From Heptranchias perlo (lineage: Eukaryota): a DNA stretch of 64,000 nucleotides. This document shows positions 1-64,000 of the stretch, piece after piece. Both the position numbers and the translations under genes were made by a program. The notes under the pieces are model-generated. The model saw only the letters and a list, made by a program, of their open reading frames with translations. It was not told where the DNA came from and did no database searches. Within the stretch, counting starts at the first letter, position 1. Each line of letters begins with the position of its first letter. The stretch spans positions 27,652,001-27,716,000 of the forward strand of contig NC_090352.1 in assembly GCF_035084215.1 (NCBI RefSeq), read 5' to 3'.

Positions 1-267
1 TTTTTCCCCCCTCAAGCCAAAGAGTAGCCCCATCAGCCTGAGATCAACTAACAAAGCAGAGACCATGGATTAAAACTGAGGTTTTTCTGGGTTAGGATTG
101 CACCTTGCTGTGCATTTACCTGCCAAGCCAACAGGGGAGCTGTTGCAAGTGCTTTAATCCAATAGTGCATTTTAGCACACAGTTCGAGTGACATAAGCGA
201 AGCCTGGGCCTAAAATATTAAACGGTCTTTTTTCACTGATTTTTGTCCCTTCCCTCAACCATTCTAG

Positions 268-338
268 GAATGAGAGAACAACTGGGCAGTCAACTGCCAA
301 ATGCTCTGCTACTGACACTTGAGTGGCGTTTGGGGGAT
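268..338 (+). CDS. Candidate internal exon of an unidentified gene (xMREQLGSQLPNALLLTLEWRLGD)
   Basis: Pyrimidine-rich acceptor ending ccattctAG (266-267), open frame, weak donor GTGTGA at 339; phase-compatible with 525-607. Confidence 0.3.
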
Positions 339-524
339 GTGTGACTGTGATAACATAAGTTTGCCTGCCTTCCAATTTGCCTTTCCTTTTTGTGAGGAAT
401 TGTTTCGGCTCTGCTGGACATCTCGCTCTTCCGCTAATGATATTTTTAAGAAAACACAGAACAAAATACAAGAAATAATTTTTCTTTAAAATGTACCATT
501 GATTTTTTTTTTAACATTACATAG

Positions 525-607
525 GATGCCAGTGAATTCCCTGGACAACGAGCAAACAAATGTCTCTGTTGCTGTAAAATGAATTCAACCCCGAATGCCA
601 TCCTCAA
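525..607 (+). CDS. Candidate internal exon of an unidentified gene (DASEFPGQRANKCLCCCKMNSTPNAILK)
   Basis: T-run then acatAG acceptor (523-524), donor GTAAAT at 608, open frame, phase-2 end compatible with the exon at 1285. Confidence 0.35.
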
Positions 608-950
608 GTAAATGAAACTCCCCAATAGAAGAGCAGAAAAGAATTAAAATGCTGGAATTGCACAGCAAGTCAATCAGTAGCTGAAACATTGAAGTCTTCT
701 CCCTACTCATCGGATCTCGAGAATGGAACTTCGTGAAGGGGCAATTCCATAGAAAATGTCTCAAGTCGTGCCTTTAATCAGCCGCATTAAAACACCAGTC
801 TCTCTTGCTTTTTCAGCATTTAGCATATTTGGCAATTCAGAAGGGTACACCCAAAACATCATAATCTCTTTACAGGTGCTGGCTGGTCTGCTGTGTATTT
901 TCAATATTTTCTCTTTGTTTCAGTGAATATAATTCTGGATACTAGCTCAA

Positions 951-968
951 TGGTGCCATCTAGTGGCA
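951..968 (-). promoter_or_regulatory. CTCF-binding motif
   Basis: Minus strand TGCCACTAGATGGCACCA matches the CTCF core CCACYAGRKGGCRC. Confidence 0.55.
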
Positions 969-1284
969 TTTATGTGAAATCCCACAATGGTGTGAAGCTG
1001 GAACCAAAAATAGAAGAACAAGTGGAAAATGTATAATAGAATTCAAATAATCACCTCCTGCTGATAGATGCCTAATGGGATTGTTAATGTTCATGTTATA
1101 TCACCACCTTTCATTGAGAAAGTTCAATTTTGTCACTCTATTCATCACATGTTGCTCGACTCAGCAGGTGAATACAACATGATAAATTATCAGAACTAAT
1201 AAGCTGGTTGTCTGTGCCATTGTCGTTTTTCATATAGAGTCTCCTGTTTGTGCTTTCATTTGTCATTAATTCTGCATTTTCCAG

Positions 1285-1309
1285 AGGGTACAAAGAAATC
1301 GATGATTAG
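1285..1309 (+). CDS. Candidate terminal coding exon (GYKEIDD*), followed by a short 3' UTR with AATAAA at 1430-1435
   Basis: Acceptor ttctgcattttccAG, TAG at 1307-1309, AATAAA then a GT/T-rich tract. Confidence 0.35.
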
Positions 1310-1469
1310 AAACATCAGACAATCCTCAGATTTCAATCAGTATCCTTCACCATCCCGGTCAACTGAATTTTTGTTATATAATCCCCGAGGTTTCCTGAAT
1401 TTTAAGCTTTGAAGTATATCTTTTTAGTCAATAAATAGATCGTGTTTTTCCTTGTCCCACTGCTGTTGC

Positions 1470-1831
1470 TTTACTGAGGGAGTGCTGCACTGTCGAAGGT
1501 GCCATCTTTCGGATGAGACGTCAAACCAAGGCCCACTGCCCTCTCAGGTGGATGTAAAAAATCCCATGGCATTATTCGAAGATGAGCAGGGGAGTTCGCC
1601 CCGGTGTCCTGACCAATATTTATCCCACAACCAACACCTAAAACAGATTATCTGGTCATTTATATCGTTGCTGTTTGTGGGAGCTTGCTGTGCCCAAATT
1701 GGCTGCCCCATTTCTTACATTACGGCAGTGACTATACTTCAAAAAAGTACTTCATTGGCTGTAAAGCTCTTTGGGACGTCCTGAGGTCGTGAAAGGTGCT
1801 ATAGAAATGCAAGTTCTTTCTTTCTTTCTTT
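1470..1831 (+). mobile_element. Deu-domain SINE (SacSINE1/AmnSINE1-like), 5'-truncated
   Basis: Deu-domain motifs (GGATGAGACG, CAGGTGGATGTAAA, GCTGTTTGTGGGA-CTTGCTGTGC-CAAATTGGCTGCC), L2-like tail GGTGCTATAGAAATGCAAG then (TTTC)n. Confidence 0.8.
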
Positions 1832-2851
1832 ACTATCCAAGAACAAGGTTTTTAAAAATTATCATTCGTCATTAGGTTTGTTTATGGAAACCATAGTTTT
1901 GCTCTTAACACAAGACAAAAGCACAGCTGTCACTGACTGCGTGGAAAGTGTTTGGCAGATTGCAATAGGCTCAAGGCCAGGCCTGAGACCAACTCAGATC
2001 TCAGCTGATTCTGTGAAATTCTATTGATGGTGTCTCTTTAAGTCAGTTGTCAGCCAATGAAACCCATCACTTTCATTTCTTTACTTTTTCAGGGTGAGAG
2101 AATGTTTTTATGATATATTGCGGCCTCTCCAGCTTCTTTGGACCTCCCTGCAGGTCGAAGGCTTGTTCCCAAGGCCTTTGCCGATACCTCTCCAAAACCA
2201 ACTACTCAATGTGTGCCTCGTCTCCTTCCCTACGTGGAAGCTCCTGGCCCTCTGCTCAGCACCTCACGGCTGAGCTCAATTCCTCATTGTGCGGAAAGTC
2301 CTGGCCTCGGCTTACATTCTACCACTTCACGGTGCAGCTCCAAGCAGAGCTCCCCTTTGTGATCACAATCCAGCACTTGGCTGTTTGACTCCGTCATTCC
2401 CAACACTGGGATTTTTCAATCCAACTGGGAAGATGGCAAGGAGAAATGATTCACGTCTGCATAGGTAGAGGACTAAGGTCATGGTAAGATGTGAACAGCC
2501 TCAATCTGGTGTAACTGAGGTGTGGCAGGGCAAGGGAGACATTTTTAAGAAATTACAATTTATGTATTTCTCCCAGTATACAGTTTCTCAATGTAAAACC
2601 ATTGAGTACAGTCGCTGAGGATTGTTCCCAGTGACTGAACTAGGAGAAGTACAGGATCCTGCCTCGTAGCATCAGTAAAAGCATATCCACTGTAGTTCAA
2701 ACAGTCAAATGGAGAAAAAGAATCGAGGAACCTCAAACCACAAGAGATTGGAAAGATTCCTGCCTTTCAGGGAGGAGAAAGCAGAATTCTCTTTAATATT
2801 TTTTGGGGTGGGATTTTATCCATTTATTTTCTTCACAATTACAAGTGATTT

Positions 2852-3163
2852 AAGAACATTAGAAATATGAGCAGGAGTAGGCCATACGGCCCCTCGAGCC
2901 TGCTCCGCCATTTAATATGATCATGGCTGATCTTTGACCTCAACTCCACTTTCCCGCCCAATCCCCATATCCCTTGATTCCCTTAGAGTCCAAAACTCTA
3001 TCGATCTCAGTCTTGAATATACTCAATGACTGAGCATCCACAGCCTTCTGGGGCAGAGAATTCCAAAGATTCACCACCCTCTGAGCAAAGAAATTTCTCC
3101 TCATCTCAGTCATAAATCGCCTACCACTCATCCTGAGACTATGCCCCCTAGTTGCAGACTCTC
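2852..3163 (-). mobile_element. CR1 LINE 3' fragment
   Basis: ORF2 C-terminus TRGHSLR...RRNFFAQRVVNLWNSLPQKAVDA and CR1 3' UTR hairpin/tail. Confidence 0.9.
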
Positions 3164-3529
3164 TGTTTATTTCTTTATTTGTCATCTTCCTCTCCTGTTA
3201 GATTATTCCCACCATCCTGTTGTCTTTCTACAGGAGTGGGAAAGGACAGAGCAGCCCAGCTAGCAGTCTCCTCCATGACACCCATCAATGCCATACTCCA
3301 ACTGGCCAACCCAGGCAGGCCCGCTCCCCAAGCTGGGTCACATGACCACCCGGCCCTCCTCCTCCTCGCAGCTGAACTGAGTGAAGCCCGATGAAAATTG
3401 CCTAATGAGGCAAACAATATCGAATGACAATCAAGCCAAGGGGTTAAAACTCAACTGTTGGACTTAAAGCATGGTTCTCAAAATGGGTTCCTGAATTTTA
3501 AAAAAAATCACACTTTCATTTTATGCTCC

Positions 3530-3535
3530 TTTATT
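3530..3535 (-). terminator. Putative poly(A) signal of the ARMC12-like gene
   Basis: AATAAA on the minus strand about 55 nt after the stop codon. Confidence 0.5.
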
Positions 3536-3589
3536 TTCTTCTTTTTTTAAAAAAAAAGTCCGTTCTTTCACATACACTTTACAAATACC

Positions 3590-4564
3590 TCACCCTAAGT
3601 TTGTGACTATCCGAGCAGCCTGCAGCTTAATTCTGTCATCTGGGAAAGCCATTAAATAGATAAGCCTGCTCGAAAACTGTGAGTTGGGGCCAAACAACAG
3701 GACAAAAATCGACTTCTCGCAGTATTCGTGCTTGCTCGACCTGTAGGGGAGACTCCTCCTGATCTCATTCAGATTGCTTATTAATAAGAGGAGATCATTC
3801 AGAACATCCTGCCGTTGAAAATAATTAAACAGGAAAAGGAAGGAAGCTTGAACCTGCACATTGAGTATGTCGAACGTCAGGTCCAAGTTTGTAGAAAAGT
3901 TGATGAGGATTTGTAACACTTGGAACTTGATGCTGGATGACCCCGTTTGCAGCAAGTGGAAGAAATCTGGGATTACATGTTTCAGCATGTGATGGTTCTG
4001 GTGACTGTGGGACATCTTGGTGAGGAACCTCAGACATGGCAACTGTTCGAACTCTTGGAATGTCGAAGTGGTCAATTTTAGGACCTGAGGGATATATTTA
4101 ACCAGCAGGTCACGATTTATGGGATCGTTACTGAGGAAATTGAAAACCGTCACAGCGCTGACCTTGATGTAGTTGAGTGGATCCTCCAGTGATTCCGCAA
4201 TGATGGAAAGGCCACCTTCAGAACGGAATAGCTCCTGGCTGGTCGAAAAGCCAGGGATGCGATAAATACTCGTCAGAATGGTTCCTCTAATAACAGGATC
4301 TTTACTTTCATGAAGAATAGTCAAAACTGTCTTCAGGTCCTGAAGATTCACCTTGACAGAGTTTGATGAAACAGAGTGATCTCCCACAGCACCAATACTG
4401 TCCAGGGTACTGTTCCCACACCTGTCAATGAGCAGGTCTTCATCCTCCTCCTTCTGAGTGACTAGTCCTGATCGGACAGCTCTGTATAGTAAATATGCAG
4501 CTCCTGCACCTGTTAAAATCCCTATTAACTTCTTCCTACATGGTTCATCAAAGAGTTCCCCCAT
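3590..4564 (-). CDS. ARMC12: Armadillo-repeat (Arm_2-type) protein of the ARMC10/ARMC12/ARMCX family, closest by motif to ARMC12; 324 aa, single coding exon, N-terminal hydrophobic anchor
   Basis: Intact ORF with Kozak AAAATGG. RKKLIGILTGAGAAYLLYRAVRSG, DLTFDILNVQVQASFLFLF and LFGPNSQFSSRLIYLMAFPDDRIKLQA align with recalled human ARMC12 segments (RKSVVSLATGAGAIYLLYKAIKAG, DLLYDILNCQVHSNFLNLF, LFGEESRLADRLLALVIHPEEDVQIQA). Family assignment is strong; ARMC12 orthology is less certain. Confidence 0.75.
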   Translation of the reverse strand: MGELFDEPCRKKLIGILTGAGAAYLLYRAVRSGLVTQKEEDEDLLIDRCGNSTLDSIGAVGDHSVSSNSVKVNLQDLKTVLTILHESKDPVIRGTILTSIYRIPGFSTSQELFRSEGGLSIIAESLEDPLNYIKVSAVTVFNFLSNDPINRDLLVKYIPQVLKLTTSTFQEFEQLPCLRFLTKMSHSHQNHHMLKHVIPDFFHLLQTGSSSIKFQVLQILINFSTNLDLTFDILNVQVQASFLFLFNYFQRQDVLNDLLLLISNLNEIRRSLPYRSSKHEYCEKSIFVLLFGPNSQFSSRLIYLMAFPDDRIKLQAARIVTNLG

Positions 4565-7057
4565 TTTAAATTGGTATTACTTCCCAAAGCTGCCAGATTG
4601 ACCAAATTTGGCATCAAACTGTTGTAAACTGTGCACATATTGTTCCAATTAAATCCTGCATTCTGCGCATGCAATACCTTTCAAAGTTTTGCAATAATTG
4701 TGTCATAATGATACCTGACATCATAATAGTGGACATACACAATGCAGCAATGACCAGTTACAATTAATATTGGCCCTGTGACCAGTGCAACACCACACTT
4801 CAAAGAAACACAATGTAATCGTTGGCAATGCGCTATAGCAATGGTGTGTTTCATAGCCCATCACTGCTCACTCTACCTCCATCGAAGTAAGCAGCAACAC
4901 TTCATAACAACATTGTTCACCAATCCCATCACTAAGTTTCTTACCTCCATAATAGTTTAAAAAATACTTGCACAGAAAATTTTCTGCAATGTGCTGACAG
5001 TTCTTAAAATACAAAGGGCATGGTGTTATAGCCTAGGTTATATGCTCAAGTCTGTGGAGTGGGGGTTAGCTGGATTACTAGTGGGATGTGATTGGATGGG
5101 CCCTTTCTCATTCTTGACGTTTCTGACACTGGGGTAGAGTTGACAGCAGATGGCTGATCACTGCCCTCAATCAGGAGTAAGTGTAACATTACCCTACACA
5201 GCTGCGCAAAATCTCAACAAAATTACATTTTGTAAAAATTTATCCATAACACAAATGAAGAATATTCTGAATAGTTTTCTAATTGATCCACAATGTCTAC
5301 AGTCAGAAAGAAACAGAAAATGCAACAGCGCAATTCATCCGCAAAGTTTCAATCCTGAATTATTCATTTTAGAATATAAATTAAACCAAAGTACCCCAAG
5401 GAAAATCATTGTGTGACATACTGGACTGAAAGTAATTGCACTTTGGTTCAAAAGTAGGCCAAATGCAGGCAGGGGGCATGAATGTTTCATTTCATATAGG
5501 GATTGCTGCCTTCTCTTTAGAAAAAGACTTTAATCTTATCTGATTAAAACAATGCCTGTTTTATTAATGGATGATACTTGTCTGTGGCCAACCTGAGTTT
5601 TAGTTATGTTCGTTGCAGAAGATATTAATGTGCACTCTACGTATTAATCAGATAGCTAAAGTTCATCTGTGAACAACATCAACCCAACTTTTGTATGATT
5701 TAGCACTATTCCCCTTTGAATTAAACATCCATATGTCCACACCCTGTTCAAACCATGGGCTGAACCAGACACAGGATATTCTATACCATGATGTTAATGT
5801 TGGTCCACCTGGTAGATGGACACAGTAAGAGAGACAGTCGCTTAAGATGGGCGATACTGAGAGGGACTTTTGGAAGGGCACTGAACCATGCAAAGAACAA
5901 TTTTTCTCTGAACACACGGCACTACATCAGTGATCCTTCAGTCTGCTCAGATAGAGTTTGGATGTAGCTCGAGATCCTCTGCAATTAAACAGCTCATTCC
6001 ATTGTCAGACTGTGTCATTACATTGCCACTGACTGTACCAGGATCTATCTGCACTGGCTCATTAATACTGCATTTTAGTTGCTTCCTTAGCCGACCCTGG
6101 GTTGGCAAGATGGATGGCACCCCTCCTGCCCTACATTCCCATCTCTAACACCAGCTTAAAAGCAGTGTGGTTGAGCACCATTTTATCCAGCCAAAAACAA
6201 ATCAAATTGTTTTACGCAAGGGCTACAAAGAAACCCATTTACAGTGTCAGCACCTTCAGGTGAAAGTTTCAGGTTATAATTAATAGAAACAGCTACTGTA
6301 GATGGGTCACCTTTTGCTTCTTCTGGAAGTAATGGGAAGTTAGTGTCACAGCCCAACAATAGCCAAAGACTCTTTGAAGTGAGGCATGTAAAATGAAGCC
6401 AGGATGACAAAAGACAGATGGAAAAGGAGGATAAAATATGAAATGTCTAATGGAGGAGGAGGCCGCAGTGATAAATAATCTTACCCTGTGAATTTGCTAA
6501 CTGCTCAAATGATTTTTGTACTTCTGAGGTCATTATTCTGCACTAAGGAGTGAGCAAGAGGCAATAGAGATTCAGGCAGACAGAAACGGAAAGACAGGGA
6601 AGCAGATACAGATGCAAAAAACGAAGAGAGAAAGAAACAGGCAGTCAGATCAGAGGACAAACTGGGGAGCGATTAGGTAGACAACAAAAATGGACAGTCA
6701 TCGAAGAAAAGATAGGAAGAGAGAGAGACGAAGATAGAATCCTGGTCATTCTATCTTCAGACAATGTTGCAGTATAACAATGGTTTTAATCTCTTTTTCT
6801 GCTACCAAACTTGCTTCAATTGATATACGAACATACGAAATATGACAGACAGGCAAAGACCTACCCGTCCATCCAGCCTGTCCAACAGCTTCCTTGTTGT
6901 TAACGTTTCTGGTTATGTAAGGTAGATGCACTCTGCTCAATATATCAACAAGAAGCATTTCCAAACCTCGTAGACATATCCTGGGCCACCACCCCTTGTT
7001 CTGTGAGCTTTGATGAATCCTCCATCATCATAATGTTCTTGTGATTGACTGTCACAA

Positions 7058-8002
7058 GTTACATTGAGTTACATCGAAACTACAGCACAGAAACAGGCCA
7101 TTCGGCCCAACTGGTCTATGCCGGCATTTATGCTCCACATGAGCCTCCTCCCTCCGTACTTCATCTAACCCTATCAGCATACCCTTCTATTCCTTTCTCC
7201 CTCATGTGCTTATCTAGCTTCCCCTTAATTGCATCTATGCTATTTGCCTCAACTACTCCTTGTGGTAGCGAGTTCCCCATTCTTACCACTCTTTGGGTAA
7301 TGAAGTTTCTCCTGAATTCCCTTTTGGATTTATTAGCGACTATTTTATATTTATGATCTCTAGTTTTGGAATCCCCCACAAGTGGAAACAGTTTCTCGAT
7401 GTCTACCCTATCAAACCCTTTCATTATCTTAAAGTCCAATATCAGGTCACCCCTCAGCCTTCTCTTTTCCAGCCTGTTCAGCCTTTCCTGATAAGTATAT
7501 CCTCTCAGTTCTGGTATCATCCTTGTGAATCTTTTTTGCACCTTCTCCAATGCTTCTTTATCCTTTCTATAGTATGGGGACTAGAACTGTGCACAGTACT
7601 CCAAGTGTGGTCTAACCAAGTTCTATACAAGCTCAACATAACTTCTCTGCTTTTCAATTCCATCCCTCTAGAAATGAACCCCAGTGCTTGATTTGCCTTT
7701 TTATGATCTTGTTAACCTGCATCGTTATATTTAGTGATTTGTGTATCTGTACCCCCAGATCCCTTTGCTCCTCTATCCCATTCAGACTCTCATTATCCAA
7801 GCAGTATGTAGCATCCTTATTCTTCCTACCAAAATGCACCACCTCACACTTATCTATATTGAAATTCATTTGCCAATTACACGCCCATTCTGCAGGTTTA
7901 TTAATGTCTTCTTGCATTTTGACCTGTTCCTCCTTTGTATTAACTACACACCTCCATTTGGTGTCGTCTGCAAATTTTGAAATTGTACTTCCGATTCCCA
8001 AA
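7058..8002 (-). mobile_element. CR1 LINE 3' part (RT C-terminus and 3' UTR)
   Basis: ISKFADDTK, WQMNFNIDKCEVVHFG, VQKRFTRMIP, FRRNFITQRVV. Confidence 0.92.
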
Positions 8003-8101
8003 TCGCACATGTTGAATGACCAGCACCTAGAGTAGGGCGGCATCCACTTGGCACGATCTGAACCTCAGTGCTGTCCTTCTTGTTGTTCTTATGGTTTGTA
8101 A

Positions 8102-8562
8102 CAAGGATGATACCAGAAATGAGAGGATATCCTTATCAGGAAAGGCTGAAAAAGCTGGGGCTCTTTAAGGCTGAGGGGTGACCTGATAGGGGTCTTTAAG
8201 ATAATGAAAGGGTTTGATAGGGTGGACATAGAGAAAATGTTTCCATTTGTGGGGGAGTCCAAAACTAGAGGTCATAAATATAAAATAGTCGCTAATAAAT
8301 CAAATAGGGAATTCAGAAGAAACTTCTTTACCCAAAGAGTGGTAAGAATGTGGAACGCATGACCATAAGTCGTTGTTGAGGCAAATAGCATTGATGTATT
8401 TAAGGGGAAGCTAGATAAGCACACGAGGGAGAAAGGAATAGAAGGGTATGCTAATAGGGTTAGATGATGTAGGGAGGGAGGAGGCTCGTGTGGAACATAA
8501 ACGCCAGCATAGACCAGTTGGGCCGAGTGGCCTGTTTCTGTGCTATAGTTTCGATGTAACTC
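8102..8562 (+). mobile_element. CR1 LINE 3' fragment, same subfamily as 7058-8002 but inverted
   Basis: Reverse-complement match to 7070-7530, including the 3' UTR and tail. Confidence 0.9.
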
Positions 8563-11500
8563 TGACTTCTTGCCATTTGGGTCATCAAACAGTCTCCAAT
8601 ATTTGTCCCCAGGTAGAATATTGGCAGTAGCACCACATTTTAGCTGAAGTCTGATTGCCTTGTTGTTTATGAACATGTACATAATTTGTTGGTACAGTAT
8701 ATTGGTTTTATACATATCCAACAACTTCAAGTGGGAGAATTCAACCTTCGGCTGAGTTACAGTTAGCTTTGCATGAGTTTGTGTACCAATTTCTGGACTT
8801 TGGACACATGGCTGAGAAATGGTTCAGTTCTCTACATGTATTAAAACTCCAAACCCCAGCAGGCCAGGCTTCTTTCCTTCTGACATGACACCGTCTACAC
8901 TACTGACTAGAACTTTCCAAAATTTGTTGAGCTTCACCTCTCCTTACTAAATTAAATTTAAATTAAAATCCTTTCAGCTCCTTTGATGTTGCTTCACTAG
9001 CTTTACATAGGTCAGTACAAGCTTTCATTATCAATTCTGGTTCCTGTAAAAGTCACTTCCTAGTACTGTCAATCACCAGGAATGATTCTGACTTTCTTTA
9101 AAGCCCCTGAGTTACGTGTTGTAACTAAAGTGCAGAGACTCGCTATTTATGATTCTATTGTCTCATCGGGATCATTGTCCCGATTTTTGAATATATGGCA
9201 CTTATTAGTCTCTCAAACACATTATTTTAACTTGCTAAGAACAACCTCTATCAGTCTGATCTTCATCCATCTCAAATCAAAGACCATGGCTCTCTGATTT
9301 TATAGGTAATTACGGCAGGAGTTATGACATCTTTTGACTGTTTAATGAGTTGCAATGTCCCAGATTCTCTTAAAGCTTTCTTAATTACTTGGTAAATTAT
9401 CTGTCATCTCTAGTTTTGTTGGGAAAGGTACATTTTAAATAACAGATTCACAGAGCTGTACAGTGGCTGCATTTCCAGTGCTTAACATTTTAATTTGGCA
9501 TTTTAAATTACTTTTCAGTCAAGCAAAAACAGTAATTAATCAGTTTCGAGTACTTAGCTGAAAAGTACATGGATCAGCAGGAAGCTGGCTGTCATGACTT
9601 TTTAAATGTTCTTTTTCTTTTCTTCTGTATCTTCTTTTAAAACATTCTGGTAGATTCAGAGAGAGTTCCTTCCAATTCTGACACCGTGTAATGTTCCTTA
9701 TTAAGCTGAGTTAGTAACAAACTAGGAAAAACTTCAGAGCTTCAAAAAATGTGGGTATTTACGAATCAGTCATTCCAACAGCTATCAATCATACCAACAC
9801 CTCCAGGTCAGGAGAAACAGGGAACTTTGTGCACTTAATTACCGCAGATGCAGATAAACATATGGACCTGTGGGGCCTATGCCCAGGGGCCCAGTACAAA
9901 TACCCAGTAAAACTCACCATATCACAGAAAAACTGCATACAACTGTTGGACCAAAATATTTTAGCATTTAAAAATATTGTCAGAGGGGGGAAGGAGTGAG
10001 GCAAAGTTTGTGCTTTAATGGATCGGGTGGGGGGGGCAGTGGTGCATGGAGAGGCCCCAAATGTTCCGGGTGTCTGCGGCCGCAAGAATTCTTAATGTGG
10101 CTCTGAGCTATGGAGACAAAGTAAATCATGAAGGTGAAACCAAGCCTGGGTTTTGGTAAAGTAGGACGATGATGATGAGGTGAGATGGCTTATTTACAAC
10201 TTAGGAAGAACAAAAGGTATAAATTCAGAGGCAATATTGATAAATTAGAGAGAAACAAGAAAGGTTACAGGAGGAAGAGAGCCAGGACTAAGGCTTAAGG
10301 TGAGAGAAGGTGTACCAGCAGATAAGTTTTTCCTTGTATTCTGTACAGGAGCGAGAGAGGTGTAGGACGAACCTTGCCAAATATGGGAGCAGTAGTCAGT
10401 TCATAGGCGCTTTATACAAGGAGTTAATAGTTGTTGAGAGGAAAAGGAGTGTTAGGCGTGAAAAAGGAAACCAAGCTGAAGCATTAGGATTGGAAGAGAT
10501 GTGGCAATTCCATTCAAGGTCAGGAGAGATAGTGATTTAACTTTATCTCATTAGTTTTGTTTCATCGTTTATCTGGAGTTACAATCAGTAAACTGAACAT
10601 TGCCACATCTGCATTGCCCGTGGTCCTGTGAAAAAATAAAATTCAGGCCTGACTATGCACATTACACATTGTGCAACAAGCACTGTGAGAATGGAGTAGT
10701 TGCTCATATATTGATCATTTCACTATTGAAGTGTCAAATTTTCCAGCGCACTTTTATTTTTTAATTTTTTACTAATCACAGGGGAAGAATAAAAACTAAG
10801 GGAAGCAAATGCACTAAAAAGCCACCATGGTAAAACGGACAAATAAGCCCAATCAGGAAAAAAAATAATCAAATTAGTGGAAACTACAGAGAGGGGCTAA
10901 GGTTTTATATTATCAAATAGCTTTATCTATTTTAATTGTATAGAAATCATTATACAAGAGACATTATAAACAGCTTAGACAAAACATAGCTTTACCTACT
11001 CAGGACAGTCACTAAAGCTTTGAGATAATATCTTAATCAGGCAAGTAGCATATCAGTAATGAATCAAAGAATTTAACTGTGTCCACAAGTTTGAAGTAAC
11101 CATTTCCTTCAATTATCATGGATCATGAATCTGTAGGTCTGTGTAATACTATATTATGTGCACAGTAAGAAAGTTAGATATTTTCAAAGTGGGAACAATA
11201 GCTTAATCTCTCATGTCTTTGATGACTTGCTCCACAGAGAACTTAATGGGGCAGAAATTGCTCAGAGAGGTGAACCAACAGTCCTCGCCGCTCCATAGAT
11301 TTATACTAGCCCACTAACTTACTGCGGTCTTTACTTCAGGCACTTCCTTGAATAGAGGAAGAGGAGAAGAGCCTAGCGTCAATTCAAGAGAAGCTCGGAC
11401 CCATGGGAGAAGCAAGAGGATCACACTCTCTGCTTGACCAATCGGATTGTAGCATTTTTTTGCAGCCGATTGATTTGAATTTTTAGTCTCAACACTCTGG

Positions 11501-11619
11501 GTAAAGAATAACACAGAACAATTTGAGTTTTGTCCACACAAACTAAGTGGGGCTGTCTTTTTAGTGTGACTGTCGAATTTACCATTGCTGCCACTGGTGA
11601 TTCTTATGGCCTCTGCTCT

Positions 11620-11802
11620 TAAGCTGCTTTATTTCACAGTAAGGTGAAGTTGTGAACGGACTCACTTATTTCAAACAGTACAATTATCTTTTTGCAGTAA
11701 TACAAAATAAAGAACACGCCATGCTACCGCCCATTAGTCGATTATCTTAAACAAGATAATTTCTCACCATTCTCTCTTGCAACCGTACCTTCTTGTAGCT
11801 TT
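11620..11802. repeat. Diverged direct repeat, copy 1 (copy 2 at 12580-12787)
   Basis: Shared blocks TGCTTTATTTCACAGTAA, GACTCACTTA-TTCAAACA-TACAATTATCTTTTTGCA-TAATACAAAAT, CATTAGTCG-TTATCT, CACCATTCT..TGCAACC-TACCTTCTTG. Confidence 0.85.
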
Positions 11803-12579
11803 TCGCATTATGAGCATTGAAATCATAATCGATGCCCCTCTCACAATACAGTCCTGCTACGAGTGACAGTCCTGACTTCAGTGGCAATGCAATAATGTAG
11901 ATGAAGTGGCATTTCTGACTCTGGAGGTGGGGGGGGGGGATGGAAGAACAAGCTGAATTTTTACTGCTGCGGATGTGCTTAATGATATTCACATTACTGG
12001 CTTGTACAGATCATCCCCAACTATCAGGGAAGATCTAGTAAATAGAAATGAAAGTAGCCACAACTACAACCTACAGGTAACTGCAGATTGTGTATCCACA
12101 GTTTTTTTAGAGGCTGTTACCGCTGGTGCTGTGGAACCTGCTCCACAACGTAAATGAGCAGATTCCACAGCACCGAGAGCACCAGCATAATACAGTAGAA
12201 CAGTGATGTCTAAGAGGTGGCCCATTGGCTAAATATGGCTTGGGAATTTTGTCAATCTGGCCCTCAAAGTTCCTGCAGTTTCCCTTCTTTGTGCTTTAAG
12301 TGCAAAGTTGACTTTAGCACCGTTACAAGTTCGGGCCTGCCATAGATATCTTCTCAGGTTTCAGTGGCATCAGTCACTCCCATGAGCGGTCTGAGGGTCC
12401 TACTTTTATGGAGCTTGACTCACAATTCCCTATATCTACTTGCATGATAGGATAACCCAGGGGTTTAATAATAACACCCTCCGTGATCTGAACCAAATAT
12501 TCGTGTCTTGCACATGTGTACTTTGTCTCTGAAAGCAGACTGAGCAAACACTTGGTGAGACAAAGCCTGATACAAATTG

Positions 12580-12787
12580 ATAAGTGCTTTATTTCACAGT
12601 AAAGTGAACATACAGAATGGCAGTTATGATCAGACTCACTTAATTCAAACACTACAATTATCTTTTTGCAATAATACAAAATGAAGAATACACCATGCTT
12701 CCCCACATTAGTCGGTTATCTGACTTGACTTAAAACAAAATCATTTGTCACCATTCTTTCCTGCAACCATACCTTCTTGCAACTCTT
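12580..12787. repeat. Diverged direct repeat, copy 2
   Basis: Same blocks as 11620-11802, with small indels. Confidence 0.85.
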
Positions 12788-12825
12788 TGTTGACTGACCA
12801 CCTCACAGCATTCTGTTTCAATCAC

Positions 12826-12985
12826 GATGTGGAGATGCCGGTGATGGACTGGGGTTGACAATTGTAAACAATTTTACAACACCAAGTTATAGTCCAGCAA
12901 TTTTATTTTAAATTTTATTTTAAATTCAGTGAATTTAAAATAAAATTGCTGGACTATAACTTGGTGTTGTAAAATTGTTTACAAA
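12826..12985. mobile_element. 160-bp fold-back Penelope-derived mini-insertion with 12-bp target-site duplication
   Basis: 12929-12984 is identical to 30425-30480; 12862-12914 is the perfect reverse complement of 12932-12984; TGTTTCAATCAC flanks at 12814-12825 and 12986-12997. Confidence 0.9.
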
Positions 12986-13574
12986 TGTTTCAATCACAGC
13001 ATCCTGTTTCAAAAAACCTCTGCTTGACTGCCTGCCTTTGTGTGTTCTCTTGCTGTTCATAGCCAGAAAACAAAGACCTGCCAGACCTCCTGCTGAGCAC
13101 CCAGGGCCAGCAACTCCCCAAAACAATGGACTTAAGGTTAAATTGCTAATTATTTACAGTCTGTGATGAAACAACATCAAAGCTAGCTCCTTAGCATTGT
13201 ATCTATCCATTATCTCAGACCCACTTTTAAAATCTTGAATATGCATTACCATTCTTTAAACAGTAACTCTTTTTCACAATCCTTTCTGTGGTAAAAAAAA
13301 TCCAAAAATGTGACAAGCTCCTTCTAGCTGTTTAAACTTCCTGGGCCTGGAGTACTGATAAAGGCTGCTCTCTGTTTGAAGGATTTCAATTCATCAGGGA
13401 GAGGCCGTGACCACTTTTCCGGAGCCGGCAGTTTTAAAGAGCTGCAGCATTCTTTTCCACTCCCCGTGCTGCTTTAGATCTCTCTCGCTACCCATGGCCA
13501 TAAAGGACACGTCTTTTTTAGTCTTTTATATCCTTGAAAATAATGGAATCGTCCTAAAGATGTGCTGTGATCTG

Positions 13575-13800
13575 AAAGAGGGATAGCGAAGCAAAGAGAA
13601 AGAGAAAGAGAGTGAGAAGCAGAGGTGATAGCATCAGAAGACAGAAGAGTCTAAGAGAGAGTGAGAGAGAGAGAGGGAGAGCGAGAGAGAGAAAGAACAG
13701 GAAGAGGAGAGATAAAGAACCCATAAAAAAGCTGTTCTAAGAAGAGAGAGGAAGAATGAGAAGAAGAGGAGAAGGGAAGGATCAAGGGGAAAGGAGGATG
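13575..13800. repeat. GA-rich low-complexity / (GA)n tract
   Basis: Polypurine run with (GA)n arrays. Confidence 0.85.
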
Positions 13801-15629
13801 AACCATTGCATCATCTTATTTTTCTGTGTGTAGTATAGTGTGATATGGTGGCGTGCAATAGTCTGTTCTGGTCCTATATGTTCCTATGTTCCAGTCTTGG
13901 AGAGCGACAAAGACTTACAAATTCTATTTTCGTCCCTGCAAGGAAAATATGTTTCATAATTTACCCAGTTACCATTATGGAAAATTAGAAAGTATTTAAA
14001 ATAATGAGATTCCTGGACTGCACTGACAAAATTCACTCACTGGGGAGTGACTGAAATAGGACCACGTTCCTTTTCATGGGTATCTGTTGTATTTGTTAAC
14101 TCAAAATATTTTTTTCTAATTTGTGATCAATTCTATTAGCTTTCCATCAGCGTAATGGAAAACAAATGTTCAAGCATGCCCTATTTTGATCAAGTGAATC
14201 ATTTCAATTTCCAAGTTTAAGAAACTATATCCGAAGACTATTATAACACAAAGGTTTCTGTCAAGAATGGAGATGTGGTTGTTCCACATCAGTGACACAG
14301 AGCAACTCTCTTCTCTGACTCACTACACATTGTTCCAGCCACAAAGGAGCTGATAAAAGCTTATGCTCCACATTCCTGTTTCCAAGAGTCTTTTTGTATT
14401 ACTTTCAATAATGGGTCATTAATTTGAAATAGAAACATTTAAATTGTGAGAGGCGTATTCTTTATTCTAACTACAAAGCACCACCAGTTCAAATGCATCA
14501 CCCACAATTTACTGTTCTCACCCTGGTGATTGTCATAACCATTCACGTTAGACAACAAGGCACTGATTTTTCGGTTATGTAACCATCCAGGTCAGTAAAG
14601 CTTCTGTTGCAGAAGATGTTTCCTCATTTTCAGTTTTTAAAATTGCATTTGAAATTAGAGTGCAGTCAATAACAATTTTCTACTAAACCTCATTATAGCT
14701 TTATGGGATCCAATAATCAAAGCAGTGTTATGCAACCAAAGACTAATTTTCACCTCCCAAAGCTTCCATAAGGTGGCACCCTCCAATATCACTGCTACAG
14801 CAATATAACCCTTTGTTTTTTTGGCCTTTATTGTGACAGACAGGCAAAGAGTCACATTGATGAAATCACAGATCAATAACACCACGTAAAACCCATCCTT
14901 GTGGACAGGGCCAGGTGACTTGCAAGATTTTTCTACAAAGTGACGCAGCCTCTTTAAATTCTCTGTTTACATTTCTTTGCAGTAGAAACCCAGTAGAATT
15001 TTATTTCTCTGATGCAACTATATGAAAGGTATGGAAATACTCATGGGCACTGAATTGTCCTTCAATCAGTTATTGAATTATAGTCACTTTGAAAACTCTC
15101 TTTGGGTTTCATAAAGTATTTATTTGTATCTTTTTAGTGCCCAGAGATACAATCACTACAACATGTTCTGTTTAAGACCCTTTCACAATTCATTCTCTAT
15201 ATAATGTTCTGTCTAGGTTAAATTTGTAAAATAGTTATTGTATATACACTTGATCTGGTTAATTAGTTATGTCATGCAGATTATCAAAGAAACAAATCAT
15301 CAATATTATAGTTCTGGTCCAAAAATGTTTATAAATAAATTCATTTCTGTATAATTTAGACCAGGTTAGGGCTTGTCCTCAGAATCTACTGGCCAAATGA
15401 TTTATACAGGTGTAAAGGAAGGTTAGTCATTCATTTGAATAGCACATTTGATGATGACTATGTGGCCTGAGGGATAGTGTAGATGAGGAGATCAGCAAAT
15501 TGTAGATCTAATTTCTGCTGCGGTTAATTTGCTTTAAAATCTCTAGGTTGCCTATTGTTGTCAACTGGATTGGGAGAATACACTCAGTTTCCAAACCAAA
15601 TCACACTGTCACGTTCTAGGGCCAGTTGA

Positions 15630-16870
15630 TCTATGCTTCCAATTTCCACCCATTCTTCACCTTCACACGGTCTATCTCGGACTACTTCCTTCCCCTTCTG
15701 AACCTCGCTCTCTGGTGATGGGCTTTTCACTGAAATCTGTTACAAGCCCACTGACTCCCATAACTACCTGGAGTCCATTTCTTCTCACCCCATATCCTGT
15801 AAAGACTCCATCCCATTCTCCCGCTTTCTCCATCTCAGTCGTGAGTGCACTGTTACTGCTACCTTCGCACCAGGAATGTCCCTTTTTTCCTCAGCCGAGG
15901 ACTCCCCTCGACTGTGGTCAATGAAACCCTTTGCTGGGTCGGTCCCATTTACCATGCTTCTGCCCTGCACCCCCTCCCTCTCTTCTCACAACCTATCCCA
16001 GTACCCTCTGCATTCGCCAAATCATCTACCGCCATGTCCACTACCTACATGATCCCACCACCAAACATATTGTCTCCTTCCCTCCCCTTTCCGCTTTCCG
16101 GAGCGATCGTTCCCTCCCCAAACCCTGCTTCATTCTTGTAGCATCCCTACTTCCAGCTGCCTTTTCCCCACCACCTTCTCATGCAAGTGTAGGAGATGCA
16201 ACACCTGCCATTTCACCTCCTCCCAGGCCAAACACTCCTTCCATGTGAGACAACAATTTACGAGTACTTTCTCTAATCGAGCATGCTGTATTTGCTGCTC
16301 ATGGTGCAGCCTCCTCTACATTGGGGAAACCAAACGCAGATTAGGTGACCACTTTACTGAACACCTCCATCCAAGTGCGACCTTACGCTACCTGTGACTC
16401 GCCATTTTAAGTCCCACTCCCATTCCCACTCTGACTTCTATGCCATTGTTCCTATGAAGCTCAATGCAACCGTCTGATCTGAACATTAACTTCAGTAACT
16501 TCACCTTAACTATATCCTCATTTTCAATTTCATTTTTGACCCCTAGATTTTCCTTCTCTCCCATTTTCTCACATTTTCCCAGGACTTTAATGTCTTAATG
16601 TTTCTGTCCATTACTTGACTGAAGTTATGATCATTCATAATTGCTCTCTGGGTTTGTCTGATTTTTGACATATATATTTTTCCCTCCCCTTTTTCTGATT
16701 GCTTTAATATGACTGCCTGCCGCTTACATTTTAGTTCTGAACATGGCCTGCGCCTGAAACGTTAACTTGTCTGTTCTCTCCGCAGATGCTGTCTGACCTG
16801 TTGTGTGTTTCTAGCCTTTTCTGTTTTTGTTCAGATTTACAATAACTGGGGTATTGTGCTTTTTACTTTT
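15630..16870 (+). mobile_element. Decayed Penelope-like element (family B): RT C-terminus, GIY-YIG region and pLTR
   Basis: Homologous to the reverse complement of 35105-36230 (KPTDSH, SHP..CKDSIPFS, YIGETKR); ends with CTGAAACGTTAACT..CAGATGCTG-CTGACCTG. Confidence 0.8.
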
Positions 16871-19419
16871 TGCCAATGAGAAGTGTCATCATTGTTTTGT
16901 AGGGAAGAATATGAAGTATGATACTTTTGAACCTTGTCTGAGATAGGTTTGACCAGAAAAACGCACCCAGCTATATTCAAGGAATTCCCATATGTATCTT
17001 TCCGTTATTCCCACATCCCAGCATCCCCTCGCAAAAGGCAACTTTCATCATGAGCAATGCCACAGGAGATATGCTAGCGTATTCTTAAAGCTGCCCTGAG
17101 AAATGTTTCTGTCGGTTTCATGAACTTCAGATGATGTTAACAGTTCCTGTGATTAGTAAACAAAGATCCATTTTAGGATTACGCCACATTCAGTGTTTCC
17201 TGGATTAGGTCTACTCCATCAGCAATTTGGGGATATTTTTGACAAAGAAGTGCAGCAATGTAGGATTGCATATTAAGCAAGAATCTCCAACCTCTAGTAC
17301 GTTTTTCTTACCCACGATTTGAAATGACTTACCCCTCTCACACTGTTAGTCATATTACCAATACACTATTTTACTCAAGTTAAAAATCTGAGACAATTTT
17401 GTCCTGTATTTAATTATCACATTTCACTTCTTTCACAAGGAACGCAACACATTTCAATGTGAAGAGGTGTTAAAACATTCCGAGTGTGAGCAGCCGACTG
17501 GAGGGGATAAAAAGCTGACTGACTCACCACCTCAAACGTCACCACCTCTCAGATCCTGCAACTGAAATTCTCTCTGATTATAAATGAAGTTAAACTATCT
17601 TGTAAAGCACTCTTGATTGGAGCTGGAAATGAATTCATCCAATCTGATTAACGTTGCAGTTCAGTTTAGAATACTAATATCGCCTCTAGTTGATGCACAC
17701 ACAAGTGATGCAATGATGTCTTTGCAGTGCTAGGAAGACTTTGTATTGCGAATGTGGTTATTGTTTATAAACAAACAGGAAAAGCTTCACCAGCCGCAAT
17801 TTCTAAACATAAAAAATCAGATTGCCGACAGAAATGATGAGGTTTCTAAAAAAAAATCGATCTGTTCAGTTTTTGCAATAAAGAGTAAAGAACTGTTTGC
17901 ATTGGATTTGGAAGACTGGCTTTCAATCACATGATGACTGGAGGAACAAACTGGCTTCATGTACTTTGGGGCAATTTAAAAAAAAATTATAGCAGTTCAC
18001 CAGAAGATGCAATTGGTACATTCTGAACATTTCCCTTGGTTAATGGCACAAGTAATTGGTTGAGCAACATGAAGGGGGGAATATCAAAGCTCCAGTTTTT
18101 AGGCTGAAGTTCCCCACACACTTCCTCCACTGAGCTATGATGTCATGGAGCCAGTGATATATGTAGGATCAATGTTTTCCCGTGGGTGGGGGAAAGAGGG
18201 TGAGCCATCTTTGACCACTGTTGCCCATCTCCGAGCATCCAGTAACAAAACAGCATTAGCAGAAGCCTAGAAATAGGATTCCAGCCTGCTGCCTTGGCCA
18301 CAGCTGTGGGCTGATCAACAGAAGTGAAGGGGCCAAAATAGTGACAAAGGGTAAGTAAGAGTAATGCTAAGTAAGAAAAAGTACTTACATCCTGTCACAC
18401 TTGGAGAAATCCTCCAGCCATAGAACTGTCCAGGATACAAACTAATGGGCCCACCAGTGTACTACAGGTTTCAGTGTTTTACACATGTTTAATTGCAGAG
18501 ACTATGAGGCTCATTTATTTCATCCTTGCATAGAAACCCATGATCTCTCCCTCAGTGTTTATCACCACCTTGAATAATTCTAGAGTTTTTGCCCCCACTA
18601 CCCAACAGAGAAGACAGTTTCAGGTATTAATCACTCTGTGTGAAGAATTGCTTTATGAGATCTGTCCTGAACTTGCCTTTAACCAGTTTTTAAAAAATAA
18701 ATCTATGTCTGTATCCTGTTTCAGGATATTTTGGATTATTTTTCTTTCGAAATGACTTGGAAAAGAGTTACATCGAAATATGCGTTTTAGACGCAAAGTT
18801 ATTCATACAAGTTTTTAAAAAAGCACTGAGACTAAAGGTGGTTAGAACACTAATGGACTAGGCATTAAAGTCATTTTCTCAAACACTGAAATAGCCCGTC
18901 TTAGTATTCAATTAATACTTCATACCCACTGTGTTGGAAGTTCCCTGGTTACAGGTACTCAGCAGGTTTGTTTGGCATAGGCCTTCCCCTTGGGTTGTAA
19001 ACACAGGGAAATAAAAAGAGAGAGAAAAACAAAAATTCACCAACGGTCACACAATCAGGTTTTTAAATAGAAGGATGCAAGCATAAACTTTTGCCAGACT
19101 CAGAAGATTAGAATGCAGAGGGGTAGTTAGAAATTATTTTCAAGCAAGACAACCCACTGATGTGGGGAAACATAGCATATTCATTATTTTGTATTACTAC
19201 ATGACAGCATGCTGTGCTGATTGAATTAAGTGAATCTCATCATAATTATTGTTCTGTATGTTCACTTGCTGCTTTGAGAAATGAAACAACTTAATGATTT
19301 TTACCTGATCACTTCTCACCAAGTGTTTTTTCGTTCTGCTGTTGAAACGATTGGAGTGGTGCATGCAGGGGCATGAGCAAATGACACACATATCCAGTTC
19401 AGATCACAAGGGGTTTCTA

Positions 19420-20700
19420 TTGTTAATTTGAAATAGTGCTCAAGATTAGCCTTTTCTATTCCACTTCGTATCTTATAAATCTCTATAAGGCCCTTTGATT
19501 CAGCTCCCTTCAAGGTTGAAAAGTCAAGGTTTTTCTAACCTTTTCTCATAACTCAATTCTCTGACACTAAAACAGTTTCATGGCCCTTCTCAGCATTGCT
19601 TCCAGAGCTTGGATTCATTGGCCACAATGTAATGCAGTATTCAAGCTATAGCCTGACCAGAGCACCCAAGGAGCTTCAGCAAGGCAGTCTGATACTTACA
19701 CTGTATGGATTTGGTAACATAGCTCAGCAGTCTGTTTACTTTGTTACTTATTGACCTGCAATGACTGGACATGGTCAGTGTAGAGTCCACTATCAAACCC
19801 ACATCTCTTTCAACCTCTAGTTGATTCAATAATATTTTTCTTCTGATGTGTAACACCTTGCACATCTGTTTTGAATGTCATATGCCATGGTTGTGCTCAC
19901 TTGTGAATATTATCTAAGTCTTTCTATAATTCCTTAGCTGCTTTGCTATTATAATTCTTAATGTTGCATTTGACTGATATAGCTATGCTCATTTATTGTC
20001 CCTTTGCTCATCTGACTGTCTTCTTACATTTTTTTGGAGGTCCCTGTATTCAGTGATTTCCTTCAGCTTTTTTTCTAACAGATAATTGTAGAATTTGCTT
20101 TTCTTATTTATTTCTTGTTGTACTGTATTATTAATCAATTTAAAGTCATTCTGTACTTATTACTTCTTGGTGTGTATTTATCCTGAATTCGAGTGGAATA
20201 TCCAAAGTATATTCCATTTGTCAACTTAAGTTTCCTTGAGTACTACCCCCCTCCCACAGTTGATTTATTTAAGCTTTTCCCTCCTTGCTATGAAGTTGGC
20301 CCTCGAGTATTGGCTTGCAGTACTACTTTATCCTAGATTATGTGAAATGTAATCATGTTATGGTCGTCATTGCTCAGGAATGCTACTACTTCTGTCGCCG
20401 ATGTGCTTTCTGGGTTACTTGTCATTTCCAGGTCGAGATGGCATCCCTAACTCAATGGGCCATAAAGCAGTCACACATTTACTAACTCAGATTCTAGATC
20501 GCTTGGGCAATTGCAGTTTATATTACTTTGGTTAAAGTTTGGTTAAAGTCCCCCATTAGTATGACCTTTCTGTTTACGTACACCTTACTTCTGACCTTCT
20601 TGTTGGAAAGTTCATCTTGTACCAGTAGGTCTGCTTCCTTTATCTGCTAAGTTTCCTTGACATAGAGTTACTCATCTTCTTTCTTGCCTAGTCTGTCCTT
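19420..20700 (-). mobile_element. Very old CR1-type LINE remnants (RT C-terminus and endonuclease pieces)
   Basis: CKVLHI, ERDVGLIVDSTLTMS, GLIEIYKI; endonuclease motif LMGDFN at 20542-20559. Confidence 0.6.
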
Positions 20701-20791
20701 CCTGCACACTCAAAATTGGAAATTAACCATGGCCCTCAATTTCCTCATTAGCTTCAGCATTAATGTTGTTGTTACACCAGATATTGGGCTG

Positions 20792-20874
20792 AAAAGATTG
20801 AGGAAATTTGTGTTTTAGCACATTTGGTACATTTACGCCATTATTGCACTAAACGCAAGTTTCCTCAATCTTTT
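20792..20874. repeat. 83-bp imperfect hairpin (probable MITE remnant)
   Basis: AAAAGATTGAGGAAA (20792-20806) pairs perfectly with TTTCCTCAATCTTTT (20860-20874); imperfect pairing continues inward. Confidence 0.7.
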
Positions 20875-20940
20875 TATCAGTGCAGATCTTACATCCCTCA
20901 AAGCCTCTCAGGGATCATTTGCATAGCTGCAATGTTCAAG

Positions 20941-21040
20941 TCCAGTTCTGATGAAGGGTCTGCACCTGAAACATTAACCAGTCTTTTCTCTTTTCAGATC
21001 CTGTGCATTTCCAGCATTTTCTGTTTTCATTTTTATTTTT
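20941..21040 (+). mobile_element. Penelope family-B pLTR fragment with degenerate hammerhead core
   Basis: CAGTT-CTGATGA-AGGGT-CTGC-ACCT-GAAACATT-AAC, then TTTCCAGCATTTTCTGTTTT as at 36891-37030. Confidence 0.7.
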
Positions 21041-22224
21041 CTTTGCGATAGCGTTTGGCAAACCTTATTAGTTTGTTTTCAAATGCAACACAAAGACATC
21101 AGTTACACCAAAAGTTATCACTACATCAATTCCATGTAACATCATCATGTTGAAAGTAATGTATGTTTTTTTCTGGATCGCCTTTCTTCACAAGCAAAAA
21201 ATGGTTTGCCAAACAATTTTTTCATGAATGCAGCACTCCTTTAAGAGAGGCGCTCTAGATTGGAAGCTTCAAATGTTTAAAGTCACTGCATTTATGAAAA
21301 TGCAAACAGATCCGCATTGCTACCATGCTGCTGGAATCCTTCCCCTCCCCTACAGCTGACCTAGTGTTTCTAACCATGAGCTTGTGTCTTCAACAAGAGA
21401 AATTGATGATGGTTGTGGCCCTTTCAAGAGCCAGGTCATAAAATATATATTTCAAATGGTGCCGTCTCTTATCTCTTGATAAGAATGTAGTCAATGTTGT
21501 GAAATCCAATGTTTTTTTGGTGTGTTTGAAGGAAGTTGCAAGGTCAGACTGATTTATGCAGTACCCATAAAATAATATTTAACCTCATGTTTACACACAA
21601 CTCCACAATCCGCAAGCTCAACTACATGCAATTAGCAGTCCCCACCACTTACACCGCCCACGGTTATTGTGGGCAACTGTCTACACCGGGCAATTATTGC
21701 CAGCCATTTGCCATTCCCATAGCTGTCAATAACACCGCTTATACCATATTAAGCACTCCATCATTTCGGGCAGGCTCAGATGTCCAATCAGCCATTTTCA
21801 ACTCGTTAAGGTGTGGTTATCTTGGTTAATTAATTCCCTGTCATTGGTGCTGGGTTGAAGCTTTCAGTGTAATACAATTACAATTTCAATACAATTACAT
21901 GCTCTGTAATTTATAAGTTATTGTTTTTTTTAAGCAAGTGTGTCTTAAAGAAAGATTTTTTGAAACTGAATACACGCTGATTTACTTTGTTCACTGGTGA
22001 TTTGGCCTGCTGGGAGATAATGGCACTACATAGGGGTTACATTTTGGGAGTTGGCGCCCCTATAACAGAGCTTCATGTGATGGGAGTACATAAGGAATTA
22101 ATTAATGTATGGAAAGTTGTGTGGGCTGTGAATCAGGCAAGCGATCTCTTCCCGATATGTGCATCCATCATGCGAAGCTCGACATCTGGAGTGGTTAGTG
22201 ACATGATAAAAGGAAAAAGAGGCA

Positions 22225-22330
22225 GAATGAACTTGGATTTATATAGTGCCTTTCATGACTTCAGTACGTCCCAAAGCACTTCACAGCCAATGAAGTATTT
22301 TTGAAGTGTCGTCACTGCTGTAATGTAGGG
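22225..22330 (-). mobile_element. Deu-SINE 3' tail fragment
   Basis: Reverse complement of about 1715-1820. Confidence 0.75.
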
Positions 22331-22516
22331 AAGATTTCTTCTGCTTTGAACACATTTATTATTTCACTGGAAATACTCAGCAGAAGAAATCTTTCCAAAT
22401 TTCTTTCTGATGTCACTACAGGGACTAAAGGAAATCATCCCCAAAGCTAGCAAGTAATGTAGACATGGTGACAGCCACCCACTTTCCCCACACAGCTCCT
22501 TGAAGTCTCCAGCAGT

Positions 22517-23363
22517 TTAGGTGAATGGGCAAAACTGTGGCAAATGGAATTCAATGTAGACAAATGTGAGGTCATCCACTTTGGATCAAAAAAGGATAGA
22601 ACAGGGTGCTTGCTAAATGGTAAAAAGTTAAAAACAGTGGATGTCCAAAGGGACTTAGGGGTTCAGGTACATAGATCATTGAAGTGTCATGATCAGGTGC
22701 AGAAAATAATCAATAAGGCTAATGGAATGCTGGCCTTTATATCTAGAGGACTAGAGTACAAGGGGGCAAAAGTTATGCTGCAGCTATACAAAACCCTGGT
22801 TAGACCGCACCTGGAGTACTGTGAGCAGTTCTGGGCACCGCACCTTCGGAAGGATATATTGGCCTTGGAGGGAGTGCAGCGTAGGTTTACTAGAATGATA
22901 CCTGGACTTCAAGGGTTAAGTTATGAGAGATTACACAAATTGGGGTTGTATTCTCTAGAGTTTAGAAGGTTAAGGGGTGATCTGATCAAAGTTTATAAGA
23001 TATTAAGGGGAACAGATAGGGTGGATAGAGAGAAACTATTTCCGCTGGCTGGGGATTCTAGGAGTAGGGGGCACAGTCTAAAATTTAGAGCCAGACCTTT
23101 CAGGAGTGAGATTAGAAAACATTTCTACACACAAAGGGTGGTAGAAGTTTGGAACTCTCTTCCGCAAACGGCAATTGATACTAGCTCAATTGCTAAATTT
23201 AAATCTGCGATAGATAGCTTTTTGGTAACCAAAGGTATTAAGGGATATTGGCCAAAGGCAGGTATATGGAGCTAGATCACAGATCAGCCATGATCTTATC
23301 AAATGGCAGTGCAGGCACGAGGGGCTGAATGGCCTACTCCTGTTCCTATATTCCTATGTTCCT
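22517..23363 (+). mobile_element. CR1 LINE 3' part, relatively young (243-aa open frame)
   Basis: WQMEFNVDKCEVIHFG, LVRPHLEYCEQFWAPH, RRLRGDLI, (TTCCTATG)n tail. Confidence 0.95.
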
Positions 23364-23494
23364 AATGCTGTTTTAGGACTGGTACTCGAGTGGGTTCATC
23401 ACAACTAACGAAAGCATGAATAATGTTATTAACCAAGAAACCAACCTCCAGGTATTCTATGCACACTTACATCAACACTTCATCAAATCTTCAG

Positions 23495-23860
23495 CAGATA
23501 TGATTGTTTCCAAATCTCTCCATGGCCTCGCCCCTCCCTATCTCTGTAACCTCCTCCAGCCCTACAAACCTCCAAGATATCTGCGCTCCCCCAATTCTGG
23601 CCTGTTGCGCATCCTCGGTTTTAATCACTTCATCATTGGTGGCCGTGCCTTCAGCTGTTTAGGCCCTAAGCTCTGGAATTCCCTCCCTAAACTTCTCCTA
23701 CTTCCTACCTCTCTCTCCTCCTTTAAGGTACTCCTTAAAACCTACCTCTTTGACCAAGCTTTTGGTCACCTGTCACCTGGTTCGGTCAAATTTTGTTTGA
23801 TAACGCCTTGGGAGGTTTTACTATTTTAAAGGTGCTATACAAGTGCAAATTGTTGTTGTT
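23495..23860 (+). mobile_element. L2-clade LINE 3' end
   Basis: LHGLAPPYL..LLQPY.PPRYLRS..GGRAFS..GPKLWNSLP..FK..LKTYLF; tail AAAGGTGCTATACAAGTGCAA then (TTG)n. Confidence 0.85.
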
Positions 23861-26800
23861 CATTACAGGGGTTAAGATGTCAAACTTTTTGATGTGCTCT
23901 TCTTTTTATTCTCTTACAATTCTGTAAAACAGGAGATATTTCAATGAACTGTTGATATTCCATCAGCCCCAACTTGTGGAACACATATAGAAATGTTCAT
24001 CATAGAGTGAAAGATATTTTACCTTCTGTTTTACTCACTCTCTGCATTTGGTCTATTCAGAATAGTTTTTTTTACAAGGGGGCTTTCTTTCTCTGAGCCA
24101 AATCCATTCTATAGTAAACATTGCAGTGTAAATAACCACAGTGTAACTGGAATCACTGGAATCCTATAGCAGGAAATACCAGCACAGCACATTTCAGGAG
24201 CTACACACCTCAGAATACAGAACTAATCAAATGCTGTCAAGTACTATAGACTGTGCATCTTTGTAGTAAGACTAGTCACTTTGGTAGAACAGTCAAAAGA
24301 TAAGATTTACAATTTGGCAAAGCCCAGTAAACCAACAATAATTTCAACCTTAATTTACACGATTTGCACCATTTGAAAATCTAAACAACGAAGAAACATG
24401 TTGATATTTACAGCACTGCAGCTATGTGCAGATTACTTATATGTTGATACTTAGCATATTTGCATCTTGCTCTGAGATATGACCACTCTAAAGGCTGCAA
24501 TTTATAATAGTTGCATTTACAAAACCATCCCGAAAATAATTTGACAAAAGTTATGTAACTATTTTGTTTTATTTTCTATTTTTGATAGAATAAGTGTTGC
24601 AAATATCATCACTAATATAAATATTGGTTTAAATGTTTCCCTCCCCAACACTACATGTGTCTGGCCTGACTCACAATGAGGGAGTAACTGCAATAAAAAT
24701 CAAAAGGAATGTTTGATCACTCATTGAATATCGTTCCAAACTAACAAAATATAAATATATCTTCTTTTATATTTACAAAAGCCATTCTTTGTAAACATCA
24801 TTGATTATAAAATAGAATGAGAATAGACATTATAAAGTAGAATGAGAAATAGAAGCATTTTCAAATTTATGTTTTCCCTCCCTGTTGGGTTCCCAATGCC
24901 ATGTTATTTTTCCACCGATTTGCTCCCAGACCTTCGTTGGTGCCACTCTGTACGGGCAATAGGAGGAGAGCAAGAACAGTGCAGGTTAACTCATTCTAGT
25001 TATGCCTCCTTGTAGATCCTCTGCCTGGCACCTCCCAGACAGTCCAGTCGAGATTAATCTTCCTTCGGTCTTCCCTTTTTCCTACAATCTGTAGGCACTG
25101 ACAAATTGCATTTACCTAACACCACCTCTTGATTTATATTATCTTCTATTCCACTATTTTGAACCGGATGGTGTGCTGCACTATGGATAGGGCAAGTGAC
25201 TAGTTGCAGCAAGTGTTTGGTCATCCCTCTGTTACTGATATTTTTTGTTGCCTCTGGAACTTTTAATGGAAAATCGGAATACTCAGGCAGCAAATCACAT
25301 CGCAAGGGATAAGAGTCAAAATTTGTATGATTTGTTGTGGGATGTCACTTTGTGTGAAATCACTTTGCCCTAACTACAGACCTTAGTTTTTCAACTAGGT
25401 TTCTCAGTTTACAAAAAAGGACTCATGTCCTGGGGAGAGAACTCAGATCGTACCATTCCATCTCTCAGAGCATTCGCTGACCAGCACACTGCACTCCTCC
25501 ACTGATAGCCTCACAACTTTTCTCAATTCACCTTTCTTTGAATAAAGATAAGTTGTGCAAACATTTTTCTGTTGTTGACATGAAGCTATTGCAGTCCTAA
25601 GAGTTATTGTTGCTATACTGTAAGTAATCAGGCAGATTTGACTCACATAACCTTGAAAGCTGAATGTTTAGCGTAATCTTTATTAGGGGATTTATTGCTC
25701 CTTGAAATTGGCAGTCTGCAGCTAAAGGGAGGAAGCTGAAGGAACTAATAGGCGGCCCTTCAGTGTTACTAAATCAGGATTTGAAGAGTACATCAGCATG
25801 AAACCTTAGCGTAAAATGTTAAGTATTATCATCAACAGAGTAATATACCATCGAACTATGTTTGACCTTTGTAATAATGTTGTAAAAATCTAACTAGTGT
25901 TTACACCGATTTATTGCCATCAAGTTCTGATTAAGACACTGCCAAGAAATGTTAAGCTTAGTTTGTAACTTGTCTGTAGTCAGTTAAAGGTAATTCAATG
26001 CAATTCTGGGCTTAAATCAGGTAGGTGTCAACCCAAATTACACTGTAGTACCTTGAATGTGTAAAATGTTTTGACTGATTTTAAAGCTGTATAAATTAAC
26101 CCTCTGATAAATTCTCTAACAATCTTTTTAACCCCATTCTTCCCATGTGAGGCTCTAGTACCATGAACCTAGCTCTCACCAGGCCCTTTTAATGCTGTTC
26201 AGTTACCAGCTGAAACAAATGATGAGAGTTAACCTTCTTGCCCCATTTTTCTTCCCTCCTTTGGATAAATGCTTTATCTCATCTAGACAATTCTCCGGGT
26301 GGCTCCAGAGATGGATTGTCTACCATACTTTAAATCCTGGCTGTGAACCTCAGTTTGCTTCCTTGGCTGTACCAACTCCACAATGAAGTGTTTTAATTAC
26401 AAACAATGTATATAACAGAAATTAGATATTTAAAATGTTATTTCTGAGTGACTCAGTAAGCCAGGAAACTGAGGACTTGACTCCCAAACAGAAGGTTGCA
26501 AACCTGAGGCCTAGTCATGTCTGGCAGACACACAGCAACAGGGTGCTGACATTTGAATCCCCCCTCTTCAATGTACTCCTTCGTTGTCTATTTCAGAGCT
26601 ACCCAGATTGTGAGTGGAGATATATTTACAAGCCCAAATTGCTTTGCTTTCATAGTAGGAGATTGCAAACAGTCTGGATGAGAAAAAAAGAGAAACAGTT
26701 TGAAATAAAAATCTGAATATTGTAAAATGGATCAGAACAATGAAATCAGTGTAAAGTTTTTTCTAATTATGAAACTCCATGAATTTTGAACTGTTAACAA

Positions 26801-29479
26801 ATTATGGTGCCTCGAGGTTTATTTTTTAAGTGCATATCCTACAGAAGCTGAGGGATAAACACCCAATGTACTATTCAGCACTCTCAGATCAGGTATGACA
26901 GTCAAATAAAATTCAAAAGTTCCCCAGCATTCATTTGACATTATTCAACTTAGCTTCTGAGATGTACCTGAGCTTGCTGTCCTATCTGGGCAACATGACT
27001 GAAGTGTTACCATTCATGGCATTTGTACCCACCCAATTTATGCCCACACCAAAAACTATAATGAGGCTGCTGCTACTTATTTCAGTTAATATTCCTCAGA
27101 AGCAATAGAGGAAAAAAATACTTCAATCCCACCTATCTAGGCTTCATTCCAACACGGATCCCAGGCTAAGGAAGATTATTTTCCTCTATATTGTTAAGGG
27201 TTAAAAGTTCTTAGTAAAAAGATAATAGGTGTAACATTATTTTACAAGTTTAATCATATAAACAGATTGGTTTCTTTTTTTTTGTTTCCATTCACCCATA
27301 TTTTTACACAATCTGATTTTATTGGTATTATAAACGTGTGAATTTTAGATATAAAATCAACAAAACAAAGCTTTTGGGCGATGTCTAAGAACAAGGATGA
27401 AATATTTATATTCAAGATAACATTATCATTTAAATATTTTTCATCACTTGCACTGATTGCTCTGTGCCCTCACACATCCCACAACTTCAGTCAATTACCT
27501 TTATTTGAGGTCTTATTTCTTTCCACATCAGAGTTATCTAAGTGACTGAGTTTGTAGTCAATGAAACAAAATCTTTGCAATATTTTTTTCTTTGAATTCC
27601 ATTATATTGGATTTTGTAATGGTGCTACTAAAATGAAATTAGAATTATTACTCAGGGCAAAATTACAGGATATTGATGGACTATTAATTTGTGTGTTATG
27701 GTTCCAGCTTTCGCCCAACACCTTTATCTTGTGTTAAAAGCAAAAAGATGACTTTCATAAATGGCCGTAGTCTCCTATGAACAGAAACATGTCTGAGACA
27801 GGATGTGTAGTGTTAGCAATTACGTTTTTGTGATATCAGCTATTGGTGAGCATTTGGGATACTGACTATGATCTCCTTACTCCTTTTGAAAGGCATAAAG
27901 CATCATACCATCAGACCAAAGCATGTAGGAGACCAATAGCCAGATTTATTTACAAATATAATACACAGAAGTAAGACACAGCAAGTTACTGAAAGTACAA
28001 TACTTAAAATCATAAAGATAGGAACAGTCCAAAAAGGTTAAAATACCCTTTTCAAATGTGCCACTTTCACAGCTTGATAAGCAACAGGACTTTTGAATGA
28101 AACAACCTTTGGTAGACTTTTACAATATGAAGTTGTACATGCATTTCCAACCCACAGCACAGATCTCCAGATCTAACTAAAGCTGAGTAACTAGAACTGT
28201 GACTTGCTGACATGGGAAACTTTCAACTTTTAGTCATGCTTTTGAAGTTCATAAACAACCCAACCACAACAGAACACATCTTGTGGGGAAAGGATTTAAT
28301 TTGGGATATTACTGACTTGCACTCATCTCCCTTTAATGATTCAGCCATCAGAGCAATAAAATTCAAATATTCTCCTAGTCTGTTAATCAATATACATTAA
28401 CATTTCAAAGCAGCCAGACCTAGCCATCAAGCAACTTTGGACTTAATTAATTTGTGTAGAGATGTTGACACAGACAAAGAGAATCTATCCAAGGCAGACA
28501 CTTTTCATTGCCACATTTTGACTATGAGGCCGTGTATTGGTCAACCTTGCGACAGAAATGATGAGCTTCCCTGAGAGATACCACCCTATCACTGTCTCAT
28601 TATTTGTTTTAACAAAGAAATGATTATGTCCAGAATCATAGCATGATCAATAATCAGTCATAATAAAGGGCACAAATTATATCTCCCTCCAAGAAAATGT
28701 TTCATTTATTTATTTATAACTGAGGTTGTGACAACATTTTTGTATCTATTACTTCCAAATATTACTGTGCCCTCCCGTCTCTTTGTTACTTCCTTCATCT
28801 CCAGTGCAGGTGAACCAGATGTGGACTTTTCTTCAAATTTCATGGAAAAGTTATTCTGTTTTCCGATCCTTGTCACTGCAAGGTTTTTGTCAAAGGTTAG
28901 TGTGAGCGTGGCTCAGCAATTTGCATGTCAATTGGTCGGTAAATATCCACCAAATTACCTTCTTGTTTAAAAAGACTTTATGCAATATTGTATCACTAAG
29001 ATGACAATGTGCTTTATATTTTTATCTTGTTCACTAAAGAATTGTTTCATCCTTAAATAGCACAAATGAATCACTCACCAGGTGAAACCTTTTATAAAGA
29101 TTCTACGTTATTTCCGAATTATGTCCTCACAGTTTATATTCCTCACTTGATTCCAATTTCAAGGTAAATTTAATCTCTGTTGCCTGTTTATTTTTCTTAA
29201 ATATTTAATTGTAAACAAACATTTTAATATAGTAACAGTCTTTTCGAGGTCACGTGGAAATAGTAATACTGACAAGGGAGTGTGTTTACAGAAAAAAAAT
29301 TAAATTTTCATGAGTGAAGCAGCCTAAATAAGATGTATTATATCATGTTCTGCAGTACATCTGAGTGTTATAATGAGGGTCAATAGAGCATACTGCTCTA
29401 TGATGCTTCATTTGGGAGTTAGACGAAGATTAGTTTACAGGGAAGGATGTGTTATAGAGGAGGTGTTTTTCCTTACGCA

Positions 29480-29625
29480 TTTGCTGTTTGCAGGATCTTG
29501 CTGTGTACCAAACAGCTGTTACATTTGCCTACATAACAGTAGTCGCTATTCATTGTCCATGAAACATTTGAGGTATTTGCAAGAAACTTGGTAAAGTGCT
29601 ATTTAAATGCAAGTCTTTCTTTCTT
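29480..29625 (+). mobile_element. Deu-SINE 3' half, diverged
   Basis: TTGCTGTTTG..GGATCTTGCTGTG..GTGCTATTTAAATGCAAGTCTTTCTTTC. Confidence 0.7.
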
Positions 29626-29792
29626 TCACATTTTATATTAATCAGGAAGTATAAAAAAGAATGTTATTTAAAGATGTTATGATTCATCATAGTGAGGGCT
29701 GTCACTTATGTAGTTCAACAGCTCTACTCACACTTGCTAAAACTCTATTGCATTCATAATGAATTGGGAGCAGGGTTGTGAATTGTTTTTTC

Positions 29793-30478
29793 GGTTCATA
29801 CTCCTGTGACTCGGCCAACGTTGTCTACCTCATATGTTGCAGGAAAGGATGCCCCAGAGCATGGTACATTGGCGAGACCATGCAGACGCTGCGACAACGG
29901 ATGAACGGACACCGTGCAACAATCGCCAAACAGGAGGGTTCCCTCCCAGTCGGGGAACACTTCAGCAGTCATGGACATTCATCCACCGACCTTCGGGTAA
30001 GCGTACTCCAAGGCGGCCTTCGAGACACACGACAACGCAAAATCGTCGAGCAGAAATTGATAGCCAAGTTCCGCACCCATGAGGACGGCCTCAACCGGGA
30101 TCTTGGGTTCATGTCACGCTACACGTTACCCCACCAGCGAACAAATGTTATCTGTTTTTAATATAATGGGTCATTTGCTGGCTTTCTCTGCCTTCCGGAT
30201 GTTTCTGCCTCTCTCTGTTTTTTTTCCTGTTTGTTTTTTTGTTGAATGTGTATTCGGGGGTTCTGCAGGTGACACCTCTCTGTCTGAACACGGTGATTGC
30301 CTTGGCAACGGGCAGTTGCAGGGGCATTCTGTAAACACCATGTATTGTTCTATATGTATAAATGCGTAGGCTTCAAGGAGCTCCTGAACATTTACCTGAG
30401 GAAGGAGGAAGTCTCCGAAAGCTTGTGAATTTAAAATAAAATTGCTGGACTATAACTTGGTGTTGTAAAATTGTTTAC
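29793..30478 (+). mobile_element. Young 5'-truncated Penelope-like element (family A): GIY-YIG endonuclease and pLTR, 12-bp TSD
   Basis: NVVYLICC..YIGETMQTLRQRMNGHR..PVGEHF..EQKLI..GLNRD with frame intact and CpGs retained; AATTGTTTTTTC at 29781-29792 and 30479-30490. Confidence 0.93.
30390..30430 (+). ncRNA. Minimal type I hammerhead ribozyme in the Penelope pLTR
   Basis: Stem I ATTTAC (30390-95) / GTGAAT (30425-30); CTGAGGA core (30396-402); stem II GGAG/CTCC; GAAA (30417-20); palindromic mini stem III AGCT; predicted cleavage after T30424. Confidence 0.8.
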
Positions 30479-30799
30479 AATTGTTTTTTCAATTACCTAA
30501 TCTGCACCACTCCCACCAATTTAGTTTGTAATAAAAAAATACATTCTTTTAAACAATACTCTTTTTAAGTATCTGTGGGTGTAGTTTATTTAGCAGCTTC
30601 CTCTTTGTCACTTAGATTTAGAGTTTGCTAGTTTGATGGTGATAGCATCACTTGGATTCTTTATTATTTCATTTTATTGTATCTCATTTATTGAGAAGTT
30701 CAAAATTTATACATGAAAAAGATTATCTATACAGCAGAGTGATCCCTAGTGTAGTGTTTCTTAAATTCTCCCTTTGACACTCTTCTCTCTTAAACTTCT

Positions 30800-31383
30800 T
30801 TAGAACCTTGGTTGGACCACACTTGGAGTACTGTGAACAGTTCTGGTCTTCATATTATAAAAAGGATATACAGATACTGGAGAAACAGCAAAAAAGATTT
30901 ACTAGGATGATACCAAAACTGCGAGGTTATACCTATCAGGAAAGATTGAGCAGGCTGGGGCTCTTTTCTCTAGAAAAGAGAAGACTGAGAGGTGACCTGA
31001 TAGAGGTCTTTAAGATTATGAAAATGTTTGCTAGGGTAAATGTAGAGAAGATGTTTCCACTTGCAGGGGAGACCAGAACTAGGGGCCATCAGTATAAGAT
31101 AGGCATTAATAATTCCAATAGGGAAATCAAGAGAAACTTCTTTACCCAGAGAGTGGTTAGAATGTAGAACTTGCTACCACAAGGAGTAGTTGAGGCGACT
31201 AGCATAGATGCATTTAAGAGGAAGCTAGATAAACACATGAGGGAGAAAGGAATAGAAGGGTATGCTGATAGGGTTAGATGAAGTAGACAGGGAGGAGGCT
31301 CACGTGGAGTATAAACTCCGACATGGACCTGCTGGGCCAAGTGGCCTGTTTCAATGCTGTACATTCAGTGCAATTCTATGTAA
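30800..31383 (+). mobile_element. CR1 LINE 3' fragment (same subfamily as the 7-8.5 kb copies)
   Basis: PHLEYCEQFWS, RRLRGDLIEVFKIM, KRNFFTQRVVRM; shared 3' UTR. Confidence 0.92.
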
Positions 31384-31949
31384 AGTACCCCCACACCATG
31401 CATCATACAAGATGTAATATGCATCATGCAACTCCAGTGCGGTGTCAAATTTAGTTTAAAAATTGTTCAAAGGTCCTCTTGAATCTCATGGACAATTTAA
31501 AAACTTACACAGAGTTGTATTAAAAGTCTGAGAAGCCAGTAGTTCCCACCCACACTCTCAAAATATTTTAAATTAACCAACAGCGAGCATTGCTCTGTAC
31601 TTGCACACAAGCATGCAGGTGGATTCTCCAGCTACAGGTCTCAGACCAGTAACTGCAGTATAAGCCAGTTTTGTGTGGGGGAACCCTGCAAAGATGGACA
31701 CACTCTTGCAAATATTTACGTACTCTGGGTGACTCCTCAACTTAAGTTCTGAAAAAATTTTACTCGTATATAGCAACAGATTAATGAGTAAATCAACAAA
31801 TACAAGACGACACAGGAATTGGACGACAGACAGAAATCAGACGGATTTGCTTAACCCCCTCTGCCCAGAGACCTCTTCATCCTCCCCCCTCTCCCCTGCC
31901 ATGGTGCAGGGACTATAGTTTGAAAATCTGTGGTATATCATAGTATCGT

Positions 31950-32140
31950 AGAGCATAGAAGGAGAACATTTAGTCCATCGTGTCTGTGCCGGCTCTTTGA
32001 AAGAGCTAGCCAATTAGTCCCACTCTCCAGCTCTTTCCCATTAACCTTGCATATTTCCTTTTCAAGTATATCCCTGAAAGTTACTATTGAATTGGCTTCC
32101 ACCACCCTTTCAGGCAGTGCATTCCAGATTATAACAATAT
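31950..32140 (-). mobile_element. CR1 3' end fragment, diverged
   Basis: TTCCACCACCCTTTCAGGCAGTGCATTCCAGAT (antisense of IWNALPERVVEA). Confidence 0.65.
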
Positions 32141-32919
32141 AGAAGTTCCCAGACTATATGTAATCATGAGTTTTATCAATATACATCACCTAAACCTTAA
32201 CTGCAAAGCTGGAGATATTACGTATTGAAAATATTTCCTATGACAACGATCATCCTTTTGATACCTGGAAGCCTGGACACGTCAACACTGATATTGTAAA
32301 CTATCCAGTCCAATTAGCGTATGTGTTTAAATACTTGAAATATGCTGCTTGGAATATTTATCTGAAGAAATTATTTTGCATGCCAAGGTTTCTATGGTTT
32401 TTATGCAATGGTAGACCTGCTAGTTTCATGTTTTTATTCTCTTCAAACAACCTCACTGAAAACTGGTAAAAGCTACCATTTTAAATCTATAAAATGTTTT
32501 ATTTTCTACCTGAATAGGCAATATTGTGACATAATCAGCAAATGTATTGCCAAAACCACCAAAAGCATTTAAAACAGTAACTTTTGAATCTTTTCTGTAG
32601 GTTGGGAATGGGGAGGGAAAATGTGCTGGATTTCAGTGCTCTTAGCTCAACAATCTCACTGAAATTTATTTACGGAATTTAACAGCTATACTATTGAAGT
32701 TTATTTAGGGTACAGTTGTACTGCCACATTCATATTGATGCAAAGTGGTTTTGGGTGCGTTTCAATACGAATGTGACAGAATGACTCACCCAACACTAAA
32801 GCCTGAGCTGCAAGAACCTCTTCGGGATGTTGTCTCACATGGGCTTTGAGTTTGCATCAAGCCCAGTATAATTCCAGCCTCTAGGCCATCTCTGCTTGTT
32901 ACAATGGCTCAGGTGGAGG

Positions 32920-33130
32920 TAAAATGACCCATTGTACCATTGGAAAAGCAGAAGGGTCTCCTGGTGTCCTGGCCAACATGTATTTCTCAACCAACATTAC
33001 CAAAAACAGAATAATTAAACATTCCTCTCATTTGCTATTTATGGGAACTTGCTGTGTGCAATTGGCTGCCACTATTATAATTTGACTACACCTCAAAAGA
33101 TGTAAAGCTCCTTGGGACATTCAAAAGCTT
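32920..33130 (+). mobile_element. Deu-SINE fragment, diverged
   Basis: TCCTGGTGTCCTGGCCAACAT..CTCAACCAACA..CTTGCTGTGTGCAATTGGCTGCC. Confidence 0.7.
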
Positions 33131-33619
33131 CCTAATACGGATGCTGATTTTGAAAGTTAAAGGTGACATTGTTGAGAAATAAACCTTCAAAAGTAAATTC
33201 CCACCGATCGAAACTACAGGGGGCAAAAGCCAAGGGTTGAACAAATGTCCTCACGGAGATTTATCTACATAAAGGCAGCTCACAAAACCAAACAGCAACA
33301 TGCAGGGGGATGTTTACATTCGAGATACCAAAACTGATTTCAAAGATATTTTGATTAACTTCTGCAGAGAAAAAAAACTGAACTCCATTCGTTGCATTAG
33401 CAGTTGCAGTGTTCCAGTGTGACACCTCACCCACCAAAGAGAAAGCTATGCACCGCTAGCGTTAATGCTAAAAGATAATATCCTTCCCAGTTTAAGTTGT
33501 CTACAGAGCTGAAATTGAAATTTGTGTCGTGGGCAAAGTGGGGATCTCATCACTGCTCCAGTGAGTGAGCAAGTGTTTGAGCGTGTATGTGAGTTGAGTG
33601 TGAGAGTGTGTGTGTGTGT

Positions 33620-34490
33620 TTGGGGCGGGGGGAGAGAAATGCCAATATGGGACATTGCTGTTTGGCTGCTGCCGATCGCTTCATTGCTTTTCCTGCTAAA
33701 ACTGTACTTTGCTAGTTTGACAGCTCGCTGGTCCGCTCGGGAGGAGGGAGTCGCGGGCAGCAGCGCCCCGAAACTGATTTGCAAACCTTCAGCTCTCGCC
33801 AATTACCTCTTGAAAACATGCAAGACTTTTTCACTGGACTGCGATTGCCGGCGGGCGTGGGAACAGTGGTCACACTTCCAGACTCTCTACAGTGCAATCT
33901 GGCCAGCAAGCCGAGAGCTGGATTTCGTGCGGGAACATCTGCAGATGTCAGACGAGGGTCTGATCGCCCTGGACTGGGCGGTCAGCGGATCCGTGAGCCG
34001 GGGGCGAGCGTCCAGCAACTCGCCCACCCCGATCTTGCTGGTCATTCCCAACTCCTTGGGGAAAGTGACCAGAAACGCCTCCATGCTCTGCCTCCTCGCC
34101 CTTCGCCACGGCTACCGGCCGGTGATATTTAACCGGCGCTGCCACAACGGAGTCCCTCTCACCACCCGCAAGCTTCTGCCCTTCGGAGACCCCTCGGACC
34201 TGCGGGAAGCCGTGAGCTACATCCGATACAAACACCCCGCGGCCAAGCTGTTCGCGACGAGTGAGAGCAGCGGCTCGGGGTTGCTGCTGTCCTATCTCGG
34301 GGAGTGTGGCTCCTCCAGCTACATCACAGCGGCCGCTTGCATTTCCCCCATCTTCAGGTGTCAGGACTGGTTCGAAACGGGGCTGCTCTGGTTGTACCGC
34401 TGGATCATGCTTTTATATCAGAAAACTAGCCTCAGCAGGTAAAATCCCGACTCCAACGCCCAGCGACCATTGCAGTCCATCGACCGATGG
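33620..34490. promoter_or_regulatory. CpG-rich island over ABHD15 exon 1, preceded by a (TG)n tract and GC box GGGGCGGGG
   Basis: Marked CpG enrichment relative to the CpG-poor window; GC box at about 33622-33630. Confidence 0.65.
33639..34438 (+). CDS. ABHD15: ABHD15 (alpha/beta hydrolase domain-containing 15), coding exon 1
   Basis: N-terminal TM, LICKPSALA, REHLQMSDEGLIALDW, LLVIPNSLGKVTRN, FGDPSDLREAVSYIRYKHP, SGSGLLLSYLGECGSSSY; donor AG|GTAAAA at 34439, phase 2. Confidence 0.95.
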
Positions 34491-34914
34491 CTTTCCAGAC
34501 TTTTTTTTTGGATGGGGTAGGGAGGAGACCCTCCTAACTTCCGAAAGACAGTGTCATCTTCCTAGAGGAAAACTGCAGATTTTTTATTGGTACACAGCAA
34601 TAGGAATAATGAGCTCGCAAGTTACACACACAAAAAAAGAATTCAACCACTGCCTTATCAGGAGGGAAGGCGAGAGTAAAGTTTAGACACAGTCTCTGAA
34701 CAACATTGAAGCAAAGGAATTTCCTAGCACTTAATTGCATATATAAAAAAACAGGGAAGCAGTATTATAAATAAAATTTCATCCTATGTTCCTATTATAA
34801 TAAGATTTCAATAAAATGTAATTGCCCACTCGAACTGTGAAAATACCCACTACAATTACAGAACGTGGAAAAAAGCATTATATAACAGGAAGTGCAGTAC
34901 AACGACCGATACAC

Positions 34915-37030
34915 CAATAAAAACTGAAAATGCTAGAAATACTCAGGTCAGGTAGCAACTGTAGAGAGAGAGAAAAAGAGTTAATGTGTCAGGTTAATGA
35001 CCTTAATTCTCTAACTTCTTCCAGTTCTGACTAAATAGTTTTTAAGCAAGTACAGAGCCAGGGAAAGGAGAGGAGGGAAGGTATGTGATAGAGTGGAGGA
35101 GTGATTAAATGGCAAAGGGATGATGGTGCAAGGCAAGGGGGGTTGGTAATGGGACAAGTAGAGAAACAAAAGATGGGTCTGGAGGAACTGTAAATGGCAA
35201 CAGCAGAAACATTATCAGCACCTGCTGTCCGAAAAAATGGGAGCAGTGGTTATGATCTGAAGTTATTGAAATCAATGTTGAGTCTGGAAGGTTGTAAAGT
35301 GCCCAATCAAAAGATGAGGTGCTGTTTCTCAAGCTTCCATTGAAACAGTGTAGGAGGCCGAGGTCAGAGTGGGATTGCGACGGAGAATTAAAATGGCAAG
35401 CGACTGGAAGCTCAGGGTCAAGCCTCCAGAGTGAATGGAGGTGTTCAGCAAAGAGTTCACCCAAGTTGCATTTGGTCTCCCTAATGTAGAGGAGACCACA
35501 TCGTGAGCAGTGATTACAATATACTAAATTGAAAGTACAACAAGTAAATCGGTTTCACCTGGAAGGAATGTGTGGGGTCTGGACGGTGGGAAGGGAGGAG
35601 GCAAAAGGGCAGGTGTTGCAACTCCTGTGCTTGCATGGGAAGGTGCCCTCGGAAGAAGATCGGGTGTTGGGGGTGATGGAAGAGTGGACCAGGGTGTCGC
35701 GGAGCAAACGGTCCCTTTGAAATGCTGAAAGGGGAGCGGAGGGGAATATATGTTTGGTGGTGGGATTGCACTGGAGGTGGCAGAAATGGCAGAGGATGAT
35801 CTGTTGAATGTGGAGGCTGGTGGATGGAAGGTGAGGATAAGGGGGACCCTATCGTGGTTCTGGGAGGGAGGGGTGAGGGCAGAAGTGCGGGAAATGGGAT
35901 GGACACGGTCGAGGGTCCTGTCAACCATAATGGAGCAAAATCCTTGGTTGAGGATAAAGGACCTATCGGAAGCACTGGTGTGGAAGGTGGTATCGTCAGA
36001 ATAGATGTGACGGAGACAGAGAAACTGGGAGAATGGAATAGAGTCCTTACAGGAAGTGAGGTGAGAGGAAGTGTAATCAAGTTGGCTGTGGGAGTCAGTG
36101 GGTTTATAGTAGATATTGGTTGACAGCCGATCTCCAGAAATGGAGATAGAGAAGTCGAGGAAGGGAAGAGTCCGAGATGGACCATGTGAAGTCGAGGGAG
36201 GGGTGGAAATTGGAAGCAAAGTTGATGAAATTTTCAGCTTGGGGCGAGAGCAGGAAGCAGCACAGATACAGCCTTCAATGTAAAAAAGAGGTGAGGGAGG
36301 GGACCTGAGTGGGACTGGAACAAGAAATGTTCCACTTAGCCCACGAAAAGGCAGGCATAGCTCGGACCCATACAGGTTCCCATAGCAACACCTTTTATTT
36401 GGAGAAAGTGAGTGGAGTCAAAGGAGAAGTTGTTCAATGTAAGAACAAGTGCCGCCAGGCGGAGGAGGGTGGTGGTGGTGGATGGGGACTGGTTGGGCCT
36501 CCATTCAGGGAAGAAGCGGAGGACTAGCAGGCTGTCCTGGTGGGGGACGGAAACTCGAGGAACAGCACCTCATCTTTCAGTTAGGCACTTTACAACCTTC
36601 CGGCCTTGACATTGATTTCAGTAACTTCAGATCATAACCACTGCTCCCACTTTTTCAGACAGCATGTGTTGGTAACGGTTCTGCTGTTGCCATTTACAGC
36701 CCATCTTTTGTTTCTTTACTTGTCCCATTACCGCCCCTTTTTGCCTTGCACCATCATCCCTTTTGTTTTTTAAATCACTCCTGCCCTCCACCCTATCATA
36801 GACCTTCCCTTTTGTTCTTTCCTCCCTTTCTTCTCTCCCCCTTCCCCTGGCTCTGTACTTGCTTGAAAACTGTTAATTCTCTAACTTCTTCCAGTTCTGA
36901 TGAAAGGTCATCAACCTGACACATTAACTCCATTTCTCTCTCCACATATGCTGCCTGACCTGCTGAGTATTTCCAGCATTTTCTGTTTTTATTTCAGATT
37001 TCCAGCATCCGCAGTATTTTGCTTTTGTTT
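34915..37030 (-). mobile_element. Penelope-like element (family B) with inverted pLTR: minus-strand body 34915-36545 plus inverted copy of its 3' end at 36551-37030
   Basis: LPFLDFSISISGDRLSTNIYYKPTDSHSQLDYTSSH..CKDSIPFSQF; EHL..LPVACHFN; 36551-37030 is reverse-complementary to 34915-35330. Confidence 0.9.
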
Positions 37031-37509
37031 TAGCGATATGCCTCAATTTGATCAGAGCAGCACTAGTAGAAATGGTGCTAGGATCAACTTGAGATGATGA
37101 ATTAAAAGACATTGAAACATACTGGTATCAATACACTAAACATATCTAGTGACAACACTGTGAAGAAATCTGAAGGCAAATATCATCATTTACTTAATTT
37201 TTTTCATTTGAAACATTACCAGTCTGTTTTTCTGTTCTGATTCAGCCTAGTCTCCAAATTGCCCATGTTATAAATTTAGCTGCTCTTGTGCATCCCACAG
37301 CATTTTTGTTTGAGATGGCTCATGTGCAATGAGAACAGAAGATAACTTGGCCTTGTAAAAACAAGCAGGATATTATCCAGTCACTTTGATAACCTACACA
37401 ATCATTAAATGAAGCCAAGCCCGATCCTGTTCTCAGTTGATGTCCATAAATACCTAGTTTCCAGAACAGGGTAATTGATTTTTCCCTCCTTTGGGACAAT
37501 GAGACACCC

Positions 37510-37648
37510 AATTGATAGATTTTTGTTAACCAAAGGTATTAAGGGATATGGAGCTAAGGTGGGTTATATGGAGTTAGATCACAGATCAGCCATGATGTCA
37601 GACTTAAGGGGCTAAATGGCCTACTCCAATTCCTATGTCCCTATGTTC
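37510..37648 (+). mobile_element. CR1 extreme 3' fragment
   Basis: GATAGATTTTTG..AAGGTATTAAGGGATATGG..GATCAGCCATGAT..GGCCTACTCC..CCTATGT. Confidence 0.85.
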
Positions 37649-39044
37649 TGATTGCTTCCCCAAAGGCTGATCAGCTAATTCAACACAGGTTGGGAATCAG
37701 ACGTGGGACTTTTATGACCTTAATGGTTTAGTGCTGCACCAGGTAGTGTTTATTTTTAAAACTGCTGGACCATTGGGGATACAGAGTCAGGATTTTTGAC
37801 AAAGTTTGCTTGACAACATCCCAAGTGCATTGGTTTGATCCCCTGCTGCAAGGAACCAAGCAGAGATGTACATTAGAGAAGTCGTTCCCAGCCAGTAGGC
37901 GCATACTTCCTAGTGGCAGTATGCACGTCACTTAAAGAGACAAGAAACTAACAGATCTTATTTGTTAAGCCTTGTTGTTCTGTAAATCTCTCATGCTATT
38001 GTATGGAGGGAGTGAAGACCAATTGTAGTCTTCAGGTGAAATGGGGTTAGAGGGCAGGGAAATAATTGGACCCATTTTAAAGTCACACATGCTGTCCTAT
38101 TTTTAAAATGTCAAAACAATGGCAATTTGGGAAGCAAAGACTAGATTTGGTTGGAATATAGGCATTCCTCTGTATAGGAGTACAGGCTGAGGAGCTGGGA
38201 GATGCAAAATTAAGGTGCTACAGAGCCATCACTGGTGGGAGCATGTAGTTACAGGGTAAGAAGTTTACCTAAGCAGTTTCCATTATTAATGTAGGTATAG
38301 GAATTTATAATGGAAAAAAGTTGACAGAACATGTGTGTAAATGTAATATTATTGATATGTCATAGCTAGATATATATAAAAAGAAAGCTTTTCCATAAGC
38401 ATCCACATTACCATTATGCAATTGATACATAAAGGTAAAATTTTTGAATCCAGTTTTACAAGGGCCTAATTACAGCATATATCCTTCATTATTTGACAAG
38501 CTTATCCTTTGAACTTTTCATTATTCAGCCATTACCATATGCTTTGCTCTTCTCTATGTCCCATTTCCAATATTAGGCTCATGTACACAAGACAAGTAAA
38601 ACATTTATAGTAGGAAGCTTGAAACTTGCCCCAATACAAAATTAATATCAACTGGTAGCACGATAACTCAAATGGTTGGGTCTGCAACCCCTAATCAGAG
38701 CACTTCCAGTTCTAAGCAGCGAAGCTGCCTAGCGCTCACAATTTGCTGCCTTATATAGGAAAGTTTTGGCAGTACTAAACTGAGTTACCAGATGGAGCGT
38801 TATGCAGTCGTATGGTTTCAGTCTTGAAGGCCTAAATGTGGCAGAACTCAACCTGTCCTATTTAAACTACACCTTTGCTGCTGGACAGTCACAAAGCAGC
38901 ACACATGCTAACTGAGCAATAATTTATAACAGACCACTCAGTCTTCGTGGTTGAATTTGATTATATAGGAAAAAGGAATATTGGCAAGTGAAACAAAGAG
39001 TTGCAGCATGTTACAAGCTGGTGACCTAGCCGCTCTGATATTTA

Positions 39045-39221
39045 GGGGGTAATTTTCTCCTTCATCGCGTGGACAGTAAACTGGAGTAGCAGATCACCCG
39101 CCCGTTATAGAATCTGTCTGATTTTCATTTCCATTGAAATTAATATTGGGCGGATTTTATAGCAGGTGGACGATCCACTCTGCCAGTTTACCGCCCAAGC
39201 AGTGAAAGTGAAAATGACCCG
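39045..39221. mobile_element. Palindromic MITE (non-autonomous DNA transposon, possibly PIF/Harbinger-derived)
   Basis: Termini GGGGTAATTTTC..GAAAATGACCC, imperfect inverted arms over the whole length, centre TTTCCATTGAA. Confidence 0.65.
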
Positions 39222-39779
39222 TATTAGCCTTCAGCATGAGATCCAAATTCATTGCTAGCTGTAAAATACTCTAATTCCAGTTGCATTTACCAGAATTGCA
39301 TCAAAGCTTCTCACTGTGGCTCATTGAAAAAAAATACCAAAGGTTCTCAGTATGAACAATCTTGGCTTACAAGATTACCTCAAATCTTTTACACCGGTCA
39401 CAACCTTCAACCTTTGCAACAGTTACATATTAACTCAAACAAATATTCAGCTGCAGAGAATTATACACAGGCAAATTCTATAATCTGCCACAGTTCCAGG
39501 TAAGTTAACTCTGCAGAGAAACTTCCTCTCACCTGAGAGATACCAGGACAGTTGAACGTTCCAGGATGTGAACCCATGCCTAGAATGAAGTTTTTTTGGT
39601 GGAAGACCATTTCTAAAATAAAACCAGGAAATCCTCCATCAAATATTTTCTGATATTACAGGAAATTCAGTTGTTACTAACAAAATTTATATCATTGAAA
39701 TCGATGATACAAAGCATAAATTACAGAGCATCACAGCAGTGATGAATTTTTTGGGTATTAAACTTGTAAGGTCAGATTC

Positions 39780-40175
39780 ACCTTTTTATCAGCAGTTGAT
39801 AGCACTCTGAATTACGGATCATAAAGCTGTGGTCTTGAGCCCCATATCAGGGTTTCAGCTCACAATCCAGGCTGATACTCCAATACAGTACTGAGAAAGT
39901 CCACAAGATGTCACAAAAAAAAGTCCCAACTCTCAGTTTTGGTTGATATTAAAGGTTTCTTGCACTATGCAAAAACAGGGAGTTCGCCTAGCGTCTTCGC
40001 CAATGTTTCCCCCTCAACCAATACCACCAAAAAACGGCAATTGGTTATTAAAAGGTGACTGTGGATGTGCTGTGTTTGCCTACCTGACAGTTGCTGCAAT
40101 TCAAAAGTAATTCATTGTATGTGAAGCACTTTGTGCTATCATGGTGTGATAAGATGCTATAAAAATGCAAGTGTT
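39780..40175 (+). mobile_element. Deu-SINE, nearly full length, old
   Basis: tRNA-like head remnant, CACAATCCAGGCTGA..CAGTACTGAG, GGGAGTTC..CCCCTCAACCAA, tail GCTATAAAAATGCAAG. Confidence 0.65.
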
Positions 40176-40479
40176 AACAAATTTTCCGCGGCCACTCCTC
40201 CAGCCAAAACAAGAGTCTTATCGCTGACTGAAGGCAGCCAGCAACAGCATCCATGTAAAGACCCTCAAAGGGCAAAAGGGACCAGGTACATTTCAGAGAC
40301 TCCACTTGGCATCCTTCCAAATGTTGACTGCCTCCCAGAATGCCGTGCCAAACGTTGATCACCATGTGAAGAAATTCACCAGTGCTAGCCTATGCCTTCT
40401 TGTTCTAGTATCTTGGCTTACTGTGAAGTAACATTCTGGATTTACCTTATTTAGACTGTTCAATATTTGTATATTTTGT

Positions 40480-40790
40480 AACATCCCTTGCTCAGTAATC
40501 TCATTTGAAAGCTAGAGAGCCTCAGTCTTTCCCTGTAACCCAATATTTTGGCACTGAAGATCAGCTTCCTGATTCTTTGCACTGCTTCCATGGGTTGAAT
40601 GTTGCCCTTATGTCTTGATTACCTGAATTGACCACAGTACTGGAGGTGCAATCTGACATGGATACAGTTGTAGCACATCATCCAACTTATACCAAACTGG
40701 TGTAGTAATACAATTTAGCATTCTGTTGGCTTTATTTATTGCTGATTTGACATGTCACCCCAGATCCCTTTCTACTTCACCTTTAGCTAA
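40480..40790 (-). mobile_element. Old CR1 RT C-terminal remnant
   Basis: CACAGTACTGGAGGTGC (antisense of HLQYC) and GTCACCCCAGATCCCTTTC (antisense of ERDLG). Confidence 0.55.
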
Positions 40791-40870
40791 AATCAAATGT
40801 ATTAATTTTAAATATCACAAAATGAAACAATCTTTTCATGAATTTCTGTTATGTTGCTCTATATTTCTAG

Positions 40871-41342
40871 ATACGCCACAGTTCTTGGAGAAATACTAGA
40901 TACAGAGAAGTTATTCAGGAGCTGCACTCCCAGGGAGTTGGAGGAAGCGTTATTTTGCCAGTCTAAGATCAATAATTTAAGTTGGGATTCCTATTGGGAA
41001 AAGAATGATCCACTGAGGGATGTGGATGAGGTCGCAGTACCCCTCCTCTGTATCTGCAGCAATGATGATCCATGCAGAGGCAACCCAGAGATCACCCTGC
41101 CTTTTGAGCTATTTGAAACCAATCCATATTTCTTCCTTTTGTTAACCAAGCACGGAGGACATTGTGGCTTTTTAACAAGCAGATCTTCCACTTGGAGCCA
41201 CAAAGCTTTACTTGAATACTTCAAATCAGTCACTGAGTTTTTCAGGGCTGAGGAAAGGACAAAGAATGTTTATAGAAGAAAAGTGTCAATGATGTCCTAT
41301 AAACGGAGCTACTCACAGAAAAAAATCAGCTTGTTCTCATAA
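40871..41342 (+). CDS. ABHD15: ABHD15 coding exon 2 (spliced CDS 1272 nt, 423 aa)
   Basis: Acceptor tttctAG at 40869-70; RYATVL, ELEEALFC, YWEKNDPLRDVDEVAVPLLCICSNDDP, NPYFFLLLTKHGGHCGF; TAA at 41340-42; AATAAA at about 41524 and 41566. Confidence 0.95.
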
Positions 41343-41906
41343 TATTCAAGAGATTTTTTAACCGGCAAAGATCATAAACAAGATGAAAAAGAAACTTTTA
41401 GTCCTTGGCAGCAATACTCAAATGTAAAACAGATCAACAAGAATGGAATTATTAGATCCAGTTTGTACATATAAGTAAAAATAGTTCTATTAAGATACAG
41501 ATTAGCTGTTGGTATGCCTATTGAATAAAATTCTAATGAACTGTGAAAATATTTTACAACTTAAAAATAAAATGTTACATTTTATGCGACATAGGATAGA
41601 GGTAAATGACTACAAAAATATAACACTGGACAATTTTAAAGTTATGCAAGAGCTTTGCAAAAGATTTGGAGGCAACAGTATTTTTTTACTAGTATACTTA
41701 TACTGTATATAAAAACATGTTCATTTGTATATACTGTACTAATCATTAAAACAACAAAGTATTTTGTATCATACATCATTGCAGTTAACCCCAGCCACTT
41801 GCTGGTGTAAACATTAAGTTTTGCAGATTCAAAATTAAAACTGAAAATGCTGGAAATACAAATTAGCATCTGATTAAAGACTTGGAGGGGGGGGGGGGGG
41901 CGGGCG

Positions 41907-42091
41907 GAGGGTAATTTTAACTTTACGTGATGGCGTAAAATGGGGGATAGCAAATTATCAGCCCATTAAACATCACGCCCAATTTTGCTTTCCATTGAAG
42001 TCAATGGAAGGAAAGATTGGGCGGGGCCTATAACGAACGGCCAATTTGATATACCCCATGTTACATCATCACCCAAAGTTAAAATTAGTCC
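41907..42091. mobile_element. Palindromic MITE related to 39045-39221
   Basis: GGGTAATTTTAACTTT..AAAGTTAAAATTAGTCC termini; central palindrome TTCCATTGAAGTCAATGGAA. Confidence 0.7.
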
Positions 42092-42389
42092 TAGGTAAAT
42101 TTTTGGGTTCAAACTTTTTAATCAGAACTAGTGAAGAGACATCAGAAATGTTAACTTGTCTTTCTGCTTTCACCTGCTGTGTATACTCAGAATGTTTTGT
42201 TTTTATTTCAAATTTCAACATTTCCAGTTTTTCCCTTATACCCTTATTTGTTATAGGTTTTCTGGATATCAGGACATATTTTTGCAGACCCTGGTCTTTT
42301 GGGTTTTCCCTTTGGAAAAAAAAACAGGTAATCACCCTGAAACTGCATGGAGGGATGATCTTTGACTTCAGCAAAGTACAACAGTATGA

Positions 42390-42568
42390 TACATAGAATT
42401 ACAGAGTCTACAGCACAGAAATAGGCCATTCGGCCCAACTGGCCTATACCAGTGCTTATGCTCCACACGAGCATCCTCCCGCCCTTCTTCATTTAACCCT
42501 ATCAGCATATCCTTCTATTCCTTTCTCCCTCGTGCTTATTTAGCTTCCCCTCAAATGCATCTATGCTA
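42390..42568 (-). mobile_element. CR1 3' UTR fragment
   Basis: Matches about 7075-7240 in the same orientation. Confidence 0.88.
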
Positions 42569-43401
42569 AATTGGGGCTAATTGAAGATTACGAGGTGCAA
42601 ACACACTTCCACGACCAGTTACTTTCCTTTGTCAGGTGAGTATTGGAATTCTCCAACACATAATGCTTTAATATCAGGACTGGCAAGGAGTTCCATTTTT
42701 TTTGAAGACTAGTTAATGTTTTGAGGGAGGAAAAGGTGTGCAAGACCTGTACTGTCCTCCTTAGCAGTGACAATCCCAACCCAAATTCTTTGGAAGTTGC
42801 CATTTGGTGTAGGTGGCTTACTTTCTCAAAGGTCCTAGAGATGAATTTCTGGCATGCATTGCTTTGAGAGAATGAAACCAACATTATCCTGGTGAAGATA
42901 GTAATTATGCAGGCATGAATATCATATGTTGCTGATAAGGTACCACCACATTCTTCATTTCTGCCACCTCCATTTACTGATTCCAGAACTAATACCAACT
43001 ATTCTTATAAATTGGGCTTTTATGCAGTAAGGGAGTGATGTAAGATTATGTTTTAAGACTATTGAACACTTGAAAGAATAAATGCTTCCATAAATATTCT
43101 GTTGACTTTTCCCTGGATAATGGGCTATGTACAAGATAAATGAGAACTTCTAGAACAAAGTACGTCTGTTTCAAATCAATGGAACTGACCTCATGGTTTA
43201 AATCTCTGAACTGGAACAATTCGACTTTTGCCTGTAGCCCCAACAACCAAAGTACTGGACATCAAATATGCTCACTTGATTTTGCTTGGATATCTAAGTC
43301 AATAGCCAAGAACAGAAAACCACCCGTATCTTTATGGACTAAGGAGCATATTGTTCTGTGGATGTTTCTAAACAACATGGAATATCCTGCTAAGCTTTTC
43401 A

Positions 43402-43408
<7 letters not shown>

Positions 43409-43452
<44 letters not shown>
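43409..43452. repeat. Compound (TA)n(CA)n microsatellite
   Basis: Direct reading. Confidence 0.95.
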
Positions 43453-43479
43453 GACTTGAATAGAGGGAGCTGTATATCC

Positions 43480-44330
43480 ATGATTGCAGATGACACTAAG
43501 TTAGGTGGCGCATTAAGTTGTATGATGGGGGCAGGAAGTTACAAAGAGACATAGACAGATACGAGTGAGTGGGCAAAACTATCGCAGATGGACTTCAATG
43601 TGGAGAAGTGTGCAGTAATCCACTTTGGATCTGAGAAAGACAAATAGGAATATTTTGTTAATAGTGACAGACTAGGAGCTGTGGAGGAGTAAAGTGATTG
43701 AGGTGTTCATGTACACAAATCACAAAGCTAGTGCTCATGTATAAAAGTAATAAAAATGGCAAATGGAATATTGGCCTTTACCTCACGGGAGTTGGAATAC
43801 AAAAGCAAGGAAATTATACTTCAGTTGTAGACAGCATTGGTCAGACCCCATCTGAGGTACGTGTCATCTCAGGAAAGATATATTGGCCTTGGAGGGGATA
43901 CAGTGCAGATTCATCAGATACCAGGGCTGAAAGCGTTAAATTATGAGACAGGTCACACAAATTTGGTTTATATTCCCTTGAGTTTAGAAGGTTGAGAGGT
44001 GATCTAATCAAAGTGCTAAAATGATAAAGGGATTTAATAAGGGTTGGTTCAGAAATACTATTTCCTCTGGTGGCAGAAATTAGAACAAGGGGGCAGAACA
44101 GGTGAAATCAGGAAGCACCTTTTCCATACAAAGGGTAATGGAAATCTGGAACTCTCCTCCAAAAGGCTGTGGATGCTTGATCACATTTTCAAGAATGAGA
44201 TTGATAGGTTAGGGTATCAAGAGATATGGAGCAAAGGCAGATAAATGGAGTTCAGGTGCAGATCAGGCATGATTTAATAAAATGGTGGAACAGACTCAAA
44301 GGGCTGAATGGCCTACTCCTGCTTCTATGG
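43480..44330 (+). mobile_element. CR1 LINE 3' part, decayed
   Basis: ADDTKLGG, QMDFNVEKC, RRLRGDLI, 3' GGGCTGAATGGCCTACTCCTG. Confidence 0.88.
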
Positions 44331-46249
44331 TGCTGACTAAGGAGGTAAGGAGATATATTTTACAATTCTCCTTAGTGCAGCACAATGTCAAACATTATTT
44401 GACCTAATATGGCTAAAGTTTATAGCAGTCAATGTATATGATTTCCAAAAAGCTGTAGTTACATATGAACACAAAAGTTATTCAGAATATTGATAATTCT
44501 TTAATGATTATGGGCAATGGTATATAGATTTGTAGTTTGCTTTTTTTTTAAAAAAAGTAATTTAATAAAAAAAGTATTTATTTTCCAAATACAAGAACTG
44601 CCTGGGCTTTGATTCCACCTGCACTCATTAACTTGGCAATTCCTGGAAAGAAATGTAATTTGAGCAAGTGTGTCTCATATCTTTACACTTTATTGAAACA
44701 ATTGTTAAACATTTCCTATCAACATACCTGATCTTGAGTCAGTTGTATAAACCAAGGAGTAAATCCATGTATTATGAAGCCTCTTAACTAAAATATTGAG
44801 CCTTCATTTCTAAACCATTAATACTAGTTACTCAATTGGAGCCATTTAATTCACAGCTAGGTTACTTTACAAAAAAAACTTTCCCCCAGTTCCTGGTAGA
44901 AAAACTAAGCTGGGGACCTGAAAACTGACCCTGCTCATCTACCAAAGCCACTTTGCAACCAATAATGTAGCAGGGAATGGCCAAGTATCATTCATCCTCA
45001 GAGATGTTCAACTTTTGACAGAAAACAGCTGTAATTTGTTACAAGATATCTATTATTCATTCCTACGTGAAGCATGAATCCTAAACCAATCCTGCCATCC
45101 AGCTTATAAAGAGAGAAAACATTTAAAAGTATCTTATAATTTTTGAATTTGGGGATTGTCACAAGTCTGTACTCATCTCTTAAGTAAAGGAGAATACATA
45201 ATTGGAAAGATTTCTGTAATTGGCTTGGCCAGAAGATGAAGCACATGGCAGAGGTTCAAAAATATTATTCTCTTCTGTAAAGGTCCCAAGTGAAATGAGT
45301 TTGGACAGTCTCAATTCAGTTGCTACTTGGCATGGACACAGTACAAAACTATCCTGATAGGATTTCTGGCATGGGAAATAGAAAAAAAATGTCAAATTGG
45401 TGCAGGAGTTAATCCTCTGAGATTAGGGTTGAGTAGCATAACTGCAGCAGAGTAGAAGCTTTGCTGTGCATCCACCCATTGTAGTATACCCAGCTTTAAT
45501 GCTGATGATAGGTGTCTGAAATGGAAAGTATTTCATTCTCTGGTGCTAAAATCCTTCACCTTGTTCAGCACAAAATTCACACACAAAAAAATTCATATGA
45601 AAATTTCTATCCAAAGTTGAGTAGTTGCAGGAAGTCAATTTTAGTTTGTTTTACTATATCTGCAAGCATGCATATCCATTATTATTGTATACAGAAGTTA
45701 CTATCAAGTTTGGATTTTACTATAACCCACGTTGTAACTACTGAAACATTGGGACAAGGCCTCGAGCCCTACATTTTCCAAAAGATGGCCGCCAAACACT
45801 ATAAACCACCTCCTATAAAATGCAGTGTGAAAATCCAGCATCTAAGGAAAGACGACAAATCTCATATTTGTAAACTAAAAATAAAGAATCTTTAAATTAA
45901 AAAAGTCTCCAAAAACAGTATATTGCTAAAAAATTACTAAAAGTCAAATACACAAATTCTTTTATGTACCTTCTAGTTTAATTTTTTATTAAATTTATCT
46001 CATCTCCAAAGATGATTCAATTAATACTTTCTTCATTAATTGGGATAACTGAAAATTGGTTACCAACTTTTAAAAAAAAAGTTCAGAATATTCTTAATCA
46101 ATTCAACCTCTATTAGTGATTTCAGGGAAGTTACATTTATATCAAATCACGTCCTGTATGAAATGGTATTTAGATTCCTATATTGTAAAAAAGTATTCAC
46201 ACAATTTAACATGGCAACCATCTGAAACAACAGTTAAATAAGCAAAAAA

Positions 46250-49200
46250 TACACAAACTGTACTAAAATTACTTTATTACAGTTGATTTTAACATCTCCT
46301 TTGTAACGATACAAAGGATAATTACAAACAAAATATTACATATGACCCTATTCTCTTTCTCTGACACTTGGTAACAGCTTAACTTCACAATCTATACAAT
46401 TAATACAGGTTATATGAGCTAATGTATGTTGAACCAGAAGTTACCAGAATACTGACATTTTTACTGTACAATTTTTAAAAGAAATACCAGTAAGTGAAGG
46501 AACTTACTGATAACCAGCTATGAATGGCTGGAATAACATATTGCTAAAAAATGATTAAAGCAGATTTGGTTGTTAAAAGTTAAAATTCAGATTTTTCTAC
46601 CATATATGTGCAAATAAAATTCAGAATTATGCCGAGAACAAAAAAAAACCCAAAATAGAACAGAAATGTAAAGATAAAAGTTGAAGAAGCTCAAACATGC
46701 TGTCTGATTTGTTAAAACCAGCCAGCTGCTCTCAGTTAGATTAGGTTATACATTCATGATGTGTTGTCTTCACCCCATGGGACTAGTGTTAAAACATTTT
46801 TAATGTTTATGTTAGAAATCTCATGTCTTTGTCACAATTCCTGCAAGCTATTTAAAATGTACAATATTAACATTTCTCACAGTCCCTCATTCATTACTAA
46901 TGCACATTAAACTATTTCTTTTGTTGCATACTAAAACAAAAGGGGTTCTGATAGTAGCATCGTTAGTAATGAACATCTGTATTTTAGTACAAATACCCTT
47001 TTCAAGTACTGTGTGGGTTTAGTGGTTTTCTTTAACCCTTTACACCATATAAATATCTTACTGCCAAGAAATTGTTAATAAAATTATGCATTTACAAGAT
47101 GTCAAGTCATTAGGCCATCTTTCATTATATGCACTCTATATTATATTTTTAAAAACTGGAACTGCGTTAATTTATTCAGAACCCCCAGTAAGAGCTGTGA
47201 TTTTTTTTTTGTTCAGAGCCAGCGACAACTATAGCAGGAGAAAAGGGATTTTGTATTACTAAGGACATTAGATTAGCTTACCAAACAGTATGTAGTCATT
47301 CCCTACCTCAACGGTGGGTAAAGCTCAGTACTACACGTTAACAGATTACTACTATACCATAATAACCTACTGTTGAATATTCCACAGATCTTAGCATTAG
47401 GTTGATCTTAGTGAGCTCCCTTTCCTCCTGTCCTGACTGCTGGGCAGTAGTATTGGCCAATCATTGTTCTTCTTGTAACAGTGAATCCAGATAAGGGGTA
47501 TTCCAAAGTTTAAGCAAAAGCTTATTGGGCGCAGTTTGGAAAACTGTACAATGGCTTGGATAGGCAGAGTTTGAAATAACAAATTTTAGGTCTGTGCCTA
47601 TTGCTGTTGGGTAATGATTGCAGCCAGACACTCATTTCTGTTTTTTTTCACCACCCCAACCTATTTCATTTCTTCATTCGTGACTGTTCATCATCACATT
47701 GCCCTCAGCTTGGAGTGCAGGTAAATGATCCATAGCATCACATTAGCCAATTGACTAATTGGAAATCCATATGTGGCTAACTGTATTTCTGATTAGTAAT
47801 TAAAAAATGAATAATAGACACCGTCGTTGGGCATGTGATCTCAATATTCATTCGCACGGCATCTGCATATGTACTTTAACCTTTTTATGTATTTGTTGGT
47901 AAAATGGTACGATGAGAAGCAGACTTTGAGAGTGTTTTTTGATTGTTGTGAGTGCTTCACTTCCTTGGTTACTGAATGGTGGTAGATAATTGTTAAGAAA
48001 ATATACACAAGTGAAGCACATTTATCTGCATTGTGTGAGCGTATGCAAGACGTTTTCTACTAAAATTAGATCATGCGGCTAAAATGGAGTCACCAATGCC
48101 ACGCCAGTGTCCAGTCAGCAATTTCTATTGGATGACAATGATCTACAGAATCAATCACAACCTTGTTCTTGTGTTCAAGAGCCATACAAGGGCTGCCTAA
48201 TGTTCCCACATAACAGCTTGTGTGAAAACTAACAAAGCTCATCACAACAATGCAGTAAAAAGAAACTGCAAATAATCAAGACTGTGACGTCACTGTCTAA
48301 ACTGCAATGTTACTATGCCACCCTTACACTGTAGCATTCTTAATTGGCAACTATATTGTCCCTTCAAAAACACTATTATCATCAAAGTCAATTACAAAAA
48401 GCAACACTGTTGGCACATTTTTTGATGCTTGCTTCTCAAAACAAATGACACGCATGGTAATTTGACAGTATTGTTAAGCTGCTTGCTTTCACTCTTGATG
48501 TCTTCATGGGCTTCTTCACCAGCTATCACCCTATCTTCTACCTAAAATGTGCACAATTGGTGTTATTTTGAGGAGTGTCATTTTGGGGTGGAGCATTCTA
48601 GTTCAGTGCAGGGTGGAGCATTCTAGTTCAGTGCAGTTTTTTTTACTATATGCATCCACATAAATTAATGGAAGAGAGTTCACTTTGGGCAAAAAAAGAG
48701 TTCAGTCTTTTTACCTGTCCCCAATGTAGGAGCTACCTGAACAGCAGGCTTGGATTGAAGAATGGGAGAATTTTAATTTTAACTTGAAGCTGATCTTGAG
48801 CAGTCAGACTTTGCCTCTTTTGAACTAATTACAAAATGGAGAACAAAGCAAGTTAATTAATAAATCAACCCTGACAGCAGCTAAAAGATAGGAAATCCAA
48901 CTGGATTATGGCATATTCAGACTAACTTCCATGTGGCTCGGGGAAACTTTCTTCTTTGCAAACCTACATAACTCAGCATCACACATTGATACTCAAATGG
49001 TTAAACATTGTAGCACACAGTTCTACAGGTTTAGGTTCCAAAGCAAAATTAGGGAGTAACTTGTATTGCTACTCATCTCACCATACACTATGATTGACAG
49101 TACATTTTTTTTCATTCAAAAACATATAATTATGTTTTTTTTAAGGAAGATTTCAAATTAATTCTTGGGACCCTCCTCCATTTTCAACTGTGCCTAAACT

Positions 49201-52200
49201 GTCACCTTAATTGCAATGTGGAAAGAAACTTTTCACAACCTTAGTATCAAATATGGTGATTTCCAAAGCTATAAAATATACTTTAAATCAATATCCTGTG
49301 ACAGAGTTGGGGGTTCAGACCGTTGGCACCTCAAGTGGTGAGTTGCCTACCTCAAAATTGAGTGGTCAGGAAGAGATGCTAAATGCTGACAAAATTAGAA
49401 TGTATGGGAGAGAGAAGGGGCACCAGGGATTGGAGAGGGTGTTTTTTTTTTGTAAATCATACTAAATGGTATGCAGAGCTATTTTAAATATAAACTTACA
49501 GAAGATTGAGGCAACCTAAATGTTCAGATAAATACAGCAAATTCAGGGGAGCTAACTTGAATTGTAATTAGACCATAGAAAATGTATTGTAAGTACTAGG
49601 GAAATAAAAGTAGTGCACACAAGAGTCCTGTACCACTTTTACACAATGAGTGAGTCTGATTGCGTAACAGACAAAGTTGGCATTTATGTCTAGTCAGGTT
49701 CAGAGTTGTATAAATATAGCCCCCCACCAAAGCCCATGTTGTATTCCATTTGTACAATGAAAGTGTGGATAAATGCCAGCAATTTGATTGCATAAATTGT
49801 TCAGTAATTGTAAGTTTTAGTGTGGGTATTCAACTCCACAGACCCAGAGCAGCAAACAGAATCCAGAGAAAGAATGTGATGTGCATCATTGCTGACATTC
49901 ATTGTTGATCCAGGAGTTGAAGTATCACACCAGTTATTGGGTCACTTTTATAAATGAATGAGCACAGAGCACTCATGGGATCTGAAACATTTTCAGTCAC
50001 TGTGCATAATAAATTTTACCACTGCCATTATAGTTATTTTCTACTGCATTCTTGCTCACTTAAGTTTCTAACTTTCATCCTATATCTGCTGCAGAGGTAG
50101 TATACGTGAGTAAAATGGAAGAACAAATGGATATATGACTCTTCATTCAGGTTGCTCTCAGTCTGCTAAAAAAATCACAGCCATTGATAGCACATGGCAC
50201 AATGTGTTGAATTTCAACGTGCTGTACGGTGCAATGACAGGTTGCCAGTGAATCTCTCCATGGTGAATTTCTGACCCCCATTGTGTAATCAGGGAGAGTG
50301 TTAGGTGGGAGCCAGTTATTTCTTACTTAGGGAGGGAAAAAGACAACTAAATAGGAGGTGAGTCACTCTGGCACACTCTCATGAGCCTCCTAGAAGCTGG
50401 TCACAGAGCAGCATTGGTAGAGGCATTAAGCAGATCACAAAACCAACTTTGTACAGCAGGCAAGATTCTCAAAAGGATTTGCGTCAAAAATTAACATTTG
50501 CAGATCTATAAATAAAAGTAGCCATAAGTAGATAATTTTTTAAAAAATTGGGACACTAAGTTTACTAAAATCATGGAAGCGACTGATAAATTAAGAAAAG
50601 CCTTTTGTAACAAATACTAAACCCGAACTATATTTAAAAATATAATTCACTATGGTAGAAGTTTTAAACTGTGGCTAAACTTTCACCTTAAATTCAATTT
50701 ACAAAATAAACATCTCAGCTTTAAGAAATATCAAAATTTCCATGTCTGGAAAAGAAGCTAAAAATCTGTGACAGAGTAGCAAGTTCTGGTTTTGGGCCAG
50801 TGATGCCTAAATGTTTTTTTCAAGTCTTCTTTCACAATGTAGCTAAAGAACAGAGGAGACTCCTCAAAGTCTTAACTCAATATTGTCCTCCAATGCGATA
50901 TGTTAGCTTAAGAGTCATTTAATCACTTAATCTCAAAGTCAGGAGCTAATGTAATAAAGATACTTGAACCAGTGAGGTTATCATGCCAGACCGTTTGCTC
51001 TCAAATATCAAAGTAGATAATACTGGGTGGGGTGTTATCAACTGCTGTTATCTAAGCAGTGTTGACTACAAGTCTACAATTTAGAAATCAGAGTTCCCAC
51101 CAGCAAAAATCATTCAAGCACCTTGCATATATGATCTAAGTGGGCACACTGTACCATCACTCAAATGCAAAGTTGAAAAATGTTCTGTTCTCTCCTTGTT
51201 CTTTCAATAAAATAATTATAATTTGCAATTACTTAGAAAAGGGTGCAGGCACCAATTTACTGGGCATGAATCTAGTATTAAAATGCCAAACTACACCCAA
51301 CAGCAGAAACAAACTGATCACATGGGGGGCGGGGAGGGGAATAATTCAAAACTTGCCAAAGTAACAATAAAGTTAAACACGTGAAAACACTTAACCAACC
51401 TGCCTCCCAACCCATATCAATGATTTTGGCAAAGTAATGACAACTAAAATTATTACGTGACAACTTATACAATGCAGCATGAAGTAACAAGTTAGATTAT
51501 TGGCAAGATTTAATGTCATCTTAGCATAAGTTTATACCAAAAGTAGTTTTTATATGGAATGCAGTATATACATGGAATTTTCTACTGCCCAGTCAGTCAG
51601 CACTGGAAGGAAGCAAAGCAAGCATAACCTTCAGGTGTATTTTCTTGTCTGCTTAACACATTTAAAACTTGTTACATTATACTACAGCGTAGTAATAGTG
51701 ATACATAGAATGCTAAAAAGTCATAGGCATGCTCACTGGTGCTAATAATGGCACTAAGTTCTTTTTTTTAGTTGACAGAACCTAAATTCAGTATAAAAAG
51801 TCAGGAACTAGGCCAGCAGCTCAGCAATTCCAATTTACTACATATTTACAGATACATACATTCTTCAATTTAAAAAAAAAATTCTGATGTAACCTGAATT
51901 TTAGGGAAGCTTTTTACTTACTGCAATGTTCTTTCTGGAGGGACAATAATGTTCACAGCATAGTGGCAATAGATTATTGTACAATTCATAGACCATGCAC
52001 AGTGTAAAATCCTTTTTGAGATGTGCCTAAGGTCAGAACACATTGTACAACAGCCTATTACAAAAACACTCTAATTTTTACTTATTAAAAAATAAAATTA
52101 TACTATCTGTATAATTTAAAAATAGTGTTTTGTATCGAAACTGTTTTAAGAACAATATATGTGGTTTTCAGTAATGGTAATGTGTTGTTAATTCTCATAT

Positions 52201-53254
52201 GTAGAGTTTAAAACTGCTTTCTATGATAGTTTGTAAACACCTCAAATTTGGAGCATGTTCTCCATGGTGCAGTATCACCATTTTTGAGCCACATAACATG
52301 CGCAGTGGGTGGTGGGAGGGTTTGCAAGGAGTATGCTGCGCGTAATGAATAAATCTAAAAATTATGGAGTGGGGAAAACCAAAACAGTTAGCAGAGGCAG
52401 TTTTGCTTTAATCTATTATTTGGCGATTTACTTATGGCATCACTGTTATGCTTTAGTTAAAATTAATATTCCTCCTATTAACTAGTGTCCATACTTTAGA
52501 CATGTTAGTGGCTAAATAATTCACAGATAATGTAGCGAAGGGTTAATGCCAGATGAGTAACTGACCTGTGTTCACTAAACAAATGCAGGTTTGCAGCTGT
52601 ACATAAATACCAAATGCTTGTACCAGACTTTAATTCGGTCCCACTTTCAAATACAGCCCAACTTCCAGTCTGTTCACTATATTCTCTCTCTGCTCAAAGA
52701 GTAGAATCTAAACGTCTTGTTTTTTCATATATACCTATTTCAGCAGATACATGCCTCAGGCAAACAAATATAACGTTGGTTAGCAGCTGGTGAGATTACT
52801 GGTTCAGCCCTTGAAAAAGTACAACGGTGTGATGGCCAGCAGAAACTAATGGCAACCAAAAATAATTTTTAAAAAGGAAAATTTCCAATGCACCAAATAA
52901 AGCCACAACTTGGAAAGTATGCTACTAAATTAGGACAAGAAAAGGGATGTCACTGTGTCGCACTGCCACCAGCTGGAGAGAACCAGGCTCAGCAAGAATT
53001 TTCTTTTGGCCTTCCTTCACATTTTTTCCCAAGGGCTGATCGAACAGATAATGTATGAAGTTTTGACAAATGAAAAAAAATCTGTATTAACATAAAAGAC
53101 CTGTTTTTCCTGAAAGGCTGGACAAACATGCCTGCACTTTGCATCCCAACCGCAGTACCAATAGAAGGCTTTCAAAATGATGCATAATGGGCGGTTTCTG
53201 CAGAGCATGGAGGCAAGACAGCAGTGACACAAATGTTCCCCCAACCTCTTAAAA
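46250..53254 (-). other. TAOK1: Putative ~7-kb TAOK1 3' UTR with distal AATAAA at 46273-46278
   Basis: Follows the TAOK1 stop; no recognisable transposon in 7 kb; U-rich on the minus strand; mammalian TAOK1 has a multi-kb 3' UTR. The end point is inferred. Confidence 0.6.
48586..48635. repeat. Exact 25-bp tandem duplication
   Basis: GGGTGGAGCATTCTAGTTCAGTGCA x2. Confidence 0.95.
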
Positions 53255-53716
<462 letters not shown>

Positions 53717-54603
53717 CTAGAAAAGGAAAATACAAATTATGGTACATTTGAAACTATAACCAGTTTAGCATTATGATATTTAATGCAACCCACAACCATC
53801 ATGATTTATGAGATTGACAGAATATCCTCTGCACAAAAGAAGTGATACAAAAAATATTGTCTATCTATTTTACAAATATTGACTGCAACAGTTTTTTCAA
53901 AATTAAATTTTATGTTTTACTAATATGCAACATAGGAAAATAATCCTACAACACTGATGTGTCCATCTGCTTATACGATTGATATAATTTATGGCCTCCA
54001 GATTGTCATGAACAGCTCAACAGAGTCCAAATATTTATTCTGCCTGACCCTGAACAGGAAGCAGTGCTGTAACAAATGCCATTATAATGCAGTTGCTAGT
54101 GCAGTACCAGTACCATCGGTTCAATGATAGAACCAGTAATACTGCCACCAACAAATATTTAGAGTACCAGTATGATACAGCTTCTCACATGTATGCTCAA
54201 ACACCTACTCTATTGCCAGTAAATTTTCTACTGACTAAAAAAAGTGACTGGGACAGCCAAGCTCTTTTGAATCAGAAAATGGAATGGTGGTACAGGAAGT
54301 AACTTAAGTTCAGGGGTTTAAAAGAAACATACTTTGTGCCAGCTGCAGTTATACTGTGGCTAATTAAAGGAGAACTGATACTAGACGTTCCTACTAGGAA
54401 GTCTTGGTTATGTTGACATGATGGCTATCAGGCTGGCATTGCATGCTGCAATTTTAGCTCCAACAGAAACCTCAGCATGGCACCATGAGTAAATTCAAGA
54501 TACTGCAACAAGTTCAATGCCTAGTTCTTACCTAGATCTGGATGAACAACAATGATCCTCGACCTCATGAGACTGTGAGCTGTGCATACACTCTTAACTG
54601 GTT

Positions 54604-56415
54604 ATAGAGTCATAGTCATAGAAGTTTACAACATGGAAACAGGCCCTTCGGCCCAACATGTCCATGTCGCCCAGTTTATACCACTAAGCTAGTCCCAATT
54701 GCCTGCACTTGGCCCATATCCCTCTCCCCATCTTACCCATGTAACTATCCAAATGCGTTTTAAAAGACAAAATTATACCCGCCTCTACTACTGCCTCTGG
54801 CAGCTCGTTCCAGACACTCACCACCCTTTGAGTGAAAAAATTGCCCCTCTGGACCTTTTTGTATCTCTCCCCTCTCACCTTAAATCTATGTCCCCTCGTT
54901 ATAGACTCCCCTACCTTTGGGAAAAGATTTTGACTATCGACCTGATCTATGCCCCTCATTATTTTATAGACTTCTATAAGATCACCCCTAAACCTCCTAC
55001 TCTCCAGGGAAAACAGTCCCAGTCTATCCAACCTCTCCCTATAAGTCAAACCATCAAGTCCCGGTAGCATCCTAGTAAATCTTTTCTGCACTCTTTCTAG
55101 TTTAATAATATCCTTTCTATAATAGGGTGACCAGAACTGTACACAGTATTCCAAGTGTGGCCTTAATAATGTCCTGTACAACTTCAACAAAAAATCCCAA
55201 CTCCTGCATTCAATGTTCTGACCAATGAAACCAAGCATGCCGAATGCCTTCTTCACCACCCTATCCACCTGTGACTCCACTTTCAAGGAGCTATGAACCT
55301 GTACTCCTAGATCTCTTTGTTCTATAACTCTCCCTAACGCCCTACCATTAACGGAATAGGTCCTGGCCCGATTTGATCTACCAAAATGCATCACCTCACA
55401 TTTATCTAAATTAAACTCCATCTGCCATTCATCGGCCCACTGGCCCAATTTATCAAGATCCCGTTGCAATCCTAGATAACCTTCTTCACTGTCCACAATG
55501 CCACCAATCTTGGTGTCATCTGCAAACTTACTAACCATGCCTCTTAAATTCTCATCCAAATCATTAATATAAATAACAAACAACAGCGGACCCAGCACCA
55601 ATCCCTGAGGCAAACCGCTGGTCACAGGCCTCCAGTTTGAAAAACAACCCTCTACAACCACCCTCTGTCTTCTGTCGTCAATCCAATTTTGTATCCAATT
55701 GGCTATCTCACCTTGGATCCCGTGAGATTTAACCTTATGTAACAACCTGCCATGCGGTACCTTGTCAAACGCTTTGCTAAAGTCCATGTAGACCACGTCT
55801 ACTGCACAGCCCTCATCTATCTTCTTGGTTACCCCTTCGAAATACTCAATCAAATTCGTGAGACATGATTTTCCTCTCACAAAACCATGCTGACTGTTCC
55901 TAATCAGTCCCTGCCTCTCCAAATGCCTGTAGATCCTGTCTCTCAGAATATCCTCTCACAACTTACCCACTACAGATGTCAGGCTCACCGGTCTGTAGTT
56001 CCCAGGCTTTTCCCTGCCGCCCTTCTTAAACAAAGGCACAACATTTGCTACCCTCCAATCTTCAGGCACCTCACCTGTAGCTGTCGATGATTCAAAAATC
56101 TTTGCTAGGGGACCCGCAATTTCCTCCCTAACCTCCCATAACGTCCTGGGATACATTTCATCAGGTCCCGGAGATTTATCTACCTTGATGCGCGTTAAGA
56201 CGTCCAGCACCTCCCTCTCTGTAATATGTACACTCCTCAAGACATCACTATTTATTTCCCCAAGTTCCCTAACATCCATGCCTTTCTCAACCGTAAATAC
56301 CGATGTGAAATATTCATTCAGGATCTCACCCATCTCTTGTGGTTCCGCACATAGATGACCTTGTTGATCCTTAAGAGGCCCTACTCTCTCCCTAGTTACT
56401 CTTTTGCCCTTTATG
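54604..56415 (-). mobile_element. Young CR1 LINE, 5'-truncated, near-complete RT domain, in the last TAOK1 intron
   Basis: KSPGPDEM, NYRPVSLTSVVGKL, QHGF, DFSKAFDKV, FADDTK; one internal stop at about 55956; (CTATGA)n tail. Confidence 0.97.
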
Positions 56416-57178
56416 TTGGTCATTTTATCGACATAACTGTTCAACTGGGAACCTCCAATCCAATCATCTATTCATAGCACTAAAATACCTGTGCCTAGCA
56501 TGCTCACATGCCTCTCAAATTCAGCTTCTGCAATGGTAACTCTATTGATGGATGTGTACTGACTTGGGTTTGGTTTTCAGTGTGCCCATTTCCAAAATGA
56601 AACTGGAGCAAAAGTGGTAAAAATAAAGTGTTAAGGAATCAAGACTGTTTTTGAAATAAATCTAAGAATAAAAGAAAACCTGCCTCTAGAGTCTAGCAAA
56701 TGTATTTCTAATTTATTGGAGCCGAGTTTTAGTTTTGTTTCAATTTTTTTTATATACAAGCGTTGTGGAATACTCTTCTTAAGTTATTGAGAGGATTTAC
56801 TCCGTTTCACATGCCCTTTCTCTTAAATAAGCTTTGAAAAGGACAATACAGAAGAGTTACTGATTACACTATGGTGTTCAAAGGCAGCATGTCTGTAGAT
56901 ACATTACTGGACGAAGAATTTCACCTAACAATCATTTATCAAATTAATGATGAGAAACTGCTCAAGCTTAGTAAAATTTTAGAAGATTTTAAAGCTACGA
57001 ATGACAACAGTGTTTACAGATGAATCAAGGAGATACACAAAGAGTTTGTAACAAAACCATTTTAATAGGAGTTAACTGGGTTAGTTTCACTTCTGAAGCT
57101 TGTTTAAAATATTAAACCATTTTTGAAGCTCCGGAGGTGACAAGTTATCATTCACAGACACATGGTGCTATGATGTAC

Positions 57179-57361
57179 CTTTTGTTCTAGTAAGGCTCTG
57201 CGTAGCGAGACTCTCTGCTCCAATTCCTTGCGCTCACGTTCATGCTGCGCTTCAGTCTGCATTTTTATTTTGCTCTGGTACGCGTTAAGCAGCTCAAGCT
57301 CCTGCTGCAACTGCATTTTCAGCACCTGACATTCAGCCTCCTGAGCTTCATCTAGGCGCAA
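57179..57361 (-). CDS. TAOK1: TAO kinase 1, penultimate coding exon (183 nt)
   Basis: [50 protein letters not shown]; acAG acceptor and GTACAT donor, phase 0/0. Confidence 0.97.
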
Positions 57362-59249
57362 CTGTAAAGTAGTTTTTAAAAAGGGAAAAAGAAAATAAAG
57401 AATTAATATTTGGAATTAAGACAGAATGACTGGTCAGATCTGATACAAGTGACTTCGAATGTACAAATGTAAGAGACGTATTATACCCTGACGTGATCGA
57501 CCTTGCTATAACATTACACTGTTCACTTTTGATTTCAAAAATGAAAAAGCCACAGCTTATTTATATTTATTAAAAATGAAATCAATGCCAGACAACACCA
57601 CTGATGTTGCATTATCTTGCAGGCTCAAGAGCAATTTCAAAATATAGTATCTGCAGGTTCCGCCTCAGTGACTTAGAAATGTGCTGTGTACTTGATCCTA
57701 TGAATTAATCTTCATGCTCAATTTCTGCTACATTAATTAGAAGCTATTGTTACAAATTTAAACTGATACAAACTTCACAAATTGGAGAAGATAGCCTCTG
57801 AAAAGAACACTTAACAGTACAAACATGATCTGGGAGAAGTGTCTACAGTAGCGCTAAATTCAATTCACAAATTTAGCTTTAAAACATCATTATACAGACA
57901 CAAGTATCACAATCTATGTACAATATGTTTGAGTGCTAACATAAATCAGAAACAATAAAAAAATTCTATGAATTACATAAGTATACAGACTGTAAACGTA
58001 AAGTCAAATAACACAATTTGGATCACCAATTCAAATGCAGAACTATCACATACGAATCCCTTTACCTCCAAGCTATCTGTTTTCTTTTAAAAAGTGGATA
58101 TAGTTGAAGACACTTTGAAATAGTACTGCCATCTACTAGTTATAAGCAACACTGACAGAAATCCACAAAGATCATTCAAAAAGTAAAATGTAAACTGCTA
58201 ACTTCATATACAGAATTGTCATCGTACACTGAAAGTCTTAGCAAAAAAAAATTACAGCATAATCACTAAGCTTGAAATACGTATTTCAGTTGTTAGATAC
58301 CCTACTTCCATAAAACCCAAATTGTAAAATTAATTAAATGTCCTTAAATGTTTTCAAGTCAGCTATTCCTAGGTACCATCTTTATAGTCAAAGAACCCAA
58401 GTATAGCATTAAATCACAAGCAGATATTTCCAAAGCCCATTTTTGAATCCCATGTCAATAAGCCCTCATCTATTTTTTGGAAACAAGACTGTAACTCTCA
58501 GCATGTCTTTTGTTTAATAAAAACTCTGATGAGATAACGTCACTTACGGTTAAGTTAAATCTGTACTCATGGACAGATGCATTCAGTTTACAATATGTCA
58601 TTTTCACGTGAACCAGGGGTTTGACACGAATTAAAATTTGGTGAAAACCCATAGATAGCTTATGTTGCTGAGCAACAGTTAGATAGGTGGCTCTGATTTT
58701 TGAAAAAAAATCCAGCATTTGATGAAAAGATGCCAGATAAGAAATCTGAGACAGCCCTAAAAGAATGTGTTACTGATCATGTCCATGATTCCCCACAATA
58801 GGTTCCTCATCTTGATAACACTATCAGGGGAATGGCCACTTCCCCAAAGGAGAGAAAGAGGCAGTGCAAGAAAAAATATGTACCCTGGATATTGAGTAGC
58901 CAATAACAGAGTGGGATTTGTGTCAGCAAATGATGTGAGGAATCAAGAGTGGCAGGATCAGTTCTGTATATCTTACAGCATTTATTTACACTATTACGAT
59001 ATTATACATTACAAACCCATGCATGTAGTTATTGTTGCTGTCAAAGTTCCTTGAGATACATTTCAAGAGTTTGCAATTTACTCCCAATTTATACAATTTT
59101 CAAAGTATTCACCCATCCTAATATTAGCTTCCTTGGGTTTCAGTTTTGACAGTCCTTTACCATCTTTGGGAAGGGAATTAAGTAGGAAATTTTGTTTCAC
59201 CCCTTTCCCCACTACAACATATGGTATGCACATCAAAAATGGTGGCATT

Positions 59250-59600
59250 AGAGAAAGAAAGACGGAACTTACGTACTTGTATTTAGAAAGCACATTCCAT
59301 GACTTCAGGATATCCCATAGCACTTTACAGCAAATAAATTACTTTTGAAGTGTGATTACGTGGTTTAGTAGATGAACATGGCAGCCAATTTGTGCACAGA
59401 AAGGTTCCACAAATAGGGAGGAGGTAAGTGACCATTTCATTTTATTTTGGTGCTGTTCGTTAGGGATGAATAGTGCCCAGGACACTAGGAGAACTCCCTG
59501 CTCTTTGAAAAGGTGCCATGGGATCTTCTGCATCTACCTGGACACATAGACAGGGCCTTGGTTTAACATTTCATCCAAAAGACAGATGAGACATTAAACT
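59250..59600 (-). mobile_element. Deu-SINE, diverged
   Basis: Reverse complement of the 1500-1830 motifs (GGCAGCCAATTTGTGCACAG, CAGGACAC-AGGAGAACTCCCTGCTCTT, GTGCCATGGGATCTT). Confidence 0.78.
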
Positions 59601-60410
59601 GGCATAACAAATAATCAGTTTTTTTGTTATTGACAGCAAGACTGTCCATTCACAGACTATGCCATTTTTCCTATTTGCAAGTGCTGCCCCTTTGCCCATT
59701 AGACTGAGGAGGTGGAAGCTTTAAGCTCCACTCTAGGAGTCATAATTTACAGAATGTTTGCACAGATTGGCTTTTGTGTTCAGGAAGTAGTAGCCCACTA
59801 TCTGGTTGAGCCTCTTTATTGAGGGATGCTGTAAATATGCAATGAATGGAGCAGAGTTCAAGTGCTATGCTTTGTTATGATCATTTGTTTGTCCATCATT
59901 ATAGCATTTCCTCAACAAAATGCAACTGAACAATCATCCCTTTATTGTTTAAATATCAGAAATTCATTCATCATTTTCCATTGGCAAATATTAACCTTTG
60001 AGCATAACAGCTCTGTTTAAAATATAAGTTTTTCCATTTTATTTACCAGTTACTAGAAATAGGATGCAGAGGTCTACTATTAAAATGCAAGTTAGAAAGA
60101 TCACTAGGTTCTGAGATTAACAAAAACTTATTCTAAAAGCTAGCAATTAAAAATTGAAAATAAAGAATGAGTATAAAAATGGGCATCGCTGCATATAATA
60201 CATTTCCATATTCTACTTGCAGCCAAACTCTGCCAACTCTTACGATAAAATTATATAACTTATTTTTTAAAATATCTGGCTAACTCATGTTCCTAAAATC
60301 CATATTAAATTGTGTGACCATCTGAACATTAATTTGCAAGAGGTGGCAGTGCCAAACCAAGGGTAATGCGCAGATTATGTCCAGGAAATAATCCAGGTTT
60401 TAAGGGTGTA

Positions 60411-62853
60411 AAAGAAATGACAGCCATCCGTGGCTAAGTAAAGAAATTAAGGATAGTATCCGACTTTAAAAAAAGGACATATAAGGTAGCCAAACTTAGT
60501 GGGAGGATAGAAGATTGGGAAGTCTTCAAAAGACAGCAAAAAGTAACTAAAGGATTGATTAAGAAAGGGAAGATAGATTATGAAAATAAATTAGCAAAAA
60601 ATATAAAAACAGATAGCAAGAGTTTCTATAGTTATATAAAAAGAAAAAGGGTGGCTAACGCAAACGTAGGTCCCTTAGAGGATGAGACCGGGAAATTAAT
60701 GGTGGGAAACATGGAGATGGCCAAAATGCTGAACAAATATTTTGTTTCAGTCTTTACGGTAGAGGACACTAAGAATCATAGAAGTTTACAACATGGAAAC
60801 AGGCCCTTCGGCCCAACATGTCCATGTCGCCCAGTTTATACCACTAAGCTAGTCCCAATTGCCTGCACTTGGCCCATATCCCTCTATACCCATCTTACCC
60901 ATGTAACTGTCCAAATGCTTTTTAAAAGACAAAATTATACCCGCCTCTACTACTGCCTCTGGCAGCTCGTTCCAGACACTCACCACCCTTTGAGTGAAAA
61001 AATTGCCCCTCTGGACCCTTTTGTATCTCTCCCCTCTCACCTTAAATCTATGCCCCCTCGTTATAGACTCCCCTACCTTTGGGAAAAGATTTTGACTATC
61101 TACTTATCTATGCCCCTCATTATTTTATAGACTTCTATAAGATCACCCCTAAATATCCCAACACTGGACAAACAGGGGGCTCTAGGGGGGGGGGGGGGAG
61201 GAGCTAAATACGATTAAAATCACTAAGGAATTGGTACTCAGTAAATTAATGGGACTCAAGGCGGATAAATCCCCTGGACCTGATGGCTTACATCCTAGGG
61301 TCTTGAGGGAAGTGGCGGTAGGGATTGTGGATGCTTTGGTAATAATTTTCCAAAATTCTCTGGACTCGGCAAAGGTCCCGGCAGATTGGAAAACTGCTAA
61401 TGTAACACCCTTATTTAAAAAGGGTAGTAGGTAGAAGGCTGGAAATTATAGACCAATTAGCCTAACATCTGTGGTGGGTAAAATTTTGGAGTCTATTATT
61501 AAGGAGACAGCAGCAGAACATTTGGATAAACATAATTTAATAGGACAAAGTCAGCATGGCTTTACGAAGGGGGAGTTATGTCTGACAAATTTGCTTGAGT
61601 TCTTTGAGGACATAACGTACAGGGTGGATAAAGGGGAACCAGTGGACGTAGTGTATTTAGACTTCCAGAAGGCATTCGACATGGTGCCACATAAAAGATT
61701 ATTGCTCAAGATAAAGAATCACTGGATTGGAGGTAATATTCTGGCATGGGTGGAGGATTGGTTATCTAACAGGAAGCAGAGAGTTGGGATAAATGGTTCA
61801 TTCTCGGACTGGCAACCAGTAGCCAGTGGTGTTCCGCAGGGGTCGGGCTGGGTCCCCAACTCTTTACAATCTATATTCACGATTTGGAGGAGGGGACCGA
61901 GTGTAACATATCAAAGTTTGCAGATGATACAAAGATGGGAGGGAAAGTAGAGAGTGAGGAGGACATAAAAAACCTACAGGGGGATAGAGACAGGCTGGGT
62001 GAGTGGGCGGAGATTTGGCAGATGCAATACAATATTGGAAAATGTGAGGTTATGCACTTTGGCAGGAAAAATCAGAGAGCAAGTTATTATCTTAATGGCA
62101 AGAAACTGGAAAGTACTGCAGTACAAAGGGATCTGGGGGTCCTAGTGCAAGAAAATCAAAGTTAGTATGCAGGTGCAGCAGGTGATCAAGAAGGCCAACG
62201 GAATGTTGGCTTTTATTGCTCGGGGGATAGAATATAAAAACAGGGAGGTATTGCTGCAGTTATATAAGGTATTTGTGAGACCGCACCTGGAATACTGCAT
62301 ACAGTTTTGGTCTCCATACTTAAGAAAGGACATACTTGCTCTCGAGGCAGTACAAAGAAGGTTCACTCAGTTAATCCCGGGGATGAGGGGGTGGACATAT
62401 GAGGAGAGGTTGAGTAGATTGGGACTCCACTCATTGGAGTTCAGAAGAATGAGAGGCGATCTTATTGAAACATATAAGATTGTGAAGGGGCTTGATCGGG
62501 TGGATGCAGTAAGGATGTTCCCAAGGATGGGTGAAACTAGAACTAGGGGGCATAATCTTAGAATAAGGGGCTGCTCTTTCAAAACTGAGATGAGGAGAAA
62601 CTTCTTCACTCAGAGGGTAGGTGGTCTGTGGAATTTGCTGCCCCAGGAAGCTGTGGAAGCTACATCATTAAATAAATTTAAAACAGAAATAGACAGTTTC
62701 CTAGAAGTAAAGGGAGTTAGGGGTTACGGGGAGCAGGCAGGAAATTGGACATGAATTTAGATTTGAGGTTAGGATCAGATCAGCCATGATCTTATTGAAT
62801 GGCGGAGCAGGCTCGAGGGGCCGATTGGCCTACTCCTGCTCCTATTTCTTATG
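60411..62853 (+). mobile_element. CR1 LINE, 5'-truncated, frameshifted, antisense in a TAOK1 intron; hosts a nested CR1
   Basis: NIKTDSKSFYSYIKRK, KSPGPDGLHPRVL, DFQKAFD, FADDTK, VRPHLEYCIQFWSP; 3' hairpin and tail. Confidence 0.96.
60776..61153 (-). mobile_element. Nested CR1 3' fragment of the 54604-56415 subfamily
   Basis: Near-identical to 54616-54992; interrupts the host ORF between ..VEDTKN and IPTLDK.. Confidence 0.95.
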
Positions 62854-64000
62854 TAGGAACTAACTTGTTGCTACCATTCCATACTTAATTTGCATTCCTT
62901 TCCATTAGCGAAATGTATTTCTATTTCCTGATCAATAAAGATTTCTTTGCCATTATTATTTACTACTGAACAAATATAACCAATGAAACAAAGTTAGTTT
63001 AAAGCAAAGATGCGAGGGATTTGTGTATCCTGGGATGAACTGCACCATCAGCTGCAGTTTTCCAAGAGTTTCTCGAGATGTAAAAACCATTCCCCCCAAA
63101 CACCAATTGTCTAAGTCATAAATAAACAATGGGGGCAAAAAGTGAATCACTCAAAGTCCGATTAAAATGAGCTTTTACATCACTGCACTACAAAACAGTT
63201 GTCATACACCTCTCTATTTCTGTAGCGATTCCCTTTTATATTTCTACCATTACTTCATTAACTACTAGTGGTCTTTCCCCAACCTGTTGCTAAACTATTA
63301 GCTTAACTCTTTTCCTCTCCCCAACTTTTGACCCTAATTTAAAAAAAAGTACGGATTTTTTTCCCCTTCCATCACAAATGCCTTTTGGCTGCTGATAAAA
63401 GGTTGTGCACCATATAGATGACACATAGGCATGTCAGAGACACACAAGATTCATTAAACTCGCCACAGACACAATCTAGATTAGTACAATTTGTATTTAG
63501 ATAAAAACAGTGCCGAACATACTGCAACTGTTCTGGTGAACATGTACTGACGCAGACCACAGGTTTAATAATCTAATATATTAAAAATCTTACATTTGCA
63601 CAAACTTCCTTTTAACGTTTGCCATTATTAATTCCTGTGTTCACACTTATAATGGAAACTGCCAATGTAAACTTGTCACGTTGTAATTACATGCTGCTGC
63701 CAGCGGTGGTGTTGTAGCCACTCAGTTTTGCATCTCCCAGCTCCTCAATACTGTAGATAAACTCTCATACTCCAACCAACTCCACTTTACTGCTTCCCAA
63801 ATTGCTGTTTCTTTGCTATTTAACTATGAATAATATTAAAGCAAAGTATTTATATAAAAAGGACAGAACGCATGACTTTAAAATAGGGACTGAATTATGT
63901 TTGCGTGCCATAATCCAAATAACCCCTGCCTTCTAACCCTGTTTTACCAGAAGATTACACTTGGTCTTGACTTCCCGTGTGCAATGCCATTAGGAGATTG

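What the first reader, a model, noticed from the sequence alone, without database searches (positions are those of the whole stretch)
3590..4564. Intronless ARMC12-like gene in a probable shark: candidate independent retrogene paralleling the eutherian ARMCX cluster
Seen: a complete, uninterrupted 324-aa ORF with good Kozak context, an N-terminal hydrophobic anchor and a nearby poly(A) signal. It mixes ARMC12-type termini with ARMC10-like internal motifs (e.g. EGGLSIIA). Established: mammalian ARMC10 and ARMC12 are multi-exon mitochondria-associated genes at loci unrelated to TAOK1/ABHD15; ARMC12 is needed for the sperm mitochondrial sheath; ARMCX genes arose by retroposition of ARMC10. Inference: this is either a lineage-specific retrogene or evidence that the ARMC12 branch predates the chondrichthyan-osteichthyan split.
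Basis: partly seen in the sequence, partly recalled or inferred. Interest (0 to 1): 0.7.

Follow-up and report, generated by a model that had tools for sequence, protein, structure and literature searches.

The report
Ancient intronless ARMC12 copy in sharks
Sharks, rays and a chimaera have kept an intact relative of ARMC12, the gene mammals need to wrap mitochondria around the sperm tail; here it has no introns in its coding region, so it is probably a copy made from messenger RNA, and the ARMC12 line is as old as jawed vertebrates.

Summary
The 324-aa ORF is real (minus strand), with a strong Kozak context, an N-terminal hydrophobic helix, an Arm_2 domain and AATAAA 55 nt after the stop. Orthologues exist in 17 named elasmobranchs (72-89% identity) and the elephant shark (77%), on the ABHD15 chromosome in 15 of 15 testable species. 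Databases mostly call it 'ARMC10-like', but trees place it, with a second cartilaginous-fish paralogue (B, about 43%), in the ARMC12 clade (100/99). Placement with ARMC10/ARMCX is rejected (AU p=3e-5 and 0.003). Its ARMC10-like motifs are ancestral states, and it is not a chimera. Four intron positions inferred to be shared by ARMC10 and bony-vertebrate ARMC12 are absent, so the intronless state is derived. Best reading: an ARMC12-line retrogene older than the chimaera-shark split, probably a mitochondrial-surface adaptor. It is a single copy, not an ARMCX-like cluster, and not ARMC10-derived. Open: the intron-bearing parent (B's structure is unknown), expression, dN/dS. It is annotated but was not found in print (10 searches), nor earlier in this scan.

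The parts
3590..4564 (-). Single-exon coding sequence, 324 aa, ARMC12-line Arm_2 protein (chondrichthyan paralogue 'A', P0001)
4475..4531 (-). N-terminal hydrophobic helix (residues 12-30), like the N-terminus of ARMC12/ARMC10; inferred mitochondrial targeting/adhesion segment
   Evidence: hydropathy; helix 7-34 in model at low confidence (pLDDT 42-65); function inferred from PMC8017931
3698..4345 (-). Armadillo-like (Pfam Arm_2) domain, residues 74-289
   Evidence: E=1.8e-41; model pLDDT 72-96 from residue 71 on; armadillo-repeat fold matches
3853..4232 (-). Span holding the four inferred ancestral intron positions (after residues about 111, 155, 213, 237; boundaries 4232/4231, 4100/4099, 3926/3925, 3854/3853), all uninterrupted here
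   Evidence: exon-skip-type deletions in ARMC10 and ARMC12 protein models; coordinates
4561..4579 (-). Start context: in-frame upstream TAA (4577-4579), A at -3, ATG, G at +4
4565..4734 (-). 5' flank conserved with the white shark orthologue (there annotated as an N-terminal extension; here closed by stops and a frame change): probable 5' UTR
   Evidence: tblastn of P0022 residues 1-60, E=3.5e-16
3588..3596 (-). Splice-donor-like site overlapping Gly324 and the stop codon
   Evidence: sequence; Narcine isoform X1 continues after the matching residue (P0023); use in this species not shown
3530..3535 (-). AATAAA poly(A) signal 55 nt after the stop
33639..41342 (+). Neighbour, not part of the gene: two-exon ABHD15-like gene, used as synteny marker

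Best explanation
This is a functional, long-conserved gene of the ARMC12 branch of the ARMC10/ARMC12/ARMCX family. It arose as a processed (reverse-transcribed) copy of a spliced ARMC12 mRNA before the chimaera-elasmobranch split and inserted on the ABHD15 chromosome. After a burst of change it came under strong constraint. Its protein probably works like mammalian ARMC12: the N-terminal hydrophobic helix brings it to the mitochondrial outer surface and drives mitochondrion-mitochondrion adhesion, while the armadillo solenoid binds partners, most likely in spermatids building the elongated midpiece. SHOWN: intact uninterrupted CDS, conservation, chromosome-level synteny in elasmobranchs, ARMC12-side placement, armadillo fold. 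INFERRED: ancestral intron positions (from protein models), retroposition as the route (about 0.8), mitochondrial targeting (about 0.8), testis role (about 0.55).
For: Conservation: orthologues at 72-89% in 17 named elasmobranch species plus one unnamed Logan protein and 77% in Callorhinchus (P0174, an old RefSeq model named 'ARMC12'). Heterodontus versus chimaera identity is 75%, against 79% for ABHD15. Phylogeny (45 rows, LG+C20+F+G4): A+B 100/95, sister to bony-vertebrate ARMC12 (sturgeon, paddlefish, two teleosts, frog, amniotes), whole clade 100/99. A with ARMC10+ARMCX rejected, p-AU 2.9e-5; A+B with them rejected, p 0.0027. Without outgroups, A+B with shark ARMC10 rejected, p 4.5e-5. Both halves of the domain give the ARMC12 clade. 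14 of 20 ARMC10-type residues also occur in at least 4 of 9 invertebrate-type outgroups, while ARMC12-type N235 and Y274 occur in 0 of 9. Introns: of 134 family proteins examined, 6 ARMC10-type and 7 ARMC12-type models (sturgeon, frog and goose among them) lack blocks that begin or end at query residues about 111, 155, 213 and 237; 0 of 24 A-type records do. Human ARMC12 has 6 exons with C229 in exon 5 (PMC13062846), and that Cys aligns with query V236, just before the last boundary. Function by homology: the N-terminus of mouse ARMC12 is required for mitochondrial clustering (PMC8017931); duck ARMC12 is strongly induced in mature testis (PMC12419092).
Against: No intron-bearing chondrichthyan ARMC12 parent was seen: no genome is held, and B's exon structure is unknown (4 proteins, none with a skip at the four positions). 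Intron absence in the chimaera and ray orthologues was not read from DNA. By raw similarity the best non-A/B hits are shark ARMC10 (33%), ahead of ARMC12 (at most 29%), and ARMC10-type residues outnumber ARMC12-type 20 to 10 before polarising. With bony-vertebrate ARMC12 removed, the position of A+B is unresolved and a clade with shark ARMC10 is not rejected (p-AU 0.27); ARMC12 lineages are long-branched. No poly(A) tail remnant was evident by eye and target-site repeats were not searched for. Expression and dN/dS are untested. V236 replaces the Cys whose change to Tyr is reported as pathogenic in human ARMC12, so the function need not be identical.
Confidence: 0.65

Rival explanations
1. A is on the ARMC12 branch but is not itself the retroposition product. 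Either the chondrichthyan ARMC12 lost its introns once (retrocopy replacing the parent, or cDNA-mediated intron loss) and A and B are later DNA-level duplicates, or A moved as DNA and lost its introns afterwards.
For: A and B are sisters (100/95; 89/88); no B model shows an exon skip (0 of 4); B's structure could not be read.
Against: Four B proteins are too few to say anything about introns. Losing all four or more introns without an mRNA intermediate is unusual (general knowledge). B sits on a different contig from A in both sharks where both are known, as a parent left at the old locus would.
Confidence: 0.18
2. A is older than the split of jawed vertebrates: B is the true orthologue of bony-vertebrate ARMC12, and A is an earlier retrocopy that bony vertebrates lost.
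For: The tree with B + bony-vertebrate ARMC12, A outside, is not rejected (p-AU 0.25), whereas A + bony-vertebrate ARMC12 without B is weakly rejected (p 0.033).
Against: The best trees join A and B. No A-type protein outside cartilaginous fishes was identified among the hits (most of the 150 listed are unnamed).
Confidence: 0.1
3. A is a retrocopy of ARMC10, a true parallel to eutherian ARMCX, drawn to ARMC12 by long-branch attraction.
For: Database name 'ARMC10-like'; the best BLAST hits outside A/B are shark ARMC10; not rejected when ARMC12 is left out (p 0.27).
Against: Rejected at p-AU 2.9e-5, 0.0027 and 4.5e-5 when ARMC12 is present. Even without ARMC12 the best tree does not join A+B to shark ARMC10. 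Shared residues are mostly ancestral. The three top Atlas clusters by features score alike (0.97) and two of them are named ARMC12.
Confidence: 0.06
4. A is a processed pseudogene whose frame is open by chance.
For: No expression data.
Against: Full-length protein models in 17 named elasmobranchs and a chimaera with 72-89% identity; RefSeq lists three isoforms in Narcine.
Confidence: 0.01

Closest known systems
ARMC12 (mammals, reptiles, birds; also database entries in frog, sturgeon and paddlefish)
   Same: Same clade (100/99); same layout of N-terminal hydrophobic helix, linker and Arm_2 domain; shared derived residues N235 and Y274 (Y274 is not kept in sturgeon); ends at the same alignment column as sturgeon ARMC12-like.
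   Different: No introns in the CDS (human gene has 6 exons); lies by ABHD15, not at the 6p21.31-type locus; keeps the ancestral F..Q...R...GG motif that bony-vertebrate ARMC12 lost; only 24-29% identical; Val where human has Cys229; expression unknown.
ARMC10/SVH
   Same: Same Pfam family; 27-33% identity; ancestral motifs retained.
   Different: Sharks have a separate ARMC10 on another chromosome (P0029, P0176), 31% identical to A in the white shark; ARMC10 is multi-exon (PMC5424104).
Eutherian ARMCX1-6/GPRASP cluster
   Same: Single-exon CDS from a multi-exon Arm_2 ancestor (PMC5424104); long-term retention.
   Different: ARMCX nests in mammalian ARMC10 (100/100) and expanded in tandem on the X; A is on the ARMC12 branch, far older, and a single copy in this window.
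Chondrichthyan paralogue B (P0012, P0013, P0025, P0026; named 'ARMC10-like')
   Same: Sister group; 43-44% identity for the shark copies; also present in chimaera.
   Different: Different chromosome; less conserved between shark and chimaera (48% versus 75%); seen in only 4 species; exon structure unknown; candidate parent.
Shark CTCFL (PMC7471279), as an analogous case
   Same: A testis gene thought to be amniote-restricted turns out to have shark orthologues (abstract seen).
   Different: There, synteny and testis-biased expression were shown; here expression is untested.

Membership tests
Arm_2 family (ARMC10/ARMC12/ARMCX) | Pfam Arm_2 domain above cut-off, armadillo-type helical solenoid | tested here: met
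   142.5 bits against cut-off 20.4; all-helical model, mean pLDDT 80; top Foldseek matches are designed armadillo-repeat and engineered proteins
Arm_2 family (ARMC10/ARMC12/ARMCX) | N-terminal hydrophobic segment | tested here: met
   residues 12-30, mean KD 1.19, range 0.81-2.15 among 12 family proteins
ARMC12 (co-orthologue) | Groups with ARMC12 to the exclusion of ARMC10/ARMCX | tested here: met
   caveat
ARMC12 (co-orthologue) | Ancestral locus (FKBP5 region, human 6p21.31) and six-exon structure | tested here: not met
   CDS has no intron and the neighbour is ABHD15; so it is not the positional orthologue. No gene was identified on its far side, left of the window
ARMC12 (co-orthologue) | Spermatid-enriched expression | tested here: inconclusive
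   No listed run is on record as RNA; contig cover cannot be read as expression; catshark expression supplements unreadable
ARMC12 (co-orthologue) | Mitochondrial outer-membrane location, clustering activity, VDAC2/3-MIC60-TBC1D21 binding | not testable with these tools
   bench work; homology only
ARMC10 / ARMCX (ARMC10-derived retrogenes) | Nests within ARMC10 | tested here: not met
   AU rejection; not rejected only when ARMC12 is omitted
ARMC10 / ARMCX (ARMC10-derived retrogenes) | Tandem cluster of single-exon copies | tested here: not met
   one Arm_2 locus in 64 kb by tblastn with 5 family queries; the gene is 3.6 kb from the window's left end, so a copy further left is not excluded
Retrogene | Lacks introns that the ancestral gene had | tested here: met
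   four positions inferred from protein models are uninterrupted; contigs of a related organism in run X1 also span all four without gaps (3624-4270), though that run may be RNA
Retrogene | Location unlinked to the parent locus | tested here: inconclusive
   different contig from shark ARMC10 and from B; the chondrichthyan ancestral ARMC12 locus itself was not identified
Retrogene | Intron-bearing parent in the same lineage | not testable with these tools
   no genome held; metagenome scan for A/B DNA gave 0 confirmed of 366 pattern matches
Retrogene | Poly(A) remnant and target-site duplications | not tested
   nothing evident by eye; not expected at this age
Retrogene | Purifying selection (dN/dS below 1) | tested here: inconclusive
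   no orthologue DNA; strong protein conservation; 5 of the 9 listed CDS differences in run X1 are synonymous, but these 9 are a cut list

The most novel reading that the evidence does not exclude
A testis-expressed ARMC12 already existed in the first jawed vertebrates. In the chondrichthyan stem it produced a processed copy (A) that became the main, and in rays and most galeomorph sharks the only, ARMC12, because the intron-bearing parent (B, seen here in just four species) was lost there. A would then be an orphan retrogene over 400 million years old that organises mitochondria in the elongated midpiece of chondrichthyan sperm, a second independent retroposition in the family that gave eutherians ARMCX.
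Probability: 0.25. Interest if true: 0.65.

Novelty: new member of a known kind. Interest (0 to 1): 0.42.

Why it matters
Papers describe ARMC12 as conserved in reptiles, marsupials and mammals (PMC8017931) and absent from non-mammals such as zebrafish (PMC8666550), and ARMC10 as single-copy in vertebrates (PMC5424104). The trees here put two mis-named shark/chimaera genes, sturgeon and frog genes, and two divergent unnamed teleost genes (Dallia, Coilia) on the ARMC12 branch. That dates the ARMC10/ARMC12 split to before living jawed vertebrates diverged. It gives a direct test of whether ARMC12-driven mitochondrial adhesion in sperm is ancestral to gnathostomes, and adds a very old retained retrogene. 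The surprise is moderate: old retrogenes are a known kind, the gene is already annotated, and database names had already called chimaera, sturgeon and frog proteins ARMC12.

Tried and rejected
1) Own-genome search for a parent: no genome held. 2) Sequencing runs: no RNA holder listed. Laying 4 of the 6 listed runs on window 1-20000 gave contigs over the CDS but also over intergenic stretches and repeats; run type is a guess and holders are selected for covering the gene, so this is not used for or against expression. No joint at the gene was among the 15 shown of 294. 3) Metagenome scan for A/B DNA: 0 of 366 pattern matches confirmed. 4) Profile search with alignment A3 returned mostly bird, turtle and sturgeon ARMC12 and not even the shark rows of its own query, so it says nothing on B's range. 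5) Chimera of ARMC10 and ARMC12: rejected, both halves group with ARMC12. 6) Host gene: 87 minus-strand stop-to-stop frames of 52 aa or more in 1-33600 (of 89 listed; the CDS and an overlapping frame left out) gave only one weak reverse-transcriptase hit in Pfam; plus-strand frames were not scanned, so a host gene is not excluded. 7) The two Ensembl-type chimaera fragments (P0027, P0175) break near residue 161/174, not at an inferred ancestral intron, and were not taken as evidence of introns. 8) Narcine and whale-shark C-terminal extensions have no significant match in the window (best E 0.065). 9) No PDB relative by sequence. 10) RefSeq accession order was too irregular to show micro-synteny, and gave nothing for the chimaera. 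11) Supplements of PMC11979771 and PMC13052469 (catshark transcriptome/testis proteome) could not be read and may bear on expression. 12) complex prediction was not used: no partner sequence was in hand.

Full report
OBSERVATION. The finding gives no strand; the ORF is on the minus strand. window 4564-3590 reads ATG to TGA, 324 aa, uninterrupted. An in-frame TAA five codons upstream closes the frame. The start has A at -3 and G at +4, AATAAA begins 55 nt after the stop (background about 1 per kb), and residues 12-30 form a moderately hydrophobic stretch. Pfam Arm_2 covers residues 74-289 at E=1.8e-41. The AlphaFold model (21-row alignment, mean pLDDT 80) shows an N-terminal helix at low confidence, a disordered linker (34-70) and a confident helical solenoid; the best PDB fold matches are designed armadillo-repeat and engineered proteins. 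A database protein 100% identical to the first exon of the window's ABHD15-like gene, on a contig of the same length as that of the query protein (41,663,488), is labelled Heptranchias perlo by its source, so 'probable shark' holds.

DISTRIBUTION. The search with the protein returned 13 hits, the query included: 10 orthologue clusters at 72-89% and two proteins at 43-44%. Expanding clusters gave 17 named shark and ray species, all with 'armadillo repeat-containing protein 10-like' entries. The profile search of 1.84 billion representatives (275 hits, best 150 listed) added a Callorhinchus orthologue, whose cluster holds a 328-aa old RefSeq model named 'PREDICTED: armadillo repeat-containing protein 12' (P0174; 77% identity). 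It also added a second chondrichthyan paralogue, B (Pristiophorus, Heptranchias, Heterodontus, Callorhinchus), a separate shark ARMC10 (P0029, P0176), sturgeon and paddlefish 'ARMC12-like', tailed-frog ARMC12, and unnamed proteins from Dallia and Coilia. So cartilaginous fishes have three family members: ARMC10, A (this gene) and B.

PHYLOGENY. Raw similarity misleads: outside A and B the best hits are shark ARMC10 at 33%, ARMC12 at most 29%. A tree of 45 hand-picked rows (near-full-length rows; fragments and near-duplicates left out; many group labels rest on likeness to named entries, and the nine outgroup rows are unnamed and taken as invertebrate from their position) under LG+C20+F+G4 gave A (100/100) and B (100/99) as sisters (100/95). 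Together they are sister to bony-vertebrate ARMC12 (97/90), and the whole ARMC12 clade is 100/99; ARMCX nests with mammalian ARMC10. AU tests: A with ARMC10+ARMCX p=2.9e-5; A+B with them p=0.0027; B with bony-vertebrate ARMC12 and A outside p=0.25; A with them and B outside p=0.033. The first two alternatives come from the finding itself; the last two were framed after seeing the tree. Residues 72-190 and 191-324, analysed apart (26 rows, LG+G4), each recover the ARMC12 clade (99/99 and 94/93), so there is no chimerism. Without outgroups the ARMC12 grouping is 100/100 and A+B with shark ARMC10 is rejected (p=4.5e-5). Against this reading: with bony-vertebrate ARMC12 removed, A+B sits unresolved and a clade with shark ARMC10 is not rejected (p=0.27), though it is not the best tree. 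Of 20 query residues shared with ARMC10/ARMCX but not bony-vertebrate ARMC12, 14 occur in at least 4 of 9 outgroups, including F106, Q110, R114 and G118 of the EGGLS region. Of 10 ARMC12-type residues, 4 are also common in outgroups and 2 (N235, Y274) are in none; 2 of the 20 ARMC10-type residues are likewise in at most one outgroup. The site count alone is therefore neutral, and the placement rests on the likelihood analyses.

INTRON LOSS. No genomic DNA of relatives was available, so ancestral introns were inferred from exon-skip-type deletions in 134 family proteins aligned to 15 references. Six ARMC10-type models (P0035 coelacanth, P0042 caecilian, P0071, P0073, P0075, P0093) and seven ARMC12-type models (P0080 and P0186 sturgeon, P0196 and P0197 goose, P0346 frog, P0085, P0090) lose blocks bounded by query residues about 111, 155, 213 and 237. 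The same boundaries in both branches, sturgeon included, imply that the ancestral ARMC12 had these introns. This fits human ARMC12 having six exons with C229 in exon 5 (PMC13062846, passages): by hand count on a mammalian sequence (P0088) that Cys aligns with query V236. None of 24 A-type records and none of 4 B records show such deletions, and the window has no intron at any of the four. The intronless CDS is therefore derived. It is shown from DNA only for this window. One contig of a related organism spans all four positions without gaps (X1, 3624-4270, 15 differences), but that run's type is unknown. UTR introns are not excluded: a donor-like site overlaps the stop, and three RefSeq isoforms of the Narcine orthologue are extended by splicing there.

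LOCATION. Using contig length as a chromosome tag, A and an ABHD15 gene share a contig in 15 of 15 elasmobranch species with both values; Pristiophorus, Mobula birostris and Callorhinchus could not be tested. This is chromosome-level, not gene-order, synteny. Shark ARMC10 (white and basking shark) and B (horn shark and the Heptranchias-labelled entry) are on other contigs. Human ARMC12 is at 6p21.31; its adjacency to FKBP5 is recalled and fits the listing. ARMC10's conserved neighbours include FBXL13 and NAPEPLD (PMC5424104, passages). The TAOK1 label for the exon at 53255-53716 is recalled, not tested (Pfam gave nothing). The window holds one Arm_2 locus only.

CONSTRAINT. Horn shark versus chimaera identity is 75% for A, 79% for ABHD15 and 48% for B. 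A has a long stem (0.69) and short crown branches (0.03-0.28), the pattern of a duplicate that changed quickly and was then held. dN/dS could not be computed. The chimaera-elasmobranch split at a little over 400 million years is recalled.

MECHANISM. Inferred, not shown: germ-line ARMC12 mRNA was reverse-transcribed and inserted on the ABHD15 chromosome in the chondrichthyan stem (CR1-type LINE remains are common in the window; family name recalled, RVT_1 hit). The product keeps the N-terminal helix that mouse ARMC12 needs to cluster mitochondria (PMC8017931, passages and section 11; there ARMC12 is salt-extractable, so 'anchor' may mean a peripheral attachment). It also keeps the armadillo domain for partner binding. 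ARMC12 is testis-enriched in mouse and strongly induced in mature duck testis (PMC12419092, passages), and elasmobranch sperm have an elongated, twisted midpiece (PMC11856307, passages). A spermatid role is the best guess, about 0.55.

LITERATURE. Ten searches found no paper on shark or chimaera ARMC10/ARMC12; most subscription journals are not covered. [quoted passage not shown] A 2025 preprint (10.1101/2025.04.02.646874, passages) groups ARMC10, ARMC12, ARMCX and GPRASP in one clade and never mentions sharks in its main text; its supplements were not read. PMC7471279 (abstract) is an analogous case for CTCFL. PMC3022923 (passages) was read for context only. Supplements of PMC11979771 and PMC13052469 could not be read and may hold expression data. 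The scan's own notes hold nothing on this gene, but record other old intronless copies in cartilaginous fishes (KPNA4, BAFF, NSMCE3; unchecked), which makes the kind less unusual.

VERDICT. A real, conserved, mis-named gene: an ARMC12 co-orthologue with a derived intronless coding sequence, most likely an ancient retrogene. New member of a known kind; interest 0.42.

Noticed in passing
P0012, P0013, P0025, P0026 (not in window): Second chondrichthyan ARMC12-line paralogue (B), named 'ARMC10-like', seen in only four species (two squalomorph sharks, horn shark, chimaera). The search with the query found 2 of these 4, so absence from rays and other sharks is a lead, not shown. The Heptranchias-labelled model P0013 diverges after query residue 289.
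   Followed up: partly
P0114 (Dallia pectoralis), P0119 (Coilia grayii): Unnamed teleost proteins group with sturgeon ARMC12-like (100/99, long branches), suggesting some teleosts keep a very divergent ARMC12.
   Followed up: partly
window 33639-41342: ABHD15 appears as two paralogues on one chromosome in many sharks and rays, amphibians, lungfish and coelacanth; the window's copy is 69% identical to a second one on the same contig (P0332).
   Followed up: no
window 1-33600: No trace of TP53I13, the usual head-to-head neighbour of ABHD15 in mammals (recalled), was found among minus-strand frames by Pfam; short or divergent exons would be missed.
   Followed up: partly
window 4035-4240, run X5 record 25: A 281-letter contig fits for 206 letters and then departs at about codon 177, which is not an inferred ancestral intron position; unexplained (chimeric contig or a species difference).
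   Followed up: no
window 12860-12990: Inverted arrangement of a repeat end around a short tandem unit (12899-12926); the same repeat end occurs near 30430-30490.
   Followed up: no
window 7045-8064, 22472-23275, 54684-56471, 60438-62754: Long open frames from LINE (CR1-type, name recalled) reverse-transcriptase remnants, up to 423 aa.
   Followed up: no

Follow-up and report, generated by a model that had tools for sequence, protein, structure and literature searches.

The 64-kb window analysed here (the whole stretch of DNA under study) carries a 160-bp insertion that folds back on itself into a near-perfect hairpin, both arms of which match the end of a Penelope-like element (PLE). The question it raises is how the apex of this hairpin came to lie within a base of the bond that the hammerhead ribozyme of the element is predicted to cleave. 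The surroundings are AT-rich, repeat-filled vertebrate DNA with LINE-like RT fragments and with ORFs that resemble an armadillo-repeat protein and an alpha/beta hydrolase; the labels that we attach to these ORFs and repeats (CR1, ABHD15-like and TAOK-like) are presumptive.

Structure of the fold-back insertion and its source family

The insert (12826-12985) is bounded by exact 12-bp direct repeats, TGTTTCAATCAC, at 12814-12825 and 12986-12997 of the forward strand, which form the left and right target-site duplications. These repeats cannot be extended at either side, and they are the sole exact 12-mer direct repeat with a spacing of 150-200 nt in the 64-kb window. The longest perfect stem is 53 bp, with 12862-12914 pairing with 12932-12984, and the hairpin has a predicted energy of -60.5 kcal/mol (z -15.8), as good a value being reached by none of 200 shuffles. 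The right, direct arm (12929-12985, forward strand) starts exactly at the first base past the predicted cut: 12929-12984 is identical to 30425-30480 of a sibling PLE copy in the same window (56/56 nt), the identity has zero leftward extension beyond G30425, and when the comparison is continued to 30484 there is one mismatch in 60 nt (base 12985), followed by a TGT that overlaps the target duplication. The left, inverted arm (12858-12928, minus strand) is a copy of 30426-30484 and starts at T30426, 1 nt 3′ of the first base past the cut; its reverse complement matches the sibling only after setting aside a 12-nt tandem duplication beside the apex (12899-12926, unit AATTTTATTTTA, 2.3 copies with a period of 12 by repeat analysis). 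An earlier note on this DNA had described the 160-bp insert with its 12-bp repeats, 53-bp stem and 12-bp slip duplication, and sequence comparison reproduced all of these; its account of the two arms, the right one identical from G30425 and the left one 1 nt short, was confirmed as well. The slip duplication lies at most 3 nt from the inferred template end and has AATT motifs at its bounds. It is what would be expected of telomerase-like realignment at a template end, and later ordinary slippage fits equally well.

Outside its match to the sibling, the inverted arm alone continues for another 32 nt (12826-12857, minus strand), which, judged by peptide homology, are the true tail of the element, the outer end marking the putative distal RT start (+92 from the cut). 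In P0013, a catshark (Scyliorhinus torazame) gene model, a single translated run takes in the hammerhead region together with the pLTR end and the tail; the tail peptide reads PSPTPASPH in P0013 and PSPSPASPH when translated from the left arm, the homology ending at the same place. The earlier note was thus right in taking the extra nucleotides for element sequence; its count of 36 nt is the excess over the perfect match of the right arm, and against the 30-kb copy the count is 32 nt. The pLTR end is translated in no protein but P0013 among the 242 checked, the P0013 stretch used as a query recovered itself alone among 9 candidates, and among 128 ORF N-termini only that of the query was preceded by the tail.

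When the insert is excised in silico, both flanks follow the order of an old dispersed repeat near 19 kb that is paralogous to them, the alignment being gapped at the site itself. An assembly artefact is unlikely, since the duplication is exact, the flanks are colinear and the tail is one-sided and missing from the sibling. The open stretch across the fold-back junction spans 34 codons only. The target sits in an imperfect 19-bp tandem duplication (12804-12822 and 12995-13013), and three occurrences of TGTTTCAA lie around the insertion.

The sibling copy (29793-30478, 686 bp) is 5′-truncated and lies between exact 12-bp target-site duplications of its own, AATTGTTTTTTC, on the forward strand at 29781-29792 and 30479-30490; these are absent from the earlier note. 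It extends to 30484 when six bases shared with the target are counted. Its forward strand comprises the 3′ end of the PLE ORF, encoding a GIY-YIG endonuclease (29793-30161; Pfam GIY-YIG, E 3.7e-4, just short of the cut-off), and the pLTR end that is copied in both fold-back arms (30425-30484), whose last six nucleotides, AATTGT, are common to the target duplication and which carries no tail. Since the tail is missing from it, the 30-kb copy is ruled out as the template of the fold-back. The 3′ end of the sibling and that of the right arm fall at the same site, and the two duplications are of equal length (12 bp). In each of the young insertions, the direct 3′ end of the element has bases in common with the target (six in the sibling and three in the fold-back), and both targets read TGTTT with CAAT close behind.

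The endonuclease fragment (29796-30158) has 43 relatives among 87 candidates, the best three being Heptranchias perlo gene models with 99, 92 and 94% identity, followed by relatives from catshark, smooth-hound and bamboo shark. The source family counts 54 members in one cluster, and is young and abundant in the shark host. One protein that is 92% identical to the endonuclease end of the sibling (P0002) combines an RT domain (PF00078), a linker and GIY-YIG; the linker, which lies outside the truncated window copy, contains CHSNLCKTC (CxxxxCxxC), and its residues C505, C510 and C513 are nearly invariant in an alignment of 48 Neptune RT proteins. The Neptune clade is defined by a Cys-rich CX2-5CxxC linker between RT and EN (Craig 2021, PMC8557442; Arkhipova 2013, PMC3846280), a pattern that the P0002 linker fits. 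By its domains and linker, the source family is assigned to EN+ Penelope-like elements of Neptune layout. Many shark RefSeq gene models (P0001, P0013, P0017, P0030 and P0039-P0041) contain exonised pieces of the source PLE joined to genes of the host (among them XRCC5 and septin 5a), and these fusions are probably annotation artefacts or rare isoforms.

The predicted cut and the ends of the arms

A descriptor scan together with the conserved core identified a minimal type I hammerhead at 30390-30430 of the forward strand. It is composed of stem I (30390-95/30425-30), the core CTGAGGA (30396-402), an unpaired A30403, stem II (30404-08/30412-16), GAAA (30417-20) and a self-complementary AGCT stem III. 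Two matches to the descriptor occur in the window, against zero in every one of 20 shuffles, and the stronger match, with 6 bp in stem I and 5 bp in stem II, has 30425 as the first base past the cut. The weaker one (45502-45534), with stems of 3 and 4 bp and outside any recognised PLE, probably arose by chance. Conserved hammerhead numbering, as we take it, puts the cut after N17, that is at 30424|30425, and this is the predicted cleavage bond, help from a dimer or a protein being presumed. The earlier note had arrived at the same bond from the fold, independently of the insertion; the conserved core agrees with it, and both arms start at most 1 nt away. The monomer fold is unremarkable by energy (z 0.35), and Rfam has no hammerhead family match at 30390-30430. 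Both results are expected of a ribozyme that acts as a dimer, as minimal PLE hammerheads do according to the review literature. In vitro, cleavage by these hammerheads is inefficient (Cervera and de la Pena 2014, PMC4209133).

Measured from the cut, whose position the conserved core sets independently, the apex lies at +1 on the right arm and at +2 on the left. Under uniform truncation, the chance of landing at most 1 nt from the cut would be 0.4-5%, for ranges of 692 down to 60 nt. A self-complementary hexamer, AAGCTT (30419-30424), stands directly 5′ of the cut with its centre 3 nt from it, and other palindromes nearby are centred at 30381 (half-length 5) and 30433 (half-length 3). At the fold-back junction nothing of AAGCTT is left and there is no overlap, which is what run-off would be expected to produce.

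The 3′ ends of the arms lie +56 to +60 (right) and +92 (left) from the cut. In a predicted fold, the 92-nt segment 3′ of the cut forms a long stem-loop with the proximal start site in its terminal hairpin. Reverse transcription of an anole PLE begins at two internal start sites that bound the tail (Frangieh 2024, PMC11167929). Since PLE RT starts internally in this way, the 3′ ends of the arms are best read as priming sites on a longer RNA, and the cleavage-product RNA of about 90 nt that the earlier note had postulated becomes unnecessary: the lengths of 60 and 92 nt correspond to internal priming.

Origin of the fold-back and rival explanations

Probably, though with a good deal of room for other readings, both target strands primed cDNA synthesis at two internal sites on a self-cleaved PLE RNA, and both syntheses ran off its 5′ end; this strength and those given to the rivals below are judgements, not computed values. 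Hammerhead cleavage is the simplest account of the apex, and the best explanation of the fold-back is a dead-on-arrival, extremely short insertion from a single integration event of a young Neptune-clade PLE. The PLE protein would have nicked both target strands 12 nt apart, as the observed duplication suggests and as two-strand nicking by the anole PLE makes plausible. Each target 3′ end would then have primed cDNA inside the PLE RNA, one at the distal site (the tail end, +92) and the other at the proximal one (between about +56 and +60) with the aid of the 3-nt microhomology, following the two-site model of Frangieh 2024. Had the RNA already been self-cleaved at 30424|30425, synthesis would have run off the 5′ end after 60 and 92 nt, and the two cDNA ends would have been joined head-to-head with the loss of one base, via a template jump or end joining; another option is that one of the arms served as the template for the other. 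AATT-AATT slippage would have produced the 12-nt duplication, either while the enzyme was held up close to the end of the template or at a later time. In the anole PLE, the protein cuts both strands in vitro and extends them, is a predicted dimer and activates its own hammerhead (Frangieh 2024, PMC11167929). As a precedent, ribozyme cleavage shapes the genomic 5′ junctions of R2 (Eickbush 2013, PMC3774820), in which direct joins with little microhomology are common (Palm 2024).

Of the head-to-head double copying of a cleaved RNA proposed in the earlier note, the cleavage stands as the simplest explanation of the apex, whereas the layout with its one-sided tail is ordinary PLE anatomy. Known PLE anatomy in fact accounts for layout, tail and duplication, and leaves over the position of the apex. 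The fold-back is a single insertion, selected after the fact, and its apex is symmetric, so the two arms may amount to one observation (if either arm is a copy of the other, or if the apex underwent later trimming). The start sites lie just 60-90 nt 3′ of the cut. It follows that priming in a cleaved pLTR would abort the copy and that long copies such as the sibling would derive from RNA with an uncut ribozyme, which agrees with the comment that clades devoid of the hammerhead proliferate no less well (Craig 2021, PMC8557442).

Other copies bear on how general cleavage might be. Both the sibling and the catshark model P0013 read through the ribozyme, and in a second, older PLE family in the window none of nine arms starts at the presumed cut, the starts lying at -377, -64, -37, -35, -34, -34, -12, +34 and +40 (from local alignments, the boundaries being old and approximate). 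The degenerate hammerhead of this family was placed by eye at 36897, with 36926 as the presumed first base past the cut. As a general rule, the claim that self-cleavage defines the template's 5′ end therefore does not hold. With the anole PLE in vitro, cleavage was dispensable, unprocessed RNA was the dominant template, and RNA-seq ends at the cut were absent from the data as described in the accessible part of the paper (Frangieh 2024, PMC11167929). None of the literature searched describes a PLE insertion or an inversion apex that falls at a hammerhead cut; Fig. S2 of Frangieh 2024, on genomic copy coverage, may bear on the matter.

The older family shows the classic head-to-head arrangement, with a copy from 34916 to about 36548 on the minus strand set against an inverted piece with a tail at 36549-37033. 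No target duplication of at least 7 bp was present around it in the ranges searched, and within the direct copy a small inversion runs through the hammerhead near 35003-35030. Four of the older-family alignments have their starts 34-37 nt upstream of the presumed cut and immediately 5′ of the hammerhead, a position that may be due to conservation of the motif or to a second preferred boundary. Fragments of the pLTR end of this family also occur as head-to-head pairs at 641-719 (minus) and 849-922 (plus) and at 41823-41860 (minus) and 42123-42234 (plus), and further short old ones lie at 16732-16863 and 20940-21032.

As a proxy set, the Neptune RT alignment (48 proteins) led to 43 loci on apparently eukaryotic contigs within bacterial MAGs. 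The 12 hammerhead matches in eight of these loci (six distinct sequences) included no cut-centred inverted repeat and no copy starting at the cut, a comparison of low power because the loci were picked by ORF. In an invertebrate-type PLE represented by two of them (L004/L005), the ORF-bearing copy shares with the hammerhead-bearing pLTR only +61 to +101, a 40-nt repeat whose geometry relative to the cut is the same as that of the fold-back. Four loci (L004, L005, L015 and L017) lie on one 2.77-Mb contig, and L021-L042 come mostly from one assembly. Several species-representative bacterial MAGs include contigs that bear minimal hammerheads and microsatellites alongside Penelope-like RT genes and that look like contamination from animal hosts. 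In L012 and L013 (2074-9937), PLE-like units form a tandem array of about 3.9 kb, every unit carrying a hammerhead with a second long ORF immediately behind it.

The rival that survives best, an improbable one in our judgement, dispenses with cleavage: cDNAs of uncut RNA would anneal or self-prime at AAGCTT, giving a palindrome-guided inversion, and the perfect palindrome would later lose 7 nt at its tip. The hexamer is suitably placed, centred 3 nt from the cut, a nearly symmetric 7-nt tip loss reproduces the junction, and palindromes are prone to small central deletions and have unstable tips. Palindromes are moreover abundant at inverted PLE junctions, where they have been read as traces of self-priming (Arkhipova 2013, PMC3846280). 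This route, however, requires two steps as well as a deletion that stops exactly at +1, it leaves the larger or equal palindromes at 30381 and 30433 unused, and the hexamer itself left no trace.

Another possibility, which we place just behind and likewise regard as improbable, is that the fold-back is an ordinary, very short 5′-truncated PLE insertion whose symmetric apex, formed by snap-back or end joining, fell at the cut by chance. PLE copies are heavily 5′-truncated and an inverted piece is frequent (Craig 2021; Arkhipova 2013; curation guide), R2 forms snap-back junctions at low frequency (Palm 2024), about ten other PLE arms lie in the window from which this case was picked post hoc, and a symmetric apex would need a single event for two arms. 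Yet landing at most 1 nt from the cut has the probability of about 0.4-5% per junction given above, and no other short copy in the window is both young and sharply bounded.

It is still harder to credit that RT stopped on uncut RNA at a folded or protein-bound hammerhead core behind stem I and so mimicked cleavage. Stem III of a dimeric ribozyme would end 1-2 nt 5′ of G30425, and protein contacts are plausible given that the anole ribozyme is protein-assisted (Frangieh 2024); but the stronger barrier, stem II, would halt synthesis near 30416-30417, and the sibling and P0013 read through. Least credible of all is that the fold-back belongs to a non-autonomous family that propagates itself, a retro-MITE which the PLE protein would move as one unit: in rotifers, pLTR sequences are enough for mobilisation in trans (Arkhipova 2013, PMC3846280) and retrozymes have been proposed as non-autonomous PLE derivatives (Li 2026, bioRxiv 10.64898/2026.07.22.740005), but the fold-back has neither ribozyme nor upstream pLTR, a near-perfect hairpin transcript would bury the priming region, apart from the slip the arms depart from the long copy at just 1 of 60 nt, as fresh synthesis predicts, and the window holds no second copy.

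The family of fold-back retroelements suggested in the earlier note accordingly found no second member: in the 64-kb window self-BLAST and nhmmer returned the two arms and the sibling alone, and an exact-pattern scan of bacterial and archaeal assemblies gave no hit. Four other fold-backs in the window (41912-42087, 39047-39220, 12125-12174 and 20792-20874) were rejected as relatives, as they match neither PLE family and have no long duplication. The first two are old, with arms of 85-87 nt that are 76% and 71% complementary and with similar GGTAATTTT ends, and are probably MITE-like; the one at 41912-42087 lies between the arms of a head-to-head PLE fragment pair. Being devoid of ribozyme and upstream pLTR and self-folding, hairpins similar to the PLE fold-back, if any, are more likely to be made afresh each time.

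Implications and relation to known elements

Run-off synthesis on a cleaved RNA, the reading that we prefer, leads to a conjecture that we advance tentatively and believe rather less than we doubt it, namely that sharks hold recurrent fold-backs of 150-170 bp together with single-arm equivalents, every one of them newly made from PLE RNA cut by the hammerhead, with breakpoints piled at the scissile bond. If this is true, recurrent fold-backs would be a genomic record of PLE ribozyme cleavage in vivo. The ribozyme would then abort copies primed in a cleaved pLTR, and would be a brake or quality gate, not a processing aid, and both arms of PLE inversions would come from two-strand priming at two internal starts. 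Regarding the role of hammerheads in PLEs, the fold-back suggests that an answer could be read from DNA, via breakpoint counts in a high-copy young family, and it would represent a minimal clean fossil of PLE integration, with two nicks, two start sites and one junction. If such hairpins are common, they may be misannotated as MITEs or miRNA precursors, and they may feed small-RNA silencing of the element.

With MITEs and miRNA hairpins the fold-back has in common the short near-perfect hairpin and, with the former, the target duplication. It is rejected as a MITE, as its arms are PLE pLTR with no DNA-transposon link and its left terminus is an asymmetric tail with 32-36 nt unpaired, and as an miRNA precursor, since all 12 Rfam matches were under their gathering scores (the best, MIR8675, at 60 bits against 90.8). 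Non-LTR retrozymes are likewise short, non-coding, related to PLE pLTRs and found in cartilaginous fish (Cervera 2020, PMC7229834; Li 2026, bioRxiv 10.64898/2026.07.22.740005); as described in the available parts of these reports, however, they are head-to-tail with a ribozyme per unit, whereas the fold-back is head-to-head with no hammerhead inside 12814-12997, and it is not counted among them. In R2 elements with HDV-like ribozymes, self-cleavage sets the template's 5′ end and can be read in genomic junctions (Eickbush 2013, PMC3774820), although both the ribozyme and the element class differ.

The hammerhead at 30390-30430 matches the minimal metazoan PLE hammerheads of Cervera and de la Pena (2014, PMC4209133) in its core, the unpaired base before stem II and the G10.1-C11.1 pair, and also in the palindromic 15.2-16.2 positions and the location in the pLTR. 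Their model leads from unit-length or circular RNA to head-to-tail tandems, while the fold-back is apparently a short head-to-head dead end. The Poseidon PLE PAc of Anolis carolinensis (Frangieh 2024, PMC11167929) resembles the fold-back in that both strands are nicked and extended from two internal starts bounding the tail, that the hammerhead lies about 85-92 nt upstream of the start region, and that targets are AT-rich. PAc differs in that cleavage was found dispensable and no RNA ends were seen at the cut; the family of the fold-back, unlike PAc, is of Neptune type. Priming by PAc in vitro is homology-free, whereas the two direct arms in the window show 3 and 6 nt of target microhomology.

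The closest likeness is to canonical EN+ PLE insertions (Arkhipova 2013, PMC3846280; Craig 2021, PMC8557442; Schostak 2008, PMC2377424), with which the fold-back shares the head-to-head inverted, 5′-truncated piece, a one-sided tail (32 nt, against 30-40 nt), a target duplication (12 bp, against 8-10 bp in rotifers) and a palindrome at the junction. Unlike these, it is pared down to 60 and 92 nt 3′ of the hammerhead, contains neither ORF nor ribozyme and has its apex at the predicted cut. The accessible parts of the three papers draw no connection between junctions and the cut site, those of 2008 and 2013 being older than the discovery of the ribozyme. The fold-back is therefore one case within known PLE architecture and plausible single evidence for ribozyme action in vivo, and what is new in it relative to known PLE insertions is an apex at the predicted hammerhead cut.
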